From Chloroflexota bacterium (GTDB lineage Bacteria > Chloroflexota > Dehalococcoidia > Bin125): a stretch of DNA of 64,000 nt. Location of the stretch: the NCBI GenBank assembly GCA_026705025.1, contig JAPPBN010000026.1, positions 74,446 to 138,445 on the forward strand, given 5' to 3'. Position 1 is the first letter of the stretch. The number at the start of each line of letters is the position of its first letter. The notes beneath the pieces were generated by a model. It did not search any database. It was not told where the DNA came from and saw nothing but the letters and a program-made list of their open reading frames with translations. Shown in pieces: positions 1-64,000 of the stretch. The translations under genes and the position numbers were made by a program.

Positions 1-883
1 AGTCGGTATCGAACTTGAAGGCGCCGCTGGCGTTGACCTGGGTGTAGCCCTCGAGACCGGGGATCGCATCCGCGTCATGGATGTTGGCAAAGTGCAGCGC
101 ATCGAAGATCGCCTCACCCGGCCAGGCCAGGTCGAGCTGCAGGGTTGTCTCGTCGATTGCCGTCACAGCGCTCACGTACTTGTTGAAGATGCTCTTGACC
201 TGGCTGTTGGCGACGTCCTCGTCATCCATCCGCTCCAGGCTCTTCTTCACCTCATCCGCCGTGAGCGGCTCGCCGTCGTGGAACGTCAACCCTGGACGCA
301 GAGTGATCGTCAGGACGGTCTGGTCGTCGTTGAACTCCCAGCTCTCGGCCAGATGTGGCTCGGGAGTCAGACCATCGGCGCCGTACTTGGTCAGGGTTTC
401 CCAGATCGCCGGGCCGAAGGCGATGTCACCCGCGTAGGGCGCGCTGTAGTTGGCTGGCGAGTAGACAATGCCCAGTCGCAACGTGCCGCCCTGCGGCGGG
501 CCGACAGGCTCCGGCTCCGCCGCGACTTGCTCCTGTTGTTGTTGTTGCTGCTGTTGCTGTTGGACAGCCGGCTGTTCTTGCTGCTGCTGTTGTGCTTGCT
601 GCGCGACGGCCTGTTGCTGCTGCTCCTCCTGCATGGCCTGCTGTTGCTCCGGCTCGGGCTGCTCCTCTTGCTGAGCTTGCTGCTCGGCCTGCTGCTGCAT
701 GGCCTGCTCTTGTTGCTGCTCCTGTTGAACGACCGCCTGCGGCTGGGCGTCGTCGTCATCGTCTTCGCCGCAGCCAACCAGGGCCAGGCCGGCTGCGCCA
801 ACTCCGGCGCGGGCGCTCGCTTTGAGGACGCTTCGACGGCTCAGCCGTTGCCTGCGGATTCGGCTCCAGTGCTTGTCGTTCAT
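1..883 (-). CDS. ABC transporter substrate-binding lipoprotein, family 5 (peptide/nickel type); C-terminal part lies beyond window start
   Basis: Reverse complement from ATG(883) reads MNDKHWSRIRRQRLSRRSVLKASARAGVGAAGLALVGCGEDDDDD: twin-Arg signal plus lipobox, then a ~70-residue Gln-rich linker and an SBP body paralogous to 3009..4808. GAAGGGG SD-like motif upstream. Confidence 0.8.
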   Translation of the reverse strand, partial: MNDKHWSRIRRQRLSRRSVLKASARAGVGAAGLALVGCGEDDDDDAQPQAVVQQEQQQEQAMQQQAEQQAQQEEQPEPEQQQAMQEEQQQQAVAQQAQQQQQEQPAVQQQQQQQQQQEQVAAEPEPVGPPQGGTLRLGIVYSPANYSAPYAGDIAFGPAIWETLTKYGADGLTPEPHLAESWEFNDDQTVLTITLRPGLTFHDGEPLTADEVKKSLERMDDEDVANSQVKSIFNKYVSAVTAIDETTLQLDLAWPGEAIFDALHFANIHDADAIPGLEGYTQVNASGAFKFDTD

Positions 884-998
884 GATCGGACCCCTTCGGA
901 CACTCGGCGCGCCGGCGCGAACCGTAGAAACCTTTAGCCCGAAGCTAACGAACTGCAAACGGTCTCGCAGGGACAGGCCGTGATTCCGGGGCGATGGG

Positions 999-1907
999 TC
1001 AGCGGTGGCGGCGGTGCGGGTCGATCGCTTCGACGACGGAGTCGGCGAGGAAGTTGAGCGAGAGCAGAATCAGCGACAGGCCGAGGGTGGGGAAGAGCAC
1101 GAACCACCAGTTGCCGGCGAACAGCCAGCGACGGCCGTCGCTGAGGATGATCCCCAGCGTCGGTGTCGGCGGCGATGCGCCGAGCCCGAGGAAGCTGAGC
1201 GTCGCCTCGGCGATCACGGCGAAGGCCATTGCCAGCGCCGCCTGGACCAGCAGGGGCGGCAGGGCGTTGGTCGCGATATGCCGCCCGATGATTCTCGGCG
1301 GGGACGCTCCCAGGCAGCGAGCCGCCAGGACATAGTCGCGCTCTTTTTCGGTGAGGAGTTGCGCCCTCGCAATCCTCGCGAATACGGGAATGTTCGCGAT
1401 ACCCAGCGCCAGCGCGACCTGCGAGGTGCCCGTCCCGAGGATCGCCAGTACGGCGATCCCGAGCAGCAGGAAGGGGAAGGCGAGCAGCGTGTCGACGATG
1501 CGCATCAGGATCGCCTCGAGCCAGCCGCCGGCGTAGCCCGAGACGAAGCCCACGATGGTTCCAACCAGACCACCGCCCAATACGCCGGCGACCGAGACAT
1601 ACAGAGAGATCCTGAGACCGAACAGGATGCGGCTGAAGATGTCCCGTGACAGATCGTCGGTGCCGAACCAGTACGCGCCTGAGGGAGCCAGGAGGCGCGC
1701 GCCGCGAATCTGCTCGGCCTCTCCGTGGGGCGCCAACAGGTCGGCGAAAATCGCGACGAAGATCAACAGGCCAAAGACGGCCGCGCCGATTGCGCCCTGG
1801 GGGTTCGTGACGGTTCGATAGAGCGCGTCAACGGTCAATGATTCATCGCGCTTGCGGCGCAACCAGGTCTGCTCCAGCGGTGCGTACTGGGACTGCGTCT
1901 GGGCCAT
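999..1907 (-). CDS. ABC transporter permease, DppC/OppC-like
   Basis: 302 aa, 6 TM, binding-protein-dependent transport EAA-type loop; directly downstream of a DppB-like permease. Confidence 0.85.
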   Translation of the reverse strand: MAQTQSQYAPLEQTWLRRKRDESLTVDALYRTVTNPQGAIGAAVFGLLIFVAIFADLLAPHGEAEQIRGARLLAPSGAYWFGTDDLSRDIFSRILFGLRISLYVSVAGVLGGGLVGTIVGFVSGYAGGWLEAILMRIVDTLLAFPFLLLGIAVLAILGTGTSQVALALGIANIPVFARIARAQLLTEKERDYVLAARCLGASPPRIIGRHIATNALPPLLVQAALAMAFAVIAEATLSFLGLGASPPTPTLGIILSDGRRWLFAGNWWFVLFPTLGLSLILLSLNFLADSVVEAIDPHRRHR

Positions 1908-1910
1908 TGG

Positions 1911-2867
1911 TCAGCCCGCCAATCCGGAGACGCGGATGCGCGGATCGAGATAGCCGTAGGTGATGTCGGCGATCGTGTTGGCCGCGACGAAGAGGAAGAC
2001 GAGGATGGCCAGCATCGCCTGGATGAGCAGGTAGTCGCGTCCGTTGATTCCGTCAATGATCAGGAAGCCGAACCCGGGACGGGTGAAGACGATTTCGACC
2101 ACGATCGCGCCGGCGAGCAGGTTGCCGATCTGCAGCGCGGCGATCGTGACGATCGGGATCAGCGCGTTGCGCAAGGCGTGATTGATCACGACTTTGCGCG
2201 CCTGCAAGCCCTTGGCGTGCGCCGTGCGCACGTAGTCCTGGGCCAGCGCCTCGGCCACCGAGGTACGCACGAAGCGGGCCAGCACGGCCGCGATGACCGA
2301 ACCGGCGGCAATCGTGGGCAGGACGAGCCGATGGACGCCGGCGACGAAGTCGTCGAACACACTGACCCGTCCGGAGACGGGGAACAGGTCCAGCTCCACG
2401 GCGAAGATCCAGAGCAGGATGATGCCGAGGACGAAGTTGGGGATGCCGAGCGTAAACAGGTTGAACACGCTGGCGCCGTAGTCGGGCGCCTTCTTGGCCC
2501 AGACCGCCGCCGCCACGCCTAACGGGACGCCAATGCCCAGGGCGAAGATGTAAGCGGCAACGGCCAGCTCGATCGTGGGCGGGAAGGACTGCGCGATCAG
2601 ATCGCGGACCGGCACGCGCTTGGTGAACGACTTACCGAAATCCAGCTGGACGACGCCGCTGATCCAGTTGCCGTACTGCGACAGGATTGGATCGTTAAGC
2701 CCCAGTTGCTCACGAATCTGCTCAATGTCCTCGAGCGTCGCATCGTCGCCGGCGAGTTGCTGCGCCGGATCACCGGGAATCAGGCGAATGATGAGGAAGA
2801 TGACGATGCTGGCCAGGAAGACGACCAGGATGCCTTCAAGGAAGCGTCGAACCAGGTATCGCCCCAC
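1911..2867 (-). CDS. ABC transporter permease, DppB/OppB-like
   Basis: 318 aa, N-terminal MGRYLVRRFLEGILVVFLASIVIF typical of DppB family. Confidence 0.85.
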   Translation of the reverse strand: MGRYLVRRFLEGILVVFLASIVIFLIIRLIPGDPAQQLAGDDATLEDIEQIREQLGLNDPILSQYGNWISGVVQLDFGKSFTKRVPVRDLIAQSFPPTIELAVAAYIFALGIGVPLGVAAAVWAKKAPDYGASVFNLFTLGIPNFVLGIILLWIFAVELDLFPVSGRVSVFDDFVAGVHRLVLPTIAAGSVIAAVLARFVRTSVAEALAQDYVRTAHAKGLQARKVVINHALRNALIPIVTIAALQIGNLLAGAIVVEIVFTRPGFGFLIIDGINGRDYLLIQAMLAILVFLFVAANTIADITYGYLDPRIRVSGLAG

Positions 2868-2913
2868 GCTCTGCCGCCTCCCAGCTCAGCCTTGCTCGGC
2901 CTCTGGCGCGTTC

Positions 2914-2953
2914 CTCTCTCTACTCCACACTTGAGGGTGCGGAGTAGAGAGAG
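2914..2953 (-). other. intercistronic stem-loop between SBP gene and first permease gene
   Basis: 13-bp perfect inverted repeat ctctctctactcc / ggagtagagagag with a 14-nt loop; no U-tract. Confidence 0.5.
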
Positions 2954-3008
2954 AGTATGCCGATCCGAGATCGAGCCTGCAACCGAATCGGCCGAGCGTC
3001 TGCCTCAG

Positions 3009-4808
3009 CTAGACCTGATGAATTCGCTGCATCGAGGGGATGCTGAGCACGTCGAATTCGATGCCAGTGAACTTGCTCGACCAGGCCCAGATGTCGCTGC
3101 GGGTGACGATCGGCGCAATCCACGGTTCGTTGTCGAGCAGCGTGTTGAACTCCTCCAGCAGCTCGTTCCGCTGAGCGTCGGATTCGGCAGTGCCGAAGCT
3201 GTCGATCAGCGCCTGGTAGTAGTCCGGCCCGAACGCGCAGGAGTTCGGAATCCGCATCTGGAAGTTCATCACCGGCAGCGTCTGCGGGTGCAGGGCGAAG
3301 AAGGCGTAGGACGAGAGGTAGGACTCGTGCTTCGCATTCAGGAAGCGGTCACGCGCAACGGCCGGCTCATAGAGCTGGATATTGAGGTTGATGCCCGCTT
3401 CGGCTGCGCCGGCCTGGATCACCTGGGCGATCTCGTTGGCTTCGCCGCCGCCGTGTCCGAGCTCAATCGTCAGTTCGCCGGGGCCGTAGCCGGCCTCTTC
3501 GAGCAATCGGGCTGCTTCCTCGGGATCGAAGTAGTCGCGGTCGCGGGCCTCGTCGTAGCCGGGCGAGAACGGCGGCCAGAGGATGTTCTTTGGCAGCGCG
3601 AGACCTTCGAAGGTCTCATTGGCGACGCGCTCACGGTCGATGCAGCGGTAGAGCGCCTGCCGCACCTTCGGGTCGGCGAAGGCCGGGTGACCGCCGTTCT
3701 CATTCGGGATCACCATGCCCAGCACCCAGATGGCGAGGGTGGGCGGAGCGACCACGACGGTGAAGTCGGGGTCCGAATTGAAGCGTTCGTAGTCCGGCTT
3801 GGGCAGGCGGTTGGTCAGGTCGATCTCGCCCGCGCCGAGCGCCAGCGACATGGCTGTTGCGTCGGGGAACTGGTACTGCTCGATGCCGTCGAGCAATGCC
3901 GGATCGTAGAAGTTCTCGAACCGCTCGCCGGCGGCGTACTGGTCGACCTGGTAGGAAGAGGCGTCGAACTTGAACGGACCGGAGCCGTTGAGGGAGGAGT
4001 ATCCGTCCAGATTGGGGATGTCGTCGACGTCGTGGATCTGGGCGTAGTTGAGCACGTCGTAGACCAGCGTGCCGCCCCAGGCGAGATGCAGCTGCAGGGT
4101 GACATCGTCGATCACGTCGACCGCCGAGACGTACTTGGTCATGATGCCTTTGACCTGGTTGTTGGCGACGCCTTCGTCGTCCATCGCTTCCAGGCTGCGC
4201 TTGACCTCGGTGGCGTTGAGCGGTTTGCCGTTGTGGAACTCCAGCCCTGGTCGCAGCTTGATCTGCAGCATGGTCTGGTCGTCGTTCAGTTCCCAGCTCT
4301 CGGCCAGGTGCGGCTGCGGGTCGAGTCCGTCCGGCGAGTACTTGGTCAGCGTGTCCCAGAAGGGGATGTACAGCGGAATATGCGCCGATGACGAGAGGTA
4401 CGGAGCGCGATAGGTCGACAGGCCGATGTCGGAACCGATGCGCAGCACCCCGCCGCGCCGCGCGTCGTCGGCCGGCGCGGCAGCCGCGGTCTGCTGCTGT
4501 TCTTGCTGCTGTTGCTGCTGGGGCTGGTCCTGCTGTTGTTGTTGAGCCTGCGGCTGATCCTGCTCTTGTTGGTCCTGCTGCTGGGCCATCGCCTGCTGCT
4601 GTTGCTGCTGGTCCTGCTGCTGGGCCATCGCCTGCTGTTGTTGCTGCTGCTGTCGCTGCTGGGCGACGGCCTGCTGCTCGTCGTCATCGCCGCAGCCGAT
4701 CAGCGCCAGACCGGCGGCGCCGAGTCCGGCTCGCCCGCCGGCGCGAAGCAGTCGTCGCCGACTGAGCTGTTGCTTGCGGATTCGCTGCCAGTAGTTCTTC
4801 TCGTTCAT
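3009..4808 (-). CDS. ABC transporter substrate-binding lipoprotein, family 5 (peptide/nickel type) with poly-Gln linker
   Basis: Preferred start MNEKNYWQRIRKQQLSRRRLLRAGG...LALIGCG (Tat signal + lipobox) at 4808 with GGAG upstream, then Q-rich linker and SBP_bac_5-like body. Longest ORF extends to 4853. Confidence 0.85.
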   Translation of the reverse strand: MNEKNYWQRIRKQQLSRRRLLRAGGRAGLGAAGLALIGCGDDDEQQAVAQQRQQQQQQQAMAQQQDQQQQQQAMAQQQDQQEQDQPQAQQQQQDQPQQQQQQEQQQTAAAAPADDARRGGVLRIGSDIGLSTYRAPYLSSSAHIPLYIPFWDTLTKYSPDGLDPQPHLAESWELNDDQTMLQIKLRPGLEFHNGKPLNATEVKRSLEAMDDEGVANNQVKGIMTKYVSAVDVIDDVTLQLHLAWGGTLVYDVLNYAQIHDVDDIPNLDGYSSLNGSGPFKFDASSYQVDQYAAGERFENFYDPALLDGIEQYQFPDATAMSLALGAGEIDLTNRLPKPDYERFNSDPDFTVVVAPPTLAIWVLGMVIPNENGGHPAFADPKVRQALYRCIDRERVANETFEGLALPKNILWPPFSPGYDEARDRDYFDPEEAARLLEEAGYGPGELTIELGHGGGEANEIAQVIQAGAAEAGINLNIQLYEPAVARDRFLNAKHESYLSSYAFFALHPQTLPVMNFQMRIPNSCAFGPDYYQALIDSFGTAESDAQRNELLEEFNTLLDNEPWIAPIVTRSDIWAWSSKFTGIEFDVLSIPSMQRIHQV

Positions 4809-4961
4809 CGTGTCTCTCGCTCCAGTCGCGACCGACATTTGCGGCCCGCGCATTGCGACAGTATGGCGGTTGAGTCACCGCTCGGCAACAGGTCCGGCAG
4901 GCGCCTCAGGCTGGGCTAGTCTGGCCTCAGCTGACATCAGAACAACGAGGGAGAGCGTCAC

Positions 4962-5906
4962 ATGCGCGGCGTAGGAGTGATTGAATTCGGCGGACCGGAA
5001 GCGTTGCAGATTGTTGACTTGCCCGAGGTCCACGCCGGACCGGGCGAGGTACGGCTACGCGTCCACGCTGCGACAGTCAATCCGACCGACACGTTCATCC
5101 GCGGCGGGGCTCGCGCCGACGCCCTGCGCGAGCACGGTCCGCCGCCCTACATCCCCGGCATGGACGCGGCTGGGGTGATCGATGAGGTTGGTCCGGACAC
5201 TGAGACCGACCTGCAGGTCGGCGACGCCGTAATGGCGATGGTGATTCCGCGCGGCAGTCATGGCGCCTACCGCGAGAGCATCGTGCTCAAGGCGGACGCC
5301 GTCACTCGCGCTCCGGCTGGCTCGAACCATGCTGAAGCCTCGACGCTGCCGATGAACGCGCTGACGGCGCGACAATCTCTGGATCAGATGGGACTGGAGC
5401 CGGGACAGACCCTGGCGGTGACCGGAGCGGCGGGCTGCTACGGCGGATACATGGTCGAACTGGGCAAGGCCGACGGCCTGACTGTGATCGCCGATGCGTC
5501 GGAGCAGGATGTCCAACTGGTAAGGGATCTCGGCGCGGACATTGTCGTTCCTCGCGGCGACGACATCTCCGAGCAGATTCGCAAGGTCGTACCGGAGGGG
5601 GTCGATGGACTGGCCGACGGCGCGGTTCAGAACGAGCTTGCGGTTGGCGCGATCAGGGACGGCGGCCAGTATGCCAGCGTTCGCGGCTGGCGCGGAGCGC
5701 CCCAGCGGGACATCACCTTCCATGTGACGATGGTCTTCAGTTACGACCGCCGGGCCGACCTGCTCGACACGCTGCGCCAGCAGGTCGAGGACGGCCAGGT
5801 CACGCTGCGGGTCAACTCGACCTATCCGGCCGAGCAGGCCTCCGAGACCCATCGGCTGTTCAAGCAGGGCGGCCACCGCGGCCGCTTCGTGATCACGTTT
5901 GACTAG
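4962..5906 (+). CDS. NADPH:quinone oxidoreductase / zinc-type alcohol dehydrogenase superfamily (MDR)
   Basis: 314 aa; GAGGGAGAG SD; MDR family N-terminal GroES-like and Rossmann motifs. Confidence 0.8.
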   Translation: MRGVGVIEFGGPEALQIVDLPEVHAGPGEVRLRVHAATVNPTDTFIRGGARADALREHGPPPYIPGMDAAGVIDEVGPDTETDLQVGDAVMAMVIPRGSHGAYRESIVLKADAVTRAPAGSNHAEASTLPMNALTARQSLDQMGLEPGQTLAVTGAAGCYGGYMVELGKADGLTVIADASEQDVQLVRDLGADIVVPRGDDISEQIRKVVPEGVDGLADGAVQNELAVGAIRDGGQYASVRGWRGAPQRDITFHVTMVFSYDRRADLLDTLRQQVEDGQVTLRVNSTYPAEQASETHRLFKQGGHRGRFVITFD

Positions 5907-5950
5907 ACGCCATCTGGCTATGCTGACTGAGTGGCTGGGAGGATCGCGCA

Positions 5951-6181
5951 ATGTGCTGGCGAGACCGAATCGAGCGCAAGCCCGGCGTGTTGACCGGCAA
6001 GCCCGTGATAAAGGACACGCGCATCTCAGTGGAGTTTGTCCTCGAATGCCTCGGCAACGGCTGGACCATGGAAGAACTGGTTGAAGGCTATCCAGGAGTG
6101 AGTCGTGAGGACTTTCTGGCGTGCCTGAAATTCGCGAGCGAACTCATTCACGAAGAGCACATTGCCGGCAAGGTTGCATGA
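5951..6181 (+). CDS. DUF433-domain protein (putative antitoxin)
   Basis: 76 aa; GKPVIKDTRISVEFVLECLGNGWTMEELVEGYP matches DUF433 signature; stop abuts start of next gene. Confidence 0.7.
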   Translation: MCWRDRIERKPGVLTGKPVIKDTRISVEFVLECLGNGWTMEELVEGYPGVSREDFLACLKFASELIHEEHIAGKVA

Positions 6182-6547
6182 GTGGTTGTCCGCCTTCTGG
6201 CTGATGAGAACATCCACTTGCTGATCGTCAATGCACTTCGGGCCGCAGGTCACGACGTGGCGTGGATGAGACTCGACGCGCCTGGTACAGACGATGTCGA
6301 CATCTTGCCGCTGGCCAACCAGCAGGAATCCACGCTACTCACATACGACACTGATTTCGGCCAGCTCATCTTCGCCAGGGGCATGCTGTCGGAACGCGGC
6401 GTGATTCTGGTTCGTATGACAGGCTCGATTGAGAGCCACGCCCTGCGGCTGCTTGAGGTGTTGGACGAGTACGACGACTGGTCCAACTACTTCACGACGA
6501 TCACCGGCGAGCGGGTGCGTCGCAGGCGTCTGCCACGCCAGTCGTAG
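6182..6547 (+). CDS. DUF5615-family PIN-like protein (putative toxin)
   Basis: 121 aa; LLADENI...LTYDTDFG pattern of the DUF5615 PIN-like fold; GTG start immediately after the DUF433 stop. Confidence 0.65.
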   Translation: MVVRLLADENIHLLIVNALRAAGHDVAWMRLDAPGTDDVDILPLANQQESTLLTYDTDFGQLIFARGMLSERGVILVRMTGSIESHALRLLEVLDEYDDWSNYFTTITGERVRRRRLPRQS

Positions 6548-6557
6548 GCGATTTCCC

Positions 6558-7379
6558 CTACGACCGAGCCGCCTCGGCGACGGCTGCGGCGACGGTCTGC
6601 GCGTTCACGACGCCGTGTTCGAGGAAGTCGGTTATGACTCTCGAATAGGCCGACGGCACTTCACGCGGGACACCGTGACCGACCCGGCTGAAGACGTGCA
6701 GCGTGCCGTTGCCCAGACGGGCGAAGTCTTTGAGATTGGGCGCCAGGAGTGAGTCGGCAGCGCCGGCGAGGATCAAGGTTGGCGTCTGGATCTCACCCAG
6801 CCGGTCGCCCTTGCGGTAGTTGACCATTGCGTCCCAGCAGCCGTCGTAGTGCCCGACCGAGACAGAGAGCTGTCGGTCGACCTGTGCGGGGACGTCGGCA
6901 TGGGCCGACTCACGCGGCACGCCGGCCAGAGAAGTGCGGATCAGCAAGTCTCGTTCCTGGTTGGCCCAGCGTTCGCGCATGGTGTCGCGCGCCGACTGCG
7001 GCATCTGGATGCCGTCCGCCGGCGCGGGCGCTGAGAGGGAAAGGCTGAGCAGGCGGTCCGGGTATGACAGTCCCAGCTCGAAGCCGATCAGACCGCCCAT
7101 GCTTTGTCCGGCGTAGTGGAAGCGATCGAAGCCGTGGTAGTCGGCCATCCCGACGACGTCGGCGGCGAGTTGTTCGATCGTGTAGCCGTCGTCGGGATGG
7201 GCTGAATCGCCGGCGCCGCGGCAGTCCATCGCGATGCAGCGGTAGTTCGCGCTCATGCGCTCTATGACCGGAGCCCAGCCGTCGTGCGACGCGGTGTAGC
7301 CGTGTTGGAAGATGATTGGGTCGCCGATTCCGGTGTCCTCGTAGTAGAGGTCGACGCCGTTGATGTTTGCGATGGCCAT
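6558..7379 (-). CDS. alpha/beta hydrolase
   Basis: 273 aa; HGYTASHDGW oxyanion region and GQSMGG nucleophile elbow. Confidence 0.8.
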   Translation of the reverse strand: MAIANINGVDLYYEDTGIGDPIIFQHGYTASHDGWAPVIERMSANYRCIAMDCRGAGDSAHPDDGYTIEQLAADVVGMADYHGFDRFHYAGQSMGGLIGFELGLSYPDRLLSLSLSAPAPADGIQMPQSARDTMRERWANQERDLLIRTSLAGVPRESAHADVPAQVDRQLSVSVGHYDGCWDAMVNYRKGDRLGEIQTPTLILAGAADSLLAPNLKDFARLGNGTLHVFSRVGHGVPREVPSAYSRVITDFLEHGVVNAQTVAAAVAEAARS

Positions 7380-7383
7380 GAGC

Positions 7384-7427
7384 CCCCTCCGTCACTTCGT
7401 GACACCTCCCCCGGAGGGGGAGGTCCT
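7384..7427. repeat. palindromic intergenic repeat, family A (gtcacYYcgtgac + ctcccccNggagggggag)
   Basis: two adjacent short hairpins; second copy at 8836..8913. Confidence 0.6.
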
Positions 7428-7429
7428 GA

Positions 7430-8209
7430 TTAGCGAGCGGTGTAGCCGCCGTCGACGGGCAGCGCGATGCCATTGACGAAGCTGGCGTCGTCGGAAGCGA
7501 GGAAGGCGGCGGCGGCGGCGATCTCCTCCGGTTGTCCCAGGCGACCCAGCGGATGCAGGGAGGCGAGGAACTCCTCGGCGCCTTCCATGTCCTTGATCTG
7601 AGCGGTCATCGGCGTGTGGATGTAGCCGGGACAGATCGCATTGACCCTCACTTTGCGCGGGCCGTAGGTCACGGCAAACTGTCGGGTGATGCCGATCACT
7701 CCGTGTTTGGCGGCCACGTAGGCTCCGGCGCCTTCCTCGACCTCCATATCGAGATCGCGGGTCGAGGCGCCGCTGACCAGGCCGTTGAGTCCGGCGATCG
7801 AGGCTGTGTTGATGATCGACCCGCCACCGCGTTCCGCCAGCAACGCCGCTCCGTGGTAGGTGCCGTAGTAGACCCCGCTCAGGTTGACGTCAATAGTCCG
7901 ATCCCAGCCGTACTGGCTGCCGCCGATGCCGGCGTTGTTGAACAGCACGTCGAGACCGCCGAGCACCTGGACGGTCTGCGAGAGCGCGTCCTTGACGGCG
8001 TCCTCCGAGGTGACGTCCAGCTCCATCGTTGCTGAGCGGCCGCCGTGCTCGGCGATCTGCGCGGCGGTCGTCTGGGCGCCTTCGGCGTTGATATCGGCGC
8101 ACATTACCGCGGCGCCCTCCGACGCCATGCGCAGCGCCGAGGCCCGTCCGATTCCCGATCCGGCGCCGGTGATCAGCGCGACGCGTCCTTCAAGTCGATC
8201 GATTGCCAT
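7430..8209 (-). CDS. SDR-family NAD(P)-dependent oxidoreductase
   Basis: 259 aa; TGAGSGIGRA Rossmann motif, YxxxK active site. Confidence 0.85.
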   Translation of the reverse strand: MAIDRLEGRVALITGAGSGIGRASALRMASEGAAVMCADINAEGAQTTAAQIAEHGGRSATMELDVTSEDAVKDALSQTVQVLGGLDVLFNNAGIGGSQYGWDRTIDVNLSGVYYGTYHGAALLAERGGGSIINTASIAGLNGLVSGASTRDLDMEVEEGAGAYVAAKHGVIGITRQFAVTYGPRKVRVNAICPGYIHTPMTAQIKDMEGAEEFLASLHPLGRLGQPEEIAAAAAFLASDDASFVNGIALPVDGGYTAR

Positions 8210-8334
8210 TGTTGAAACCCCTCACTGTCAGCCTGTGGTGTTCGGGCAGTCTACGTCTGCAACCAACGTATTGCCCCGGTCTGGCAGTAGGCTGCGCAGT
8301 GTGACAACGACGAACCCACTCTGAGGAGAGCAAG

Positions 8335-8817
8335 ATGCCGATTGCTGCTGGAGACTCTTTGCCCGACGTGAACGGGACCGTGATTGCCGATGGGCGACCG
8401 GGGCCGGTGAATCTACGTGAGCTGGTAGGGGACAAGAAGACGGTGATCTTCGGTGTTCCCGGGGCGTTTACGCCGACCTGCACGAATGACCACCTGCCGA
8501 CCTTTGCCGCCTCTGCCGACCAGCTGGCAGCGGCGGGGATTGAGCAGACGATCTGCATGTCGACCAACGACATCTTCGTGCTGCAGGCTTGGAACGCGGC
8601 GCATGGGGCGGATCACATTGTGATGCTGGCCGACGGTTCGGGAGACATCACCCGAGCGATGGACATTGGGCTCGACCTGTCGGGTCTGGGACTCGGATTC
8701 CGCTGCACTCGGTTCGCCATGCTGGTCGAGGGCGGCGTGGTCAAGGCGTTCCAGACTGAGGAGAACCCCGGGACCTGCGCGATGACCTCGGCGGCGGCGA
8801 TCCTCGAGCACGCCTAA
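8335..8817 (+). CDS. peroxiredoxin (Prx5-like, AhpC/TSA family)
   Basis: 160 aa; FGVPGAFTPTCT peroxidatic-Cys motif; AGGAGAG SD. Confidence 0.85.
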   Translation: MPIAAGDSLPDVNGTVIADGRPGPVNLRELVGDKKTVIFGVPGAFTPTCTNDHLPTFAASADQLAAAGIEQTICMSTNDIFVLQAWNAAHGADHIVMLADGSGDITRAMDIGLDLSGLGLGFRCTRFAMLVEGGVVKAFQTEENPGTCAMTSAAAILEHA

Positions 8818-8835
8818 CGGAGCGCGGGCGATGGG

Positions 8836-8913
8836 AGCCCCCCCTCAGTCACTCCGTGACAGCTCCCCCCCAGAGGGAGGGAGCGGGAGAGGGTCGGGAC
8901 GTAAGCCCTCTCC
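8836..8913. repeat. palindromic intergenic repeat, family A (composite, with extra gagaggg...ccctctc hairpin)
   Basis: gtcactccgtgac and ctccccccagagggaggg palindromes; related to 7384..7427. Confidence 0.6.
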
Positions 8914-8971
8914 TTCAGGGGCGGACGACTTGCGACGCAGGGACGCAGACGCGTTGTTGCGCTATCGGGGG

Positions 8972-9397
8972 GTGCGGAGCGCTCACACGTATCAGGCTTC
9001 GTGGTACAACAATGCGACCTTTGTCTTTCCTCTGATTGCGGTGATCATTGCCGGGATCATCTGGCTGGCGACGGGCAGTGCGGAGGCGGGTGGCGCGGCG
9101 GTCTTCTTCCTGGTTGTGACCGGGGCGATGCTGCCGGTGGTGTTCATTACCTGGCAGCGGCAGACGACGGCCGTGATCGTGCATGAGGGCGGGGTGACGG
9201 CGCTTCACATGGGACTGGAGCAACAGTCGATTGCCTGGGACGAGTTGCGCAGCGTGCGGCGGGTGGAGACGATGGGCAACGTGCGCTGGTACCTGGATGG
9301 ATCGGGTGAGGATCACATCGTGATCGAGGGTGAGATTGCGGATCGGGATCGGTTGCTGGACGAGGCTCGGTTGGAGTTTGAACGGCGCAGCGATTAG
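8972..9397 (+). CDS. hypothetical membrane protein
   Basis: ORF 8831..9397; its 5' end runs through repeat A2, so a later GTG start (8972) is assumed. Two TM helices then a soluble domain. Start uncertain. Confidence 0.4.
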   Translation: MRSAHTYQASWYNNATFVFPLIAVIIAGIIWLATGSAEAGGAAVFFLVVTGAMLPVVFITWQRQTTAVIVHEGGVTALHMGLEQQSIAWDELRSVRRVETMGNVRWYLDGSGEDHIVIEGEIADRDRLLDEARLEFERRSD

Positions 9398-9930
9398 CCG
9401 CCTCCCTGTGGAGGCCCCCCATCCGGAGAGTTCAGGGTTGGTCGTGATTCGGCCGGGAGGGCGATGGCGGTGAGGGCTGTTTCTCCGTCTGCTTCGAGGA
9501 CGACGGTGACTGCGGCTCCGGAGCCGATGGTCATGGGGTCGACGCGTTGGAGGCGGAGGAGGAAGCTGGTTTCATCGGTGAGCCGGATTTCGGCCCGGCC
9601 GGTCGGGGTCTGGATGATGAGCTTGTCTCCGGAGATCGAGATGACGCGGCCGGTGAGGACCTGACGACCCTGGAGGCCCTCGGCGTTGCCGAAGGGGCTG
9701 AGACCGCTGGCTCCGAGGATGAGCCCTTCGTTCGGGTGGGCCGCCTCGTCGATATTGATTTGCAGCCGTCCGGCGACGACGTTTTCGGCGACGACGATCT
9801 CTTCGGCTGTGGGCTGGGTGGCGACGACGTCGGAGCCGATGAACCATCCGCCGACCCCTGCCGCGGCGAGCGCCCCCAGCGTGACCAACCAACCGGCCCA
9901 TCCTGCCCAACCCAATTGGAGCATCTTCAT
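9394..9930 (-). CDS. secreted/membrane-anchored hypothetical protein (DUF5666-like beta-rich repeats)
   Basis: 178 aa; N-terminal TM anchor; paralogous to the next gene. Confidence 0.45.
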   Translation of the reverse strand: MKMLQLGWAGWAGWLVTLGALAAAGVGGWFIGSDVVATQPTAEEIVVAENVVAGRLQINIDEAAHPNEGLILGASGLSPFGNAEGLQGRQVLTGRVISISGDKLIIQTPTGRAEIRLTDETSFLLRLQRVDPMTIGSGAAVTVVLEADGETALTAIALPAESRPTLNSPDGGPPQGGG

Positions 9931-10380
9931 CGGTCGGCGTCCGCTCGAATGGCGTCGGCGACAGCCTCGCCGAGTTGGGCCTGGGACTCGGGGATGATCA
10001 CGATGCCGGTGGTGATGAAGGTGTTGACGTTGTCGTCGGTGCCGCCGACAACGACGTAGTCACCGGGTTGGACGTCGTCGGTCCAGATGGGGAGCATGGC
10101 TTCGACGATCGAGTCGTCGCTGAAATGGATGGTTCGGAGGGCGTCGCCGACGCGGATGACCCAGCCGCCGTCGGCGCGCTCGGTGACGAACCCGCTGAGG
10201 TCTCCGGCGGGGGCGCCGTCGCTGCCGATCCGGCGTTGCTGATCGACCTCGTAGACCTGCACGACATCCTGCTGCTCGGGCGCGCCCCACTGGAATCCGG
10301 CGCCGAGGGCGGCGGCGAAGACGATCCCGGCGAGCGGGATGATCAGGAGACGTGAGGCGTAGCCGTTGAGTCGTTCGCGC
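9927..10380 (-). CDS. secreted/membrane-anchored hypothetical protein, paralog of 9394..9930
   Basis: ORF extends to 10931 but its upstream part reads through repeat C1; a TTG at 10380 gives (M)RERLNGYASRLLIIPLAGIVF signal anchor. Start uncertain. Confidence 0.4.
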
Positions 10381-10445
10381 AACGAGCTTGAGTTTCTGCT
10401 GCTGTTCTTGCGTCTACAGCGTGGGAGCTGATGTTGTGCTTTCGG

Positions 10446-10545
10446 ACCCCCCTCTGCCTTCGGCATCTCCCCCCGCTCCGCGGGGGGAGAAGGGGAATGC
10501 GAGGGTCTTGAACGCGGAGAGGGCGGACCGGAGTCCGCCCTCTCT
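10446..10545. repeat. palindromic intergenic repeat, family C (ccctctgccttcggcatctccccccgc-N4-gcggggggaga) plus second hairpin
   Basis: 10-bp GC stem; copies at 13263..13315, 23766..23845, 56534..56580 (inverted). Confidence 0.7.
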
Positions 10546-10567
10546 GGTTGGTTCGCGGACTTCTCCG

Positions 10568-12682
10568 TTAGACGGAGAGCGCGTCGGCGACGTCGCTGAG
10601 TCCGATTGACTCGAGCTTTTCGCGGCTGGGGAGACAGGTCTCGGTGTCCCAGTCGCAGGCGTTGAGGAAATCGGTCTCGAGGGTTTCGATGTCGAGGATG
10701 ACATCGGCCAAGGGTCCGGTCTTCTGGACGGTGCCCTCGCCGCCCCAGAGGCGCGGCGGCGCGAAGCGCTCGCGCGGGTTGTCGCCCTCGCGGACGGTGA
10801 AGGCCATGCGCAGGTTGGAGATGCGCTCGCCGGCGAGCTGCAGGTCTTCGCCGCTGAGGTCCCAGCCGGTGACGGCGTTGATCCACTGCGGGAAGCGGTC
10901 GGTCGGAGCGGCCATCATGATGAACTGGCACATGCCGGTCGAGTTCGTGATGTGCATGTACTCCGAGGCGCCCTTGTGGTGCTCGCCGCGGTTGTTGTAG
11001 TCCTTGAAATCGCGAGGCGCTGCCGGGTACTCCGGACCGCCGAAGCGCGAGTTGCCCTCGTACTGCGTGTGACGGGCCGGGGTTGGGTCGAGCTTGTAGG
11101 TCGTCCAGTACTCGGGCTGGAGCTTCGAGTCGTGCATCGGCAGTTCCTGGCCGCCGACGTCGGTGCGGAACTCCTGGGCGCGGTTGTCGCCGTTCTGCTC
11201 GTCGATCTTGGCAGCCGCGACCTGCATGCCGTCGGCGAGCAGGTCACCGAAGCCTTCGCGCTTGCCGATCAGGTGGAGCATCTCCATGATGCCGTCGTCG
11301 TTGCTCCAGGTGAGCTCGACGCCGCCGGTGTCCTCGAGGTCGATCAGACCGTTCTCGAAGCACTCGATGGCGAAGGAGATCGTGGTGCCGGCGCCGATGG
11401 TGTCGAGGCCGTACTCGTTGCACCAGTGGTTGGCGGCCTGCAGCATGTCGATGTTGCAGGTCAGGTTCATGGTGCCGAAGGAGGCGACGGTCTCGTACTC
11501 GGCGCGGTGGGTGTCGACCGGGTACTTGAAGACGCCCTTCTCGTGCTCGGCCTCGGCGAAGCCCGGCGCGACCGTGCCGTGGGGCGATTCGATCGACTCG
11601 GCGCCACAGGCCATCGGGCAGCGCCAGCAGCCGTAGCTCTTGTGGCGGACGGCCTTGCCGTTGACGTCGACCGCGCGCGGCGCTGGTGTGTGGTCGGGGT
11701 CGATCGGCGGCATGCCGGTCGCGGGGTCGATTTCGAGTTCGGCGTGGGTCATGCGTGTGGCGTTGAACATCATGCCAGACATCTCGTCGACCTCAGGGAG
11801 GACGTCGATTCCAACACCGCCCCAGTTGCGGACCGGGGAGTCGCCATTGTGGGCAGAGCCGGTGCTGATGCCGGTGGTGCCGAAGCCGGCGAAGAAGTCG
11901 CGCAGGGGCGCGATGAACTCGTTGCGGGACTGGCGGGCGAGTTCGCGGACGCCAGTGTCGCGGCCGAGCATGTTCTCGCGCGGGGTACCGCCGGCGCGAA
12001 CGACGACGGCCTTGACCTTCTTGGAGCCCATGACGGCGCCGACGCCGGAGCGGGCGGCGAGCCGGCCGTGCTCGTTGCAGATGCCGGCGAGGTAGGAGAG
12101 CTGCTCACCGGAGGGGCCGATGCAGGCGACCGAGGTCTTCTTGCCGTACTTCTCTTTGAAGGCGTTCTCGACCTCGATTGCGCCCTGGCCCCAGTATTCC
12201 GTGGCGTCCTCAATCGAGACGTCGTCGCCGTCGATGAGGATGTAGACGGGGTTGTCGGCCTGACCGTAGAAGAGGATGCCGTCCCAGCCGGCGAACTTCA
12301 GGTAGGGGCCAAAGTCGCCGCCGCAGTTGGCGTCGCCCCAGCCGCCGGTCGAGGGCGACTTGCAGACAGCCTGGAAGCGGTTACCGAAGATCGGCGTACC
12401 TGTCAGCAGGCCGGGCATGAGGCCGAGGACGTTGTCGGGGCCGAGCGGGTCGGCGCCAGCGGGGATGCGGTCGAAGAGCAGGCGCGCGCCGATGCCGTAA
12501 CCACCGAGGTAGTCCTTGTACATCTGCTCGGGAATGTCTTCGCGGTCGACGCTGCCGTCGTTCAGGCGGACGTTGATGATTTTGCCGTTGTAGGCGACTT
12601 CATCGGGGCTCCATTCGCGATCGGCGAAGGGGTCAGCGGTTTCCGCTGCGTCGCCGTTTTCCGCGCCAGGAACGTTAGCCAT
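10568..12682 (-). CDS. aldehyde:ferredoxin oxidoreductase (tungsten-containing AOR family)
   Basis: 704 aa from ATG 12682 (AAGGAGA SD 6 nt upstream; longest ORF to 12727). AOR N-terminal domain plus Cys motifs for the 4Fe-4S/tungstopterin site. Confidence 0.85.
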   Translation of the reverse strand: MANVPGAENGDAAETADPFADREWSPDEVAYNGKIINVRLNDGSVDREDIPEQMYKDYLGGYGIGARLLFDRIPAGADPLGPDNVLGLMPGLLTGTPIFGNRFQAVCKSPSTGGWGDANCGGDFGPYLKFAGWDGILFYGQADNPVYILIDGDDVSIEDATEYWGQGAIEVENAFKEKYGKKTSVACIGPSGEQLSYLAGICNEHGRLAARSGVGAVMGSKKVKAVVVRAGGTPRENMLGRDTGVRELARQSRNEFIAPLRDFFAGFGTTGISTGSAHNGDSPVRNWGGVGIDVLPEVDEMSGMMFNATRMTHAELEIDPATGMPPIDPDHTPAPRAVDVNGKAVRHKSYGCWRCPMACGAESIESPHGTVAPGFAEAEHEKGVFKYPVDTHRAEYETVASFGTMNLTCNIDMLQAANHWCNEYGLDTIGAGTTISFAIECFENGLIDLEDTGGVELTWSNDDGIMEMLHLIGKREGFGDLLADGMQVAAAKIDEQNGDNRAQEFRTDVGGQELPMHDSKLQPEYWTTYKLDPTPARHTQYEGNSRFGGPEYPAAPRDFKDYNNRGEHHKGASEYMHITNSTGMCQFIMMAAPTDRFPQWINAVTGWDLSGEDLQLAGERISNLRMAFTVREGDNPRERFAPPRLWGGEGTVQKTGPLADVILDIETLETDFLNACDWDTETCLPSREKLESIGLSDVADALSV

Positions 12683-12884
12683 GGGTTGTCTCCTTCTTGA
12701 TGCGTGCTCACTAAGCGCACGAGCCAATCCGGTTCGTGCGAAACCGTTGACAGGGTAGCGAATCCTCTGGTTGCGCGCTATGCGGGCGAGGTTCGCACCC
12801 GATTTCGGATGGGGTGGAGAATGGTCAAGCTGACTGGCGCACGAGGTCCCAGGACGAGTTGCGATCTGATCGTTGGCGTCGGGC

Positions 12885-12938
12885 GGGCCCTCACCCTAAC
12901 CCTCTCCCAGAGGGAGAGGGGATCAGAGAGGGGGTGGC
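12885..12938. repeat. palindromic intergenic repeat, family B (gccctcacccYaaccctctccc-N-agggagaggg)
   Basis: copies at 14001..14118 and 26005..26048; yields spurious ORFs encoding PHPNPLPEGEG. Confidence 0.7.
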
Positions 12939-12945
12939 CGGGGGT

Positions 12946-13869
12946 TTAGGAGGTGTTCGCGGTTGTTTGGGCGAGGAGGGCGTCTCTTTTTTCTACGAGG
13001 CGCAGGGCTTCTTGGCGTTGGGGGTGCCAGGGGTTGTGCTGGGGGTAGTCGTTGAGCCAGTCTCGGTGGCGGAGGGCGTCCTGGAGCTGTCGTTCGACTT
13101 CGTTGAGGGCCTGTTGGAGTTCGGGTGGGGCTGATTTTTCGTCGGAATTGGCTGAAGTGGCGTCCTGGGCTGGGTTTGGGGTGGATTCCTGTTCGGTCTT
13201 GTTCGGTACTGTTCGGGTGGGATCGCTTGTTTGGGGTATGGAACTGGTCGCGGGTTGCGGGGAGCCCCCCTCTGCCTGCGGCATCTCCCCCCGCGGAGCG
13301 GGGGGAGAAAAGGGATCGCGGGCGTTGGTTTGCTTTTCAGGATTGGCTTGCGGAGGTTGTCCTGTCTGATCCTGTCTTGGTTCGGGGATGAAGGCGAGCG
13401 GTTGGTCGGGGTCGGGGTCTTCGGGGGCGGGTGTGGGTTGTTGCATCTGTTGGGTTTCTTCGGGGGTGGGCGGGTGCAGGCGGTCGGCTTTGGGATAGCG
13501 GGCGCCGTAGCGGTCGACGGCGACTCCGCCCTGGAGGAGCTCGGCGGAGCGGTCTGATTCGTCGCGGCGGATCTGGGGGAGAGCGGAGAGCAGCAGGCGC
13601 AGTTCGTGCAGGTCGGCGCGGCGCTGGTCGTGGAGGGGGTCGTCGGGGTCGCTGAAGTGGATCAGGTGGTCGACGATCTGGTCGGCGGCGAGTTCCTGGA
13701 TCAGGTCTGAGCGGAAGAGTTCGTAGTCCCTGAGATAGGCGTGGACGGTGGAGACGGAACAGTGCATGCGCTGGGCGATCTGGCGCATGGTGAGTCCCTG
13801 CATGCGGAGCTGCTGGGCCTCGAGGATGCGGGCGCGCCGGGCGGGGTTGGGGTATTGGGGGAAGGACAT
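12946..13869 (-). CDS. HTH-domain protein (sigma-70 region-4-like / transposase-type HTH) with low-complexity C-terminus
   Basis: N-terminal ~130 aa (ILEAQQLRMQGLTMRQIAQRMHCSVSTVHAYL) looks like a real HTH. The C-terminal P/Q/E-rich part reads through repeat C2; true 3' end uncertain. Confidence 0.5.
   Translation of the reverse strand: MSFPQYPNPARRARILEAQQLRMQGLTMRQIAQRMHCSVSTVHAYLRDYELFRSDLIQELAADQIVDHLIHFSDPDDPLHDQRRADLHELRLLLSALPQIRRDESDRSAELLQGGVAVDRYGARYPKADRLHPPTPEETQQMQQPTPAPEDPDPDQPLAFIPEPRQDQTGQPPQANPEKQTNARDPFSPPAPRGEMPQAEGGSPQPATSSIPQTSDPTRTVPNKTEQESTPNPAQDATSANSDEKSAPPELQQALNEVERQLQDALRHRDWLNDYPQHNPWHPQRQEALRLVEKRDALLAQTTANTS
13263..13315. repeat. palindromic repeat, family C
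   Basis: ccctctgcctgcggcatctccccccgcggagcggggggagaaa. Confidence 0.7.
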
Positions 13870-14000
13870 GTTCGGCTGCTCCTTGGTTGAAGGTTGGACG
13901 GTTTCTTACATCGTATGTATGTTCTGATGGATTGGCGTTGATGGGGTTGTGTTGCTGTTGACGTTGGGGAGAAGCGCGGGGCGTCGGGTTGGGATACCGC

Positions 14001-14118
14001 GGGGCCCTCACCCCAACCCTCTCCCTCAGGGAGAGGGGGCCGGAAGGGGGATCGCGGGCTGGGCCCCGCATCGAGTGCGGGGCATCGGAAGGGAGAGCGC
14101 GCGGGGCATCGGAGGGGG
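14001..14118. repeat. palindromic repeat, family B plus ccccgcatcgagtgcgggg hairpin
   Basis: ggccctcaccccaaccctctccctcagggagaggggg; the downstream hairpin also occurs at 23795..23815. Confidence 0.7.
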
Positions 14119-14269
14119 GGAGGGGTGGGAGGGGTGTGCGTAGTGGGTGACGGATGTAGGGGTGGGTGGGGAGATGTTTCGCGTAGCGCGAAGGGTTTCT
14201 GGGTCGTAGCCTGTCTGAGGTTGGAGTGAGGGTGCGGTTGCTCGCGACACGCTCGGCAGTTAACGACGT

Positions 14270-15664
14270 ATGAGACAGCTCCGGCAGACGTTTGCGGCCT
14301 TTGTGGTGCGCGATTTCCGTTACATGTGGGGCGGTTCGCTGCTGTCGGTGACGGCGTTCATGACGTCGTTTTCATTGATTCCGTCGGTCGCGTATGAGCT
14401 GACGGGGAGCTACACGGCGGCCGGGATCGCGATGCTGGGGTCGGGGATCTCACAGACGCTGCTGGGGCCGATCGGCGGGGTGATTGCGGACCGATATCGG
14501 AAGAAACCGTTGGTGGTGGCGGGGCAAGCGATGCCGGGCATTCTGCTCGGCGCGCTGGGCACGCTGATTGTGACGGATCACATTAGTGTGCCGCTGCTGG
14601 TCGTGGCGACGCTGGTGATGGGCGCGGGATTCGCGTTGATGGGTCCGGCGCGTCAGGCCTGGACGGGGTTCATCGTGCCTCGGCGGTTGCTGCCCAATGC
14701 AGTGGCGCTGCAACAGATGTCGATGAATACCGGGCAGGTGCTGGGGCCGACGCTGATCGCGGTGTTCGCGGCCTTCATGGCGCTGGAGGGACGCAACACG
14801 GGAATTCTGTTCCTGGTCGTGGCGTCGTTCTTCGCGTTCGTATTGCCAATGACGGCGTCGATCCGAACCGAGGGACCTGCCACCCCTGTTGATCAGCGCC
14901 GGTCGATGCGAGTCGAACTGCTCGAAGGGTTCCGGTATCTGCGCGGCAATCCACGGCTGCGACACCTGTGGTTCTACTTCTCGCTGATGGTCGCCTGCGG
15001 TTGGGGCTTTCAGACGTTGCTGCCCGGCATCCTGGCGCAGGAGTTCGGGCGGGCGCCAACGGATGTCGGCGCGACCTACATGATTTTCGGGGTTTCCTCG
15101 CTCGTGATTAACATCGTGCTGGCGGGGGCCGTCTCAGGGCGCTGGGCCTGGCCGCTGCTGATGATCATGGGCCTGGTCATGGCCGTGGGCTTCTGGCTGG
15201 TGGCGATTGCGCCGAGCTACGGCGCGTTCCTGATTCTGGGGGCATTCATCGGCACCGGCCGGTCGGGGACGATGCTGGTCAACCAGTCGCTGATGATGGG
15301 CAACACCAAGCCGGCCTATTTCGGCCGGGTGATGTCGTTTGCGATGATGGCCTTTGGATTCCAGGCGCTGTTCGGCCCGGTCTGGGGCGGGATCGCCGAC
15401 GTGGTCGGCGGTCCTCAGACGATGGCTCTGATCGGTGTGATTGCAGCCGGAGCGACGGCGTTCATGTTTGTCGGCTGGCTGCGGACGCGAAACCTGCCGC
15501 TTGAAGCCGGGACGGCCGCCGCCAGCATGGGGCGGCGGATAGGTACGGCGGTGCAGCGTCCAGCACCTGCGTCGGAGTCTGCCAACGGTGTCGAGGGGCA
15601 ACCGGCGTTCGCCGCGCAGCTTGCGCCAGTCGCGCTGATGGATCCACAGAAGGTTCGGCAATGA
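14270..15664 (+). CDS. MFS transporter, MFS_3/EntS-like family, array unit 1
   Basis: 464 aa, ~12 TM; conserved C-terminal tail PAFAAQLAPVALM..QK; stop overlaps next start (ATGA). Confidence 0.85.
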   Translation: MRQLRQTFAAFVVRDFRYMWGGSLLSVTAFMTSFSLIPSVAYELTGSYTAAGIAMLGSGISQTLLGPIGGVIADRYRKKPLVVAGQAMPGILLGALGTLIVTDHISVPLLVVATLVMGAGFALMGPARQAWTGFIVPRRLLPNAVALQQMSMNTGQVLGPTLIAVFAAFMALEGRNTGILFLVVASFFAFVLPMTASIRTEGPATPVDQRRSMRVELLEGFRYLRGNPRLRHLWFYFSLMVACGWGFQTLLPGILAQEFGRAPTDVGATYMIFGVSSLVINIVLAGAVSGRWAWPLLMIMGLVMAVGFWLVAIAPSYGAFLILGAFIGTGRSGTMLVNQSLMMGNTKPAYFGRVMSFAMMAFGFQALFGPVWGGIADVVGGPQTMALIGVIAAGATAFMFVGWLRTRNLPLEAGTAAASMGRRIGTAVQRPAPASESANGVEGQPAFAAQLAPVALMDPQKVRQ

Positions 15665-17079
15665 ACCGACCGTCCGGCCGCTTCGGCGGCGCATTCGAGT
15701 CCTTTGGGCACCGCAACTACCGCCTGCTGTGGGGCGGCTCGCTGCTCTCGACGACGGCGTTCATGACGACGTTCCTGCTGGTGCCGATCGTCGGCTATGA
15801 GATCACGGGGTCGTATGCGCTGTCGACGCTGGCGCAGATGGGCAGCGGCCTGTCGATGTTCTTCCTGGGACCGCTGGGCGGAGTGATCGCGGATCGGTAT
15901 CCGAAGAAGCCGCTGGTGCTGGCGGGTCAGATTTTTCCGGCGCTGCTGATCGTGGGCACGGGGATCATGATCGTGACCGGGATCATCACGATTCCGTTGC
16001 TGTTCCTGGCGACGCTGATGATGGGCTTCGGGTTTGCGCTGATGGGTCCGGCGCGTCAGGCATGGCTGGGCGAGCTAATCCCGCGTCGGCTGCTGGGCAA
16101 CGGCGTGGCGCTGCAGCAGATGTCGCAGAACATGGCGCGCGTGCTCGGCCCGATGCTGGGGTCGATCGCGGTGTTCTTCGGCGTGTCGTCGGGGGCGCTG
16201 TACCTGTCGGTGGCGGGGCTGTTCCTGATCGTCGTGCCGCTAACGACGATGTTGCCGCGCACGAGGCCGCCGCACCAGGAGGGCGATCAGCCGCGGCGGA
16301 CGGCGATGGGCGACCTGATCCACGGGTTTGCTTACCTGCGCTCGAACCGGCGTCTGCGGCTGCTGTGGCTGTACTGGATGGTGATTGTCGTTTGCGGGTT
16401 CTCGGTGAACGCGCTGACGCCGGGGATTATGGATCGGGAGTTTGGGCGGTCGGCGCAGGAGGCGTTCATCGTCTTCCTGCCGTTCGGGATTTCGTCGGTG
16501 TTGATCAGCATTCCGCTGGCAGGGCTTATGAGCGGTCGGTTTGCGTGGCCGTTGCTGCTGATCTTCGGGCTGGCCTCGTCGGTGACGTTGTGGGCGTTTG
16601 CGATCGCGCCGACGTTCGAGACGTTGATCCTGCTGGCTCTGCCGGTGGGGGCGGCGACATCGGGTGTGATGTTGATCAACATGTCGCTGATGATGACGAA
16701 TTCGCGGGCCGAGTACTTCGGTCGGGTGATGTCGTTCATCATGCTGGGCTACGGGATGCAGTCGGTGATGGCGCCGGTGTGGGGCGGGTTGGCGGAATGG
16801 CTGGGCGGCCGTGAGGCGCTGATCGCCGTGGGTGTGGTGGCGTTGTTTGCGACGGTGTTGATGACGTTCGGCTGGTTGCGAACTCGTCATTTGCCGCTTG
16901 AACTGGGGACAGCGGCTGCGGACGAGGAGCCGGAACGCGCCAGAGCGTCGAGTCCGCGTGTGACCCGGCAGCCGGTGCCGGCGTTCGCGTCTCAGGTTGC
17001 GCCGGTTGTGTTGATGGGCGCGCAGAAGCCTCCAGGCGGGAGCGGCGAATTGCCTCGTCTCGCGGCGGGCGGCGATTGA
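15661..17079 (+). CDS. MFS transporter, MFS_3/EntS-like family, array unit 2
   Basis: 472 aa; ~70% identical to unit 3 over the N-terminal half; tail PAFASQVAPVVLMGAQK. Confidence 0.85.
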   Translation: MNRPSGRFGGAFESFGHRNYRLLWGGSLLSTTAFMTTFLLVPIVGYEITGSYALSTLAQMGSGLSMFFLGPLGGVIADRYPKKPLVLAGQIFPALLIVGTGIMIVTGIITIPLLFLATLMMGFGFALMGPARQAWLGELIPRRLLGNGVALQQMSQNMARVLGPMLGSIAVFFGVSSGALYLSVAGLFLIVVPLTTMLPRTRPPHQEGDQPRRTAMGDLIHGFAYLRSNRRLRLLWLYWMVIVVCGFSVNALTPGIMDREFGRSAQEAFIVFLPFGISSVLISIPLAGLMSGRFAWPLLLIFGLASSVTLWAFAIAPTFETLILLALPVGAATSGVMLINMSLMMTNSRAEYFGRVMSFIMLGYGMQSVMAPVWGGLAEWLGGREALIAVGVVALFATVLMTFGWLRTRHLPLELGTAAADEEPERARASSPRVTRQPVPAFASQVAPVVLMGAQKPPGGSGELPRLAAGGD

Positions 17080-18443
17080 TGCGTCGGAGCTTCGCGGCGT
17101 TCGGGGCTGGTAACTATCGGTTGTTGTGGGGCGGCACGCTGTTTTCGACGATGGCCTTCATGACCAGCTTTCTGCTGGTACCGATCGTGGCGTATGAGAT
17201 CACCGAGTCGTACGCGGCCTCGGGGTTTGCTCAGATGGGCAGCGGCGTCTCGATGCTGTTACTGGGTCCGATTGGCGGCGTGATCGCCGACCGTTACTCG
17301 AAGAAGCCGTTGGTGATGATCGGCCAGATCGTTCCGGCGCTGCTGATCGTGGGCACCGGCGTGTTGGTCGTGACCGGTCTGATCACGATCTGGATGCTGT
17401 TCGTCTCCAGCCTGCTGATGGGGGTGGGTTTTGCGCTGATGGGTCCGGCGCGGCAGGCATGGATGGGCGAGCTGATTCCACGGTCGCTGATGGGCAGCGG
17501 GGTCGGCCTGATGCAGGTGGCGCAGAACCTGGCGCTGGTGCTGGGGCCGATGCTGGGGTCGGTGTTGCTGATCGCGTTTGCGCTTGGCTCCGGACAGATC
17601 TACTTCCTGATTGCGGGGTTCTTCCTGGTCGCGCTGCCGTTGACCACCTGGTTGCCGAATGCGCCGGCGACGGCCGTGGCCGGGCGTCGATCGATTGCGC
17701 GCGAACTGGGGTCGGGGTTCAAGTACCTGATGGACAGTCCGCGGTTACGCATGCTGTGGGCCTTCTGGATGGTGATTACCGTCTGCCGGTTCTCGGCGCA
17801 GGTGCTGCTGCCGGGGTACATCGAGCGGAACTTCGGGGTTCCGGCGAGTGACATCTTCCTGCTGTATCTGGTTGTGGGCGTGGTTTCTCTGATCGCCAAT
17901 GTGCCGCTGGCGGGGATGGTGTCGGGACCGCGAGCCTGGCCGTTGTTGATCGGATTCGGGCTGCTGTTGTCGCTGGTCTTCGTGTTCGCCTCGCTGGCGC
18001 CGTCATTTTCCGCGATGATGCTGCTGGCGATTCTGGTCGGAATCTCGTCGAGCGGCGTTCTGCTGGTGAACCAGGCGCTGATCATGACCAACTCGCGGCC
18101 TGAGTTTTTCGGGCGGGTGATGTCGTTCGTGGTGCTCGGGTTCGCCGCGCAGTCGTTGCTTGGTCCGATCTGGGGGGTGAGCGCCGACGCGATCGGCGGG
18201 CGCGAGACGATGTTCGTGGTCGCGATGATCGTGCTCGGCGCAACCGTGACGCTGGGCGTTGGCTGGCGTCGCACGCGTCGCTTGCCGCTGGACGCGGGCA
18301 CTCCGGCCGCCCTTGCGGCTGCGGGGACCTCTCTGGGCTCGCGTCGATTGGCGCCGACTCCGGCGTTCGCCAGGCAGCTTGCGCCGGTCGTGCGGATGGG
18401 CAGGCAGAAACAACGGACGACGCCGCTTCCGGGCGGCGACTAG
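17076..18443 (+). CDS. MFS transporter, MFS_3/EntS-like family, array unit 3
   Basis: 455 aa; start overlaps the upstream stop; tail PAFARQLAPVVRMGRQK. Confidence 0.85.
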   Translation: MMRRSFAAFGAGNYRLLWGGTLFSTMAFMTSFLLVPIVAYEITESYAASGFAQMGSGVSMLLLGPIGGVIADRYSKKPLVMIGQIVPALLIVGTGVLVVTGLITIWMLFVSSLLMGVGFALMGPARQAWMGELIPRSLMGSGVGLMQVAQNLALVLGPMLGSVLLIAFALGSGQIYFLIAGFFLVALPLTTWLPNAPATAVAGRRSIARELGSGFKYLMDSPRLRMLWAFWMVITVCRFSAQVLLPGYIERNFGVPASDIFLLYLVVGVVSLIANVPLAGMVSGPRAWPLLIGFGLLLSLVFVFASLAPSFSAMMLLAILVGISSSGVLLVNQALIMTNSRPEFFGRVMSFVVLGFAAQSLLGPIWGVSADAIGGRETMFVVAMIVLGATVTLGVGWRRTRRLPLDAGTPAALAAAGTSLGSRRLAPTPAFARQLAPVVRMGRQKQRTTPLPGGD

Positions 18444-18452
18444 GCTCGAGCG

Positions 18453-21278
18453 ATGACCAGACTCAGCGTCACCTTTGCGGCGCTCGCGGTTCCGAACTTC
18501 CGCCGCCAGTGGATTGCTTCGACGCTGGCGACGACGGCGTTCATGACGACGTTCGTGCTGGTGCCGATCGTGGCGTACCAGTTGACCGGCTCGTACGCGG
18601 CTTCGGGGTTTGCGGCGATGGGGAATGGCGTGGGGATGCTGTTCCTGACGCCGCTGGGCGGGGTGGTGGCGGATCGGTTCCCGAAGAAGCCGATCGTGCT
18701 GATGGGTCAGTATTCGACGTTGGTGGTGATCGCCGGCACCGGCGTACTGATCGCGACTGACTTGATCACAATCCCATTGCTCTTTGCCTCGACTCTGCTG
18801 AGCGGGGCCACATTTGCGCTGACCGGTCCAGCTCGCCAGTCGTGGGTGGCAGAGCTGGTGCCCGGCCGGCTCGTGCCCAACGCAGTCGCGTTGCAACAGA
18901 TGGGGATCAACATCGCCCAGGTGCTGGGGCCGACCCTCGCCTCGGTCGCGGTAGTCGCATTCAACGTGAATGCCGGCGGCGTGTACCTCGGAATCTCCCT
19001 GGTCTTCTTGATTGTCGTCCCGCTCAACCACCTCCTGCCTCGGACGATGCCCAAGGTCGTCGAGCGGCGATCGCCGCGGCGGGAGCTGGCGGACGGCTTC
19101 CACTATCTGCGACGCAATCCGCGGCTGCGGATTCTGTGGGTGTTCTGGCTCGTGATCGTGATTTGCGGATTCGCGATCCAGACGTTGATGCCGGGCATTC
19201 TGGACCAGGAGTTCTCGCGCTCTTCCGACGAAGCCGTGCTGATCAATGCGATCTTTGGGATATCCGCGCTCGCGATCAATCTGCCATTGGCTGGCCTGGT
19301 CGGCGGTCGGCTGGCCTGGCCGCTGTTGCTGGGCACGGCGATCCTGATGGCCGTTGGTCTGTGGATGGTGGCGTGGGCTCCGACATACGGACTGGTGCTG
19401 ATCCTGAGCGCCGTGGCCGGGGCGGGACGCTCGGGGGTGATGCTCGTCAACCAGGCGATCATGATGTCGAACACGAAGCCCGAGTACTTCGGCCGCGTGA
19501 TGGCCTACGTGCTGATGGCGTTCGGATTGCAGTCGATCACCGCGCCGGCCTGGGGCATCATCGCCGACGTTATCGGCGGTCGGGAGACGCTGCTGCTGGT
19601 CGGCGTGATCGTGGTTGGGGCGACCGCGCTGATGTTCCTCGGTTGGGTTACGACGCGGCGGCTGCCGCTCGAAGTTGGGACGGCCGCCGCCACGGTGGCG
19701 AACGCGTCGGGGCAACCGGAAGTCGAGACCGAACCGAGGACTGCTCCAAGCCCTGCGTACAGCCCGCTGTTTGCTGCGCAGGTTGCGCCGATCGTGCTGA
19801 TGGAGGGGCAGAACCGCGAGCCGCAATCCCGAGCGGCGATTAGCCTGAGGCTAATGAATCGCCTGCGGGATACCTTCGCCTCGCTCGCCGTGCGGGACTA
19901 CCGGCTGCTGTGGATCGGGTCGTTGATGGCGACGACGGCCTTCATGACCACGTTTTACCTGGTGCCGATCGTGGCCTACGAGATCACAGGTTCTTACGCC
20001 GCGTCGGGGTTCGCACAGGCCGGCATGGTTGCCCAACTCGTGCTGGGACCGTTTGGCGGCGTGATCGCCGACCGCTACAAGAAGAAGCCGCTGGTGCTGG
20101 GCAGCCAGATCATCCCTTGCGCGATCATCGTCGTGACCGGGATCCTGATCGTGAGCGACAGCATCACGATCCCGTTGCTATTCGGCTCGACCTTCCTGAT
20201 GGGCGGGACGTTCTCGTTGATGGGTCCGGCGCGGCAGTCGTGGGTCGTGGAGCTGGTGCCGCAGCGGCTGCTGCCCAACGCTGTCGCGTTGCAGAACATG
20301 TCGATCAACATCGCGGCCGTGATCGGGCCGGCGCTGGCCGCGATTCTCGTCGTCTCGATGGGCCTCAACTCGGGCATTCTCTACATGCTGGTGGCGGTGC
20401 CGTTTGTGATCGTGATCCCCCTGACGTTGATGATCAGCGGCAGCGGGCGGGCCACGCCTCCGGAGGAACGCAAGGCGATGGCGACCGAGATGCTGGCCGG
20501 CCTGACCTACATCACGCGGCGGCCAAACCTGCGCAGCCTCTGGTTGTTCTGGACGCTGATCGTGGTCACCGGATTTGCGCTGCAGACGCTGGTACCGGGC
20601 TTGCTGGACCAGGAATTCGGTCGGTCCGAGAGCGAGGCGCTGATTATTGGCACGATCTGGGGGGTGACGGCGTTGCCGATCAACATCATGCTGGCCGGGA
20701 TGGTCGGCGGACGCTGGGCCTGGCCGCTGCTGTTCCTCTCGGCGCTGGCGCTGGCCGGCGGCATCTGGCTGACTGCCTGGTCGCCGGTTTACGCGGTGCT
20801 GCTGATCGTCTCGGCGATCGCCGGCGGGGCGCGGTCGGCCGTGATGCTGCTCAACCAGGCGATCATGATGACGAACACGCGGCCCGAGTACTTCGGACGT
20901 GTGATCAGCTGGGTGTTCATGGCCTTTGGTCTGCAGGGCATCCTGGCGCCGGTCTGGGGGATCGTGGCTGACGCGATCGGCGGTCGGGAGACGCTGTACA
21001 TCGTGGGTCTGGTGGTTGTGGCCGGGACGATTCTGATGGCGTTGTCAAGGGCGCGGAATCGGCGGATTCCACCGGAGCCCGGGACGGCGGCCTACTCGAT
21101 CGCAGGTTTCGGCGGCGAACAGCCTCCCGAGCCTGAGCCTCGATTAGTCCCGTCCGAGCCGAGAACCGCTCCGAGCCCGGCGATCAGTCCGCTGTTTGCG
21201 GCTCGCCTGGCGCCGGTGGTGCTGATGGAGGGTCAGAAGCCGCGTTCTGCAGGGCCTGCGATCTCCGGCGGCGACTAG
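18453..21278 (+). CDS. tandem-fused double MFS transporter (array units 4+5 in one 941-aa ORF)
   Basis: Two complete 12-TM MFS_3 domains. The second begins at in-frame ATG 19854 (MNRLRDTFASLAVRDY..). No stop in the junction ...MEGQNREPQSRAAISLRLMNRL... Confidence 0.75.
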   Translation: MTRLSVTFAALAVPNFRRQWIASTLATTAFMTTFVLVPIVAYQLTGSYAASGFAAMGNGVGMLFLTPLGGVVADRFPKKPIVLMGQYSTLVVIAGTGVLIATDLITIPLLFASTLLSGATFALTGPARQSWVAELVPGRLVPNAVALQQMGINIAQVLGPTLASVAVVAFNVNAGGVYLGISLVFLIVVPLNHLLPRTMPKVVERRSPRRELADGFHYLRRNPRLRILWVFWLVIVICGFAIQTLMPGILDQEFSRSSDEAVLINAIFGISALAINLPLAGLVGGRLAWPLLLGTAILMAVGLWMVAWAPTYGLVLILSAVAGAGRSGVMLVNQAIMMSNTKPEYFGRVMAYVLMAFGLQSITAPAWGIIADVIGGRETLLLVGVIVVGATALMFLGWVTTRRLPLEVGTAAATVANASGQPEVETEPRTAPSPAYSPLFAAQVAPIVLMEGQNREPQSRAAISLRLMNRLRDTFASLAVRDYRLLWIGSLMATTAFMTTFYLVPIVAYEITGSYAASGFAQAGMVAQLVLGPFGGVIADRYKKKPLVLGSQIIPCAIIVVTGILIVSDSITIPLLFGSTFLMGGTFSLMGPARQSWVVELVPQRLLPNAVALQNMSINIAAVIGPALAAILVVSMGLNSGILYMLVAVPFVIVIPLTLMISGSGRATPPEERKAMATEMLAGLTYITRRPNLRSLWLFWTLIVVTGFALQTLVPGLLDQEFGRSESEALIIGTIWGVTALPINIMLAGMVGGRWAWPLLFLSALALAGGIWLTAWSPVYAVLLIVSAIAGGARSAVMLLNQAIMMTNTRPEYFGRVISWVFMAFGLQGILAPVWGIVADAIGGRETLYIVGLVVVAGTILMALSRARNRRIPPEPGTAAYSIAGFGGEQPPEPEPRLVPSEPRTAPSPAISPLFAARLAPVVLMEGQKPRSAGPAISGGD

Positions 21279-21401
21279 CTCGCGGCCGGAGCGGGAGCTT
21301 TTGCATCGGAAACCCAGGCAGTTTCCTCTCCCGCGGAAATCCCTCTCTTCGGAGCTAGACTTGCTCCCGTTGTGCTGATGGAGGGTCAGAAACCGCGGTG
21401 A
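21279..21401 (+). pseudogene. relic: duplicated MFS C-terminal tail (..EIPLFGARLAPVVLMEGQKPR*) in frame after the stop of 18453..21278
   Basis: The 26 nt gtgctgatggagggtcagaaaccgcg match the tail of the upstream gene at 25/26 positions. TGA overlaps the GTG start of the next MFS gene. Confidence 0.5.
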
Positions 21402-22741
21402 GCGAGCCGCCAACGCCAGCCGTTCTCCGGCAGCAGCCAGTGCTGCCCGAGTTTCCCTCGTCGCCGGGCCTTTGGCGAACTCCCGGCTATCGATGGCTCT
21501 GGATCGCCACCCTCTTGCTCGGCACCGGGTACGGTGTCACCTTGTCCAGTCAAGCCTCCTTCTGGGACGAAACGGCGTTCGACTCGACGACGATTGCATT
21601 TGTTGGTCTGAGTAATGGAATCGGAATCTTGTTTGGGTACCTGCTGGCCGGGCTGACCGCGGATCGCCGTCCAAAGCGGTCACTGGTCCGGATTCAGGTG
21701 CTGGCAACGGCCGGGTTGTCCGCGCTCACTGCGGTCCTCGCGCTCGCCATCGGGTTGGCAGGAGACTGGTTCTTCGTATTGGCGGTGTTGTTTGGCGTTG
21801 CACACGGCGCGGCGTTCGCTGTGATGCTCGGTTGGACCGCAGAGATACTTCCCCGACGGTTGATTGCCAAGGGCGTGATTGTCGTGGCCCTCGCGGGCTA
21901 CGCGCAGACGCTCTTGACAGTGGTTCCCGGCGTGTCTGTCCGCGGCGAACCGAGCGCTGTGTTCTGGTTCTTCGCAGTTGCCTGCTTGGCTTACCTGCTG
22001 ACTGCATTGGCAGTCAGGAAGGTTCCTGCTTTGACTCCAGTCTGTGCCGACACCAGCACGATCGGGGAGCTTCGGCTCGCATTGAGGTACTTATGGGGCG
22101 ACGTTCGGCTCAGGTCGCTCTGCGCTTATGCCCTGGGTGCCAGCGCGGCGATGACATTTGCGGAAGCAGCCATTCTGCACCTGTTGTGGGTAGAACATGG
22201 CTTTCGCTCCTGGGACTACACGCTTCCGTTCATAGCTCGGGGCGGGGCCTACTTCGTGTCGACGCTCGCGCTCGTCTTTCTCATTAGCAGCCGCCACCGA
22301 TGGTTGTTGTTCGTCGTGGCGGCAGTGTTGCTAGGGATCGCTGTCGCGCTGCTTGCTGCATCATCCGTGGTCGCCACACTGACGATGCTTATGGCCCTCG
22401 TGGGCTTGGCGTCTCCGATCGTACTGATCGGTTATCGGGCGCTGGGACTGTCGGTTACCCGTTCCTTGTTCTTCGGTCGCGTTGCGGCTCTAATGTTGTT
22501 CGTGGATAGTCTGCTGGATTTTGCAGCGGGATTTCTCCGGGTACACCTCTTCGATCTACTCAACGGACGCATCGCGGTCCTGACGTGCGGATTGTTGCTC
22601 ACTCTGTTGGCATTTTGGTTTTGGACCCGGTGGCGCCGTTTCCGATTCCTGAGTGAAGATCCAGATGTTACCGAGACCGATGTGCCGAGGAATCTGTTGT
22701 TGAATGCCGTAGCGCCGCAGAAGACTGCCCGGCTGGACTAG
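21398..22741 (+). CDS. MFS transporter, divergent member of the array (unit 7)
   Basis: 447 aa, ~12 TM; GTG start; tail ...LLNAVAPQKTARLD retains a trace of the array tail motif. Confidence 0.75.
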   Translation: MSEPPTPAVLRQQPVLPEFPSSPGLWRTPGYRWLWIATLLLGTGYGVTLSSQASFWDETAFDSTTIAFVGLSNGIGILFGYLLAGLTADRRPKRSLVRIQVLATAGLSALTAVLALAIGLAGDWFFVLAVLFGVAHGAAFAVMLGWTAEILPRRLIAKGVIVVALAGYAQTLLTVVPGVSVRGEPSAVFWFFAVACLAYLLTALAVRKVPALTPVCADTSTIGELRLALRYLWGDVRLRSLCAYALGASAAMTFAEAAILHLLWVEHGFRSWDYTLPFIARGGAYFVSTLALVFLISSRHRWLLFVVAAVLLGIAVALLAASSVVATLTMLMALVGLASPIVLIGYRALGLSVTRSLFFGRVAALMLFVDSLLDFAAGFLRVHLFDLLNGRIAVLTCGLLLTLLAFWFWTRWRRFRFLSEDPDVTETDVPRNLLLNAVAPQKTARLD

Positions 22742-23712
22742 TCCGCCTGGGCGAGTTCTCCGAGGAAGGCCCGGGTTCTGGTGATGTGGGATTCGGCGTC
22801 GTCGACGAGGACGACGATGGCGGCGAGCATTTCGTCGACTCCGTAGTTGTCGTGCATTGAGCGGACGCGGTCTCCGACCTCCGACTCTGAGCCGCTGACA
22901 ATCAGCGCGTCGGCCATGCGATCGGTGAAGTCCCGGCCGGCGGCTTCGTCGTAGCCGGCGTCCTGGAGCATCTGCGAGTAGTAGGGCAGGCGTTGGTAGA
23001 AGCCGAACTGGCGTCGGGCGGCGGCGTGGATCGCTTCTGTGTCCTCGCTCAGGATGATCGGCGTGTGGACGACCATCTGAGGCCGGCCGCGTCCGGCGAG
23101 GTCGGCGCCGGCCTGCTGGGCAGGCAGGGCGACATCGCGGATGTAGGGCAGGGGCGACATCCAGGAGATGCCGCCAGCGGTGATCTCACCGGAGAGCGAC
23201 CAGGCCTTCTCGCGCAGCGCGGAGATCATCGTCTGCACCTGTGTCGGTCCGCCGGGCAGCTGGGCGCGGGCGGTGATCAGTTCGCCTTCGTGGTTGACTT
23301 CGCCCTCTTCAAGCAGCGCGCGGCAGATGTCGACGTATTCGCGCAGGTGGGAAAGCGGCTTGTGGAAGGGCATGCCCCAGGTGCCTTCGATGGCGGGTTT
23401 GTGGGAGGGGCCGAGGCCGAGGATCATGCGTCCCGGGGCCATCTGGTCGACGCTGGCTGCGCCCTGGACCATGGAGATCGGGTGGCGCGGGTAGGTGGGC
23501 ACGATCGAGGTGCCGAAGGTGATTCGATCCGCTCCCGAGAGAGCAGCGCCGACGAAGACGGCGAACGGGTCCGGGGCGGGGCCGCCGACGGTCAGCCAGG
23601 CGGTGTCGAGTCCGTCGCGGTCGGCGGCGACGATGCCGTCGATCAGGGCGGGGGCGCCCATCATCTGGATGTTCTGGAGCGCGATGTGTACGCCGATGCG
23701 CATGTTCTTCAT
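22738..23712 (-). CDS. LLM-class (luciferase-like) flavin/F420-dependent oxidoreductase
   Basis: 324 aa; TIM-barrel LLM family pattern. Confidence 0.8.
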   Translation of the reverse strand: MKNMRIGVHIALQNIQMMGAPALIDGIVAADRDGLDTAWLTVGGPAPDPFAVFVGAALSGADRITFGTSIVPTYPRHPISMVQGAASVDQMAPGRMILGLGPSHKPAIEGTWGMPFHKPLSHLREYVDICRALLEEGEVNHEGELITARAQLPGGPTQVQTMISALREKAWSLSGEITAGGISWMSPLPYIRDVALPAQQAGADLAGRGRPQMVVHTPIILSEDTEAIHAAARRQFGFYQRLPYYSQMLQDAGYDEAAGRDFTDRMADALIVSGSESEVGDRVRSMHDNYGVDEMLAAIVVLVDDAESHITRTRAFLGELAQAD

Positions 23713-23765
23713 GTTGGGTCTCCTCTAGCTGCGGCTGCTTATGGCAGGGTAGTCGTAGGCAGAGT

Positions 23766-23845
23766 GCCCCCCTTTGCCTTCGGCATCCCCGCATCAAGTG
23801 CGGGGCAGGCTTCCCCTTGCGAAGCGGGGGGAGAGGGGAAAGTTG
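23766..23845. repeat. palindromic repeat, family C (composite with ccccgcatcaagtgcgggg hairpin)
   Basis: cccctttgccttcggcatc ... gaagcggggggagagggg. Confidence 0.65.
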
Positions 23846-23893
23846 CGAGGTATCCACTGCCCCTTCGCGAGTGGAGACGGAGTTCGCAGTCGC

Positions 23894-24736
23894 TTACTCG
23901 TAGACCGAGCCGGTGGCGAGCTCGATTTGCTTGGCGCCTCGTACTCCATCGACGAACTGGGCTCCGGTGGTGTCGTGTCCGGGGAGGAGGAAGGCGTCTC
24001 GATCGGCGGCGATGGCGGCGATCTTGTCGATCGAGTGGTTCCAGGCTTCGGTGTCCATGTCTATGGGTGAGTTCGCGGGCGGTGGTCCGAGCGTGTCGTG
24101 GAAGAACATGGCGTCAGATGTGAGGAGGACCCAGCCGGTCTGGTCGAGGCGCGCCAGAATGCCCATTGTTCCCGGCGTGTGTCCGGGCAGCGAGATGCAC
24201 CACAGGTCTTTGGCGATTTCCTGGTCGCCGTACATCAGCATCTGCGGGGCTCGAGAGACGAAGTTCCAGTCGGCGCGGATGAAGAATTCATCGGCGTCGG
24301 CGACGTTGGTGACGACGTGGCGCCACTCATCTTCGTGGACGACGATCGTGGCTCCGGCGTCTTCGAACAGCCTGAGACCGCCGGCATGGTCGGCATGCAG
24401 GTGGCCCTGGATGACATGCGAGAAGTCTTCGGGCGCGAGGTTGCGCTGCTGGAGTACGGCTTCGAGGCAGACCTCGGGCGTGATGGCGTCGAGGTTGAGC
24501 ATTTGCAGCCAGTCGGGCAGCCACTCGGAGGCCCAGGTGGGCGCGATGCCGGTCTCGAAGAGGATCAGGCCGGCGTCGGGGTGATCGATGACGTAGGAGA
24601 GGGCGGGACACTGATACATGCCGTCGATGACGTCGCCGTCGAAGCGCTCTGGTTCGCGTCCGAGGGATGGATTGAACAGGGCCGCTATCGGCATGGGAAA
24701 CGTGCCGAGCTGGAGTCCGTAGATTTTGATGCCCAT
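23894..24736 (-). CDS. MBL-fold metallo-hydrolase (AHL-lactonase-like)
   Basis: 280 aa; HLHADHAGG (HxHxDH) metal-binding motif. Confidence 0.8.
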   Translation of the reverse strand: MGIKIYGLQLGTFPMPIAALFNPSLGREPERFDGDVIDGMYQCPALSYVIDHPDAGLILFETGIAPTWASEWLPDWLQMLNLDAITPEVCLEAVLQQRNLAPEDFSHVIQGHLHADHAGGLRLFEDAGATIVVHEDEWRHVVTNVADADEFFIRADWNFVSRAPQMLMYGDQEIAKDLWCISLPGHTPGTMGILARLDQTGWVLLTSDAMFFHDTLGPPPANSPIDMDTEAWNHSIDKIAAIAADRDAFLLPGHDTTGAQFVDGVRGAKQIELATGSVYE

Positions 24737-24768
24737 CGTGGCGCTCCGTTCATCGTCTGAGCGCCACG

Positions 24769-25977
24769 CTAGCCGTTGTCGTAGCCCCTGGTGATCGGAT
24801 CGTCGGTGCGCTGTCCGGCCTGGCCGTCGGGGGCGAAGTCGTCGACGGTCTGGGCCAGATCGCTGCGATCGCGGGGCGCAGGGATCTCCTGTGCGCCCTC
24901 GACCTGGCTGGCCAGGTGGAGCGTCTGCGTGGGGAAGGCAAACTCGACCTGCAGTTCGTTGGCAAGGCGGATGATGTCGAGGTTGAAGACGTGTCGGGTG
25001 CGGAGCTCTTCGTTCCAGTCGGAGGCGCCGATGAAGGTGTAGACCATGATGTTGAGCGCAGAATCGCCGAAGCTGTGGAGTTCGACGATGTAGTAGTCGT
25101 GGCGCATGTTCTCGTTGGAGCGGACGATCGCGCGTACGCCCTCGACGAAGGCCTGGATGCGGTCGGGATCGGTGTGGTAGGCGATGCCCACGGTCGTGTA
25201 GTAGCGGCGCCAGGTGCGCTGGCCCATGTTGTTCACGGCAGTGTCGGTCATACGCGCGTTGGGGACGGTGATCAGCGAGTCGGCGAAGGTGCGGATGCGT
25301 GTGGAACGGAAGCCGACCTGTTCGACCGTGCCTTCGATGTCGTCCAGGATCACCCAGTCACCGACCTGGAAGGGCTTGTCGGCGAGGATCGTGGCGCCGC
25401 CAAGGAGGTTCTTGAGCGTGTCCTGCGCGGCGAGAGCGACGGCGAGGCCGCCCAGGCCGAGACCGGCGATCAGCGAGGTGATGTTGACGTCAAGGTTCTG
25501 CAGGATGAAGACCGCTCCGATGGCGCCGACAAAGATTTTTCCAGCAGTACGCGCCAGGGGGACCAGTTGGTCGTCGAGCTTGGAGTCGGTCTCGGCTGCC
25601 ATCTCCCGCCAGTAGTCAGCGGCGGCGTCGACCAGCCTGAAGCCGACCAACACTCCGGCGAAGGTTGAGGCGAAGTTGGCGAAGATTTCGACGACGTTCT
25701 CGACATCGGGATCGAAGTCGAGGACTGGAAAGCCGATCGCCAGTGTGATTGCACCGAGCAACAGGAGCAGCGGACGCTGCATCCGTTTGAGCTCGAACTG
25801 CCAGAACTCGTGCCGCTCGGGCGCGGTGCGTCGCCTGATGGCCTGATTGAGCGCGAAGATGATGCCGAATCGCGCAATGACGATAATCAGCGCCATCACG
25901 CCGAGTCCGACGAACTGCCAGATCTCGATGCCGATCACCGACTCGTTGAGCCAGTTGAAGACGAGGTTGGGAGACAT
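24769..25977 (-). CDS. mechanosensitive ion channel, MscS family
   Basis: 402 aa; TM helices then the MscS beta-domain pattern GDWVILDDIEGTVEQVGFRSTRIRT. Confidence 0.85.
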   Translation of the reverse strand: MSPNLVFNWLNESVIGIEIWQFVGLGVMALIIVIARFGIIFALNQAIRRRTAPERHEFWQFELKRMQRPLLLLLGAITLAIGFPVLDFDPDVENVVEIFANFASTFAGVLVGFRLVDAAADYWREMAAETDSKLDDQLVPLARTAGKIFVGAIGAVFILQNLDVNITSLIAGLGLGGLAVALAAQDTLKNLLGGATILADKPFQVGDWVILDDIEGTVEQVGFRSTRIRTFADSLITVPNARMTDTAVNNMGQRTWRRYYTTVGIAYHTDPDRIQAFVEGVRAIVRSNENMRHDYYIVELHSFGDSALNIMVYTFIGASDWNEELRTRHVFNLDIIRLANELQVEFAFPTQTLHLASQVEGAQEIPAPRDRSDLAQTVDDFAPDGQAGQRTDDPITRGYDNG

Positions 25978-26004
25978 GGCGGGGTCCGGGATGAGTGTCT
26001 TGAC

Positions 26005-26048
26005 GCCGCCCTCACCCTAGCCCTCTCCCGCAGGGAGAGGGGGCAAGA
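26005..26048. repeat. palindromic repeat, family B
   Basis: gccgccctcaccctagccctctcccgcagggagaggggg. Confidence 0.7.
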
Positions 26049-26137
26049 AGGTCACTCGGTGCTCTATTCCCTCCCCAAATGACAGGGAATGCGGACCGGG
26101 AGCCGTATGGGAACGCGGGTCAACTATGCAGTTTCGG

Positions 26138-26341
26138 CTAGGCCGTTGAGGGATTGTGCTCGAAGCCGCAGGCCTTGTGTGAGCCGTCGCAGAATGGCTT
26201 CATGTCCGACTGTCCGCAGCGGCAGAGCGCGACCATCGACCCCTTGGGATTGGGGATTGTCGAGCCGTCATTCGCCTTGAGGGTGAGTCCCTCGGTCGAG
26301 ATCAGGATCGGTCCGTTCGCGTTGATCGTGATTTCCGCCAT
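26138..26341 (-). CDS. CDGSH-type iron-sulfur domain protein
   Basis: 67 aa MAEITINANGPILI...CRCGQSDMKPFCDGSHKACGF. The longer ORF to 26911 is an off-frame artefact upstream of this Met. Confidence 0.7.
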   Translation of the reverse strand: MAEITINANGPILISTEGLTLKANDGSTIPNPKGSMVALCRCGQSDMKPFCDGSHKACGFEHNPSTA

Positions 26342-26431
26342 GCCGTGCTCCGATGCTCTGGATTGCTGGGAGTCAGGGCTAGCATAGCGACCGAGCCAGA
26401 TCGCAGCGCCTGAGCAGCAGTAGCCGGAGCA

Positions 26432-27364
26432 GTGTCCATGCGACTTACCGTTGAGTTTCCCTCCGTGATCCACCGAGACGGCCCCACCGAGATCGCCCGG
26501 CTGGCGAGCGCGATCGAGGAGATCGGCTACGACGAGATCGACATTTTTGATCATGTGATCAACGGGTATCAGATTGAGGGGCGCGATCCGGCGCCGTATC
26601 CGGCGACGATGCCGTTGCTGGAGGCGTTGGTCACGCTGGGCTACATCGCCGCGGTGACCGAGCGGGTCGGACTGGGGACCGAGGTCCTCGTCTTGCCGCA
26701 GCGACAGCCGGTGCTGGCGGCGAAGCAGTTCAGCACGATCGATACGCTGTCGGGCGGGCGTTTGCGAGTCGGGGTCGGCGTGGGCTGGCAGGAGTCGGAG
26801 TATGACGCGCTGGGCATGGACTTCCGCACGCGCGGGCGAGCGATGGATGAGGCGATTGCGTTGATGCAGGCCTGCTGGCGCGACGAGACGATTGAGTTTG
26901 GCGGGGAGCATTTTCAGGCGGAGTCGATGGCGATGGAGCCGAAGCCGCCGCAGGGCGGCGGGATCCCACTGTGGATCGGCGGCGGCTCCAAAGCAGCGCT
27001 GCGGCGAGCCGGTCGGGTAGGCGACGGCTGGATGGCCTCAGGCATGCTGGGCTCGCAGGGAGCGGAGGCGATTGCCGAGGTGAAGCGGGAGGCGGAGGAG
27101 GCGGGTCGCGATCCGGATGCGCTGGGCTTCCAGTGTCAGCTGGCGACGCCGCCGCGGGCGGGCGACCCGTCGACGCGGGAGTACTGGGCGCGGATCCCGG
27201 ACGTGGCCGCGACGGCGGCAGCGGCGCAGGAGGCTGGCTTCGGCTGGGCGGCGGTGAACGTGACCGGCGTGTTCGTGGCGGGGGCGCGTTCGATCGACGC
27301 GATGATCGAGCAACTTGGCCTGCTGCACGACGCGATCCGGGCGGAAACGGGCCGGGACGAATAA
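26432..27364 (+). CDS. LLM-class F420-dependent oxidoreductase (TIGR03619-like)
   Basis: 310 aa; luciferase-like TIM barrel, typical LLM N-terminus. Confidence 0.8.
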   Translation: MSMRLTVEFPSVIHRDGPTEIARLASAIEEIGYDEIDIFDHVINGYQIEGRDPAPYPATMPLLEALVTLGYIAAVTERVGLGTEVLVLPQRQPVLAAKQFSTIDTLSGGRLRVGVGVGWQESEYDALGMDFRTRGRAMDEAIALMQACWRDETIEFGGEHFQAESMAMEPKPPQGGGIPLWIGGGSKAALRRAGRVGDGWMASGMLGSQGAEAIAEVKREAEEAGRDPDALGFQCQLATPPRAGDPSTREYWARIPDVAATAAAAQEAGFGWAAVNVTGVFVAGARSIDAMIEQLGLLHDAIRAETGRDE

Positions 27365-27367
27365 GCC

Positions 27368-28414
27368 GTGGTCGAGTCGGACGATCGAGAGACGATGATC
27401 ACCGAGCACGGGGTGTTGCCGATCGCGCTGGGGGATAACTGGGCTTATGCGCTGCCGACATCGGACGGCGTGATCATGATCGACGCGGGGCCGGACTATG
27501 ACGGGGCGTGGGAGGCTCTGGCGGCGCAGCTCAACGCGGCGGGGCTGGATATCGGCGATGTGAAGTACGTCGCGATTACGCATGCGCATATCGACCACTG
27601 CGGTCTGGCATTCCGCTGGCAAGCTGAGGGCGTGCCGGTCGTCGCTTCGGAGCTCGAGGCGCAGTCGTTCCTGCACGGTCGCAACATCATTGGTTATCAG
27701 ACGCAGTACGTGTTCGAGCACATGCGTCTGACGGGAGTGCCGGAGGAGCGGATCGCAGGGTTCATCGAGTCGCGGGAGCGGATGCGTCGGGCGTTCCGGT
27801 CGGGCGACAACACGGGCGGAGGGGTGCGCCGGGAGCGCTGGCCGGGTCTGATCCGGGGGACGCCGTTCCGGGCGGACGAGCCGCTGGCGGACGGAGCGGA
27901 GATCCGGCTGGGCGATCGCCGGGTGGTGCTGGTTTCGGCGCCGGGACACACGCCGGGAAACTGTGTGTTTTTCGAACCGGACACCGGAGCGCTATTCAGT
28001 GGGGACCAGGTGATCCCCGGTCTGAACTCGAATCCGGGCTGGCACTGGGATATCTCGGTTGAGCCGCCGGAACGGTTCCGCAGCCTGCCGGCGTTCGCTG
28101 ACTCGCTGGATCGGATTGAGACGCTCGACGTGACGCATCTGTATCCGGGACACCGCGAGCCGTCGGATCAGGTGGGTGATGAGATTGAGCGGGTGCGGCG
28201 GCATCATCGGAAGCGGCAGGGCCAGTTGCGAGAGATACTGGCGGATAGGCCGAAGTCGCCATACGAGCTGCTGACGACGATGTTCAGCCGGCTACCGGAT
28301 CGCCGCCTGTGGCAGGCGATGGCCGAGGTGACGGGACACATCGACGCGCTGGTGGTGCGGGGCGAGGCGGTGGAGGAGGAGGTCGACGGGTTGTTGACGA
28401 TCCGGTTGGTCTGA
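27368..28414 (+). CDS. MBL-fold metallo-hydrolase
   Basis: 348 aa; HAHIDHCG motif. Confidence 0.8.
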   Translation: MVESDDRETMITEHGVLPIALGDNWAYALPTSDGVIMIDAGPDYDGAWEALAAQLNAAGLDIGDVKYVAITHAHIDHCGLAFRWQAEGVPVVASELEAQSFLHGRNIIGYQTQYVFEHMRLTGVPEERIAGFIESRERMRRAFRSGDNTGGGVRRERWPGLIRGTPFRADEPLADGAEIRLGDRRVVLVSAPGHTPGNCVFFEPDTGALFSGDQVIPGLNSNPGWHWDISVEPPERFRSLPAFADSLDRIETLDVTHLYPGHREPSDQVGDEIERVRRHHRKRQGQLREILADRPKSPYELLTTMFSRLPDRRLWQAMAEVTGHIDALVVRGEAVEEEVDGLLTIRLV

Positions 28415-28418
28415 GTCG

Positions 28419-29684
28419 TCAGAGGCGGCGGTAGACGCCGGAGGAGCCGGACATGAGCTCGCCGAGGGTGGCTCGGCGGATGAGGGTGAGGGCCGAGGTG
28501 ACGGCTCGGGCTTTGATGGCGGCGCGGGTCTGGGCGAATGTGTAGCCGGTGGCGTAACTCTCGCCGGCGGTTTCGATGCCCAGGCAGACGGTACCGACCG
28601 GTTGGCCCCCGTGCGGTTCCGGCCCCGCCACGCCGGTGATGCCGACGCCAATGTCGGCGTCGAACTGGCGTCGCACGGCGCCGGCCATGGCGGCGGCGGT
28701 CTCGTTTGAGACGACGCCGTGCGCGTCGATAGTCGCCGCGTCCACGCCGTACTGGATTTTGGCCTCGGCGGTGTAGGTGACGAGTCCGCCCCGGAAGTAA
28801 CCGCTGGCGCCGGGCACGTCGGTGATCGTGCTGGCGAGGAGTCCGCCGGTGCACGATTCCATGACGGCGATTGACATGCCTCGATCCTGGAGCAACGCGG
28901 CAACGGCATCCTGGAAGGTGTCTTCGTCGACCCCCCAGATCGCATCGCCGAGCATCGAACGGATTCGTTGCTCGACCGGCGCGATTCGATCGCGGGCGAC
29001 ATCCTCATACATGGCCTTGGAGGCGAGCCGCACGTGGACGCCGTCGGCCTTGTGATAGACGCCGACGGTCGGATCTTCGGCGAAGCGCAGATCGCCGAGG
29101 AGTTCGTCGAGCATCGACTCGCCGAGGCCGGTGGTCTTGAGCGTGCGGGAGATCAAGACGCCCCCATCGGAGCGGGCTTTGAGGCGTGGTGCGATGTCGT
29201 TCTCCCACATGCCGGTCATTTCGGCCGGCGGCCCGGGCATGGCAATGATGATTGCGCCGTCTTTCTCGACCCACCAGCCGGGCGCGGTGCCGCGTGGATT
29301 GGGGATCGATTCCCCCGAGGGGATGATCGTCGCCTGCTTCACGTTTTGCTCAGGCATTCGTCCGCCGCGACGCTCAAAGAAGTTGCGGAGATGCGCTTCG
29401 AGCTCGGGAACCACGTAGGGCTCCTCGCCGACCGACTCGGCGATTGCATCGCGAGTGACATCGTCCTCCGTGGGTCCAAGACCGCCGGTCAGGATTACGA
29501 CATCTGAGCGACCGACGGCAGTCTGAATGAGTTCGACCAGCCGATCCCTGTTGTCGCCGATCTGGTGCATGAAGAAGAGGTCGATGCCCATCGCGGGTAA
29601 TCGCTGGGCCATGAAGTTGGCGTTGGTGTCGAGGATTTCGCCCATCAGGATTTCGGTGCCGATACTGATGATTTCCGCCCGCAT
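28419..29684 (-). CDS. cinA: competence/damage-inducible protein CinA (MoCF-binding + NMN-deamidase domains)
   Basis: 421 aa; N-terminal MRAEIISIGTEIL.G and C-terminal CinA domain. Confidence 0.85.
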   Translation of the reverse strand: MRAEIISIGTEILMGEILDTNANFMAQRLPAMGIDLFFMHQIGDNRDRLVELIQTAVGRSDVVILTGGLGPTEDDVTRDAIAESVGEEPYVVPELEAHLRNFFERRGGRMPEQNVKQATIIPSGESIPNPRGTAPGWWVEKDGAIIIAMPGPPAEMTGMWENDIAPRLKARSDGGVLISRTLKTTGLGESMLDELLGDLRFAEDPTVGVYHKADGVHVRLASKAMYEDVARDRIAPVEQRIRSMLGDAIWGVDEDTFQDAVAALLQDRGMSIAVMESCTGGLLASTITDVPGASGYFRGGLVTYTAEAKIQYGVDAATIDAHGVVSNETAAAMAGAVRRQFDADIGVGITGVAGPEPHGGQPVGTVCLGIETAGESYATGYTFAQTRAAIKARAVTSALTLIRRATLGELMSGSSGVYRRL

Positions 29685-29734
29685 ATGGACCTCGTCTCGC
29701 TGTTGCCTCGTCGCTCAGATGGTACTCGGCGGAC

Positions 29735-30757
29735 ATGAATCGAACCCCGCGGACCTGCTGGTACGCTTCCCGAATGACCACCACCGCGCCGCCTCCGAGC
29801 CTGTCTGACGTTGCCGAGATGGCGACCCGCGTGCGGGAGAACGTGGGCCGCGTGATTGTCGGTCGCGAGCAGGTGCTGGACCACACGCTGGCCGCGATTC
29901 TGTCGGAGGGCCACATCCTGCTTGACGACGTCCCCGGTCTGGGCAAGACGATGCTGGCCAAGTCGTTCGCTCGCTCGATCGGCTGCTCGTTCCGACGGAT
30001 CCAGTTCACGCCCGACCTGCTGCCATCGGATGTGACCGGGGTCAACATTTACAACCAGAAATCGGGCGAGTTCGAGTTTCGGGCCGGTCCGTTGCTGGCT
30101 CAGCTCGTCCTGGCGGACGAGATCAACCGAGCCTCGCCGCGAACACAGGCGGCGCTGTTGGAAGCGATGGAAGAGCGACAGCTGACGGTCGAAGGCGAGA
30201 CGATGGCGATGCCGCGTCCGTTCCTGGTGATCGCCACACAGAATCCGGTCGAGCTGGAGGGCACCTTCCCGTTGCCCGAGGCTCAGCTAGACCGGTTCCT
30301 GCTCAGATTGCGCATGGGCTATCCCGACGCAGCCGAGGAAGACGCGATCCTGCTGCGCTTCGAGCGCGCGCAGCCGCTGGAGGAACTGGAGCCGGTGGTG
30401 GAGTCGGAGCGGCTTCGCCTGATGGTTGAGACGGTGGAGCAGGTTCGGGTCAGCGAGGCCGTTCGCGGGTACATCGTGGCGATCGTTCAGGCGTCCCGGG
30501 AAGAGAAGGCATTTGAGCTGGGAGCGTCGCCGCGCGCGTCCCTGGCGCTGATGCGCACGACGCGCGCGTTGGCTGCGATCCGCGGACGCGAGTTCGTGCT
30601 GCCGGACGATGTGCAGGAGATGGCGCGGGTGGTGCTGCCTCACCGGCTGATGCTGTCGGCAGACGCACGTTTGCGTTCTTCAACGCCGGAGTCATTGCTC
30701 GAGCAGATGTTGAACCGCGTCCCGGTACCGATCGAAGCCGCCGCCGCCGGCAGCTAG
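29735..30757 (+). CDS. MoxR-family AAA+ ATPase
   Basis: Walker A GLGKTM, Walker B LLADEINRA; true start may be the later Met (MTTT.. at about 29774). Confidence 0.85.
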   Translation: MNRTPRTCWYASRMTTTAPPPSLSDVAEMATRVRENVGRVIVGREQVLDHTLAAILSEGHILLDDVPGLGKTMLAKSFARSIGCSFRRIQFTPDLLPSDVTGVNIYNQKSGEFEFRAGPLLAQLVLADEINRASPRTQAALLEAMEERQLTVEGETMAMPRPFLVIATQNPVELEGTFPLPEAQLDRFLLRLRMGYPDAAEEDAILLRFERAQPLEELEPVVESERLRLMVETVEQVRVSEAVRGYIVAIVQASREEKAFELGASPRASLALMRTTRALAAIRGREFVLPDDVQEMARVVLPHRLMLSADARLRSSTPESLLEQMLNRVPVPIEAAAAGS

Positions 30758-30796
30758 TTCCGGCCAGAGCGAACCAGCGAATCGAGAGGGTCCGCC

Positions 30797-32335
30797 ATGT
30801 CGATTCTGGGCGGCGGTGCGCTGAGCGAGCTCGAAGCCCGAAGCCGGCTGGAGGAACGGCAAGAACGGATCGCATCAGGGAACTGGGGCTTCCGCCACGA
30901 CAACCGGATCATTCGAGCGATCTGGGCTCCGGCAACGGTCATTGTGGTGCTGCTCGGGGTGGCGACCGGCGAGATCATCGTGTCACTCGTGGCGGCGACC
31001 GTGCTGGTCGCCGGGTGGGCCGCCTGGACCTGGACTCGATACGCCCTGAATCGGCTCGAGAGCGACGTGCAGATTTCGCAGAACCACGCGTTCGTGGGCG
31101 AGACCCTGGGACTCCAGTTGCGGCTTGAGAATCGCAAGATCATCCCGTTGACGGCACTGCAGGTGCGGATCAATCTGCCGGAGATCCTTGAGCCCTCGAA
31201 TGAGCCGTTCAGCAGACTGCACGAGTCGGCTCCGCAGGAGGGCGTCGTGGTTCGGTCGACCTCGATGCGCTGGTATGAGCGGTTGATCTGGGACTTCCAG
31301 ATTCCACTAATCACGCGAGGGCATTTCCAACTTGCACGGGTCGATCTCAAGTCGGGAGACCTGTTCGGGGTCTACCGCCGTGAGCGCACCGACGATGCGG
31401 AGCACACGCTCTGGGTGTACCCGGAGGTGATTGCGCTGGACCGGCTGGGACTGCCGCGATTGCGGCCGCAGGGTGAACGTCGCGGCGGTCAACGACTGTT
31501 CGAGGATCCGACAAGATTGCAGACGATCCGCGACTATCGGCCGGGCGACCCGCTGAAGAAGGTCGACTGGAAGGCCACCGCGCGGCGCCAGACATTGCAA
31601 TCACGGGTCTATGACCCGTCCAGCGACCTGATCGCGATGGTCGCGCTCAACGTGTCGACGCTGCCTCATGCCTGGCAGGGATTTTTCGGCGACATCTTCG
31701 AGCGCGCAGTTTCGGTAGCGGCGTCGTTGGCCAGCGATTTTTCGCAGGACCGCGTACCGGTGGGGCTGCTGGCCAACTGCACCTGGCCGGGTCACGACAC
31801 GGCGATCCGGGTTCCCCCATCGCGGGCACCCGGACAGATGACGCGCATTCTTGAAGCGCTGGCCATGGCCGATGTATTCACGCTGGTTCGGATCGAACGG
31901 ATGTTGAGTGAGGAGCGTTTGACCTTCGGCTCGACGCTCGCATTAGTGACGGCGGTGCTGACCCCGGCGCTGGAATCGTCGCTGATCCGCCTGAAACAGC
32001 ATGGCGCTCAAGTTGGCTTGATCTATGTCGGCATCGAAGATCCGCCTGCGACGTTCGCTGAGTCACCTGTCTACGACATTCGCAGGGCGCTGGAAGGACT
32101 GCACTACGAACGGGTCGGCGAGGCGGGCCCCTGGGCTCGAACTGATCGGCTGTACGCGAGTCGCCGGCCGCCGGAACCGACTGAAGAAGTGAGTGTTCCG
32201 ACCTTCGTTGGCGGCGACGATCCCATGCCGCATGAAGTCTCCAGCAGTGATGGTCAGGTGGCGGTCGCCGACGGCTCGCCGTCCGCGGCGAGCGAACCGC
32301 AGAGTCCCTGGTCGCGGCCGGAGCGACCAGGATGA
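30797..32335 (+). CDS. DUF58-domain protein (vWA-like; MoxR partner)
   Basis: 512 aa; two N-terminal TM helices then DUF58 pattern; follows MoxR. Confidence 0.75.
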   Translation: MSILGGGALSELEARSRLEERQERIASGNWGFRHDNRIIRAIWAPATVIVVLLGVATGEIIVSLVAATVLVAGWAAWTWTRYALNRLESDVQISQNHAFVGETLGLQLRLENRKIIPLTALQVRINLPEILEPSNEPFSRLHESAPQEGVVVRSTSMRWYERLIWDFQIPLITRGHFQLARVDLKSGDLFGVYRRERTDDAEHTLWVYPEVIALDRLGLPRLRPQGERRGGQRLFEDPTRLQTIRDYRPGDPLKKVDWKATARRQTLQSRVYDPSSDLIAMVALNVSTLPHAWQGFFGDIFERAVSVAASLASDFSQDRVPVGLLANCTWPGHDTAIRVPPSRAPGQMTRILEALAMADVFTLVRIERMLSEERLTFGSTLALVTAVLTPALESSLIRLKQHGAQVGLIYVGIEDPPATFAESPVYDIRRALEGLHYERVGEAGPWARTDRLYASRRPPEPTEEVSVPTFVGGDDPMPHEVSSSDGQVAVADGSPSAASEPQSPWSRPERPG

Positions 32336-33795
32336 GCGTGGCTGACGCCGCCGTTGTTTCGGCGCCTCCGCGGAGACGGGTGGAACTGGTCTACACGGCT
32401 TCACTGCTCGCCGGCGAAGCGATCCTGCTGATCATCCTGGCCAAGTTGATCCCGCGTCTGGTGGCGTACGACGCCGGCGAAACACTCTCTGTCTGGGCGG
32501 TCGCCGGAACGCTCGGATTGGGTTTTCTGGTCTCTCGCTGGCTTGGGCGACGTGAGCTATCGATGAAGCAACGCTTCTGGTGGGGTCTGCTGATCACACT
32601 GGTCGCCCTGCAGATCATCGGCTCGGCCGACCTGTCGGAGAGCGCCCGGATCTGGAACATGTCCTGGTTGCTGGAGCTGGGCCGGCCGTCGAGTCCGGTC
32701 TGGCGGGAGGTGGTGCTGCTCGAGGACGGGACGGCGATGCCCGGAGAAATCGACCAACTCTTTGCCGCCTTCATGTTGATCCCGATCTGGTTCCGCGGCG
32801 TTGCGCTGGGGAATGCCGATCTCGTAGAGCGGCCGTTCGCCGGGTACGCGCTGTCGGGACTGGTCATCCTGGCCTTCGCGCTGGCGGTGGCCAACAACGG
32901 CGGAGTGGTTGACCACGTCCGCGGACTTGGGATTCTATGGGTCGTGATGGGTCTGCTCACCGTGGCGCTGAAGACGGCGGCGAGCTCGGATCAGATCCAG
33001 GGTCTGGGGGCGGCGCAGACCGGCGCTTCCGTGGCGGCGACGCTGGTGGCGATGGTGATTGGCGTCGCCCTGTTCCTGTTGTTGGTCACGGGCATTGTGG
33101 GTCTGGTCGCCGGTTCCGGCGTCGTCGAGCCAGTGCTCAACGCGCTGGGGGTGGGTCTGCGAGCGATCATCACTGGGATCACCTACCTCCTCTGGCCACT
33201 GTTCTGGTTGGTCGAACAGGCCAAGGAATGGATCGGGGAGCCCGCTCCAGCGGAGAACCAGCAGCTAGGCGAGGGTATCGGGGGACCATTCGAGGTCGAG
33301 GAAGCTGAAGATGGTGACGCCGATCCAACGGCTGGCATCGTCATGGCGCGGGTCTTTGGCGGGATCGGCGCGGTGTTGGTATTAGCAGTGCTGGCCTTCT
33401 ACCTCTTCCGCAGGTTCATACGTCGTGAAGCGCGGATCGAAGAGATTCGGGAGTCGCTCTGGGCAGATGCGGATGTGACCGGCGACCTGCTCGGCGCGCT
33501 GCGCGGATTTCGCGACCGGTTTCGTCGGGAGCAGAGCGAACGCTACGCCGACGCGCCGATCGCCGAGTTGTATTTCGATGTGCTCAAGCACGCCGAGACG
33601 AAAGGGCAGGCGCGGGCCGTCCACCGGACACCGCTGCAGTTTGCCGACGCGCTCGAACGCGCGTATCACAGTCCGACGCCGAAGCGGATCTCGAGGGCGT
33701 TCAGCAATTTCCGCTACGGCGGACGGCAGCCGAGCGAAGCTGAGCTGAATTCAATGCGTCAGAGCTGGGACTCGCTGAAGGACGGGCCGTCCTGA
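32332..33795 (+). CDS. DUF4129-domain membrane protein
   Basis: 487 aa; multi-TM with C-terminal TPLQFADALERAY DUF4129 signature; ATGA overlap with the DUF58 gene. Confidence 0.7.
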   Translation: MSVADAAVVSAPPRRRVELVYTASLLAGEAILLIILAKLIPRLVAYDAGETLSVWAVAGTLGLGFLVSRWLGRRELSMKQRFWWGLLITLVALQIIGSADLSESARIWNMSWLLELGRPSSPVWREVVLLEDGTAMPGEIDQLFAAFMLIPIWFRGVALGNADLVERPFAGYALSGLVILAFALAVANNGGVVDHVRGLGILWVVMGLLTVALKTAASSDQIQGLGAAQTGASVAATLVAMVIGVALFLLLVTGIVGLVAGSGVVEPVLNALGVGLRAIITGITYLLWPLFWLVEQAKEWIGEPAPAENQQLGEGIGGPFEVEEAEDGDADPTAGIVMARVFGGIGAVLVLAVLAFYLFRRFIRREARIEEIRESLWADADVTGDLLGALRGFRDRFRREQSERYADAPIAELYFDVLKHAETKGQARAVHRTPLQFADALERAYHSPTPKRISRAFSNFRYGGRQPSEAELNSMRQSWDSLKDGPS

Positions 33796-34524
33796 TCGAT
33801 CCACTGTCAGGGCGATGACTGTCGAATCGGCGTCGATGTCGCCGGCGTACGTGAAGTCGGCCTGGAATCCCAGGTTGCGCAGGTGGTCGCCGTGGGGCGA
33901 GTCAGCGAAGGCGCGGGATGGCGATCGCGCGTAGGCCTGGTACAGCTTGAGCGCGAGCTGTGCGCCTCCTCGGATTGCTGCGTTCGGCACGATGTGTTGA
34001 AGCCGAGCGACATACGCGCCCGCGGCGAAGGAATCCTCGACGGATGGCGAGGTGCCGCCGTGATCGCCGCTACAGACGATGGCGATGCGCGACGGCGCAC
34101 TGGCAAGCAGATGCTCGATCGAGGCGCTCATGTTGCGCAAGCAGCCTGAGAGGGCGAGATCGGCGTCCTTGGCGTTGACCAGGGCCCGTGTTCCGTTGCT
34201 GGTGACGTGGACGACGGTCCAGCCGCGCACGTCGAGCGACTCGAACTCGGTTGGTGAGTTGCCATAATCGGCTTTGGGTGGAGGCAGGGCGCCGACCTCG
34301 CCGATCAACCGGCTGCCGGAGATGGCATCGCGCAGTGTCACACCGGTAGCGAAGTCGGCGACGGGATACACCGCACAGGCCTGGCCGGCAAACAGTGCGG
34401 CATGCACGGTCGTGGCGCGGAAGATATCCAGCACGACCACGGCCGCGCCCTTGAGCACGGATGCGGGCGGAGGTTGGAGGTAGGCCTGGATTTCCAGTTC
34501 GCGAACAACTCGCTGATCTGACAT
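33751..34524 (-). CDS. comB: 2-phosphosulfolactate phosphatase (ComB family)
   Basis: 257 aa; VVLDIFRATT and ComB fold pattern. Confidence 0.7.
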   Translation of the reverse strand: MSDQRVVRELEIQAYLQPPPASVLKGAAVVVLDIFRATTVHAALFAGQACAVYPVADFATGVTLRDAISGSRLIGEVGALPPPKADYGNSPTEFESLDVRGWTVVHVTSNGTRALVNAKDADLALSGCLRNMSASIEHLLASAPSRIAIVCSGDHGGTSPSVEDSFAAGAYVARLQHIVPNAAIRGGAQLALKLYQAYARSPSRAFADSPHGDHLRNLGFQADFTYAGDIDADSTVIALTVDRSGRPVLQRVPALTH

Positions 34525-34526
34525 CC

Positions 34527-35390
34527 ATGCAGCCTACGACCGAACGGTTGCAAGGATACCCTTGGGGCATGGCTGCATCAGCGTTTCAAGATCGGCTGGC
34601 GGCAGCGATGGATGCCAGCCACTCGCTGATTTGCGTGGGACTCGATCCGCAGCCCCAGCGCACGCCAGTTGACGAGATTCTCGATTTCAACACACGCGTC
34701 ATCGAGGCGACGGCCGGTCTCGCCTGTGCTTACAAGCCGCAGTCGGCCTTCTATGAAGTCGCGGGTAATGCCGGTTGGCAGGCGCTCAGGGAGACGATTG
34801 CCGCGGTCAGACAGATCGCGCCAGAGGCCGTGGTCATCCTCGATGCCAAGCGCAACGACATTGGCAATACGGCCGAGGCGTATGCGGCCAGCGCATTCGA
34901 CTGGTTTGACGCCGACGCGATAACGATCAACCCCTATCTGGGCAGAGACGCCGTCGCGCCGTTTCTGCAGCGACCTGATCGCGGCGCGTTTGCGCTCTGC
35001 CGCACGTCCAATCCGGGCGCGGCCGACTTGCAATCGTTGTCGATGGCCAATGGTGAACCGCTGTACCTGACAGTGGCGGAGCAGGCTCGCACGTGGGGTG
35101 AGAGCCATCACGGCAATCTCGGTCTCGTCGTTGGTGCGACCTGGCCGGAGGAGCTGAAGCAAGTGCGTGCTTTGTGTCCGGAGATGCCGATCCTGTTGCC
35201 CGGTATTGGCGCGCAGGGAGGCGATCTGGAGGCTTCGGTGGCAGTCGGTCTCGATGTCGACGGACGTGGACTACTGGTCTCGGCATCCCGATCGGTGATC
35301 TATGCAGGCGGTGCGGAGGAGATTCGCGCGGAGGCATTGAGGTTGCGCGCTGCGGCCAATGCGGCGATTCCGGCTCGCGAGCTGCCGTGA
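34527..35390 (+). CDS. pyrF: orotidine-5'-phosphate decarboxylase, type 2
   Basis: Start taken at ATG 34527 (MQPTTERLQGYPWGMAAS...). LICVGLDP and ILDAKRNDIGNT motifs. Longest ORF starts at 34461. Confidence 0.85.
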   Translation: MQPTTERLQGYPWGMAASAFQDRLAAAMDASHSLICVGLDPQPQRTPVDEILDFNTRVIEATAGLACAYKPQSAFYEVAGNAGWQALRETIAAVRQIAPEAVVILDAKRNDIGNTAEAYAASAFDWFDADAITINPYLGRDAVAPFLQRPDRGAFALCRTSNPGAADLQSLSMANGEPLYLTVAEQARTWGESHHGNLGLVVGATWPEELKQVRALCPEMPILLPGIGAQGGDLEASVAVGLDVDGRGLLVSASRSVIYAGGAEEIRAEALRLRAAANAAIPARELP

Positions 35391-36721
35391 CCGCGGACCC
35401 CGAGCTCGAGGCGACGACGTCAACCGATCCTCCCGTTGGCGCGCTGTTTCGCAATCGTCCGTTCCTGGCGCTCTGGTCGGCGACCGGGATCCAGCTGACG
35501 ATCAACTCCGCCATCCAGTTTGTGCTGCTGATCTGGGTGCTGGAACAGACCGGGTCGCCGTTTGCCTCGACGCTGTTGGTGATCTGCCTGGCCGCTCCAC
35601 CGGTGGTCACTGGCGCGATCGCCGGGGTGTTGCTGGACCGGCTCGACAAGCGGCGGGTGCTGATCGTCGCGGTCATCATTCGTGCCGGACTGACCGCGTT
35701 GTTACTCATCGCCGACAACGTGTCCGTCGGGACGGTCTACGCGGTGGCCTTCGGAACCGCGCTGGCCGGCCAGTTCGCGGTTCCGGCGGGAGCGGCCGCG
35801 CTGCCCCGTTTTGTCTCCCGGCAGCAGCTGTTGTCGGCCAACTCGGCGTTTCAGTTCACGACCATGTCGACGCAGTTGATCGGGTTGGTGATTATCGCGC
35901 CAATCATGTTGAAGGTGATCGGCTACGACGCGTCATACATCGTCAGTGCCGTCGCGCTGGCGTTCTCGGCAGTGCTACTCGCCTGCTTGCCCTCGCTTCC
36001 GCCGTTCGACCGCACGCCCCACCGCGTGTCCGAAGATGTCGGTCAGGTCAGGGCGGCCTTCGCCACCACGTTGCACGACATTCGTTCGGCGGGGGATCTC
36101 GTCTGGCGCGACCGGTTAACGGCGCTGGCGCTTGTCCAGCTGATTTCCGGCGTGATGATGCTGTTCATGTTCGCCGTGCTGGTCCCGCAGTTTGTCCACG
36201 ATGTGCTCGGACGTGCCGAGGAGGATGCGGTCTTCGTCTTCTGGCCGACCGGCTTTGGGGCACTGCTGGCGCTGGTTTTCGTACCGCGGATCGGCCGGCG
36301 GATCCGGATGAACACGATGGCCTCGTTCGGTCTGGCGGTGATCACCGTCATCGTGACGGCGTTCGGTGTGCTCGACTTCCTCCGGTCGACTGGTTCCACC
36401 CAGGACTGGCTGCTGGCCGCCACGCTGATCATGGCGTTCCCCCTCGGTCTTGCCTACGCGATGGTCAATGCCCCGGCCCAGACCCTGCTTCAGGAGCGCT
36501 CGCCGCCGGAGATGCGTGGGCGCCTGTTCTCGGCGCAGATGATGCTGGCCAATGCGGTCTCGATGCTGGCGCTGCTCTTGGTCGGCGGAGTGTCGGACGC
36601 CGCCGGGGTGAGGCAAGGACTGTTCCTGCTAGGCGGGGGGTTGTTCCTGATCACGCTGGGATCGCTCTGGTTGGGACGGGGAGGTCCCACGCGACCGCCA
36701 CCCGAGCTGACCGGCGATTGA
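35387..36721 (+). CDS. MFS transporter
   Basis: ~12 TM; GTG start overlapping the pyrF stop (GTGA). The longer ORF from 35174 would overlap pyrF by 216 nt and is rejected. Confidence 0.75.
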   Translation: MTADPELEATTSTDPPVGALFRNRPFLALWSATGIQLTINSAIQFVLLIWVLEQTGSPFASTLLVICLAAPPVVTGAIAGVLLDRLDKRRVLIVAVIIRAGLTALLLIADNVSVGTVYAVAFGTALAGQFAVPAGAAALPRFVSRQQLLSANSAFQFTTMSTQLIGLVIIAPIMLKVIGYDASYIVSAVALAFSAVLLACLPSLPPFDRTPHRVSEDVGQVRAAFATTLHDIRSAGDLVWRDRLTALALVQLISGVMMLFMFAVLVPQFVHDVLGRAEEDAVFVFWPTGFGALLALVFVPRIGRRIRMNTMASFGLAVITVIVTAFGVLDFLRSTGSTQDWLLAATLIMAFPLGLAYAMVNAPAQTLLQERSPPEMRGRLFSAQMMLANAVSMLALLLVGGVSDAAGVRQGLFLLGGGLFLITLGSLWLGRGGPTRPPPELTGD

Positions 36722-36820
36722 GCCGATACCCTCTCCTGCCGTTCCTCGAGCCGACTCCCGGCCTACGCTAATCTGACACAGCAGACGCTGCGAGATAGCG
36801 ATCGGGCAGAGATAGAAGGG

Positions 36821-37351
36821 ATGCGCGACATGAAAGAAGTCACCATCGAAGCGCTGCGCGTCTCTCTGATGAACTACAACCGCGTCGTGGTCCTCAAGGA
36901 AAAGGACGCCGACCGCTACCTGACCATCTACATCGGCGCGGCCGAGGCCGATGCGATTGCCATCCGGCTGCAGAACGTGTCAGTCCAGCGGCCGATGACG
37001 CACGATTTGATGACCAATGTGATGCAGGAGCTGGGCGCCAGCGTGACCCGGGTTGTCGTGACCGAGGTGCGCAACGACACCTATTACGCCCGCGTCTTCC
37101 TGGACGTGAACAATGAGCAGGTGGAGATCGACTCCCGCCCGTCCGACGCGATCGCACTGGCGGTTCGGGCCGAGGCGCCGATTTTCGTCGAGGACGAGGT
37201 GATCGACCAGGCAGGGGTGTTGCTCGACGACGAGGGCCTGGTGGCGACCGACGAAGAGGGTCGGCCCGAGCCGGTCAAGCCGGAGGAACTGGAAAAGATG
37301 TCGGCCTTCCGCGACTTCATCGAGTCGCTCGACATGGACGACTTCGAGTAA
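36821..37351 (+). CDS. bifunctional nuclease family protein (BFN/DUF151)
   Basis: 176 aa; EVTIEALRVSLMNYNRVVVLKEKDADRYLTIYIG matches BFN domain. Confidence 0.75.
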   Translation: MRDMKEVTIEALRVSLMNYNRVVVLKEKDADRYLTIYIGAAEADAIAIRLQNVSVQRPMTHDLMTNVMQELGASVTRVVVTEVRNDTYYARVFLDVNNEQVEIDSRPSDAIALAVRAEAPIFVEDEVIDQAGVLLDDEGLVATDEEGRPEPVKPEELEKMSAFRDFIESLDMDDFE

Positions 37352-37426
37352 TCCGCACTACACAACGATTGCCGGGTCTGGAATCGGCTCCCGCCGAGGC
37401 GGCACTGCCTTGTCGCAAGTGGTGTC

Positions 37427-37442
37427 TGTGATAGCCTTCACA
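37427..37442. promoter_or_regulatory. Rex operator candidate upstream of the ATP synthase operon
   Basis: tgtgatagccttcaca = TGTGA-N6-TCACA, close to the Rex consensus TTGTGAA-N4-TTCACAA; 24 nt upstream of the atpZ start; rex at 48309..48983. Confidence 0.55.
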
Positions 37443-37465
37443 TTGCTCCGGCAGGGGGTACCCCC

Positions 37466-37755
37466 ATGAGACAGTGGCCGCCGGCCATGCAACTCATGGG
37501 CATCGGCTGGTACGTGGCTACGTGCATCGTGCTGGGCGTTGTCGGTGGAGTCCTGCTGGACGACGAGTTGGGCACGGGATTCGCGCTCACGCTCGTCGGA
37601 CTCGCTCTCGGTTTGGCTACGGCCGGCTGGGGTGGGTACCGGATGTTGCAAGATCTATTCGCCGCTCAAACGCGGCAACGACAAGACCAGGCAGAGCGGC
37701 GCCCTCCCTCCGAAGACGCGCCCGTGGACGATGAACAGGACGAGGAGGAGCGCGC

Positions 37756-37759
<4 letters not shown>
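37466..37759 (+). CDS. atpZ: ATP synthase protein I / AtpZ-like small membrane protein
   Basis: 97 aa; two TM helices; immediately upstream of and overlapping atpB. Confidence 0.65.
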
Positions 37760-39647
<1,888 letters not shown>

Positions 39648-39747
39648 CCTGACGCCGCCAGACCCCGCAGTGGAGCGCCGCCGGACGCTGGTCCAGCGGC
39701 GCAGCTGACGGGATTGGCAACCGGAACAGACTGATTGGCAGGATGGT

Positions 39748-40248
39748 ATGGACGCTCTCGGTCTCAACCTGGCCGGACTGATCACGCATTTCATCAGTTT
39801 CGGCATCCTGTTCGCGCTGCTGATCTTCCTGCTCTACAAGCCGCTCGGCCGGGTGCTCGATGAGCGGCGCAAGCGGATCGAAGAGGGTCTGACCGCGTCT
39901 GAACGCGCTCAGGAAGCGGCTGAGGAAGCGCGCGCCGAGGCGCGCGCCGAGATTCAGCAGGGCCGCGACGAGGCCCAGCGCCTGGTCGCACAGGCTCAGG
40001 AACTGGCGCAGCGGATCGAAGCCGAAGCGCGTGAAAACGCCGCGGGCCAGGCCGAACAGCTGATCGAACGCGCCCGCTCGGAAATCGAGCAGGAACGTGA
40101 TCAGGCCGTGCAACAGCTGCGCAATGAGTTTGCCGGCATGGCGATCGCGGCCGCCGAACGGGTGATTGAACAGTCACTGGATGCGGACGACCACCAGCGG
40201 TTGATTAGCGACGTGCTGGCCGAATCGTCCAGTGGACAGCAGAACTAG
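39748..40248 (+). CDS. atpF: F0F1 ATP synthase subunit b
   Basis: 166 aa; single N-terminal TM then a long charged coiled-coil. Confidence 0.85.
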   Translation: MDALGLNLAGLITHFISFGILFALLIFLLYKPLGRVLDERRKRIEEGLTASERAQEAAEEARAEARAEIQQGRDEAQRLVAQAQELAQRIEAEARENAAGQAEQLIERARSEIEQERDQAVQQLRNEFAGMAIAAAERVIEQSLDADDHQRLISDVLAESSSGQQN

Positions 40249-40257
40249 GAGCGACCT

Positions 40258-40797
40258 GTGGCGCTGAGTGATCCCGCTGCACGACGCTACGCCGACGCGG
40301 TGTTCGGCATCGCGCACGACACCGCATCTCACGATCGCTGGTTATCCGATCTTGAGGACATCGCGGCCTTGTTCAGCGAGCCGACGGTCAACGGGTTCCT
40401 CGTCTCGACCCGCGTTGCGCAGGCTGAGAAGGAGCAAGTGCTCGACAACGCGCTGCCCGATGTTCAGCGCGCTGCCGCGAACTTCGCCAAACTGCTCGTT
40501 CGCAAGCGGAGGGCCAACCTGGCTCCGCAGATCATTGAAGCGTTCCGCGAGCGCCTGAACAGTGTGCGCGGTATCGCCGAAGCGACCGTGACGACCGCCG
40601 TCCCGCTCTCTGACGACGCGCGTTCCGCCGTCGAAGAGGCAGTGCGGCGCTTCACCAACGCCGAGACCGTTTCGCTCAGCGAAACGGTTGATGGCCAGAT
40701 CATCGGCGGCGCCGTGGTCAAAATCGGCGACCGGATCATTGACGGATCCGTCCGCACGCGCCTGTCCACCATGCGCCGTTCGTTGGCGCAGGGTTAA
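40258..40797 (+). CDS. atpH: F0F1 ATP synthase subunit delta
   Basis: 179 aa; OSCP/delta family pattern. Confidence 0.85.
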
Positions 40798-40819
40798 TCA
40801 CACCGAAGGAGTCAGCATT

Positions 40820-42346
<1,527 letters not shown>

Positions 42347-42399
42347 GCAACCGGCGGCGCGGTACCAGCTCAGAGGCATAGAGAGAGCGGCAACGGTCG

Positions 42400-43278
42400 A
42401 TGGCCAACACCCGAGAAATCCGACGGCGCATCCGTTCGGTCGAGAACACGGCCAAGATCACCAATGCGATCCAGCTCGTGGCGGCGTCCAAGATGCGCCG
42501 CGCGCAGGACCGCGCGCTCCAGGCGCGTCCCTACGCCGAAAAGATGCAGGCCGTCCTCGGACATCTCTCCGGTGTCGCCGGCGATCCCGACACCGCACAT
42601 CCGTTGCTGGAACGGCGCGAGATCAACGAGACCACCGTCATCCTGATCACGCCCGACCGCGGGCTCTGCGGCGGATTGATCGCCAATCTCGAACGCCACA
42701 CCGGCGAGATCGTGCTCGGACCCGAGGCCGGCGGCTCGGGCGACATCTCGATGATTCCGGTAGGCCGCAAGGGCGGCGATTACTTCCAGCGCTTCGGAAT
42801 CAACTTCCGCGCCAGCTTCCAGGAACTCGGCGACTACCCCGGACTGGCCGAGACTCAGCCGATCTCTCGCATCGCCATCGACGACTACACCGAAGGCCGC
42901 GTCGACCAGGTCCTGCTCGTCTACGCCTCATTCATCAATACCGTCTCGCAGGTTCCGGTCACGGTACCGATCCTCCCAGTCGAGCCGCCTCCCAGCGGCG
43001 AGGAATCGTCGGGAGAGACGCAGTACATCTTCGAGCCGTCACCGCAAGAGGTGTTGGCCGATCTGTTGCCGCGCTACGTCGACCTGCTGGTCTACCAGGC
43101 AGTGCTCGAGGCGGCCGCCTCGGAGCAGTCGGCCCGCATGGTCGCCATGCGCAACGCGACCGACGCGGCGAACGACATGATCGCCGACCTCACGCTCGTC
43201 TACAACAAGGCCCGCCAGGAGCAGATTACCTCCGAGTTGCTCGATATCACCGGCGGCGTCGAGGCGCTCAAGGGCTAA
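42400..43278 (+). CDS. atpG: F0F1 ATP synthase subunit gamma
   Basis: 292 aa; MANTREIRRRIRSVENTAKITNAIQLVAASKMRRAQ. Confidence 0.9.
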   Translation: MANTREIRRRIRSVENTAKITNAIQLVAASKMRRAQDRALQARPYAEKMQAVLGHLSGVAGDPDTAHPLLERREINETTVILITPDRGLCGGLIANLERHTGEIVLGPEAGGSGDISMIPVGRKGGDYFQRFGINFRASFQELGDYPGLAETQPISRIAIDDYTEGRVDQVLLVYASFINTVSQVPVTVPILPVEPPPSGEESSGETQYIFEPSPQEVLADLLPRYVDLLVYQAVLEAAASEQSARMVAMRNATDAANDMIADLTLVYNKARQEQITSELLDITGGVEALKG

Positions 43279-43281
43279 GTC

Positions 43282-43959
43282 ATGGCGTCACAGTCATCAG
43301 CGGCGATCTTCGACATGGACGGCGTCCTGCTTGACTCCGAGCCGCTGCACTACGAGGCCGTCCGCCAGGCTCTGGCCGAGCAAGGCGTCGACTTTCCATT
43401 CGACGACTACGCCCGCTATCTCGGCACAACGCTGACCAGCACCTGGGACGAACTCTGCGAGCGCTACCCGATTACGATGACGCTCGAGCAGTTCGAAGCG
43501 CGCTACAACGCCGACGTGCTCAAGCAGTATCAGGCCGGCGCCCCACTGATCCGCGGCGCGCGGGAGCTTGTCGAGCAGCTTCGCGAAGCCGGAGTGCCAA
43601 TCGCCGTCGCCAGCTCGTCACACCGAATGTGGGTCAACGCCGCGCTCGAAGGCGCAGGATTGAGCCACTACTTCGACCAGACCACCGCAGGCGACGAGGT
43701 CTCGATGGGCAAGCCTTCGCCCGAGATCTACCTCAAGGCCGCCGAGAAGCTGGGCGTTGACCCCGCCCGCTGCGTCGCCATCGAGGACGCACCCGCCGGC
43801 GTGGAATCCGCCAATGCCGCCGGGATGAAGGTCGTCCTCGTGCGCAGCGAACTCACCCAAGACCTCAATCTGACATCTGACTGGCAGGTCAATGACCTGA
43901 CCGAATTCAAACTCACGTGGTTGTCCGAGCCGTCCGCCGACCTGGTCGGCGCGGCCTAG
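43282..43959 (+). CDS. HAD-IA family hydrolase (beta-phosphoglucomutase/phosphatase-like) embedded in the atp operon
   Basis: 225 aa; motif I FDMDGVLLDS, motif II-IV present; lies between atpG and atpD with gaps of 3 and 24 nt. Confidence 0.8.
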   Translation: MASQSSAAIFDMDGVLLDSEPLHYEAVRQALAEQGVDFPFDDYARYLGTTLTSTWDELCERYPITMTLEQFEARYNADVLKQYQAGAPLIRGARELVEQLREAGVPIAVASSSHRMWVNAALEGAGLSHYFDQTTAGDEVSMGKPSPEIYLKAAEKLGVDPARCVAIEDAPAGVESANAAGMKVVLVRSELTQDLNLTSDWQVNDLTEFKLTWLSEPSADLVGAA

Positions 43960-45393
<1,434 letters not shown>

Positions 45394-45426
45394 GCTTGCA
45401 CCAACGACGTCTGAGGGGACGCCACC

Positions 45427-45870
45427 ATGCCGCTCACGCTCGAGATCATCACCGGCGAACGCCGCCTGTTGCGGCAGGAAGACGTCGACGAGGTCATTGC
45501 TCCCGGCTCACTCGGAGAACTTGGGATCCTGCCCAACCACGCCCCGCTCGTGACGTCGCTGGTCGCAGGCGAGCTGCGGGTCAAGACCGGCAACGAGGTT
45601 GAAGAGTTTTTTGTCAGCGGCGGATTCCTCGAGGTCCTGTCGGATGAGGTCACTGTTCTGGCCGACGCAGCCGAACATGGCTCGGAGATCGACGCGGAAC
45701 GTGCGGAAGAAGCTCGGCAACGGGCAGTTGAGCGGCTGGAGCAGGCCAGCGACGCCGATCGCGCGCGTGCGCAGGCTGCCCTCTCACGATCGCTCCAGCG
45801 ACTCCGGGTGCTCGAACATCGACGTCGGCGAGGCGGAGGCGGCCGGGACATGTCGCGGCCTACGGGCTAA
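45427..45870 (+). CDS. atpC: F0F1 ATP synthase subunit epsilon
   Basis: 147 aa; N-terminal beta-sandwich pattern with a C-terminal extension. Confidence 0.85.
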   Translation: MPLTLEIITGERRLLRQEDVDEVIAPGSLGELGILPNHAPLVTSLVAGELRVKTGNEVEEFFVSGGFLEVLSDEVTVLADAAEHGSEIDAERAEEARQRAVERLEQASDADRARAQAALSRSLQRLRVLEHRRRRGGGGRDMSRPTG

Positions 45871-45908
45871 CACGATCGGCGGGTCGACTCGGCAGGTACA
45901 GTCTCTGT

Positions 45909-47204
45909 ATGAGCGCTGCCGCCGAGCCCTGTTTCCGAATCAACGGATTGCGACGCCTCGACGGCTTGTTGCGCGTCAATGGCGCCAAGAACGCCGCGTT
46001 GCCCTGCCTGGCGGCTTCGCTGCTTTCCGATAAGCCATCCCGCTTGCGCCGCGTGCCCAACATCGAAGACGTGCGGCGTTTGCTGGAAATCCTCTCGTTC
46101 CTCGGCGTCGAATCGGAGTTCCATGACAATGAGGTCGTTGTGCGCCCGTCGGGCGTCTGCGGCGGCAGTCCGCCCGATGCGCTCGCTGCGGCGCTGCGGG
46201 CATCCTTTCTGGTCATGGGGCCACTGTTGGTTCGGACCGGTCTGGCCAGTTGCGGCACGCCGGGCGGCGACGTGATCGGTGCGCGCCCTCTGGATGTCCA
46301 TCTCGCCGGATTTCGGGCGCTGGGCGCCGAAGTCGAATCGGTGGGCGGTCGGACGATCGCGCGCGCGCCGCATGGCTTGCGTGGCGCCACCTTCGTGCTC
46401 GACTACCCGAGCGTTCTGGGCACGGAGAACCTGCTACTCGCCGCAACACTTGCGCTCGGACGCACGCGCCTGGTCAACGCGGCGATGGAGCCGGAGATCA
46501 TCTGTTTGGCCGAAATGTTGAACCGGATGGGCGCGAGCATTTCGGGCGCCGGTGGCCACACCATCACGATCGACGGCGTCGAGCGGCTAACCGGGGTCGA
46601 GCACGAGCTCATTCCTGACAGGATTGAGACCGGCAGCCTGCTCATTGCCGCTGCCGTGACGCGGGGACGGGTCTGTCTGCAAGGCGTCAGACCCGATCAT
46701 CTTGAGTCGCTCCTGGGCAAGCTCAGCGAGATCGGAGTGGACGTCAGCCGGGAACCATGGCAGCTGGACATCGCGGTCGAGGTCGACGCTCGTCTCACGG
46801 CTACCAACCTGCAGTCGCTGCCGTTTCCGGGGTTCGCCACCGATTTGCAGGCGCCGATGACGGCGCTACTCACTCAGGTCGAAGGCACGTCCGTGGTCCA
46901 TGAGCGAGTCTTCGAGAACCGGATGCAGCATCTCGATGAGCTTCGCAAGTTCGGCGCCAATATCATCGCCGGCGGCGCGGCGCCGGTTGTAATCGGGCCG
47001 ACGCCGCTAACCGGGGCTGTGGTTCGCGGAACCGACATTCGTGCCACGGCGGCGTTGATTGTCGCGGCGCTCGCGGCCGACGGCGAGAGCCGCATCTACG
47101 GGGTCGATCATCTGTCTCGCGGTTACGCGGATCTGGCCGGGCAACTGCAACATCTTGGCGCCGACATTGAGCTCGCCCGAAGCGCCGATACACTGACCAA
47201 CTGA
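45909..47204 (+). CDS. murA: UDP-N-acetylglucosamine 1-carboxyvinyltransferase
   Basis: 431 aa; GAKNAALP motif, EPT fold. Confidence 0.9.
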   Translation: MSAAAEPCFRINGLRRLDGLLRVNGAKNAALPCLAASLLSDKPSRLRRVPNIEDVRRLLEILSFLGVESEFHDNEVVVRPSGVCGGSPPDALAAALRASFLVMGPLLVRTGLASCGTPGGDVIGARPLDVHLAGFRALGAEVESVGGRTIARAPHGLRGATFVLDYPSVLGTENLLLAATLALGRTRLVNAAMEPEIICLAEMLNRMGASISGAGGHTITIDGVERLTGVEHELIPDRIETGSLLIAAAVTRGRVCLQGVRPDHLESLLGKLSEIGVDVSREPWQLDIAVEVDARLTATNLQSLPFPGFATDLQAPMTALLTQVEGTSVVHERVFENRMQHLDELRKFGANIIAGGAAPVVIGPTPLTGAVVRGTDIRATAALIVAALAADGESRIYGVDHLSRGYADLAGQLQHLGADIELARSADTLTN

Positions 47205-47240
47205 CTACGCTGAATGCACTGATCGGCCGAAGCGGAGATC

Positions 47241-48287
47241 ATGTTCCTCACCAAACGACTTGGTATCGATCTCGGTACCTCCCGTCTCAGAATTGCCGTG
47301 CCTGGCCGCGGCGGACAGATTGTGATCGACCAGCCCCCGGTCGTCACGCTGTCGACCCAGGAAAACGCAGTGCTCGCCGCCGGCAATGACGCCGCCAATA
47401 TGGTCGGCCGTGCGCCCGAGTCGGTCAGCGTGATCAATCCCATGCGCGAAGGCGTCATCGACGACTACCGAATCGTCGAAGCATTGCTTCGCTACTACAT
47501 GGGACTGGTCGTCGGGCGCTTCAACCTGGTGCGTCCGGAGGTGATGATTGCGACCCCGGCTGGAGTGACCAACGTCGAGCAACGGGCCGTGCGAGACGCC
47601 GCCGAACAGGCCGGCGCGCGGCGGCCGGCTCACCTGATCGCCAACCCACTCGCCGCCGCGATCGGCGCCGGCGTGCCCATGGGAGACGCGCGCGGCGCGC
47701 TGATCGGCAATCTCGGCGCCGGCCGCTCGGAGGCGGCGGTGCTGTCGATGTACGGAGTCGTGGTCTGGGAGTCGGCGCGAGTCGGCGGAGAAGTCGTCAC
47801 TGAAACCATCGCCGACCACGTCAAACGACGACACAGCCTGTTGATCGGCGAACCGACGGCGGAGGAGCTCAAGTTCGCAGCCGGCTCGGCGATCCCGGTC
47901 GAGGATCCGGTACGGGCCGAAGTGCGAGGCCGTGATCAGTCGAGCGGCATGCCCCGTAGCGTGACGATTACGGCAAATGAACTCGTGCCCTCTGTGCAGC
48001 AGGTGCTGCAGACGTTCGTCGAAGTGACTCGCAGCACGCTCGAGCGCACGCCGCCCGAGTTGACCGCTGACATCATCGACCGCGGCATGCTGCTGACCGG
48101 CGCCGCGGCTCGCCTCCAGGGGATTGACGCCTATCTCGCCGAACAGGTCGGGATTCCCGTCACCATCGCCGACAACGCGGAGGACGCGGTGGCCCTGGGC
48201 GCGGCGGAAGCGCTCGACAACCTCGACATCGTCGGGCCGAATCTGCTCGCTCAGGAAAGTGTGCTGGGAGCGGCCGAAGCGCGCTGA
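47241..48287 (+). CDS. mreB: rod shape-determining protein MreB/Mbl family
   Basis: 348 aa; actin-like ATPase, GIDLGTS phosphate-1 motif. Confidence 0.85.
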   Translation: MFLTKRLGIDLGTSRLRIAVPGRGGQIVIDQPPVVTLSTQENAVLAAGNDAANMVGRAPESVSVINPMREGVIDDYRIVEALLRYYMGLVVGRFNLVRPEVMIATPAGVTNVEQRAVRDAAEQAGARRPAHLIANPLAAAIGAGVPMGDARGALIGNLGAGRSEAAVLSMYGVVVWESARVGGEVVTETIADHVKRRHSLLIGEPTAEELKFAAGSAIPVEDPVRAEVRGRDQSSGMPRSVTITANELVPSVQQVLQTFVEVTRSTLERTPPELTADIIDRGMLLTGAAARLQGIDAYLAEQVGIPVTIADNAEDAVALGAAEALDNLDIVGPNLLAQESVLGAAEAR

Positions 48288-48308
48288 CCGACGAACCGAC
48301 TAGACCGA

Positions 48309-48983
48309 CTAGTTGGCCGTCACGTCAGCCTGGTGATCCTCGACATAACCGTCGAACGGCTCTTCGAGGTAGTAAGCCATGCTTTCGAGTTCCATGACGG
48401 GATCGATCTGGCGCAGACGCACGCCCTGGGGCACGCTCATCGTCACGGGAGCGTAGCTGAGAATCGCCCTGACGCCGCCGTCAACCAGGATGTCGATCAC
48501 GGACGGGGCCGCTTCGGCCGGGACCGCCACGATGCCCATCGCGACGCGCGTTTTCTGCAGGTACTCGGACAGCCTGGCGACATCGTCAACGCGATAGTTG
48601 TCGATCTTTCGGCCGATCTGACTCGGATCGGAGTCGAACACGCGCACAACCTCGAAGCCGCCCAGCTGGAATCCGCGATAGCCCAGTACCGCGCGCCCCA
48701 GCTGCCCCACTCCAACGAGCACCATCTCTTTGACCCGCCCGTTCAGACCGAGGATGCTGCGCAGCCGTTCCCTCAGGCTGAGGACCTCATAGCCGCGCCC
48801 GCGCTTGCCGAAGCGGCCAAAGTAGGACAGATCCTTGCGAATCTGAGCCGGCGTCACGCCAAGCCGACGGCCCAACTCCTGGGAGGAGATGAAATCGCGG
48901 CCTTCGCTCGCGAGCAGCCCGAGCTCGCGCGCATAGAGCGGCAGGCGGCGAATGACGATATCCGGGATCTCGATCTCGCTCAC
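48309..48983 (-). CDS. rex: redox-sensing transcriptional repressor Rex
   Basis: 224 aa; N-terminal winged helix (RLPLYARELGLL) then NADH-binding Rossmann domain (GVGQLG). Confidence 0.85.
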   Translation of the reverse strand: MSEIEIPDIVIRRLPLYARELGLLASEGRDFISSQELGRRLGVTPAQIRKDLSYFGRFGKRGRGYEVLSLRERLRSILGLNGRVKEMVLVGVGQLGRAVLGYRGFQLGGFEVVRVFDSDPSQIGRKIDNYRVDDVARLSEYLQKTRVAMGIVAVPAEAAPSVIDILVDGGVRAILSYAPVTMSVPQGVRLRQIDPVMELESMAYYLEEPFDGYVEDHQADVTAN

Positions 48984-49083
48984 TCGAACACTCTCGTTGA
49001 TGATTGCTTGCGGCTCAGACTACAACCGACCGCCCAATTGTCGGCCCGGTATTGATTGCGAGGATGTTGCGGCTGTTTGATAT

Positions 49084-50082
49084 CTATAACACACGATCAT
49101 CGGGCTGGCGCTCTCCGAAATCGTCGGCTCTCAGTGTGTCCAGCGTGCCCAGGTCGGCGTCCGAGACGTTGGCCAGGTCGACCGCGGCGATCTGATCTTC
49201 GAGTTCCGCTCGATTCTTGACTCCCGGGACGACAGTTGAGACGGCAGCCTGCTGCAGCGCGAATCGCGCCGACCAGCGGGATAGCGGAACTCCGTCTCGC
49301 TCCAGGAAACGCAGAGTCCGCGCTCTCCTGTAATCAATGGCTACGAGCGAGTCGGGCGGCACTGCGCGATCGATGGAGTTGGACAGAGCTCCGGCCGCGA
49401 GGTTGCGAATGCCGATCACGCCGATGCCCAGCTCCTCGGCCAGGGGCAGCAGCTGCCCGTGATCGTGCAGTGACGAGCCGTCAGGCAAGGGTCTGGCGTT
49501 CGAGTCGTTGAGCAGGTTGTAGTAGCACTGCACTGTGTCCAGCGAGCCCTCGCGCAACACCGTTCGGACGGAGCCGCCGTCGCCCATTCCGGTGACGCCC
49601 ACGTAACGAGTCAGGCCGTCCTGCTTGAGTCGATGCAGCGTGTCAATGGCGAGCATCGCGTCGGCCACCGAAACCGAGCGTCGATAGTGGCCCCGCGTCG
49701 GCGTAATCGTGTTGTGCAGCTGGAAGAGGTCGACTCGTTCCCGTCGCAGGCGTTCCAGGGACTCGTGGATGCCGCGCTCCACCGCTGCGGGAATGTCGGC
49801 CAGATCGTCCTCACTCAGGGCGACCTTCGTCGCCACCAGCATGTCGTGTCCGCGGCCTTGCGGAGCCTCGAGCAACGCGCGGCCCAGATTGCGCTCGGCC
49901 GCCCCGTCTCCATAGCTCGGAGCGACGTCGTAGAAGTTGATCCCTTCCGCCATCGCGAAGGTGATCGTCTCGGCAATCTCCTCGTCCGTGGTTTCGCCCC
50001 AGACGTGCCCAATCCCGCCGCCGCCCAGACCGATCTCGGAAACGACCAGCCCTGTCCGTCCCAACTTGCGGTATCGCATCAT
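49084..50082 (-). CDS. aldo/keto reductase
   Basis: 332 aa; MMRYRKLGRTGLVVSEIGLG N-terminus typical of AKR. Confidence 0.85.
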   Translation of the reverse strand: MMRYRKLGRTGLVVSEIGLGGGGIGHVWGETTDEEIAETITFAMAEGINFYDVAPSYGDGAAERNLGRALLEAPQGRGHDMLVATKVALSEDDLADIPAAVERGIHESLERLRRERVDLFQLHNTITPTRGHYRRSVSVADAMLAIDTLHRLKQDGLTRYVGVTGMGDGGSVRTVLREGSLDTVQCYYNLLNDSNARPLPDGSSLHDHGQLLPLAEELGIGVIGIRNLAAGALSNSIDRAVPPDSLVAIDYRRARTLRFLERDGVPLSRWSARFALQQAAVSTVVPGVKNRAELEDQIAAVDLANVSDADLGTLDTLRADDFGERQPDDRVL

Positions 50083-50177
50083 CGCCAGTCACTCCCTCTC
50101 GGCCGCTCCCGTTCAGCCCGTTCCGGTGAGGCTACCCGCGCTTCGGGCTACGGGCAGTCGCGAGGTAGAGTCTCTGC

Positions 50178-50861
50178 ATGCCCAGACCATCACATCTCAC
50201 CACGTGGCCGAGCCTGGCCGAGTTACCGTCCCTCTACCCCGACGCTCGCAACCGGATCAATCGCGGCCCCTACATGTATCGCGCAGGCAAGACGTGGCCG
50301 CTTCCCTCTCGGGTCGACACAGCGAACCGGATCGCAGTCCTCGCAGTCGGCAGCAACGCGTACCCCCGACAATTGTCGGACAAGCTGTCTGGAACGCCGG
50401 CGGATCTGCAGGGAATCCCGACCGTACCGGCGATTCTGTCCGATCTCGATGTGGCCTATTGCCCCGTCCGCTCGCGCAATGGGTACGTCCCGGTCACGTT
50501 GACGTCGCGGCCGGGCGCGGTCTGCCTCACCTGGCTTCAATGGCTCACCCTCGAACAGCTCAACCTGATCTCGTCGACCGAGGGGTCGCGATATGCACTG
50601 GTCGGAGGCTCGTCATTGGCGCAGTCTGCAATCATTCCGGCTCATCTGCGCCGCCCGGCCGCGATCTACGCATGGTGGTTCGACTCCCTGCTGCGCCGCG
50701 ACGGCTTCACCGTCTGGCTGGATGTCTACCGACGAGGAATCGAGCCGGATCTTGATCGGTTGGAGTCGAAGGAAAATGAGCTGCCGAGCGATTGGATCGA
50801 GGTACCCCGGACAGCCGAACATCACGCGATATCACAAGAAATTATGAGCGAAATCTGTTAG
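50178..50861 (+). CDS. hypothetical protein, gamma-glutamylcyclotransferase-like (AIG2-like) fold suspected
   Basis: 227 aa; AVGSNAYPRQL resembles the GGCT YGSN motif. Confidence 0.4.
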   Translation: MPRPSHLTTWPSLAELPSLYPDARNRINRGPYMYRAGKTWPLPSRVDTANRIAVLAVGSNAYPRQLSDKLSGTPADLQGIPTVPAILSDLDVAYCPVRSRNGYVPVTLTSRPGAVCLTWLQWLTLEQLNLISSTEGSRYALVGGSSLAQSAIIPAHLRRPAAIYAWWFDSLLRRDGFTVWLDVYRRGIEPDLDRLESKENELPSDWIEVPRTAEHHAISQEIMSEIC

Positions 50862-50896
50862 CATAATGAGCACAACACCATCGCTGGAGCCCACGC

Positions 50897-53365
50897 TTGG
50901 TTACTGAACAGACGGCGCCGGAGCAGCCCATCCGTACCCTCGTCGAGGAGATGAGTTCCTCATATCTCGATTACGCGATGAGCGTGATCGTCTCGCGCGC
51001 CCTACCGGATGTGCGTGACGGGCTGAAGCCGGTCCAGCGACGCATTCTTTATGCAATGGACGATCTCGGCATGCGGGCCAATCAACCGCATCGTAAGTCC
51101 GCTCGTATTGTTGGCGAAGTGCTTGGTAAGTATCATCCACACTCCGACCAACCCGTATATGACGCAATGGTACGTATGGCGCAAGACTTTTCCCTGCGTC
51201 ATACGTTGGTAGATGGTCAGGGAAACTTTGGATCAATTGATAACGATCCGCCCGCTGCCATGCGTTATACGGAAGCGCGGCTCTCGCGGATCGCCGAAGA
51301 GCTACTTGCCGATTTGGACAAGAACACCGTCGACTTCGCCCCCAACTTCGACGAATCGCTCAACGAACCGACCGTGCTCCCCGGCCGGGCGCCCAACCTG
51401 CTGCTCAACGGCGCCACCGGCATCGCCGTCGCCATGGCCTGCGACATTCCGCCGCACAATCTGGCCGAGCTCGGCGAGGCCGTCAAGACGCTGCTGACCA
51501 ACGACGCCGCCACGCTGGACGATGTGCTGCAGCACATCCAGGGTCCTGACTTCCCCACGGCCGGCAGCATCTTCGCCGGCGAAGACCGTGAAGACCTGCG
51601 GCGGCTATACGGCACCGGTCGCGGCGGATTCACCGTCCGGGCCCAGCAGCACCTCGAGGAAACGACCACAGGCAATCGCGTCCAGATCGTCTTTACCGAG
51701 ATTCCCTACCAGACCAACAAGGTCAGGATCATCGAGCAGATTGCGGCGCAGGTCCGAGACAAGAAAATCGAGGGCATCCGCGACCTGCGCGACGAGTCCG
51801 ACCGCCACGGCATGCGGCTCGTGGTCGAACTGACCAGGGACGGCCACTACCAGACGATCCTCGCCCAGCTCTACAAGTCGACCGCCCTCCAGGCGCAGTA
51901 CAGCGGCAACTTCGTCGCGCTCGTCGACGGCCGTCCGCGCACGCTGACGCTCTACCAGCTGCTGCGCGAGTTCATTCGTCACCGCCGACAGATCATCACG
52001 CGGCGGACGGAGTTCGATCTCGAGAAGGCACGCGATCGGCATCACATCGTCGAAGGACTGCTCAAGGCGATCGACAGCATCGACGCCATCATCGCCGCGA
52101 TTCGCGCCGCCGAGTCGGCCGAAGCGGCCCGCGATCGGCTGCAAGAGGATCCATTCGACCTGTCCCAGCGCCAGGCCCAGGCCGTGCTCGAGATGCAGCT
52201 CCGCCGCCTCGCCCAGCTTGAGCGGACCAAGCTCGAAGAAGAGTTCCAGGAGCTCACCGAGACGATCGAATACCTCGAGGGTCTGCTCGCCGATGAGAAG
52301 AAGATTGACGGACTGATCGCCGAGGACATGGACGAACTGGTCGAGACCTACGGCGAAGATCGCAAGTCGCGGGTGATCGAACGCTCGGTCGACAACTTCA
52401 GCCCGGCCGACCTCGTGCCGCACCAGTCCTCGGTCGTCACGCTCACTCGTCACGGCTACATCAAGCGCCAGCCGGTCGACGCCTTCCGCTCGCAGCGACG
52501 CGGCGGCAAGGGAGTCAAGGGCATCGAGCGCAAGAACGGCACCACGTCGGTCGAGGCCCCGCACCGACTGATCGCCTGCGACACACACGACCACCTGCTG
52601 ATGTTCACCTCGCGCGGCCGCGTCTACGGCCTCCAGGCTCACGAGGTCGAAGCCCGCTCCCGCGAATGGCGAGGACTCCCCGTGCGCAACGTCGTTGAGC
52701 TCCAGCTCGACGAGCAAGTCACCACGATCATCCCCGTCGAATCCTTCGAGGACGACTACATCATCCTCGGCACCAAGCATGGTGAAGTGAAGAAGACCCG
52801 GCTTTCAAACTTCAGGAAAGTACGGCGCAGCGGGCTGCTTGCATTCAATCTCCGAGACGACGATGAGCTGGTCGAGGCCGCCTTCGCCCATGCAGGCGAC
52901 GATGTGATCGTCACGGCCACCGACGGCCGCACGGTTCGCTTCGCCGTCAACGCCCTGCGCGAAGCCTCTCGGACCAGCGGCGGCGTTCGAGGCATCAACG
53001 TCGAGCAAGAGACCCTGATCGGCCTACAGACTGTCGAGCCGGCGTCAGAAATCCTCACAGTCACCGCCGTCGGCTTCGGCAAGCGCACTCCCGAGTCCGA
53101 ATACCCGACCAAGGGCCGAGGCGGCAAGGGCCTCAGTGGACACCGAGTCTCCGGCGAAACCGGCCCAGTCGTCGGCATGGCCGTAGTCCGAGGCGACGAG
53201 GAGCTGGTCGTCATCTCCGCCGGAGGAAAAATCCTCCGCACCGAAGTCCAACAAATCCGCCAGGTTGGCAGATCCTCCAAGGGCGTCAAAGTCATGTCCT
53301 CCGAAGAAGGAATCGCCGCCATCGCCGTCGTCGACACCAGCCGAGAGTTCGGCCAACGGACCTAG
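50897..53365 (+). CDS. gyrA: DNA gyrase subunit A
   Basis: 822 aa; [29 protein letters not shown], catalytic Tyr region, GyrA-box QRRGGKG. Confidence 0.92.
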
Positions 53366-53476
53366 CCACCTTCACGCTGATTCCGAGTGCTCCCGCTCCC
53401 CCTCGCAGGCGGTGCGGCCGAAGGCTGAGCGGGTTCGGCTCCTTTGTCCCGTTCCCAATAGCTTGCCATCATTCCA

Positions 53477-53857
53477 TTGACGGCATACTCTCGACGTATG
53501 GAATGGGAGGTGGAGTACACCGATGAGTTCGAGCATTGGTGGCTCCAACTCTTGGTTGGTCAGCAGGAAGATGTCGGTATGCGCGTGGAAATGCTGCGTA
53601 GGCAGGGGCCCAACCTTCCGTTTCCGCATTCTTCGAGTATTCGGACATCGCGGCACGGGAGAATGCGCGAACTGAGAGTGCAGAGCGGTGGCAGGCCCAT
53701 CAGGGTGTTCTATGCGTTCGATCCCCGCAGGACCTCGATTCTGTTGATTGGCGGAGACAAGACGGGCAACGACCGATTCTATGAAGAATTCGTACCGTTG
53801 GCTGACAGGCTCTATGACGAGTACCTGATTGAGCTAAGACGGGAAGGACTGATCTGA
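53477..53857 (+). CDS. type II toxin-antitoxin system RelE/ParE-superfamily toxin (HigB/Gp49-like)
   Basis: 126 aa; RELRVQSGGRPIRVFYAFDPRRTSILLIGGDKTGNDRFYEE pattern; stop overlaps the antitoxin start (TGATG). Confidence 0.7.
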   Translation: MTAYSRRMEWEVEYTDEFEHWWLQLLVGQQEDVGMRVEMLRRQGPNLPFPHSSSIRTSRHGRMRELRVQSGGRPIRVFYAFDPRRTSILLIGGDKTGNDRFYEEFVPLADRLYDEYLIELRREGLI

Positions 53858-54195
53858 TGGCTGGCCACCGACCATTCAGTGAGTTGACTCGCGACTGGGA
53901 GCCGGAGCGGCTGGAGCGCGTGAGGGAAGGCGCGGATAAGCTGCTCCGCGAAATGCGGCTGCACGAGTTGCGCCGGGCGCGCGAACTCACCCAGCAGGAC
54001 CTGGCCGAGAGGTTGCAAGTCAATCAGCCTGCCGTAGCCAAGATGGAACAGCGCGCCGATGTCTACGTCTCCAGCTTGCGCCACTACATCGAGGCCGTCG
54101 GGGGTCGACTGAAGGTCGTCGCCGAGTTTCCCGAAGGCGAGGTGGCGATCACCAACTTTTCGGAGGTCGGCCAGGACCCTCCGTCACAGCACTAA
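53857..54195 (+). CDS. XRE-family HTH antitoxin (HigA-like)
   Basis: 112 aa; RRARELTQQDLAERLQVNQPAVAKME HTH_XRE. Confidence 0.7.
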   Translation: MAGHRPFSELTRDWEPERLERVREGADKLLREMRLHELRRARELTQQDLAERLQVNQPAVAKMEQRADVYVSSLRHYIEAVGGRLKVVAEFPEGEVAITNFSEVGQDPPSQH

Positions 54196-54574
54196 ACCGC
54201 CGGCTGTTCCCTCCGACACAACCTTCCCCGGACATCGTCAATACCGAACGTGCGTCCGTATATGATCGGCTGCGCTCGTCAGCGAATAGCCCGTTCGGAA
54301 GAACCACTCATGACTTCACCACTTCCTCGGAATCTGCCGGAATGGCCTGCCAACACCCGGATCAACACTCACCAAATCGAGCCACATCTAGCGAAATCTG
54401 GACAAATCTGGACAAATCGAGACATAACTGCCTCGAATTCCCAGCCCACAGCAGCAATTCCGCCTGATCGCGCCAGAATTCCGTCGCCATCGCGCCCCTC
54501 ACGCGATGGCAGCCCGCCGTTCGGACGCGCCGACGCCGTCCGCTACCATCGCCTTTGAACCAGCGCCAGTCAGG

Positions 54575-55726
54575 ATGGACGCCATGAAATTCGGCATCTT
54601 CTACGAAATCTCCGTGCCCCGACCCTGGGAGAACGACATCGAGCATGAGGTCTATCACCGCTGCCTGGAGCAGGTGCGGGTCGCCGACGAAATGGGATTC
54701 CATTCGGTCTGGGCCGTCGAGCACCACTTCCTCGAGGAGTACTCGCACTGCTCCGCGCCTGAGCTCTTCCTCACCGCTTGCGCGATGCAGACCAAGCAGA
54801 TTCGTGTTGGGCACGGGATCGTCGTCTGCGTCCCCCAGTTCAACCACCCGATTCGGGCAGCCGAACGCGCCGCGGTGCTCGACATCCTCTCCGATGGCCG
54901 GCTCGAGTTCGGCACCGGACGCTCGGCCACCTGGACCGAGCTGGGCGGCATGGACGCCAACCCGGATGAGACCAAGGAAACCTGGGACGAGTACACGCGC
55001 ACGATCCCGCAGATGTGGACGAACGAGCGCTACGGCTACGAGGGCCGCGCCTTCCGCATGCCGACCCGCGCCGTGCTGCCCAAGCCCTACCAGAAGCCGC
55101 ATCCGCCGATGTGGGTCGCCGTTTCCTCGCCCGGCACCGAGATCGATGCCGCCGAGCGCGGCATGGGCTCGCTCGGCTTGACCTTCGGCGGCTTCGCCGA
55201 GCAGGAGGAGAAGGTCGATCGCTATCGCAGCCGCATCCGCGACTGCGAACCGGCCGGCCTGTTCGTCAACGAGCGCGTCGCCACTGTCAACTTCCTCTAC
55301 TGCCACCCCGATAACGAGACCGGGATCAAGGTCGGCAGTCGCCTGACCGGCTCCTTCGGCTACCTCGCCGCGCAGCTCCTGCCCGTCCGCGAGGTCCACC
55401 CGACCCGCAGCTACCCGAATCCCGGTCTGCTCGCCGCGACACGTCAGCAGGCGGCGCAGAACCCCGGCGAGGGCGTCTCCGCGCCCGAGGGGGTCTGCAT
55501 CGGCAACCCCGACCGGCTGGTCGAAGAGATCAAGAAGTGGGAATCCTGCGGCGTCGACCAGATCAACTTCCTGCTCAACGCGCTGGAGACGATCCCGCAG
55601 GAGCAGGTGCTCGACAGTCTGCGCCTGTTTGGCGAGCAGGTCATGCCCCACTTCGTCGACGACAAGCCGGCGACCACCTCCGAACCGCGCGAGCTCGCCG
55701 CAACGGCCGCCGCCGGCGGAGACTAG
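54575..55726 (+). CDS. LLM-class flavin-dependent oxidoreductase
   Basis: Start at MDAMKFGIFYE (longest ORF from 54506); luciferase-like pattern. Confidence 0.8.
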   Translation: MDAMKFGIFYEISVPRPWENDIEHEVYHRCLEQVRVADEMGFHSVWAVEHHFLEEYSHCSAPELFLTACAMQTKQIRVGHGIVVCVPQFNHPIRAAERAAVLDILSDGRLEFGTGRSATWTELGGMDANPDETKETWDEYTRTIPQMWTNERYGYEGRAFRMPTRAVLPKPYQKPHPPMWVAVSSPGTEIDAAERGMGSLGLTFGGFAEQEEKVDRYRSRIRDCEPAGLFVNERVATVNFLYCHPDNETGIKVGSRLTGSFGYLAAQLLPVREVHPTRSYPNPGLLAATRQQAAQNPGEGVSAPEGVCIGNPDRLVEEIKKWESCGVDQINFLLNALETIPQEQVLDSLRLFGEQVMPHFVDDKPATTSEPRELAATAAAGGD

Positions 55727-55774
55727 TCGCACCAACGCCGGCGCGGCACGACACGTCGCAATGAAAGGCTGCTG

Positions 55775-56524
55775 ATGCCAATCAACGGCAATGCCGACCC
55801 TGCTCTGCTGACCCGATACGCACCGACCATGTCGAGCCTCGACACGGAGTCGCTGACGCTGCCGGATGTCAAGGTGCTCCAGGTCATCTACGAGATCGAC
55901 GACGCCGTGATGGCGGAACTGTTGCCGCCAGCGCTGCATCCGACGATTCCGCCCACGATGCACGTGATCGGTCTGCGCGCAGACGACGGCCCGTTGGGCG
56001 CGTTTACTGTCGCGATTGTGAGAGTCGGTTGCCGGGCCGCCGTCCGGCCGCGCGGTCTGCCGACCCGCGCCGTCTGCACAGAAGGCGAAGCGGCCACTGC
56101 GTTTGAGGAGCGCTGGGGGTTCCCGATCACCGTCGGCGAACCGGTCCTGCGCGAGCGCTATGACCGACAGTCGATCGAGGTCAACGACGGCAATGTGACC
56201 GTGCTCTCCGCCCAGCTCGTCGACCCGGTCCCGATTGGCAACGGCGACCTGCTCTACACGGCCGGAATGCACGTTGCCAACGTCGAACGCGACGGAGAAA
56301 CGAAGCCCTGGTTGGTGCAGGTCGACCCTGATTTCGAAGTCAGCCGCGCCGACCGTGGGAGCGCGCAGATCGACGCCTTCGACAGCAACTTCTGGGACGC
56401 GCCCGACCTGCGTCCCGTGTATCCGATCGTCGCCAGCTACACCACGGCCAACATCACCTTGCCGAAGATTCGCTACATCTGCGACCCAATGCAGCCGGCG
56501 ATCAGCGGCACGGTTGCCCTGTAA
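55775..56524 (+). CDS. acetoacetate decarboxylase (ADC)-family protein
   Basis: 249 aa; the block YEIDDAVMAELLPPAL...MHVIGLRADDGPLGAF parallels clostridial ADC YRTDMDALRKVVPEPL...FEIMAMHDTSGLGCY. Confidence 0.5.
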   Translation: MPINGNADPALLTRYAPTMSSLDTESLTLPDVKVLQVIYEIDDAVMAELLPPALHPTIPPTMHVIGLRADDGPLGAFTVAIVRVGCRAAVRPRGLPTRAVCTEGEAATAFEERWGFPITVGEPVLRERYDRQSIEVNDGNVTVLSAQLVDPVPIGNGDLLYTAGMHVANVERDGETKPWLVQVDPDFEVSRADRGSAQIDAFDSNFWDAPDLRPVYPIVASYTTANITLPKIRYICDPMQPAISGTVAL

Positions 56525-56533
56525 CGAGAGTTC

Positions 56534-56580
56534 ATCTCCCCCCGCGCAGCGGGGGGAGATGCCGAAGGCAGAGGGGGGCC
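56534..56580. repeat. palindromic repeat, family C (inverted orientation)
   Basis: catctccccccgcgcagcggggggagatgccgaaggcagaggggggcc. Confidence 0.7.
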
Positions 56581-57471
56581 ATGCCCGACACCGAGACCCT
56601 GTTCCCCGGCTTCCGCGAGCACAGGACGGGCCCAATCTTCGCCCGCGTTGGCGGTTCCGGCTCGCCGTTGTTGCTGCTTCACGGCTATCCGCAGACCGGT
56701 GCCATGTGGCACAAGATTGCGCCCGGCCTGGCCGAGCAGCACACCGTCGTCGTCGCCGATTTGTTGGGCTACGGCGCCAGCGATTCTCCGCCCGGCGACG
56801 GCGGCGGAGAGGCCTATTCGAAGCGGGCCATGGCCGCCTACATGGTCGATCTGATGACCGACCTCGGCTTCGACACCTTCTCGCTCGCCGGGCACGATCG
56901 CGGGGGTCGCGTGTCCTATCGGCTGACCCTGGACCATCCGGAACGGGTCGAACGCCTCTCCCTGCTGGACATCATCCCCACCGCTGAACAGTTTGAGCAG
57001 ATGGGCATCGCCGGCGGCCTGGGCGGATTCCACTGGTACTTCCTCGCCCAGCCCGCGCCCTTGCCTGAGACGCTGATCAACGGCGCGCCCGACTTCTTTC
57101 TTAAGCGGATGCTGGGCTCGTGGGCCGGCCAGGATGACCAAACTGTCTTCACCGAGGCCGCGATGGCCGAGTACCTCGCCGCAGCCAACGACCAGGAAAC
57201 GGTTCGCGGCTGGTGCGAGGACTATCGTTCCGGCGCGCGCTTCGACCTCGCCCTCGACCGCGCCGATCGTTCGGAGGGCAAGAAGATCACTTGCCCGCTG
57301 TTCGTGATCTGGGGCGCCGGACGCCAGCCCAGCCGCCGGGGCCGGTTCATGGCCACCTGGCATCGCTGGGCGACCAATGTCACCGGTGTCGGCCTCCCCT
57401 GCGGTCACTTCCTCCCCGAAGAACTTCCTTACGAAACCGAAGCCGCGCTGAAAGACTTCTTCGCCGACTGA
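56581..57471 (+). CDS. alpha/beta hydrolase, haloacetate dehalogenase / epoxide hydrolase-like
   Basis: 296 aa; HGYPQTGAMW and GHDRGG nucleophile elbow. Confidence 0.75.
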   Translation: MPDTETLFPGFREHRTGPIFARVGGSGSPLLLLHGYPQTGAMWHKIAPGLAEQHTVVVADLLGYGASDSPPGDGGGEAYSKRAMAAYMVDLMTDLGFDTFSLAGHDRGGRVSYRLTLDHPERVERLSLLDIIPTAEQFEQMGIAGGLGGFHWYFLAQPAPLPETLINGAPDFFLKRMLGSWAGQDDQTVFTEAAMAEYLAAANDQETVRGWCEDYRSGARFDLALDRADRSEGKKITCPLFVIWGAGRQPSRRGRFMATWHRWATNVTGVGLPCGHFLPEELPYETEAALKDFFAD

Positions 57472-57525
57472 TTGAGCGCTTGTACGCTCACAGCGAACCG
57501 ATCCAGGCCCTGCAAGGAGCAACAA

Positions 57526-58116
57526 ATGGATCCCGTCACGACATTCAGCGGCACCGGGTTGCCGCTTGACCGCGCCGATGTTGACACCGACCAGATCATC
57601 CCGGCCAAGTACTTGAAGCGAATTGAGCGCACGGGCTATGGTCCCTTCGCCTTTGAGGCCTGGGCCAAGGATCCTGACTTCGTCACGAACCAGCCTCAAT
57701 ACGAAGGCGCCAGCGTGCTGCTCGCCGGACCGAACTTCGGCTGCGGCTCCTCGCGAGAGCATGCCGTCTGGGCGATCCAGGGGATGGGAGTCAAAGCGGT
57801 GATCGCACCCGGCTTCGCCGACATCTTCCGCAACAACTCGGCCAAGATGGGACTGCTCACGATCCAGTTGCCTCAGCCGGACGTGGAGGAACTGATGCGC
57901 CTGGTCGAGTCAGAATCCAACACGCCGATCACGGTCAGCCTCGAAGAACAGACCGTCAGCGCGCCGGGGGGCTGGGTGCGCTCCTTCGATATCGCTCCGT
58001 TCGTCAAGCACTGCCTGCTCAACGGCCTCGACGACATCTCCCTGACGCTGGAGCATGACGACCTGATTTCCGACTACGAGTCGAAGCGACCCACAACGAA
58101 ACCGGTCACTGCCTAG
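57526..58116 (+). CDS. leuD: 3-isopropylmalate dehydratase small subunit
   Basis: Start MDPVTTFSG with AAGGAG SD (longest ORF from 57472); aconitase-swivel LeuD pattern GPNFGCGSSREHA. Confidence 0.85.
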   Translation: MDPVTTFSGTGLPLDRADVDTDQIIPAKYLKRIERTGYGPFAFEAWAKDPDFVTNQPQYEGASVLLAGPNFGCGSSREHAVWAIQGMGVKAVIAPGFADIFRNNSAKMGLLTIQLPQPDVEELMRLVESESNTPITVSLEEQTVSAPGGWVRSFDIAPFVKHCLLNGLDDISLTLEHDDLISDYESKRPTTKPVTA

Positions 58117-58282
58117 GATCAACCCAGGCTCAGGCGCCTCCGACACCGAATCCCAGGACGCCCCGATTCTCCTAGCGTCGACAATCTGGCTGAGGACCTG
58201 ATCGTCGACTTGACGAGAGTCTGCCGCTGGCTCCCTATCCTGTTTCCAATCAAGAACAAGGTCCATTGGACAGAAACTCCAC

Positions 58283-58441
58283 ATGCCCGAGCATCCACGG
58301 CCAACCATCGGCGACACCATCACCAACCTGCGCCGTTCGATCGGCCGGCGTCACGCCATCTATGGGTTCATCAAGGACAACCTGATCAAGTTGCGGAATG
58401 TTGACAACTGCTGCGGCAACTACGGTGATCCGGGCTGTTGA
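58283..58441 (+). CDS. small Cys-motif peptide 1 (52 aa, ...NCCGNYGDPGC-COOH)
   Basis: MPEHPRPTIGDTITNLRRSIGRRHAIYGFIKDNLIKLRNVDNCCGNYGDPGC; only possible start in frame after an upstream stop; paralog at 58642..58803. Confidence 0.45.
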   Translation: MPEHPRPTIGDTITNLRRSIGRRHAIYGFIKDNLIKLRNVDNCCGNYGDPGC

Positions 58442-58473
58442 GTGTCCGGCGAGCGCGCTCGGGCCGAGTGCAT

Positions 58474-58536
58474 GGAGTCAGATGACCATGACCATCACCA
58501 CGGCCACGATCATGGCCACGGACATGACCATCACTA
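58474..58536 (+). CDS. 21-codon His/Asp-rich ORF (MESDDHDHHHGHDHGHGHDHH)
   Basis: gaccat/cac tandem DNA repeats; weak SD; coding status uncertain. Confidence 0.25.
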
Positions 58537-58641
58537 GTTCAGTAGTCGGCGCTACTGCGGTGAGTGCTGAAGATTGGCCGCGATGAAGGCTCAGAATTCT
58601 CAGACTTCCGCGGTTGAGTAGAAGCGACTGAAAGAGATCCG

Positions 58642-58803
58642 ATGTGTAAGCCCCCGACACCCTCCTTCCGGGACGCGATTGCGAATCTGCGCGCCGATGG
58701 TCGTCAGGGCCTGGGCCTGGTCACCGGCGTGCTCGCCATTTGGTGGAATAGGCTGACGGAGCGACAGACTTGCTGCGGCGACTACGGAGCGCCGGGCTGT
58801 TGA
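58642..58803 (+). CDS. small Cys-motif peptide 2 (53 aa, ...TCCGDYGAPGC-COOH)
   Basis: MCKPPTPSFRDAIANLRADGRQGLGLVTGVLAIWWNRLTERQTCCGDYGAPGC; AAGAGA SD-like motif 6 nt upstream. Confidence 0.45.
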   Translation: MCKPPTPSFRDAIANLRADGRQGLGLVTGVLAIWWNRLTERQTCCGDYGAPGC

Positions 58804-58860
58804 GTCTCCCCCGAACGCGCTCCGGGTGAGCGCCCAACCGACGATTAGGAACCGAGACGT

Positions 58861-59955
58861 ATGGCCCATTTCAGGATTGCGCTTCTGCCCGGTGACGGGA
58901 TTGGCGGCGAAGTCATCGGGCAGGCGATCCGCGTGCTCGATGCCGTGGGCGGCCGATTCGATCACTCCTTTGAGTACAGCGAAGATCTGGTCGGCGGCGC
59001 GTCGATCGACGCGCACGGAGTCGCCCTGCGCGACGAAACGCTGAAGATGTGCCAGGCCCAGGACGCCGTGCTGTTCGGCGCCGTGGGCGGGCCGAAGTGG
59101 GACGATCCGAAAGCCACGGTCCGGCCGGAACAGGCAATCCTTGGCCTGCGCAAGGGACTCGGGTTGTACGCCAACATCCGGCCGGTCAAGATGCTGCCGA
59201 TTCTCGCCGACGCTACACCGCTCAAGCGGGAAACAGTGGAAGCCGTCGATATGGTCGTGCTGCGCGAACTTACCGGAGGCATCTACTTCGGCGAGCCGCA
59301 GCGCCGCTGGGAAGAAGATGGCCAGCGCAAGGCTGTCGACACACTTGCCTACTCCGAGGAGGAAGTCGAGCGGATTGTTCGTCTCGGGTTTGAGACCGCA
59401 CGAGGCCGCCGCGGGCTACTGACTTCCGTCGACAAGGCCAACATTCTCGATACTTCACGCATGTGGCGCGAGATTGCCGACGAAGTCGCGAAGGACTACC
59501 CCGACGTCACGCTCGAACACCGACTCGTTGACGCTTGCGCGATGGACCTGATTCGACACCCGTCCTACTTCGACGTGATCGTGACCGAGAACATGTTCGG
59601 CGACATCCTCACGGATGAAGCCTCAATGCTGGCCGGTTCGATGGGCATGTTGCCTTCCGCCTCTCTGGGCGCTTCCGAGGACGGCTCGACGCTGGGTCTG
59701 TACGAGCCGATTCATGGCACCGCGCCCGACATCGCCGGCCAGGGCATCGCCAATCCGATGGCGATGATTCTGAGCGCGGCGCTGATGCTGCGTTACTCGC
59801 TGGGTCTTGAACAGGAAGCAAGCGCCATCGAAGACGCCGTCACCCACACGCTCGCCGCCGGTCATCGTTCAGCCGATCTCGCTGGCGAGGGTGACGAACC
59901 ACTCGGTACCGAAGCGCTCGGGAATCTGATCACCCAAGCAGTCACCGGCAGCTGA
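58861..59955 (+). CDS. leuB: 3-isopropylmalate dehydrogenase
   Basis: 364 aa; AGGAA SD; IALLPGDGIG, NMFGDILTDE motifs. Confidence 0.92.
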   Translation: MAHFRIALLPGDGIGGEVIGQAIRVLDAVGGRFDHSFEYSEDLVGGASIDAHGVALRDETLKMCQAQDAVLFGAVGGPKWDDPKATVRPEQAILGLRKGLGLYANIRPVKMLPILADATPLKRETVEAVDMVVLRELTGGIYFGEPQRRWEEDGQRKAVDTLAYSEEEVERIVRLGFETARGRRGLLTSVDKANILDTSRMWREIADEVAKDYPDVTLEHRLVDACAMDLIRHPSYFDVIVTENMFGDILTDEASMLAGSMGMLPSASLGASEDGSTLGLYEPIHGTAPDIAGQGIANPMAMILSAALMLRYSLGLEQEASAIEDAVTHTLAAGHRSADLAGEGDEPLGTEALGNLITQAVTGS

Positions 59956-60004
59956 GATCATCGTTCGCCGAATCCCGCAGACACACAGTTCGTAGAGTTC
60001 GACC

Positions 60005-63000
60005 ATGCCCATTCAACGCCTTCTCGTCGCCAACCGTGGTGAAATCGCCGTCCGCATCTTGCGCACCGCTACTGAGCTGGGAATTGCCACCGCCGCAGTG
60101 CATTCCTCCGACGATGCCGCCTCTGACCACATTCAGCATGCAGAGACGGTCATTGAGCTCTCCGGAATCGGACCCGCAGCCTACCTCGACATAGACCAGA
60201 TCGTTGATCGCGCCAAAGAGCACGACTGCGATGCGATCCATCCCGGCTACGGCTTCCTGGCCGAGAACGCCGACTTTGCCCGCGCCTGCGAAGAGGCAGG
60301 CATCACCTTTGTTGGACCCTCGCCGGCTGCGCTGGCGCTGTTCGGGGACAAGGCTCGCGCACGCACACTGGCGGGGGCGCGCAGCGTCCCCGTCCTCACG
60401 GGTACGGACCACGCGGTCGACCTTGATGGTGCGCGCGCCTTCTTCGAGCAGCTCGACGGCCGCCCGATGGTGATCAAGGCAATCGGAGGCGGTGGCGGAC
60501 GCGGGATGAGAGCGATCAGTGAGGCCGCCGAGATTGAGGATGCGTTCGAGCGCTGTACGCGTGAGGCTCAGGCGGCCTTCGGCAATGGCGCATTGTTCGT
60601 CGAGCGGTTTATTCCTCGAGCGCGACACATCGAAGTCCAGATCGTGGGTGACCAGCACGGCCATGTCACACACGTGGGCGAACGAGAATGCACAATTCAG
60701 CGTCGTTATCAGAAGCTGATCGAAATCGCGCCGTCGCCAACGCTCAGCGACAGTCTTCGCGAGCGAATCACGGCCGCCGCGGTCGAGTTGGCCGAGGCCG
60801 GAGGCTACTCCAATCTGGGCACATTCGAGTTCCTGGTTGACGCCGACACCGGTGACGACTTCGCCTTCATCGAGGCCAATGCTCGTCTGCAGGTTGAACA
60901 CACCGTGACCGAGGAAGTGGCGGGGCTCGACCTGGTCGAGTGCCAGTTGCGGATCGCCGAAGGCGCGACGCTCATCGATCTCGGCATGGAATCGCCGCCG
61001 CCACTTCGAGGGTTTGCGATTCAGTCGCGAGTCAATCTCGAGCGGATGCGTGAGGACGGCGATGTCCGTCCAGCCGCCGGCGCGCTGCGCACCTTCCGTC
61101 CGCCGGCCGGACCTGGCGTCCGTGTCGACACGTACGGCTATGCCGGATATGCGGCCAATCCGAACTTTGACTCGTTGATCGCCAAGGTCGTCACCCGGCA
61201 TCCCAGCAGCGAATTCAAGGACGCCGTGCGCCGTGCCCAGCGCGCGCTGGACGAGTTCCAGCTCGAGGGTCCCGATTCGAACATTGGCTTCTTGCGCAAC
61301 ATCCTTGGACACCCCGAGTTCGTCGCCGGCGATGTCCACACCCGCTGGATCGACGAGCGAATCGGCGAGTTGGCGGTCACCTCTGACAACGGAGCATCCT
61401 CCGGAGGTCAGTCGGCCTGGGCCGGAGCCCAGGTGGAGAACCAGGTCACCGATCCGCTCGCCGCACTTGACTTTTTCCGCCAGGGCGCCGGCGCCGCATC
61501 GCTCGATGTCAACCGTGGACTTGAGGAAGAACGCGCCGGTTTCCCCGCGCCCGAAATCATCGGCCCGCCGGGCACGGAACCGCTGCGCGCTCCGATCCAG
61601 GGCACGATCATCGAGATTCTTGTCGGCGAGGGCGACTCAGTCGTCGCCGGCCAGGACGTGATCATCATGAATGCGATGAAGATGGAGCACGTGCTCCAGG
61701 CAGACATCGGCGGCATCGCGCAGGAAATCACCGTATCGATCGGCGACATCATCTGGGAAGGCCACCCGCTCGTATTCATCGAGCCGGCCGACGTCGGCCC
61801 AGCTCTGGATGACGGCGCCGGTGAAATCGACCTTGACTACATCCGACCCGACCTGCAGCACAACATCGACTTGCACGAGGCCCTGCTCGACCACCATCGC
61901 GAGGGGCCGGTCGCCAGACGGCACGCCAAGGGCAAGCGCACCGCCCGCGAGAACATTGCCCAGCTTGTCGAGGGCGGCGCCTGGACCGAATACATGCCGC
62001 TCGGCGTCGCTGCGCAACGTCGCGTGCGATCGTGGGAAGAGTTGCGCCGTGTTTCGCCGGCCGACGGCCTGATCTGCGGGATCGGAACGGTCAACGCCGA
62101 ATTGTTTGACAACTCCACGGCCTCGACCGCGATCATCTCCTACGACGAGACCGTTTGGGCCGGGACGCAGGGGCTGCGCGGCCATGAGAAGACCGATCGC
62201 ATGGTCGAGACCGCGCACCGGCTGCTCACGCCGCTGGTGTTCATTGCCGAAGGCGCCGGCGGGCGTTCGGGCGACACCGATGCGGCGTACACGCGCGTCG
62301 CGGCCCGCAACGTGCGCACCTTCGAGCGCCTGGCCGAACTCTCGGGCCGCGTGCCGATGGTCTCGATCACCGCCGGACGCTGCTTTGCCGGCAATGCCTC
62401 GATGCTGGGTATGTGCGACATCATCGTCGCGACCGAAGGATCCAACATCGCCATGGGCGGACCCGCAGTCATCGAAGGCGGTGGCCTTGGCCTCTTCCTG
62501 CCCGAGGAACTCGGGCCGATGTCGCAACAGGTACCCAACGGCGTCGTCGACATCTTCGTCAAGGACGAAGATGAAGCGATGGCCGCAGTGAAGAAATACC
62601 TCTCCTACTTCCAGGGTCGGCTCACGGAATGGAGCGCCCCCGATCAGCGCCAACTGCGCCACGTGATTCCTGAGAACCGGCTGCGCACCTACGACGTGCG
62701 CAAGGTCATCGACCTGCTGGCTGACCACGACTCGGTGTTGGAACTGCGACCCGAGTTCGGCATCGGCGTCGTGACGGCACTGATTCGCATCGAAGGCCGT
62801 CCCGTGGGCGTGATCGCGAACAACAATATGCACATCGGCGGCGCGGTCGACAGCGACGGCTCGGACAAGCTGGCTCGCTTCGCCCAGATCTGCGACTGCT
62901 GGAACATCCCTCTCCTCACGCTGGTCGATACGCCGGGCATGATGGTCGGTCCCGAGGTCGAGAAGACGGCGCTGGTCCGCCACTGCCACCGGGTCTTCGT

Positions 63001-63403
63001 CTCGCTGGCCAACCTGACCACGCCGAAGATGACGATCACGCTGCGCAAGTGCTACGGACTCGGCGGACTGGCGATGCTCGCTGGCAGCACCGAGGCCGGA
63101 CTCTTCAATGTCGGTTGGCCAACGTCTGAGTATGGCGGGATGAACCTTGAGGCTGGGGTCAAACTCGGAGCGAGGGCGCAGCTCGAGAAGATCGAAGACC
63201 TCGAGGAACGCACCCGGGTCTATGAGGAAATGGTCGCCGATGCCTACGAACGCGGCAACGCCGTCAACGCCGCCACGGTGCTGGAGTCGGACGACGTGAT
63301 CGACCCGGCCGAGACCCGTCAGTGGATCCTGCGTTTGCTCGACGCCGTGCCGAACTCCGAACCGATCCGCGAAGGTCGCCGCCCGTATATCGACAGCTGG
63401 TAG
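60005..63403 (+). CDS. single-chain biotin-dependent acyl-CoA carboxylase (BC-BCCP-CT fusion)
   Basis: 1132 aa. N-terminal biotin carboxylase ATP-grasp, central biotinyl domain with the AMKM motif (IMNAMKMEH), C-terminal ~510-aa carboxyltransferase domain of the PccB/AccD type. Confidence 0.85.
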   Translation: MPIQRLLVANRGEIAVRILRTATELGIATAAVHSSDDAASDHIQHAETVIELSGIGPAAYLDIDQIVDRAKEHDCDAIHPGYGFLAENADFARACEEAGITFVGPSPAALALFGDKARARTLAGARSVPVLTGTDHAVDLDGARAFFEQLDGRPMVIKAIGGGGGRGMRAISEAAEIEDAFERCTREAQAAFGNGALFVERFIPRARHIEVQIVGDQHGHVTHVGERECTIQRRYQKLIEIAPSPTLSDSLRERITAAAVELAEAGGYSNLGTFEFLVDADTGDDFAFIEANARLQVEHTVTEEVAGLDLVECQLRIAEGATLIDLGMESPPPLRGFAIQSRVNLERMREDGDVRPAAGALRTFRPPAGPGVRVDTYGYAGYAANPNFDSLIAKVVTRHPSSEFKDAVRRAQRALDEFQLEGPDSNIGFLRNILGHPEFVAGDVHTRWIDERIGELAVTSDNGASSGGQSAWAGAQVENQVTDPLAALDFFRQGAGAASLDVNRGLEEERAGFPAPEIIGPPGTEPLRAPIQGTIIEILVGEGDSVVAGQDVIIMNAMKMEHVLQADIGGIAQEITVSIGDIIWEGHPLVFIEPADVGPALDDGAGEIDLDYIRPDLQHNIDLHEALLDHHREGPVARRHAKGKRTARENIAQLVEGGAWTEYMPLGVAAQRRVRSWEELRRVSPADGLICGIGTVNAELFDNSTASTAIISYDETVWAGTQGLRGHEKTDRMVETAHRLLTPLVFIAEGAGGRSGDTDAAYTRVAARNVRTFERLAELSGRVPMVSITAGRCFAGNASMLGMCDIIVATEGSNIAMGGPAVIEGGGLGLFLPEELGPMSQQVPNGVVDIFVKDEDEAMAAVKKYLSYFQGRLTEWSAPDQRQLRHVIPENRLRTYDVRKVIDLLADHDSVLELRPEFGIGVVTALIRIEGRPVGVIANNNMHIGGAVDSDGSDKLARFAQICDCWNIPLLTLVDTPGMMVGPEVEKTALVRHCHRVFVSLANLTTPKMTITLRKCYGLGGLAMLAGSTEAGLFNVGWPTSEYGGMNLEAGVKLGARAQLEKIEDLEERTRVYEEMVADAYERGNAVNAATVLESDDVIDPAETRQWILRLLDAVPNSEPIREGRRPYIDSW

Positions 63404-63488
63404 GCCGTCACGGTCGCACGATCAGAATCGGACTGGCTAGAATGCCGCGTACAGCGGCGGTAGCCTCATCGTGTGCCGCGGAGTGAGC

Positions 63489-64000
63489 GATGCAGTTTGC
63501 CAATCTGCTCTTGATTCGTCTGCTCCAGACCATTGTCGTGGTCTGGGTGGTCGTCAGCATCGTCTTCGTCGTCTCGCGCTTGATCGGCAATCCGGAAACC
63601 TCGTTGATGCCTTGGGACGCGACCAATGAGGACTACGAGCGCATCAGAGAGAAACTTGGCCTGAACGATCCGATGATCGTGCAGTACGGAAAATTCCTCG
63701 GCGACGCCGTACAAGGTGATCTGGGCTTCTCTTATCACCGCACCGGACCGGCACTCGACATCGTTGCCGACAAGGTGCTCGGAACCGTCAAACTGACCGC
63801 TGCCGGACTGGTGGTGGCGCTCGGCCTGGGACTACCACTGGGGGTGTTCGCCGCGTTGCGGCGCGGCTCGCCGATGGACTGGCTGGCGCGTCTGATCGCG
63901 GTTTTCGGGCAGGCCACACCCAGCTTCTGGCTGGGCCTGATGTTGATCTTTTTCCTGGCCACCAAGGTGTCCTGGTTCCCGACGGCGGGCGCAGAAGGAT
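63489..64000 (+). CDS. ABC transporter permease, DppB-like (5' part; continues beyond window)
   Basis: MQFANLLLIRLLQTIVVVWVVVSIVFVVSRLIGNPE... with no stop before the window end. Confidence 0.8.

Follow-up and report, generated by a model that had tools for sequence, protein, structure and literature searches.

A clade-wide tandem array of MFS permease paralogs sharing a family-specific C-terminal motif in Dehalococcoidia

Architecture of the array

The 64-kb stretch of DNA analysed here (the window) carries a head-to-tail array of MFS genes that is a real, clade-wide gene family expansion and not a new kind of machine. As originally predicted, it consists of five consecutive plus-strand ORFs (14270-15664, 15661-17079, 17076-18443, 18453-21278 and 21398-22741), but these comprise six units and not seven: five close paralogs, U1 to U5, and one divergent MFS protein, U6. 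The cluster probably encodes secondary-active permeases that are co-expressed, presumably as an operon. We favour, with moderate confidence, a birth-and-death expansion of permeases that act independently and whose C-terminal tail, older than the array, provides a common handle. The features are as follows; tail copies 1-5 were grouped as repeat family D6.

14178..14192, plus strand: palindrome TTCGCG-TAG-CGCGAA, perfect, 15 bp, about 80 nt upstream of U1
14270..15664, plus strand: U1, 464-aa, 12-TM MFS permease
15602..15652, plus strand: tail copy 1, PAFAAQLAPVALMDPQK
15661..17079, plus strand: U2, 472-aa MFS permease, start overlapping the U1 stop (ATGA)
16978..17028, plus strand: tail copy 2, PAFASQVAPVVLMGAQK
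17076..18443, plus strand: U3, 455-aa MFS permease, start at TTG 17076 or ATG 17079, overlapping the U2 stop (TTGATG)
18360..18410, plus strand: tail copy 3, PAFARQLAPVVRMGRQK
18453..19853, plus strand: U4, MFS permease, first half of a 941-aa ORF in the window
19764..19814, plus strand: tail copy 4, PLFAAQVAPIVLMEGQ[K], frameshift at the 3′ end
19854..21278, plus strand: U5, 474-aa MFS permease, second half of the 941-aa ORF
21189..21239, plus strand: tail copy 5, PLFAARLAPVVLMEGQK
21342..21401, plus strand: orphan tail, PLFGARLAPVVLMEGQKPR followed by a stop, in the U5-U6 gap
21398..22741, plus strand: U6, 447-aa divergent MFS, match to MFS_1 only

The predicted translational coupling is borne out by the junctions, where U1/U2 and U2/U3 overlap and U3/U4 are separated by a 9-nt gap. 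Among 131 junctions in other species, 57 are overlaps and 58 are gaps of 0-15 nt (115/131). Translation of the successive units would proceed by stop/start coupling. Transcription probably starts from one regulated promoter marked by the palindrome upstream of U1, which is followed by a conserved GTAGCCTG at 14206-14213. The palindrome is the sole conserved block in an alignment of the upstream regions of 21 species. The window contains a single exact copy. In 36 of 61 loci the palindrome is found exactly once per locus, and in every case where positions were compared it precedes the first unit. It may serve the array as an operator or promoter element. No enrichment of terminator-like sites was found in the array.

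The 941-aa ORF had been taken for a covalent dimer, and this fusion had motivated the idea of a hetero-oligomer. Comparison with conspecific assemblies reveals instead a 1-nt deletion in an A-run (CAGAAACCG to CAGAACCG, between 19813 and 19814), which abolishes the U4 stop. There, two genes lying 10 nt apart encode U4 (463 aa) and U5 (474 aa); U5 stands alone in L001, L002, L004 and L006. When the base is restored, U4 ends in LMEGQKPRAAIPSGD and a stop, 10 nt before the U5 ATG. The fusion, present in three independent assemblies, is thus a frameshift variant and not an evolved architecture.

Distribution and age of the paralogs

The host belongs to a lineage of Dehalococcoidia; those of its members that can be identified come from sponge metagenomes. 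The array site is flanked by an aldehyde:ferredoxin-oxidoreductase-family (AFOR) gene and by a gene for an F420-type luciferase-like (LLM) oxidoreductase. This placement recurs in most of the loci having flanking DNA among 55 genome loci. In about 50 Dehalococcoidia MAG species, several of which are sponge-derived, the orthologous locus has between 1 and 7 collinear units. The order U1-U2-U3-U4-U5 is collinear, and in 36 loci a U1 orthologue comes first. The largest array contains seven units, and some comprise just U1 and U5. U2, U3 and U4 are each absent in some species, and units with a frameshift, a truncation or no tail also occur; no individual unit is therefore indispensable. Such an array would have originated by repeated tandem duplication at one fixed chromosomal site and been kept up by birth-and-death evolution. 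A literature search found no description of this organisation, in agreement with the original prediction.

Orthologues are 65-98% identical, whereas the paralogs U1-U5 share 46-59% identity, less than the 60-70% that had been claimed for neighbouring units. U6 is about 21% identical to U1-U5. The DNA repeats with a period of about 1.38-1.40 kb. The copies are only 62-78% identical in nucleotides, and the third base is the same at only 53% of conserved four-fold codons. The units are, as had been proposed, old paralogs, and neither a recent amplification nor a collapsed repeat. The MAG origin and the 1.4 kb repeat period might suggest a mis-assembled or collapsed repeat. This possibility has a negligible probability and is effectively refuted by the divergence of the copies and by recovery of the same array from six or more independent assemblies, as well as from complete chromosome-level assemblies for many related species. 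The exact U2 protein is present on 20 public contigs.

Fold and putative substrate cavity

All five ORFs match MFS_1, and the first four also score above the gathering cut-off of PF05977 (MFS_3). The expected PF05977 assignment thus holds for U1-U5 but not for U6, and the generic MFS_1 model outscores MFS_3. The best-scoring specific models for U1-U5 belong to the DHA3 / MFS_3 branch (TIGR00900, of the 2.A.1.21-type H+ antiporters, EntS, Mef(A) and Tet(V)), with which they have in common the 12-TM fold and motif A (GGVIADRYxKKP, between TM2 and TM3). However, the matches score 50-180 bits, whereas the curated NCBIfam cut-offs all lie far higher, at 320-870 bits; the array has no siderophore or antibiotic gene context, and U1-U5 carry a C-terminal linker and motif beyond any model in the libraries searched. 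The five units probably form a Dehalococcoidia-specific subfamily related to this branch, U6 being a distant MFS.

No solved structure was detectable by sequence search. The AF2 model of U5 has a confident MFS fold with 12 long TM helices (mean pLDDT 89.8) and resembles VMAT2, NorA, G6PT and MdfA. Its tail is poorly defined (pLDDT 43-58), with a short helix at 446-456. One Arg, R127, is invariant. At position 327 in TM10, the U1, U4 and U5 groups have Arg and the U2 and U3 groups Thr. The invariant Arg in TM4 and the paralog-specific Arg/Thr in mid-TM10 are a hint that the substrates may be anionic or polar and that the cavity may have diversified. Positions conserved within groups but differing between them make up 17% of the cavity helices and 9% of the peripheral helices, a difference that is not significant (Fisher p = 0.08). 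Drug:H+ antiporters typically have a conserved acidic residue within the membrane; none was seen, so that assignment as an exporter or antiporter is weak. Each 12-TM unit most likely acts alone as a permease, taking one small organic substrate out of a related set.

The C-terminal tail

The motif P-x-F-A-A-x-x-A-P-V-V-L-M-x-G-Q-K occurs exactly six times in the window, at the C-terminal ends of U1-U5 and as one orphan copy ahead of U6. The prediction that every unit carries it, with a relic after U5, therefore stands except for U6, which lacks the full tail and keeps only a vestigial A-P-Q-K at its C-terminus (...AVAPQKTARLD). U6-type proteins of other species also end in [AS]PQK. The tail lies 1-18 codons ahead of the stop, after a variable linker of 19-41 aa. 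U1-type tails read LAPVALMDPQKxR(Q/S), the protein ending 3-4 residues past the motif, and the U3 variant is LAPVVRMGRQK. The majority-residue fraction is about 0.8 in the tail core, equal to that of the best TM helices, compared to 0.65 overall and 0.3 in the linker. The tail also has the top share of columns invariant over all five orthogroups (7/17).

That the tail is a genuine conserved element, as had been claimed, is confirmed at the protein level and by its presence in 98 of the 120 best homologues, from other genomes. It is missing in the nearest outgroup homologues (Acidimicrobiales/Actinomycetota, 48% identical). A tail-only profile search of 1.84 billion representative proteins returned 7 matches, all in the same MFS family, to which the tail is thus exclusive among these proteins. 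U1-U5 belong to one subfamily, and its tail recurs in homologues elsewhere. The tail is also present at the single-unit locus L050 and the two-unit locus L038, which argues that it predates the array and cannot primarily be a device for docking paralogs to one another.

The orphan tail is what remains of a unit that was in part deleted or recombined, a scar of that event. Its TGA overlaps the U6 GTG (GTGA), and this junction, QKPR-stop/GTGA, is that of the last unit with U6 in sister species. No start codon was found upstream of it. In the L007 alignment the orphan tail and the U5 stop lie in different reading frames, so that readthrough does not translate it. Orphan tails lie directly upstream of the next gene after two independent deletions, in the source species and in L046, and this retention could point to a role in cis.

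Function of the array and of its tail

In the reading favoured here, the tail would be a short linear motif that is specific to the family, sits on a flexible and variable tether in the cytoplasm and was acquired before the array expanded. It would most likely serve as a handle inherited by every paralog, for regulation, partner binding or anchoring at the membrane surface, and not as a device joining paralogs to each other. MFS transporters with regulatory C-terminal cytoplasmic extensions include ProP, with its C-terminal coiled coil, and YajR, with its C-terminal domain. The likeness lies in a cytoplasmic addition, dispensable for the fold, to a 12-TM core. However, the tail is a linear motif of 17 residues held by a disordered tether and forms neither a folded domain nor a coiled coil, and no sequence relationship to these extensions was found. 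The near-invariant Q-K and the survival of A-P-Q-K in the very divergent U6 family are unexplained by a generic handle.

The long collinear retention of U1 to U5 and the tight coupling are also expected of a multi-subunit system, in which coupling would set the stoichiometry of a defined complex and tails would dock on neighbours. A highly conserved tail on a tether long enough to reach a neighbour agrees with such an assembly, and the recurrent U4-U5 fusion is compatible with a tolerated 24-TM protein. We nevertheless consider the assembly unlikely, and an obligate hetero-oligomer is disfavoured. The number and identity of units vary at the orthologous locus, intact units entirely without a tail exist (L011_u3, L023_u4 and L035_u4), and the tail is kept at L050 and L038. 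Moreover, the peripheral helices, the would-be interfaces, are the least conserved and have fewer paralog-specific conserved positions, and a 1-nt indel accounts for the fusion. As a rule, MFS proteins work as monomers. The other option of the original prediction, in which the substrates exported or transported form a family of related compounds, fits better.

The position of the tail just upstream of the next start raises the question of conservation as nucleic acid, whether as a ribosome-binding or re-initiation context, through homogenisation by gene conversion or as a recombination site. The ATG-GAG-GGN codons of L-M-E-G place GGAGGG 12 nt before the U6 GTG, and the persistence of orphan tails in two lineages fits this idea. 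Nucleotide identity among paralogs is 0.75 in the tail compared to 0.63 in the core, and third-base identity is slightly raised (41/61, 67%, against 475/894, 53%). Hybrid tails occur, as in L013, where a U2 body carries a U4-type tail end, which suggests crossovers within the tail. However, substitutions fall mainly at wobble positions, and about ten synonymous changes but a single non-synonymous one separate the orphan from tail 5; judged from these codons, the tail appears to be selected as a peptide. The last units of L008-L010 and L012, which have no downstream MFS gene, keep the motif, as does L050. The U1-type tail (ATGGATCCACAG) lacks GGAGG, and the distance from motif to next start ranges from a few nt to about 60 nt. 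A nucleic-acid role is accordingly quite improbable. Still less probable is a nascent-chain peptide of the translation-arrest kind, by which a ribosome pausing until TM12 is inserted would gate the next overlapping unit. Selection as a peptide that is unstructured in the AF2 model would suit it, as would the bounded distance (a 19-41 aa linker beyond a juxtamembrane motif, about 55-60 residues after TM12) and the proximity to a coupled start codon. The tail has an invariant Pro and [QR]-x-A-P, which in our view bears no more than a loose likeness to the R-A-P/G-P cores of SecM and Apd-type arrest peptides. No sequence match between the tail and known arrest motifs was found; the geometry to the next start is inconsistent (1-18 codons), the motif persists where no gene follows, and the U6 family keeps A-P-Q-K only.

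The proposed expansion of independent permeases has a parallel in marine Dehalococcoidia (SAR202), which belong to the same class. Their genomes show paralog expansions, with many MFS transporters, luciferase-like monooxygenases, enolases and dehydrogenases per genome (42 COG0477 proteins in strain JH545), read as broadening the substrate range (PMC10444878). That study reports genome-wide counts, however, and describes neither a single syntenic, coupled tandem array nor a shared tail motif (PMC10444878). The cultured SAR202 strains are planktonic, whereas the array genomes are sponge-associated MAGs where the source is identifiable; L027, for instance, is bin125 from Aplysina aerophoba (PMC5649159, PMC10608941). 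The window also contains three LLM-class oxidoreductases and several dehydrogenases, like the SAR202 repertoires.

Composition and age of the array

Translation combined with Pfam and NCBIfam scans revealed five consecutive ORFs on the + strand at 14270-22741, encoding four single MFS proteins (464, 472, 455 and 447 aa) and one two-unit protein of 941 aa. The units, numbered U1 to U6 in array order, are therefore six by translation and domain scanning, and not seven as in the original prediction. Pairwise protein identity among U1-U5 is 46-59%; neighbours, proposed to be about 60-70% identical, share 50% (U1/U2), 57% (U2/U3), 47% (U3/U4) and 59% (U4/U5). U6 (21398-22741) is only 21-23% identical to U1-U5. 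The DNA of U1-U5 repeats with a period of 1.38-1.40 kb and a nucleotide identity of 62-78%, and at codons of conserved four-fold-degenerate amino acids the third base is the same in only 53% of pairs. Both values identify the units as old duplicates, as had been proposed from their synonymous divergence, and rule out a recent amplification or a collapsed repeat.

The predicted tight coupling was found at the first three junctions: U1 and U2 overlap by ATGA, U2 and U3 by TTGATG, and U3 and U4 are 9 nt apart. Among 131 junctions from other species, 57 are overlaps (4 or 1 nt) and 58 are gaps of 0-15 nt. Junction tightness is clade-wide.

The 941-aa ORF and the orphan tail

The exact U2 protein is present on 20 public contigs. 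In four of six places compared, U4 (463 aa) and U5 (474 aa) form two genes with 10 nt between them; the other two carry the 941-aa ORF (18453-21278), as in the window. Separation is the state in assemblies L001, L002, L004 and L006, and in the other species with both units intact. DNA alignment showed that fused and separate versions differ solely by one A absent from CAGAAACCG, between 19813 and 19814, where a sister species reads CAGAAGCCG. Restoring this base makes U4 end in LMEGQKPRAAIPSGD followed by a stop. Since the missing A is the only difference, the "covalent dimer" previously described is a homopolymer indel, not conserved in orthologues, and corresponds either to a strain polymorphism or to a recurrent error. 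The separate U4/U5 orthologues and the 1-nt difference rule out a naturally fused 24-TM MFS architecture.

U5 and U6 are separated by 119 nt. This gap holds the tail relic expected after unit 5, a sixth copy of the conserved C-terminal tail (PLFGARLAPVVLMEGQKPR followed by a stop) whose TGA overlaps the GTG of U6. In sister species (loci L011 and L022) the last unit abuts U6 identically (QKPR-stop, GTGA), hence the orphan copy represents the original junction. The present U5 tail has a U4-type ending (GGD-stop) on an extra 153-nt segment. Readthrough of the U5 stop into the orphan tail was rejected: there is no upstream start codon, and at locus L007 the U5 stop and the orphan copy lie in different reading frames. 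Differences between the orphan tail and tail 5 are mostly synonymous, a pattern that reflects descent from a diverged unit and is no proof of current translation.

Hybrid tails were observed. Unit 2 of locus L013 (10016-11392), whose array has neither U3 nor U4, combines a U2 body with the U4-type ending QKPRAAISSGD, and the window U5 joins a last-type body to a GGD-stop ending (21240-21278). These hybrids suggest unequal crossovers inside the conserved tail DNA, which would also be the crossover point in unit loss; we regard this role as a by-product. At locus L046 (6638-8625) two ORFs stand in place of two units: one of 450 aa, which contains an HExxH motif (HEYAHLLL) and by eye looks ImmA/IrrE-like, and one of 211 aa. 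The tail of a lost unit survives there as a 64-aa ATG-initiated ORF that ends at the start of the next unit.

Family assignment and predicted fold

All units score above the gathering cut-off of MFS_1 (PF07690, 33.4 bits), with 117.9 bits for U1, 102.9 for U2, 101.9 for U3, 238.8 for U4+U5 and 40.0 for U6. Membership of MFS_3 (PF05977, 'transmembrane secretion effector', EntS-like; cut-off 27 bits), as originally expected, holds for U1 (45.6 bits), U2 (86.3), U3 (65.0) and U4+U5 (130.4) and fails for U6, which in the Pfam and NCBIfam scans has the generic MFS_1 match alone, with no MFS_3 and no NCBIfam match. Every unit scores higher with MFS_1 than with MFS_3, and the MFS_3 match covers only profile positions 3-405 of 524. 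The best specific model for U1-U5 is TIGR00900 (DHA3 H+ antiporter subfamily; 92-110 bits per unit, 180 for the two-unit ORF, curated cut-off 319.6), and the other leading ones are EntS (equivalog NF007792; 49.8-75.4 bits per unit, 113.9 for the two-unit ORF, curated cut-off 324 bits), Mef and Tet(V), all far under their curated cut-offs. Judged by these profiles, U1-U5 are to be classed as DHA3/MFS_3-like, not EntS. Another gene of this type lies elsewhere in the window:

35174-36721, + strand: further DHA3-like MFS protein, 515 aa, 146 bits with TIGR00900, N-terminal extension of about 95 aa, no tail motif

Motif A (MFS consensus G-x-x-x-D-R-x-G-R-K) is present in the TM2-TM3 loop as GGVIADRY(P/K/S)KKP. 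Over 122 sequences G68, G69, D73 and K77 are invariant and R74 is conserved in at least 90%; each of the five orthogroups has Arg as its majority residue at this position. The AF2 model, built for U5 only, has a pTM of 0.84 and 12 long helices with pLDDT >90. Foldseek with this model retrieved VMAT2, NorA, G6PT and MdfA (probability 1.0, target-normalised TM-score 0.74-0.82), which are generic MFS antiporter-like folds only, at 12-18% identity. A whole-unit profile gave no match to PDB sequences at E<=1e-3.

The sole candidate acidic site in the membrane is E43, which lies where TM1 reaches its outer end. Only the U4 orthogroup has Gln instead, a replacement that appears to weaken a simple drug:H+ antiporter assignment. 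The conserved intramembrane charges are basic: R127 in TM4, which is invariant, and R327 in TM10. At residue 327 (U5 numbering; U5 codon ~20832-20834), in the middle of TM10, the U1, U4 and U5 orthogroups have Arg, and U2 and U3 have Thr; together with E43 this residue is a candidate specificity or coupling switch. Positions conserved within but differing between orthogroups amount to 17% in cavity-lining helices versus 9% in peripheral ones, a trend only (p = 0.08). These features hint at cavity diversification, and the substrates may be anionic or polar organic compounds.

The C-terminal tail

The tail motif occurs six times in the 64-kb window, always inside the array. Its conservation was measured over 177 units found in other species. 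Within the core, P-x-F-A-A-x-x-A-P-V-V-L-M-x-x-Q-K, the majority-residue fraction is ~0.8 (Q 0.99, F 0.98, A 0.97, P 0.95), level with TM1 and TM2 (0.82), whereas it is 0.65 overall and 0.30 in the linker before the tail. These values agree with the conservation beyond much of the TM core that was noted from the window alone. The tail also has the highest share of columns invariant in all five orthogroups (7/17). The linker, 19-41 residues rich in Pro, Ala, Glu and Ser, connects a juxtamembrane motif (R-T-R-x-L-P-x-E-x-G-T-A-A-A) to the tail, and 1-18 residues follow Q-K. Endings differ by type: QKxRS-stop for U1, GGD-stop or SGD-stop for internal units, and QKPR-stop for last units. Proteins of the U6 type share only 26-45% identity with the window U6, but [AS]-P-Q-K is preserved close to the C-terminus in every one of them.

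Codon alignments show that wobble positions vary within the motif; selection therefore acts on the tail peptide. Recent gene conversion of the tails is excluded, since their third-base identity is 67% and not near 100%. With the 122-sequence alignment, AF2 predicts the core with pLDDT >90, but the linker and tail at only 43-58, with a short helix at 446-456. In this model, the low confidence is what a linear motif on a tether would show, and not what is expected of an element that docks. Neither the tail nor the C-terminal 64-72 aa matched Pfam or PDB sequences, both at E<=10. Among 1.84 billion representative proteins, a profile of the tail alone gave seven matches at E<=1e-3, and all seven are full-length proteins or C-terminal fragments of the same MFS family. 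The motif is therefore exclusive to the family of the array, for which it provides a compact marker fit for addition to domain libraries.

Distribution and growth of the array

A protein search returned 257 matches at E<=1e-10. The best 120 all have MFS_3/MFS_1 domains, and the few named ones are from Chloroflexota; the strict motif is found in 98 of these 120, so that the tail recurs in homologues from other genomes, and most others have a degenerate version. A scan with one genome per species yielded 55 loci. Over U2, the match of the window to the Chloroflexi MAG SB0664_bin_20 is 100%. Sponge metagenomes appear to be the origin of the SB, RHO, IRC and PNGco bins and of bin125. Entoporibacteria are represented by other bins of the SB0664 and PNGco_C series (PMC7883664), the source of bin125 is Aplysina aerophoba (PMC5649159), and an order-level Dehalococcoidia lineage has been named after bin125 (PMC10608941).

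Six-frame HMM searches and tblastn of flanking genes showed that the MFS array family occupies one orthologous site. In most loci with flanking DNA, this site is downstream of a divergently oriented gene of the aldehyde:ferredoxin oxidoreductase family (AFOR) and upstream of a convergent gene for an F420-type luciferase-like (LLM) oxidoreductase and of genes for a lactonase-like metallo-beta-lactamase and MscS; in L039 and L040 the AFOR gene is instead downstream of the array. Three LLM-class oxidoreductase genes are present in the 64 kb:

22738-23712, - strand: F420-type by NCBIfam (the sole one of the three checked); convergent with U6, whose 3' end it overlaps by 4 nt; synteny with the array kept in most loci with flanks
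26432-27364, + strand: LLM-class oxidoreductase
54506-55726, + strand: LLM-class oxidoreductase

The site holds one to seven units, with seven in L036. Best-hit analysis defined collinear positional orthogroups, in the order U1-U2-U3-U4-U5 in many species and U1-U5, U1-U4-U5, U1-U2-U5 or U1-U2-U4-U5 in others, with orthologues 65-98% identical versus 46-59% for paralogs. In the deeper-branching loci L040 and L041 the units are equidistant from U4 and U5, an indication that the array expanded stepwise within the clade. Frameshifts or truncations affect some units (L013_u4, L022_u2, L026_u5), and one extra orthogroup has no tail at all (L011_u3, L023_u4, L035_u4). The nearest outgroup homologues, from Acidimicrobiales/Actinomycetota, are 48% identical, single-copy and devoid of linker and tail. 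Since the tail is present at L050, which has one unit, and at L038, which has two, and absent from the outgroup, it arose in the Dehalococcoidia lineage before array growth.

Upstream element and neighbouring sequences

The 180 nt preceding the first unit were aligned for 21 species. A perfect 15-bp palindrome, TTCGCGTAGCGCGAA (TTCGCG-TAG-CGCGAA), at 14178-14192, about 80 nt upstream of U1, and a conserved GTAGCCTG about 13 nt further downstream (14206-14213) form one conserved block amid otherwise unalignable sequence. Each of 36 loci, distant ones included, has the pattern exactly once, with one exact copy in the window, and it lies upstream of the first unit wherever positions were compared. 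In most species the region that holds the palindrome is also the upstream region of the divergent AFOR gene; in the window, another gene is inserted between palindrome and AFOR:

12946-13869, - strand: HTH_23 gene, 307 aa, N-terminal HTH_23 match only, no NCBIfam match

This gene was considered as an array regulator and rejected: between AFOR and the array it occurs sporadically and in either orientation (opposite once), with 46-60% identity, and it looks like a variable insertion. From its conservation and position, the palindrome is a candidate operator or promoter for one transcription unit, and may serve the divergent AFOR gene too; it could also be read as an RNA hairpin. A promoter scan found no sigma-70-like promoter, terminator-like sites were at chance level (11 vs 9.4 expected), and the only Rfam match in 12-24 kb at E<=1, to whalefall-1, was at chance level and outside the array. 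Between the HTH_23 gene and the array, 13970-14115 contains a hairpin (CCCTCTCCCT-CA-GGGAGAGGG) and three copies of a short, G-rich repeat (GCGGGGCATCGGA-like). Similar pieces are found upstream of the arrays in L008, L010 and L011, and they may form a REP- or MITE-like element.

Independent permeases or a coupled assembly

Birth-and-death evolution of independently acting permeases fits these observations better than an obligate hetero-oligomer, because units are individually dispensable, copy number is fluid, and the tail is older than the array and kept by single units. The peripheral helices TM3, 6, 9 and 12 are moreover the least conserved, which again favours independent permeases. The tail is a family-specific linear motif, conserved as a peptide on a flexible cytoplasmic tether, and probably has one function for all paralogs, which may be regulation, partner binding or interfacial anchoring.

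Three other, less likely readings of the tail are docking between units, constraints at the nucleic-acid level and a pausing element in the nascent chain. As a set they draw on the conserved collinear order, on the codons M-E-G of the orphan tail, which form GGAGGG 12 nt before the U6 start, and on orphan tails that were kept just in front of the next gene after two independent deletion or insertion events (window species and L046). With translation-arrest peptides of the SecM/MifM/VemP/Apd type, whose stalling controls a downstream gene, the tail would share positional analogies only. A broader proposal is that the tail, with the minimal signature A-P...Q-K kept by the ~21%-identical U6 family, is a recognition peptide that gathers or controls all co-translated paralogs, via a common cytoplasmic partner or each other, making the array one regulated "transport battery". 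We consider this improbable; if true, it would add a previously undescribed short-linear-motif layer of organisation to bacterial MFS transporters.

For marine Dehalococcoidia, earlier work describes large MFS repertoires and expanded paralog groups (PMC10444878). Literature searches on Chloroflexi and sponge symbionts found no description of the tail or of a tandem, syntenic, coupled MFS array, in keeping with the original view that no such organisation had been described. The array is real, clade-wide and tidy, with no evidence for a new type of system; at present it opens no long-standing question and shows no new machine class. If the birth-and-death reading is right, it is a clean natural case of transporter evolution of this kind at a fixed chromosomal hotspot, in a host lineage that includes abundant uncultured sponge symbionts. 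Useful handles are the positional orthogroups, the paralog-specific Arg/Thr switch in TM10 and the single conserved palindromic control element, and the tail is a tractable target for studying the regulation or localisation of these transporters.

Other features of the window

Two further gene arrangements were observed outside the array:

37756-45393, + strand: unusual ATP synthase gene cluster; a-subunit ORF of 517 aa with its ATP-synt_A match from residue 373, 552-aa alpha subunit, gamma and beta genes separated by a gene for a HAD-family hydrolase
60005-63403, + strand: one 1132-aa ORF with biotin carboxylase, biotinyl carrier and carboxyltransferase domains, a single-chain acyl-CoA carboxylase

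Follow-up and report, generated by a model that had tools for sequence, protein, structure and literature searches.

A probable Rex operator at the promoter of the F1Fo ATP synthase operon in a Dehalococcoidia-class Chloroflexota genome

Results

Organization of the atp locus

The window, i.e., the whole 64-kb stretch of DNA analyzed here, encodes a complete F1Fo ATP synthase operon. An atpZ/atpI-like gene is followed by the genes for subunits a, c, b, delta, alpha, gamma, beta, and epsilon, all assigned through Pfam matches. A 114-nt intergenic gap separates the atpZ-like gene from a bifunctional-nuclease gene on its 5' side, and an 18-bp palindrome sits inside this gap. The genes and putative regulatory elements considered below are:

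36821..37351: bifunctional-nuclease gene (PF02577), upstream neighbor of the operator gap
37410..37415 (+): -35-like hexamer TTGTCG within the conserved block TTGTCGCAAG, putative promoter element
37426..37443 (.): candidate Rex-type operator, 18 bp, cTGTGA-TAGCCT-TCACAt, with a perfect core and conservation in loci L001-L005
37432..37437 (+): -10-like hexamer TAGCCT (TAnnnT), preceded by TGa (extended -10), predicted for the window
37452..37457 (+): Shine-Dalgarno-like AGGGGG, 8 nt before the atpZ ATG; the G-rich stretch is kept in relatives
37466..37759 (+): atpZ/atpI-like first gene of the operon, 97 aa (PF09527, ATPase_gene1, E 7e-10)
37756..45870 (+): rest of the F1Fo operon (Pfam matches), comprising the following nine genes
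37756..39309 (+): atpB (Pfam)
39399..39647 (+): atpE (Pfam)
39748..40248 (+): atpF (Pfam)
40258..40797 (+): atpH (Pfam)
40688..42346 (+): atpA open reading frame (Pfam), true start probably near 40800
42400..43278 (+): atpG (Pfam)
43282..43959 (+): HAD hydrolase gene (PF13419/PF00702), inserted between atpG and atpD
43984..45393 (+): atpD (Pfam)
45427..45870 (+): atpC (Pfam)
48309..48983 (-): rex, NADH/NAD+-sensing repressor, 224 aa (PF06971 and PF02629)

A preliminary description of this DNA had placed a near-consensus Rex operator in front of atpZ and a rex gene about 11 kb downstream. Both gene assignments hold: the open reading frame that starts at ATG 37466 matches PF09527 (E 7e-10), and rex, with PF06971 and PF02629 matches, lies 10.9-11.5 kb downstream of the site.

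Two further features of the operon were noted. The HAD-family hydrolase gene is separated from atpG and atpD by just 3 and 24 nt, respectively. Furthermore, ATP synthase subunit a (37756..39309, +) comprises 517 aa and carries an insert of ~240 aa (roughly residues 126-372) that separates two PF00119-matching stretches and has no Pfam match of its own. By tblastn, this insert was found in L001-L005 only, at 53-77% identity, and was absent from the other 75 atp loci.

Elsewhere in the window, five consecutive MFS-transporter genes occupy 14270..22741 (+), one of them a 941-aa double-length fusion, and in this stretch both GC skew (as high as 0.25) and AT skew are unusually strong. Directly after gyrA, a Gp49-like gene (PF05973) is paired with an HTH gene (PF13744) at 53477..54195 (+), which looks like a HigB/HigA-type toxin-antitoxin module.

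The palindrome and its match to the Rex consensus

The 16-mer reported at 37427..37442 was recovered exactly as TGTGATAGCCTTCACA; with one flanking base on each side it reads cTGTGATAGCCTTCACAt (37426..37443). Measured from the 16-mer, the spacing to the atpZ start codon is 23 nt. Its 10-nt core, TGTGA-N6-TCACA, has no mismatch, and the full Rex consensus TTGTGAA-N4-TTCACAA is matched at 11 of its 14 specified positions. The three mismatches fall at positions 1, 7, and 18: the outer T and A of the consensus are missing, and its A at position 7 is replaced by T. The label "near-consensus" is apt for the core.

The exact core occurs once in the 64-kb window, counting both strands, namely at the atp site, and no second site with at most one core mismatch was found elsewhere in the window. 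In shuffles of the window, the mean number of exact cores was 0.05, with at least one match in 5 of 100 shuffles. Matches to the full consensus with three mismatches were far more frequent in shuffles (mean 0.54 per 64 kb, at least one in 43 of 100). Because such a match is unremarkable in 64 kb of DNA, it would not carry an operator claim by itself and is only suggestive. It is the placement and conservation described below that raise the atp site above chance. The mismatch count lies within the range of Streptomyces avermitilis sites that were positive in EMSA, where sites with three mismatches were bound more weakly than those with one or two (PMC5355995).

The palindrome could also act at the level of RNA, as a leader hairpin or as a terminator of the upstream nuclease gene, since its arms could pair into a 5-bp stem around a 6-nt loop. 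Neither role was borne out. There is no T-run and no terminator was called, the search against Rfam gave no match at E <= 1 except a spurious miRNA match, and the region 37352..37480 folded no better than shuffled sequence (z = 0.27). An RNA element or terminator was rejected on these grounds.

A further question is which protein family such a core would serve. The classical CRP site is likewise TGTGA-N6-TCACA, with TGTGAT as the preferred left arm. As this core is common to Rex and CRP/FNR sites, it does not discriminate between them. The palindrome could accordingly be the operator of a CRP/FNR-family dimer, in which case the atp operon would answer to cAMP, oxygen, or another signal. The window site would suit such a regulator: its core is perfect, its left arm has the CRP-preferred form, and it lacks the outer T and A that mark Rex sites. 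On the other hand, no cNMP-binding or Crp-type HTH gene was detected by Pfam among the ~55 open reading frames of the window, whereas rex is present and syntenic.

Conservation across Chloroflexota

With the C-terminal portion of subunit a as query, a scan limited to a single genome for each species yielded 80 atp loci. The loci closest to those of the window, for rex as well as atp, all belong to metagenome-assembled genomes (MAGs) of Dehalococcoidia-class Chloroflexota with ~64-69% G+C. The five closest genomes (L001-L005, a-subunits 75-92% identical) carry TTGTGATAATCTTC(A/G)CA or TTGTGATAATCTCCACAA at the same position: TTGTGATAATCTTCGCAT in L001 and L002, CTGTGATAATCTTCACAG in L003, and TTGTGATAATCTCCACAA in L004 and L005. 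In all five, the start codon is conserved and the 18-bp site lies 21-22 nt before it. In the alignment of the window with L001-L005, mean column identity was 0.90 over the 18-bp site and 0.92 over the TTGTCGCAAG block 10 nt upstream of it, compared with 0.73 in the leader and 0.54 in the remaining, diverged upstream intergenic DNA.

On a broader scale, we searched all 80 loci for the a priori Rex arms TTGTG-N8-CACAA with at most one mismatch. The upstream zone, defined as 400-1500 nt 5' of the subunit-a match and totaling 86 kb, contained 21 matches, vs 12 in the other 782 kb, which is an enrichment of ~16-fold (Poisson P 2e-18). A site by either pattern was present in 24 of 46 Chloroflexota loci vs none of the 34 remaining loci, from CPR and other sources (Fisher P 5e-8); about half of the Chloroflexota atp loci are site-less at a threshold of one mismatch. 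The sites precede a short open reading frame by 4-92 nt (201 nt in L067) and, except in L039 and L067, lie within ~60 nt of it. In all four loci tested, this reading frame matched PF09527. A purely accidental resemblance, for which the 43% of shuffles with a three-mismatch consensus match would speak, is very improbable for a site that is conserved across six genomes and enriched across the phylum, and the same applies to the RNA-level roles considered above.

The Rex consensus is also followed at positions outside the selection pattern, with nothing but A or C at position 6 and a predominance of T at positions 12 and 13. In the relatives, conservation covers TTGTG-N8-CACAA with its outer TT/AA, whereas the inner A/T positions of the CRP core vary (A or C at 6, any base at 13), and this is the pattern of Rex. 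Although the palindrome shares its 10-nt core with CRP/GlxR-type sites, its flanks and its conservation pattern in the relatives follow the Rex consensus, and no CRP-family gene was seen in the window. In five loci (L006, L008, L011, L021, and L034), the palindrome lies just upstream of the -35 element, a position that is also typical of activators and would fit a CRP/FNR-type protein. For the window site considered in isolation, such a protein is the chief alternative to Rex. Considering both sides, we regard control by a CRP/FNR-family regulator as unlikely.

In a distant Dehalococcoidia genome (L052), a perfect Rex box with an adjacent half-site, TTGTGAGGCGCTTCACAA-TTGTGA, was observed at 2282..2305. 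It lies ~85 nt before a gene pair for an ABM monooxygenase (PF03992) and a GMC oxidoreductase, just upstream of the nuclease-atp cluster. The Rex motif accordingly occurs in textbook form within this class.

Promoter and leader architecture

The atp site overlaps conserved -35- and -10-like hexamers. The -35-like TTGTCG belongs to the TTGTCGCAAG block (identity 0.92 across six genomes) and is 16 nt from the -10-like TAGCCT, which occupies operator positions 7-12, i.e., the exact center of the operator. The homologous position reads TAATCT in L001-L005. A strict sigma-70 consensus scan called no promoter in the window, where the atp hexamers match the consensus at 4/6 and 3/6 positions, and the promoter assignment for the window rests on the relatives. 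In L032 and L064, the scan called TATAAT with an upstream TG, matching 11 of 12 consensus positions, and this -10 again coincides with operator positions 7-12. By analogy, transcription in the window would start near 37444-37446; as the right arm would reach this start, the leader would be ~21 nt long, with AGGGGG as the probable Shine-Dalgarno sequence. The latter is overlapped by a perfect 12-nt palindrome, GGGGGTACCCCC (37453..37464), which is partly retained in L002 (GGGGGAATCCCC). Since it is not kept in L003-L005, this second palindrome is probably incidental.

Across the relatives, the operator was found in three arrangements. In the first (a), it is centered on the -10 element, as in L032 (TTGACC-N12-TTGTGA-TATAAT-CCACAA), L064 (TTGTGA-TATAAT-ACACAA), and L016 and L030 (TTGTGA-TAAAAT-GCACAA). 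Here the palindrome brackets a perfect extended -10 in several relatives (TTGTGA-TATAAT-nCACAA). The window and L001-L005 are also of this type, with TTGTCG, 16 nt, and TG-a-TAGCCT (or TAATCT). In the second (b), the operator ends 3-4 nt before a -35-like TTGATC (L006, L008, L011, L021, and L034) and its spacers are GC-rich, e.g., TCGTGCATCGTCTCACAA. In the third (c), it ends ~6 nt before TATGAT (L018, L023, and L061).

These arrangements bear on whether the conserved block could be a core promoter only, composed of the -35, a -16 TRTG extended -10, the -10, and the initiation region, with accidental symmetry. The left arm is indeed explicable in this way, as TTGTGA-TATAAT reads as TRTG-n-TATAAT, and in L032 and L064 the 11/12 promoter has its TG exactly there. 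In addition, the -35 block and the site are conserved to the same degree. The right arm CACA(A), however, which has no role in a core promoter, shows no variation at positions 16 and 17 across 22 sites; both positions belonged to the selection pattern, in which one mismatch was allowed. Moreover, the same palindrome recurs with GC-rich, -10-less spacers and in other -35/-10 registers (arrangements b and c), and its 16-fold enrichment is specific to atp promoters. Given that the palindrome is kept while the spacer (from TATAAT to GC-rich) and the promoter register vary, it is better understood as the site of a regulator than as a feature of the core promoter. We consider the promoter-only explanation improbable.

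The Rex protein and its genomic context

Hundreds of homologues of the window protein carry the name Rex in Chloroflexota and Dehalococcoidia MAGs. The Rex encoded in the window has both the N-terminal winged HTH (PF06971) and the C-terminal Rossmann NAD(H) domain (PF02629), and its alignments to solved Rex structures span the whole protein, with E values of 1e-36 to 3e-41, the latter for Thermotoga maritima Rex. Of the 12 residues with which T. maritima Rex contacts DNA, ten are unchanged here, including the base-reading Arg48/Lys49 and the minor-groove Arg60/Gly61 (T. maritima numbering). The two exceptions are Glu34, replaced by Gln, and Lys43, replaced by Thr. Lys43 makes backbone (phosphate) contacts in T. 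maritima Rex, and Thermus aquaticus Rex also has Thr there; Glu34 is counted among the poorly conserved contact residues of the T. maritima protein (PMC8836258). The residues for NAD(H) binding and sensing are kept as well, i.e., GVGQLG (GxGxxG), FDSD (Asp115), an aligned Tyr (Tyr100), and an Asp in helix alpha-9 (Asp191). The genomes of L003 and L004 likewise encode Rex (P0023 and P0041).

For the gene order between atpC and gyrA, we compared 45427..50082 of the window with L081, L086, and L088. In the window, atpC is followed by murA (EPSP_synthase family) and mreB, a convergent rex, an aldo/keto reductase gene, one or two further genes, and gyrA. This order, from atpC to gyrA, recurs in L086 and L088, whose Rex proteins are 60-64% identical to that of the window, and in the close relative L081. 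Because this synteny is conserved across the class, the proximity of rex to atp carries more weight than the preliminary description implied. In the genome that contributes L004 and L085, rex lies ~720 kb from atp and the atp site is still kept, which indicates that linkage of rex and atp is common but not required. The intergenic gaps are short, with 38 nt between atpC and murA and 36 nt between murA and mreB, and no terminator was called, so that transcription from the atp promoter might continue into murA and mreB.

Candidate sites upstream of rex and elsewhere in the window

The preliminary description had further named a weak Rex-like element at about 49053..49072 as a possible site for autoregulation of rex. 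The element, TGTGTTATAGATATCAAACA, was located ~20 nt away, on the minus strand at 49093..49074 (i.e., 49074..49093). It overlaps the TAG stop codon (49086..49084) of the gene ahead of rex, which encodes the aldo/keto reductase; it has at least 3 of 10 core positions mismatched, is not among the window sites with at most two mismatches, and aligns with relatives only through coding sequence. A better candidate, TTGTAGTCTGAGCCGCAA (49025..49008, -; two mismatches), lies 25-42 nt before the rex start; it was rejected, as no relative other than L084 retains it. What is left of it in L081 and L085 is the TAGCCT-like -10 portion. Among six distinct further rex loci (seven loci, of which L081 and L082 are near-identical copies), a site with one mismatch was found in L086 only, 163 nt upstream of rex. 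Autoregulation of rex is therefore unsupported by these sequence comparisons.

The same upstream stretch (49008..49025) carries TTGTAGTCT/TTGTAGCCT, which is conserved in most close relatives. The full string is present in the window, L081, and L084, and TAGCCT alone in L085. As the TAGCCT-type hexamer in this string is the one found at the -10 of the atp promoter, it probably serves the rex promoter as its -10.

No second Rex target was found in the window, which does not encode the classical targets nuo, cyd, ndh, ldh, or adhE. The only other intergenic match with two core mismatches in the window is the weak Rex-like CTGTCAACGGTTTCGCAC at 12736..12753 on the minus strand (4 of 14 consensus positions mismatched). 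An aldehyde:ferredoxin oxidoreductase gene (10568..12727, -) begins 9 nt beyond it, counted to the start of the longest ORF, and the match is, taken alone, at chance level.

Discussion

A model for Rex control of the atp operon

The findings point to the 18-bp palindrome at 37426..37443 as the operator through which the genome's own Rex controls the F1Fo operon, a reading to which we assign a probability of roughly 0.75. It is supported by conservation at orthologous promoters, phylum-wide enrichment, the agreement of unselected positions with the Rex consensus, the retention of Rex residues, and the synteny of rex and atp across the class, all of them lines of evidence drawn from sequence. 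Taken together, they would favor Rex over another dimeric regulator as the binder of the site. The direction of regulation and its dependence on NADH would follow by analogy from characterized Rex proteins, which repress their targets and are relieved by NADH (PMC5355995, PMC8836258, PMC7244524).

We propose that the operator is built around the -10 element of the promoter. The left arm (c)TGTGA would supply the TG of the extended -10, the central TAGCCT would serve as the -10, and the right arm TCACA would cover the stretch to the transcription start. At a low NADH/NAD+ ratio, a Rex dimer with NAD+ would sit on both arms and keep sigma-70 RNA polymerase off the -10. Because the palindrome brackets an extended -10 in several relatives, occlusion of this element is the likely mechanism. 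When NADH rises, Rex would change conformation and leave the DNA, and the atp operon would be derepressed. The level of ATP synthase would consequently track the supply of reducing equivalents.

Comparison with known Rex systems

The closest precedent is found in Streptomyces. In S. avermitilis, Rex represses atpIBEFHAGDC and footprints TTGTGATACGGTTCACGA in the atpI promoter, as demonstrated by EMSA, ChIP, and footprinting (PMC5355995), and the Rex regulon of S. coelicolor also includes ATP synthase (PMC7244524). The two systems share the target, i.e., an atpI/atpZ-type first gene of the F1Fo operon, and the motif, including an unusual TGTGAT left arm in both (TTGTGATACGGTTCACGA vs cTGTGATAGCCTTCACAt). 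They would also share a site over the core promoter, repression, and relief by NADH, features that are established in Streptomyces (PMC5355995, PMC7244524) and predicted from sequence here. They differ in phylum, Actinomycetota vs Chloroflexota (Dehalococcoidia), and in the position of the operator: in Streptomyces the footprint, from -50 to -22, takes in the -35, but the operator of the window and of many relatives is centered on the -10. Unlike in Streptomyces, rex in the window is not co-transcribed with hem genes and has no convincing autoregulatory site.

More generally, the palindrome resembles the operators of the Rex regulons of Staphylococcus aureus, Bacillus subtilis, Thermotoga, and Thermus. 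These are 18-bp palindromes of the form TTGTGAA-N4-TTCACAA, read by a winged HTH through Arg48/Lys49 and Arg60/Gly61, all of which are conserved in the window Rex. As in those regulons, the putative regulator is an NADH-sensing Rossmann dimer, and energy-conversion genes are typical targets. In contrast to the ATP synthase operon considered here, the Firmicutes regulon consists mainly of genes for fermentation and anaerobic respiration. A further difference is that the central 6 bp would serve as the promoter -10 in this lineage.

Significance

Since it has been shown in Streptomyces, direct control of F1Fo ATP synthase by the NADH/NAD+ ratio is already established in another phylum. What is new here is the Dehalococcoidia-class lineage, the breadth of conservation within this lineage, the -10-centered design, and the synteny of rex and atp. 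Apart from Ravcheev et al. 2012 (J Bacteriol), a comparative genomics study of Rex that reportedly includes Chloroflexi, the full-text literature searched yielded no statement on a link between Rex and atp in Chloroflexi or Dehalococcoidia. The finding leaves the picture of both Rex and ATP synthase regulation as it was; it describes a regulatory site that is well supported and unsurprising.

We also considered an ancient association of Rex with the atp operon, the two being inherited together in Dehalococcoidia and neighboring Chloroflexota. In this reading, the operator would be fused to the extended -10, with sigma factor and repressor recognizing the same bases, and Rex would have a very small regulon that has ATP synthase at its center and possibly takes in murA and mreB by read-through. 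This extension is a good deal more doubtful than Rex control of the operon itself, and we offer it tentatively. If it were true, cell-wall growth and the level of ATP synthase would be tied directly to NADH/NAD+.

To our knowledge, Chloroflexota are mostly uncultured, and almost no regulation has been experimentally defined in them. The element TTGTG-N8-CACAA over the atp -10 is a well-defined and conserved cis-element that can anchor the reconstruction of Rex regulons in Dehalococcoidia MAGs. Its design would be compact, with operator arms that bracket the -10 and a left arm that doubles as the extended -10. If the proposed operator is genuine, direct control of F1Fo ATP synthase by Rex would extend from Actinomycetota to Chloroflexota.

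Follow-up and report, generated by a model that had tools for sequence, protein, structure and literature searches.

Two small genes between leuD and leuB

The window, by which we mean the whole stretch of 64,000 nucleotides that was analysed, carries two small open reading frames wedged between leuD and leuB. Both frames reported by the first-pass annotation exist on the + strand, at 58283-58441 (52 aa) and 58642-58803 (53 aa), and both neighbours scored above curated NCBIfam cut-offs (Table 1). As the first-pass annotation also noted, no leuC lies ahead of leuD in the window and no modifying enzyme (rSAM, YcaO, DUF692 or LanM) was found nearby. The two products are paralogous as claimed (37% identity by BLASTP, E=1e-9), and each contains the motif CCGxYGxPGC with a stop codon next. 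The peptides had been taken to terminate at the final Cys of this motif. This is probably wrong, as the next codon is TGA in both genes and most likely encodes selenocysteine (Sec). Because this TGA looks like a Sec codon with an insertion hairpin behind it, the 52-aa and 53-aa "peptides" most likely represent just the N-terminal portions of two small selenoproteins.

Read through the UGA, gene 1 would encode 52 aa, Sec at residue 53 and a tail of 30 aa (83 aa; 84 sense codons including UGA). Its proposed end is ...CCGNYGDPGC-U-VSGERARAECMESDDHDHHHGHDHGHGHDHH, followed by TAG at 58535-58537; the public annotation of gene 1 covers the 52 aa only. A His-rich mini-ORF between gene 1 and gene 2 is the in-frame tail of gene 1. 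Gene 2 would encode 53 aa, Sec at residue 54 and a tail of 14 aa, VSPERAPGERPTDD, giving 68 aa in total, with a TAG at 58846-58848, 12 nt upstream of the leuB ATG.

Table 1. Features of the leuD-leuB interval, with the basis for each assignment
Feature	Position	Strand	Basis
leuD, 3-isopropylmalate dehydratase small subunit	57526..58116	+	NCBIfam NF002458/TIGR00171 above curated cut-off
Probable small selenoprotein gene 1	58283..58537	+	ORF plus in-frame continuation; orthologues with TGA at the equal site and an alignable tail
Gene 1 in-frame TGA, proposed selenocysteine codon	58439..58441	+	Directly after ...PGC; family-wide TGA; TGC in Cys-form homologues
SECIS-like hairpin 1, GCGCUCG-GGC-CGAGUGC	58455..58471	+	Hairpin scan; start 13 nt after UGA
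Gene 1 His-rich C-terminal tail, DDHDHHHGHDHGHGHDHH	58481..58534	+	In frame with gene 1; similar His-rich tail in orthologue L098
Probable small selenoprotein gene 2	58642..58848	+	In-frame continuation; comparison with orthologues
Gene 2 in-frame TGA, proposed selenocysteine codon	58801..58803	+	Family-wide TGA; orthologue comparison
SECIS-like hairpin 2, GCGCUC-CGGGU-GAGCGC	58817..58833	+	Hairpin scan and clade orthologues; start 13 nt after UGA
leuB, 3-isopropylmalate dehydrogenase	58861..59955	+	TIGR00169 above curated cut-off; synteny in relatives

A widespread family, probably new to the prokaryotic selenoproteome

A search for homologues in related genomes, as proposed in the first-pass annotation, showed that both types are kept in related Chloroflexota MAGs at the same position between leuD and leuB. 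An exhaustive profile search yielded 82 clusters at 50% identity, and a word-indexed profile search yielded 929 clusters at 90% identity. With each species represented by a single genome, 509 of the 600 matches listed were confirmed; the family thus occurs in 509 species genomes or more, mostly of Chloroflexota and Actinomycetota.

That no known family fits was borne out: there was no Pfam, NCBIfam or PDB-profile match apart from low-complexity His. Searching Pfam and NCBIfam at E<=10 with truncated and full-length (U to C) forms of 8 diverse members likewise returned low-complexity His matches alone. The dismissal of an HdrB-type CCG domain also held, with no Pfam match to PF02754 at E<=10; the HdrB-type domain is longer than the 11 residues spanned by the motif here. 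The family is absent from the 2026 table of 119 prokaryotic selenoprotein families. Literature searches by sequence string or motif found no description of it. Note that an uncharacterised 78-aa selenoprotein of Actinomarina has been mentioned (bioRxiv 10.64898/2026.04.03.716425), its sequence being given in neither text nor supplement.

The UGA is invariant and is replaced by cysteine only

The codon after PGC was TGA in 84 of 84 family members, collected with a search pattern that placed no stop-codon requirement. Among the other genes of the same loci, 365 of 812 (45%) end in TGA, giving P ~7e-30 for 84/84. Four of the 82 clusters (P0023, P0076, P0087 and P0030) are Cys-forms, which read PGC-C followed by a His-containing tail and carry extra Cys and His residues; the presumed Sec-form is the rule, with 84 of 84 in the species scan. 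For P0076 and P0023 the DNA was read (loci L093 and L094), revealing TGC at the UGA position and no GC hairpin. Both adjoin uppS, as do some Sec-forms of Acidimicrobiia. Cys was the only residue to replace the UGA position in homologues.

A SECIS-like hairpin follows the UGA

A hairpin scan of the 84 members defined a GC-rich family stem of 5-9 bp that starts 9-16 nt after the TGA, mostly at 11-13 nt, with GU in the loop of 72 of the 84 hairpins. Such a hairpin was called at 71 of the 84 family sites, compared with 21 of 359 control TGA stops. On a model-guided alignment 99.1% of cells were paired (slid controls <=54%), and 61 double-sided changes were observed against 15.5 ± 2.9 in shuffled alignments, with 0 of 500 shuffles reaching 61; note that this alignment was fitted to the model, which biases the counts towards structure, and that the hairpin overlaps the coding sequence, whose constraint at the protein level could account for some of the hairpin's conservation.

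In the window, hairpin 1 is part of the minimum-free-energy fold and is invariant in clade orthologues except for one G-U to G-C change. For hairpin 2 the single-sequence minimum-free-energy fold favours another structure, and its support is purely comparative. Neither hairpin folded more stably than shuffled controls (z = +0.58 and +0.09), single-sequence z-scores being non-discriminating in these GC-rich 42-mers. The loops (GGC and CGGGU) are atypical, that of hairpin 1 diverging from the family consensus. Covariance model R1 recovered ~50 family sites and missed the divergent hairpins of the window clade. Two additional R1 matches were set aside as chance, one of them lying inside the GYSEPGSGSD motif of an acyl-CoA dehydrogenase with TGT before it.

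Searching Rfam gave a sub-threshold CRISPR-DR match alone, which we took as noise; bacterial SECIS elements are poorly covered by Rfam. A promoter/terminator scan detected no promoter or terminator sites in the region. Scanning the window for further genes with a UGA plus hairpin produced nothing convincing, using filters that missed both target genes too.

Coding constraint extends beyond the UGA

The spacer codons of the window clade vary by synonymous changes only (GTG/GTC/GTT, TCC/TCT/TCG, CCC/CCT/CCA, GAG/GAA). The tail of gene 2 has 14 codons in 6 of 6 orthologues, and its variable sites are distributed 8:3:1 over codon positions 3:2:1 in these six. His accounts for 14% of the in-frame family tails, as compared to 2.3-2.8% in the other frames and controls. 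His-rich tails are found in 27 of 35 Actinomycetota members versus 5 of 39 Chloroflexota members; His-rich N-termini occur in 5 Actinomycetota members, bringing those with a His-rich extension at either terminus to 32 of 35.

Were the UGA an ordinary stop, the genes would encode unmodified thiol metal/redox peptides of 52 and 53 aa ending in Cys, and the hairpin would serve to stabilise the transcript or act much like a terminator. All public annotations follow this standard-code reading, TGA is the commonest stop codon of these GC-rich genomes, some members have just 1-2 codons after the TGA (L036, L059, L045, L069 and L072), and the window hairpins are thermodynamically unexceptional. However, an ordinary stop does not account for TGA at every family site against a 45% background, nor for a hairpin spacing fixed at 11-13 nt with the U-tract absent and no terminator-like sites in the region. 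The synonymous-only changes after the TGA, the preserved tail lengths, the frame-specific His enrichment and the occurrence of TGC plus a tail at the exact same position in homologues likewise argue against it, and we consider it highly unlikely. The earlier suggestion of thiol metal or redox peptides pointed in the right direction but probably not to the right end of the protein: the Cys is followed by a conserved UGA and SECIS-like hairpin, the motif would be CCGxxGxPGC-U, and many members have a His-rich tail.

Selenocysteine as the probable decoded residue

We applied the published criteria for calling new selenoprotein families (bioRxiv 10.1101/2022.07.06.499078). The family shows a conserved in-frame UGA, a downstream SECIS-like stem-loop, Cys homologues and coding conservation beyond the UGA. 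Using tblastn with E. coli SelA, SelB and SelD together with ARAGORN, we detected no selA, selB, selD or tRNA-Sec in the window or in 1.06 Mb of loci, which amounts to ~0.5% of each genome. Dehalococcoidia are among the bacteria richest in selenoproteins (PMC13326102), and in the Acidimicrobiia genus Actinomarina all have selA, selB, selC and selD (bioRxiv 10.64898/2026.04.03.716425).

The UGA might instead be read through as a residue other than Sec (near-cognate Trp, Cys or Arg, stimulated by the hairpin), or the window clade might have lost Sec decoding and make mostly truncated product. The machinery result for this small genome fraction would agree with such a scenario, as would the clade's loop without the consensus GU and the failure of R1 to find its hairpin. 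In contrast, Cys alone substitutes at the UGA position, the hairpin geometry fits bacterial SECIS elements (bioRxiv 10.1101/2022.07.06.499078), and TGA, hairpin and coding constraint on the tail are kept in all paralogues of the clade. Non-Sec readthrough or loss of decoding thus appears very improbable. We conclude that gene 1 and gene 2 are paralogous small selenoprotein genes truncated by gene callers at an in-frame UGA (probability roughly 0.8), and that both window proteins contain Sec with high probability.

Genomic context

The location between leuD and leuB had been called odd, and it proved informative: leuD lies directly upstream in 18 of 80 loci, all 18 being among the 39 Chloroflexota loci. 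In these the intergenic distance to leuD has a median of -4 nt, with an ATGA stop/start overlap in 10 of 18. In the window there is a 166-nt gap between leuD and gene 1 and no coupling; relatives have Uma2 genes inserted there. Outside Chloroflexota the neighbours are diverse housekeeping genes with no link to leu. Away from the leu genes, NCBIfam assignment of ten downstream neighbours on the same strand gave transketolase halves, UppS, PurU, SurE and a ferritin-like protein, which share no theme. ArsP-type permeases were found downstream in just 2 of 78 loci, and no metal-transport or resistance gene recurs.

The first-pass annotation had also considered a pair of RiPP precursors (a conserved leader with a Cys-rich core) matured by enzymes encoded elsewhere. 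The genes are indeed small and duplicated with a Cys-rich C-terminus, and copy number ranges from 1 to 3 among close relatives. However, the immediate neighbours of the 80 species-level loci (Pfam census of 79 and 78 loci) belong to ~70-80 Pfam families, and no rSAM, YcaO, LanM, DUF692 or peptidase partner recurs. Most loci hold a single copy, the gene is translationally coupled to the housekeeping gene leuD, and the RiPP precursor models of NCBIfam and Pfam, whose use had been recommended, gave no match at E<=10. Moreover, the supposed core, far from being variable, is where the protein is best conserved, and it is near-invariant over two phyla. A RiPP precursor pair is barely credible on these grounds.

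Proposed synthesis and function

Synthesis of the small selenoproteins would begin with recognition of the GC-rich hairpin 11-13 nt after the UGA by SelB and Sec-tRNA(Sec), resulting in Sec insertion. The mature protein would consist of a basic N-terminal region, predicted to form a single long helix, an invariant C-terminal arm C-C-G-x-x-G-x-P-G-C-U whose 11 residues would bring together three thiols and a selenol, and a short acidic tail, which is His-rich in gene 1. AlphaFold2, run twice (12 and 126 sequences), returned one long helix with a pLDDT of ~62, too weak for fold searches.

The CC...CU arm may be flexible and function in metal binding or in dithiol/selenolthiol redox chemistry, similar in principle to the GCUG of TrxR or the CC of MerA, and the His-rich tails may act as metal-capturing extensions. 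Two adjacent Cys residues, or an adjacent Cys and Sec, are able to close an eight-membered disulfide or selenenylsulfide ring, as the GCUG of TrxR does. The CU dipeptide is rare and has been linked to heavy-metal chemistry by Haft and Gwadz (bioRxiv 10.1101/2022.07.06.499078). We tentatively suggest metal binding as the primary role of the arm, at somewhat less than even odds.

Alternatively, Sec may be incorporated into an arm that is purely a thiol/selenol oxidoreductase, a miniature TrxR-like redox relay that neither binds metal physiologically nor is functionally tied to LeuCD. Prokaryotic selenoproteins are in their majority redox proteins (PMC13188914), His tails are found in only 5 of 39 Chloroflexota members, and neighbourhoods beyond Chloroflexota have no relation to leu genes. 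The His-rich extensions in 32 of 35 Actinomycetota members, the additional Cys and His in the Cys-forms and the ATGA overlap with leuD in 10 loci speak against a purely redox function, which we regard as a serious but doubtful possibility.

In Chloroflexota, the protein could be co-produced with LeuCD and guard or service the [4Fe-4S] cluster of this enzyme, which is exposed to solvent, against attack by oxidants or thiophilic metals. A role tied specifically to LeuCD is unlikely. In its fullest form the proposal is more speculative still: in Chloroflexota the leuCD operon would yield, as a third product made by translational coupling, an almost obligately Sec-containing micro-protein, its Cys3Sec arm protecting or repairing the exposed [4Fe-4S] cluster of isopropylmalate isomerase or buffering the thiophilic metals that attack it.

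If the selenoprotein assignment is true, a selenoprotein that is cut short by every pipeline and annotated as "hypothetical protein, ~52 aa" is encoded in at least 509 species genomes and represented by no fewer than 929 protein clusters. It would add to the prokaryotic selenoproteome a family that is very small, carries the rare CU motif, often has a His tail and, unusually, is nearly always Sec-containing. The coupling to leuD in Chloroflexota would then connect the use of selenium, in a concrete and testable way, to an Fe-S enzyme of central metabolism. If the LeuCD proposal is also true, a core amino-acid biosynthetic enzyme would have a selenium-dependent accessory factor, and this could be an important reason for the retention of the Sec machinery in many Chloroflexota and Acidimicrobiia. 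More generally, where a C-terminal motif "ends exactly at a stop", UGA recoding should be considered before the motif is read as a RiPP core.

Comparison with known systems

The cofactor RiPP precursors PqqA and MftA are likewise ~50-aa products with a conserved C-terminal motif. To our knowledge, the genes for these precursors invariably lie beside those of their maturases and finish at a true stop codon, whereas here no maturase gene is present and the apparent stop is a conserved UGA followed by a SECIS-like hairpin.

UreE, HypB, SlyD and Hpn are metallochaperones with His-rich tails. The family resembles them in having low-complexity HxHxH tails at either terminus that vary with lineage, a similarity that is compositional only; the His stretch of ZrgA was likewise matched weakly, by composition. 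Unlike these metallochaperones, it has no Ni, urease or hydrogenase genes nearby, and most Chloroflexota members are tail-less.

In mammalian TrxR (-GCUG) and MerA (-CC), a vicinal pair on a flexible, Gly-preceded C-terminal arm shuttles electrons or Hg(II), respectively. The arm proposed here is similar in that its vicinal pair, Cys-Sec or Cys-Cys, follows a Gly on what would be a flexible extension of the C-terminus. However, TrxR and MerA are large flavoenzymes, whereas this arm sits on a ~40-residue helix without a catalytic domain; any partner would therefore have to be a separate protein.

For the metal-binding selenoproteins MbdU (NF045648) and the Sec-containing MerT, HMA and CopZ-like proteins, as for this family, coordination of soft metals is a proposed role of the CU motif. 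The family shows no homology to these proteins and has no recurrent metal genes around it.

The bacterial selenoproteins KCU-star/DUF466 (NF033934) and SaoC (NF040734) also have a C-terminal Cys-Sec motif (Table 1 of PMC13188914). Like them, the proteins described here are small, are cut short in database entries at a C-terminal or nearly C-terminal CU dipeptide, have a SECIS-like stem-loop after the UGA (sometimes past the true stop) and have Cys-Cys forms in other species. They show no sequence similarity to KCU-star, SaoC or MbdU, whose NCBIfam models gave no match, even at E<=10. SaoC is a secreted protein or lipoprotein of ~158 aa that belongs to a nine-gene system, whereas the present proteins are cytoplasmic-looking and basic, have no signal peptide, and are encoded alone or after leuD. 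They further differ from KCU-star and SaoC in the extra CC pair (CCGxxGxPGCU), the frequent His-rich tail and the predominance of the presumed Sec-form.

Results

Two small ORFs sharing 37% identity (E=1e-9), and thus paralogous, lie wedged between leuD and leuB, as the first-pass annotation had reported. Its statements that no leuC precedes leuD and that no RiPP-type enzyme is adjacent also hold, as neither was found near the two ORFs. The pair is conserved at this position, both paralogue types being present between leuD and leuB in close Chloroflexota relatives. In the public annotation of a matching sponge-metagenome Chloroflexota MAG (GCA_028875585.1), both genes are hypothetical proteins of 52 and 53 aa. 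Each peptide had been taken to terminate at its final Cys. This reading has to be revised: the next codon, TGA, probably encodes selenocysteine (Sec, U), and the 3' ends should be extended to 58537 (gene 1) and 58848 (gene 2). The corrected end of gene 2 is 12 nt upstream of the leuB start codon, and what looks like a "His-rich mini-ORF" ahead of gene 2 is gene 1 continued in frame.

Coordinates of features in the window and in collected loci
Feature	Locus	Position	Strand	Remarks
ORF 1 as first read	window	58283-58441	+	52 aa, ends CCGxYGxPGC then stop
ORF 2 as first read	window	58642-58803	+	53 aa, ends CCGxYGxPGC then stop
leuD	window	57526-58116		flanks small ORFs; above curated NCBIfam cut-offs
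leuB	window	58861-59955		flanks small ORFs; above curated NCBIfam cut-offs
alpha/beta hydrolase gene and leuD	window	56581-58116
227-aa ORF	window	50178-50861
Gp49/HigB-like and HTH_37 antitoxin-like genes	window	53477-54195
249-aa ORF	window	55775-56524
1132-aa fusion ORF	window	60005-63403
Uma2-family insertion	L095	2296-2937
Uma2-family insertion	L103	8553-9869
R1 match, rejected	L014	3874-3908	-
Small gene and EncB-family gene	L083	819-1823

Word-indexed searches with each peptide as query recovered close Chloroflexota relatives only. An exhaustive profile search of 1.84 billion representatives returned 82 clusters, nearly all of them proteins of 46-80 aa with the match running to their C-terminus. 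The same type of search in a 5.8-billion-sequence set returned 929 clusters, every one unnamed or "hypothetical" and none with a Pfam domain. Scanning one genome per GTDB species for CCG[NHR]xG[EQD]PGC, a pattern that did not demand a stop codon, gave at least 600 matches, with 509 confirmed among the matches listed. The family is real and large. We retained 80 loci: 39 from Chloroflexota (Dehalococcoidia, Tepidiformaceae, Anaerolineae, Chloroflexia, Thermoflexus and Caldilineae), 35 from Actinomycetota (mostly Acidimicrobiia and Thermoleophilia) and 6 with unclear binning. The family consensus, M..(R)PSxRxxxxN[WL]Rxx(D)xPFxxKLRLxxRNNWxKxRTRxxCCGNxGEPGC, is without a match in Pfam, NCBIfam or PDB.

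The codon after PGC is TGA in all 84 genes analyzed (the window's two, both copies in its relative L001 and the 80 species loci). The remaining genes of the same loci end in TGA in 365 of 812 cases (45%); at this background, 84/84 would arise by chance with a probability of ~7e-30 if shared ancestry is disregarded. Reading in frame past TGA adds 1-61 codons. His accounts for 14.1% of these tails, compared to 2.3-2.6% when the same DNA is read in its other two frames and 2.8% past control TGA stops; 37 of the 84 tails contain at least three His. For the window's clade, we compared six distinct orthologue sets (window, L001, L002, L095, L098, L100). The four spacer codons past UGA vary only synonymously (GTG/GTC/GTT; TCC/TCT/TCG; GGC/GGA/GGT or CCC/CCT/CCA; GAG/GAA). 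The gene-2 tail has a constant 14 codons and ends in TAG, with variable sites distributed 8:3:1 over codon positions 3:2:1, similar to the upstream coding region (24:7:11). Just 3' of TAG, as a control, nearly all columns are variable, with indels blurring the comparison. The tail of the gene-1 orthologue in L098 is His-rich too. Coding-type conservation continues past UGA in the window's clade.

A GC-rich stem of 4-9 bp follows the TGA in every member (at least 5 bp in 81/84). It starts 9-16 nt after TGA (11-13 nt in 60/84), and its loop contains GU in 72/84, typically as CG-GUN-CG or C-CGUGA-G. A stem of at least 5 bp, a spacer of 9-16 nt and GU in the loop occurred jointly at 71 of 84 family sites, compared to 21 of 359 control TGA stops. 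A covariance model (R1) built from 19 same-geometry sites and searched against ~1 Mb of loci yielded a 60-row alignment with standard pairs in 99.1% of cells. Two-sided changes were present in 4 of 6 pairs, amounting to 61 cells versus 15.5 ± 2.9 in shuffled alignments (0 of 500 reached 61); two caveats are that R1 itself guided the alignment and that hairpin and coding sequence overlap. Sliding the 3' partner reduced pairing to 54% or less. By single-sequence folding energy, the GC-rich 42-mers were no better than shuffles. A weaker point is the hairpin of the window's own clade, GCGCUC-N3-5-GAGCGC (loops GGC and CGGGU), which differs from the family consensus and escaped R1. One R1 match, in locus L014, was rejected as a chance match because TGT stands where TGA is expected; the palindrome at this site, GAGCCCGGTTCGGGGTC, encodes the acyl-CoA dehydrogenase motif GYSEPGSGSD and mimics the family hairpin.

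Four of the 82 representative clusters do not end at PGC but add Cys plus a tail: PGC-C-IDGKRCQIDRGHTH, PGC-C-IATEDCSIDFENGEHSH, PGC-C-EGSSAKGHHHGEEEDVEK and PGC-C-VTTEH... In the two for which DNA was read, the codon is TGC, a GC-rich hairpin 3' of it is absent and folding is weaker than in shuffles. Both genes adjoin uppS, as do several Acidimicrobiia UGA-forms. No residue other than Cys was seen at the U position in homologues.

Of the five features by which the field predicts a new selenoprotein family with high confidence, four are present: TGA is universal, a SECIS-like hairpin follows it, homology extends through the U position, and Cys homologues exist. For the window's two genes, TGA conservation, the invariant, well-spaced hairpin, the tail coding signature and family homology together lead us to a probability of about 0.85 that Sec is incorporated at the UGA. 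As to the fifth feature, Sec machinery in the same genomes, we found no selA, selB, selD or tRNA-Sec in the window or in 1.06 Mb of loci, which cover only ~0.5% of each genome. The taxonomic background is favourable: Sec decoders are known in both Chloroflexota and Actinomycetota, Dehalococcoidia MAGs are within the top ten selenoprotein-rich bacteria of BSepDB (PMC13326102), and selABCD is found in all 84 complete genomes of Actinomarina (Acidimicrobiia) (bioRxiv 10.64898/2026.04.03.716425).

At 18 of the 80 loci, all in Chloroflexota (18/39 of that phylum), leuD is directly upstream on the same strand, usually preceded by leuC. The median leuD-small gene distance is -4; the small gene ATG and the leuD stop share 4 nt (ATGA) in 10 loci and 1 nt in 2 more. 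Such an ATGA overlap is commonly taken as a sign of translational coupling. In two Acidimicrobiia loci, leuCD is convergent and ~0.6 kb away at most. Coupling to leuD is loosened in the window's own clade: a 166-nt gap follows leuD in the window, and relatives L095-L104 have one or two Uma2-family endonuclease genes inserted after leuD, ahead of the small genes. Close relatives carry 1-3 copies of the small gene. In this clade an alpha/beta hydrolase gene is upstream of leuD instead of leuC; elsewhere in Chloroflexota, loci that carry the small gene mostly have the order leuC-leuD-small gene.

Elsewhere in the window, the 1132-aa ORF fuses biotin carboxylase, biotin carrier and carboxyltransferase domains; in all relatives it is conserved and follows leuB directly. 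The conserved 227-aa ORF (no Pfam or NCBIfam family) and the 249-aa acetoacetate-decarboxylase-like ORF (PF06314; no NCBIfam match) are likewise syntenic in all relatives. The Gp49/HigB-like and HTH_37 genes, between gyrA and a luciferase-like monooxygenase gene, occupy a variable site, since relatives L001 and L002 carry an HSDR_N-type gene there.

Discussion

Over their N-terminal ~50 residues the proteins are basic (median pI 9.7, net charge +5), and two AlphaFold runs, of low confidence, predict a single helix there, spanning residues 9-41, with the C-terminal motif after it unstructured. The element C-C-G-x-x-G-x-P-G-C-U is invariant, and the tail beyond it is acidic (median net charge -2). 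Five members have just 1-2 residues after U, indicating that the tail can be dispensed with and that the functional unit extends no further than the CU pair. A Met-Cys start is seen in about 15-17 of 80 members.

LeuCD is a [4Fe-4S] dehydratase. Its exposed cluster is reportedly a main site of attack by Cu(I), Ag(I), Hg(II), Cd(II) and oxidants, which makes it an attractive, if rather unlikely, hypothesis that a co-produced putative Cys3Sec arm would buffer such thiophilic metals or service the LeuCD cluster. His-rich tails are found in 27 of 35 Actinomycetota members versus only 5 of 39 Chloroflexota members, and 5 of the 35 Actinomycetota members have a His-rich N-terminus. Such stretches at either terminus beside Cys3Sec suggest metal capture by the cluster together with position-independent His-rich extensions. 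CU dipeptides are rare and tied to heavy-metal chemistry (Haft and Gwadz, bioRxiv 10.1101/2022.07.06.499078). The main alternative to metal capture is that the arm acts as a TrxR-like redox relay. The initial proposal of a thiol metal/redox peptide survives in modified form, the arm being a putative Sec-containing CC...CU rather than ending at Cys. A RiPP precursor pair, the other initial proposal, is not supported: no maturase or other fixed partner recurs, and the immediate neighbours represent 80 Pfam families upstream and 68 downstream. At the Dehalococcoidia locus L083, the small gene runs into the 5' end of a ferritin-like/encapsulin-cargo (EncB-family) gene, the sole metal-related immediate neighbour among ten examined.

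Full-length U-to-C forms of eight diverse members matched no NCBIfam (release 20, June 2026) or Pfam model, including those of the CU-motif families SaoC, KCU-star and MbdU. None of the 119 prokaryotic selenoprotein families in a 2026 inventory (PMC13188914, Table 1) has this motif or these properties, and literature searches by sequence string and motif name returned no description of the family. It is therefore probably new. Deep-Sep predicted, as the commonest selenoprotein of Actinomarina, an uncharacterised one of 78 aa (bioRxiv 10.64898/2026.04.03.716425), which might be the same family.

In conclusion, these genes probably form a new selenoprotein family, widespread but mis-annotated, which in Chloroflexota has an unexpected operonic link with leucine biosynthesis. 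The family hairpin agrees in geometry and loop with bacterial SECIS elements as described by Haft and Gwadz, who expect a 7-bp stem and a G-containing GGU loop (bioRxiv 10.1101/2022.07.06.499078).
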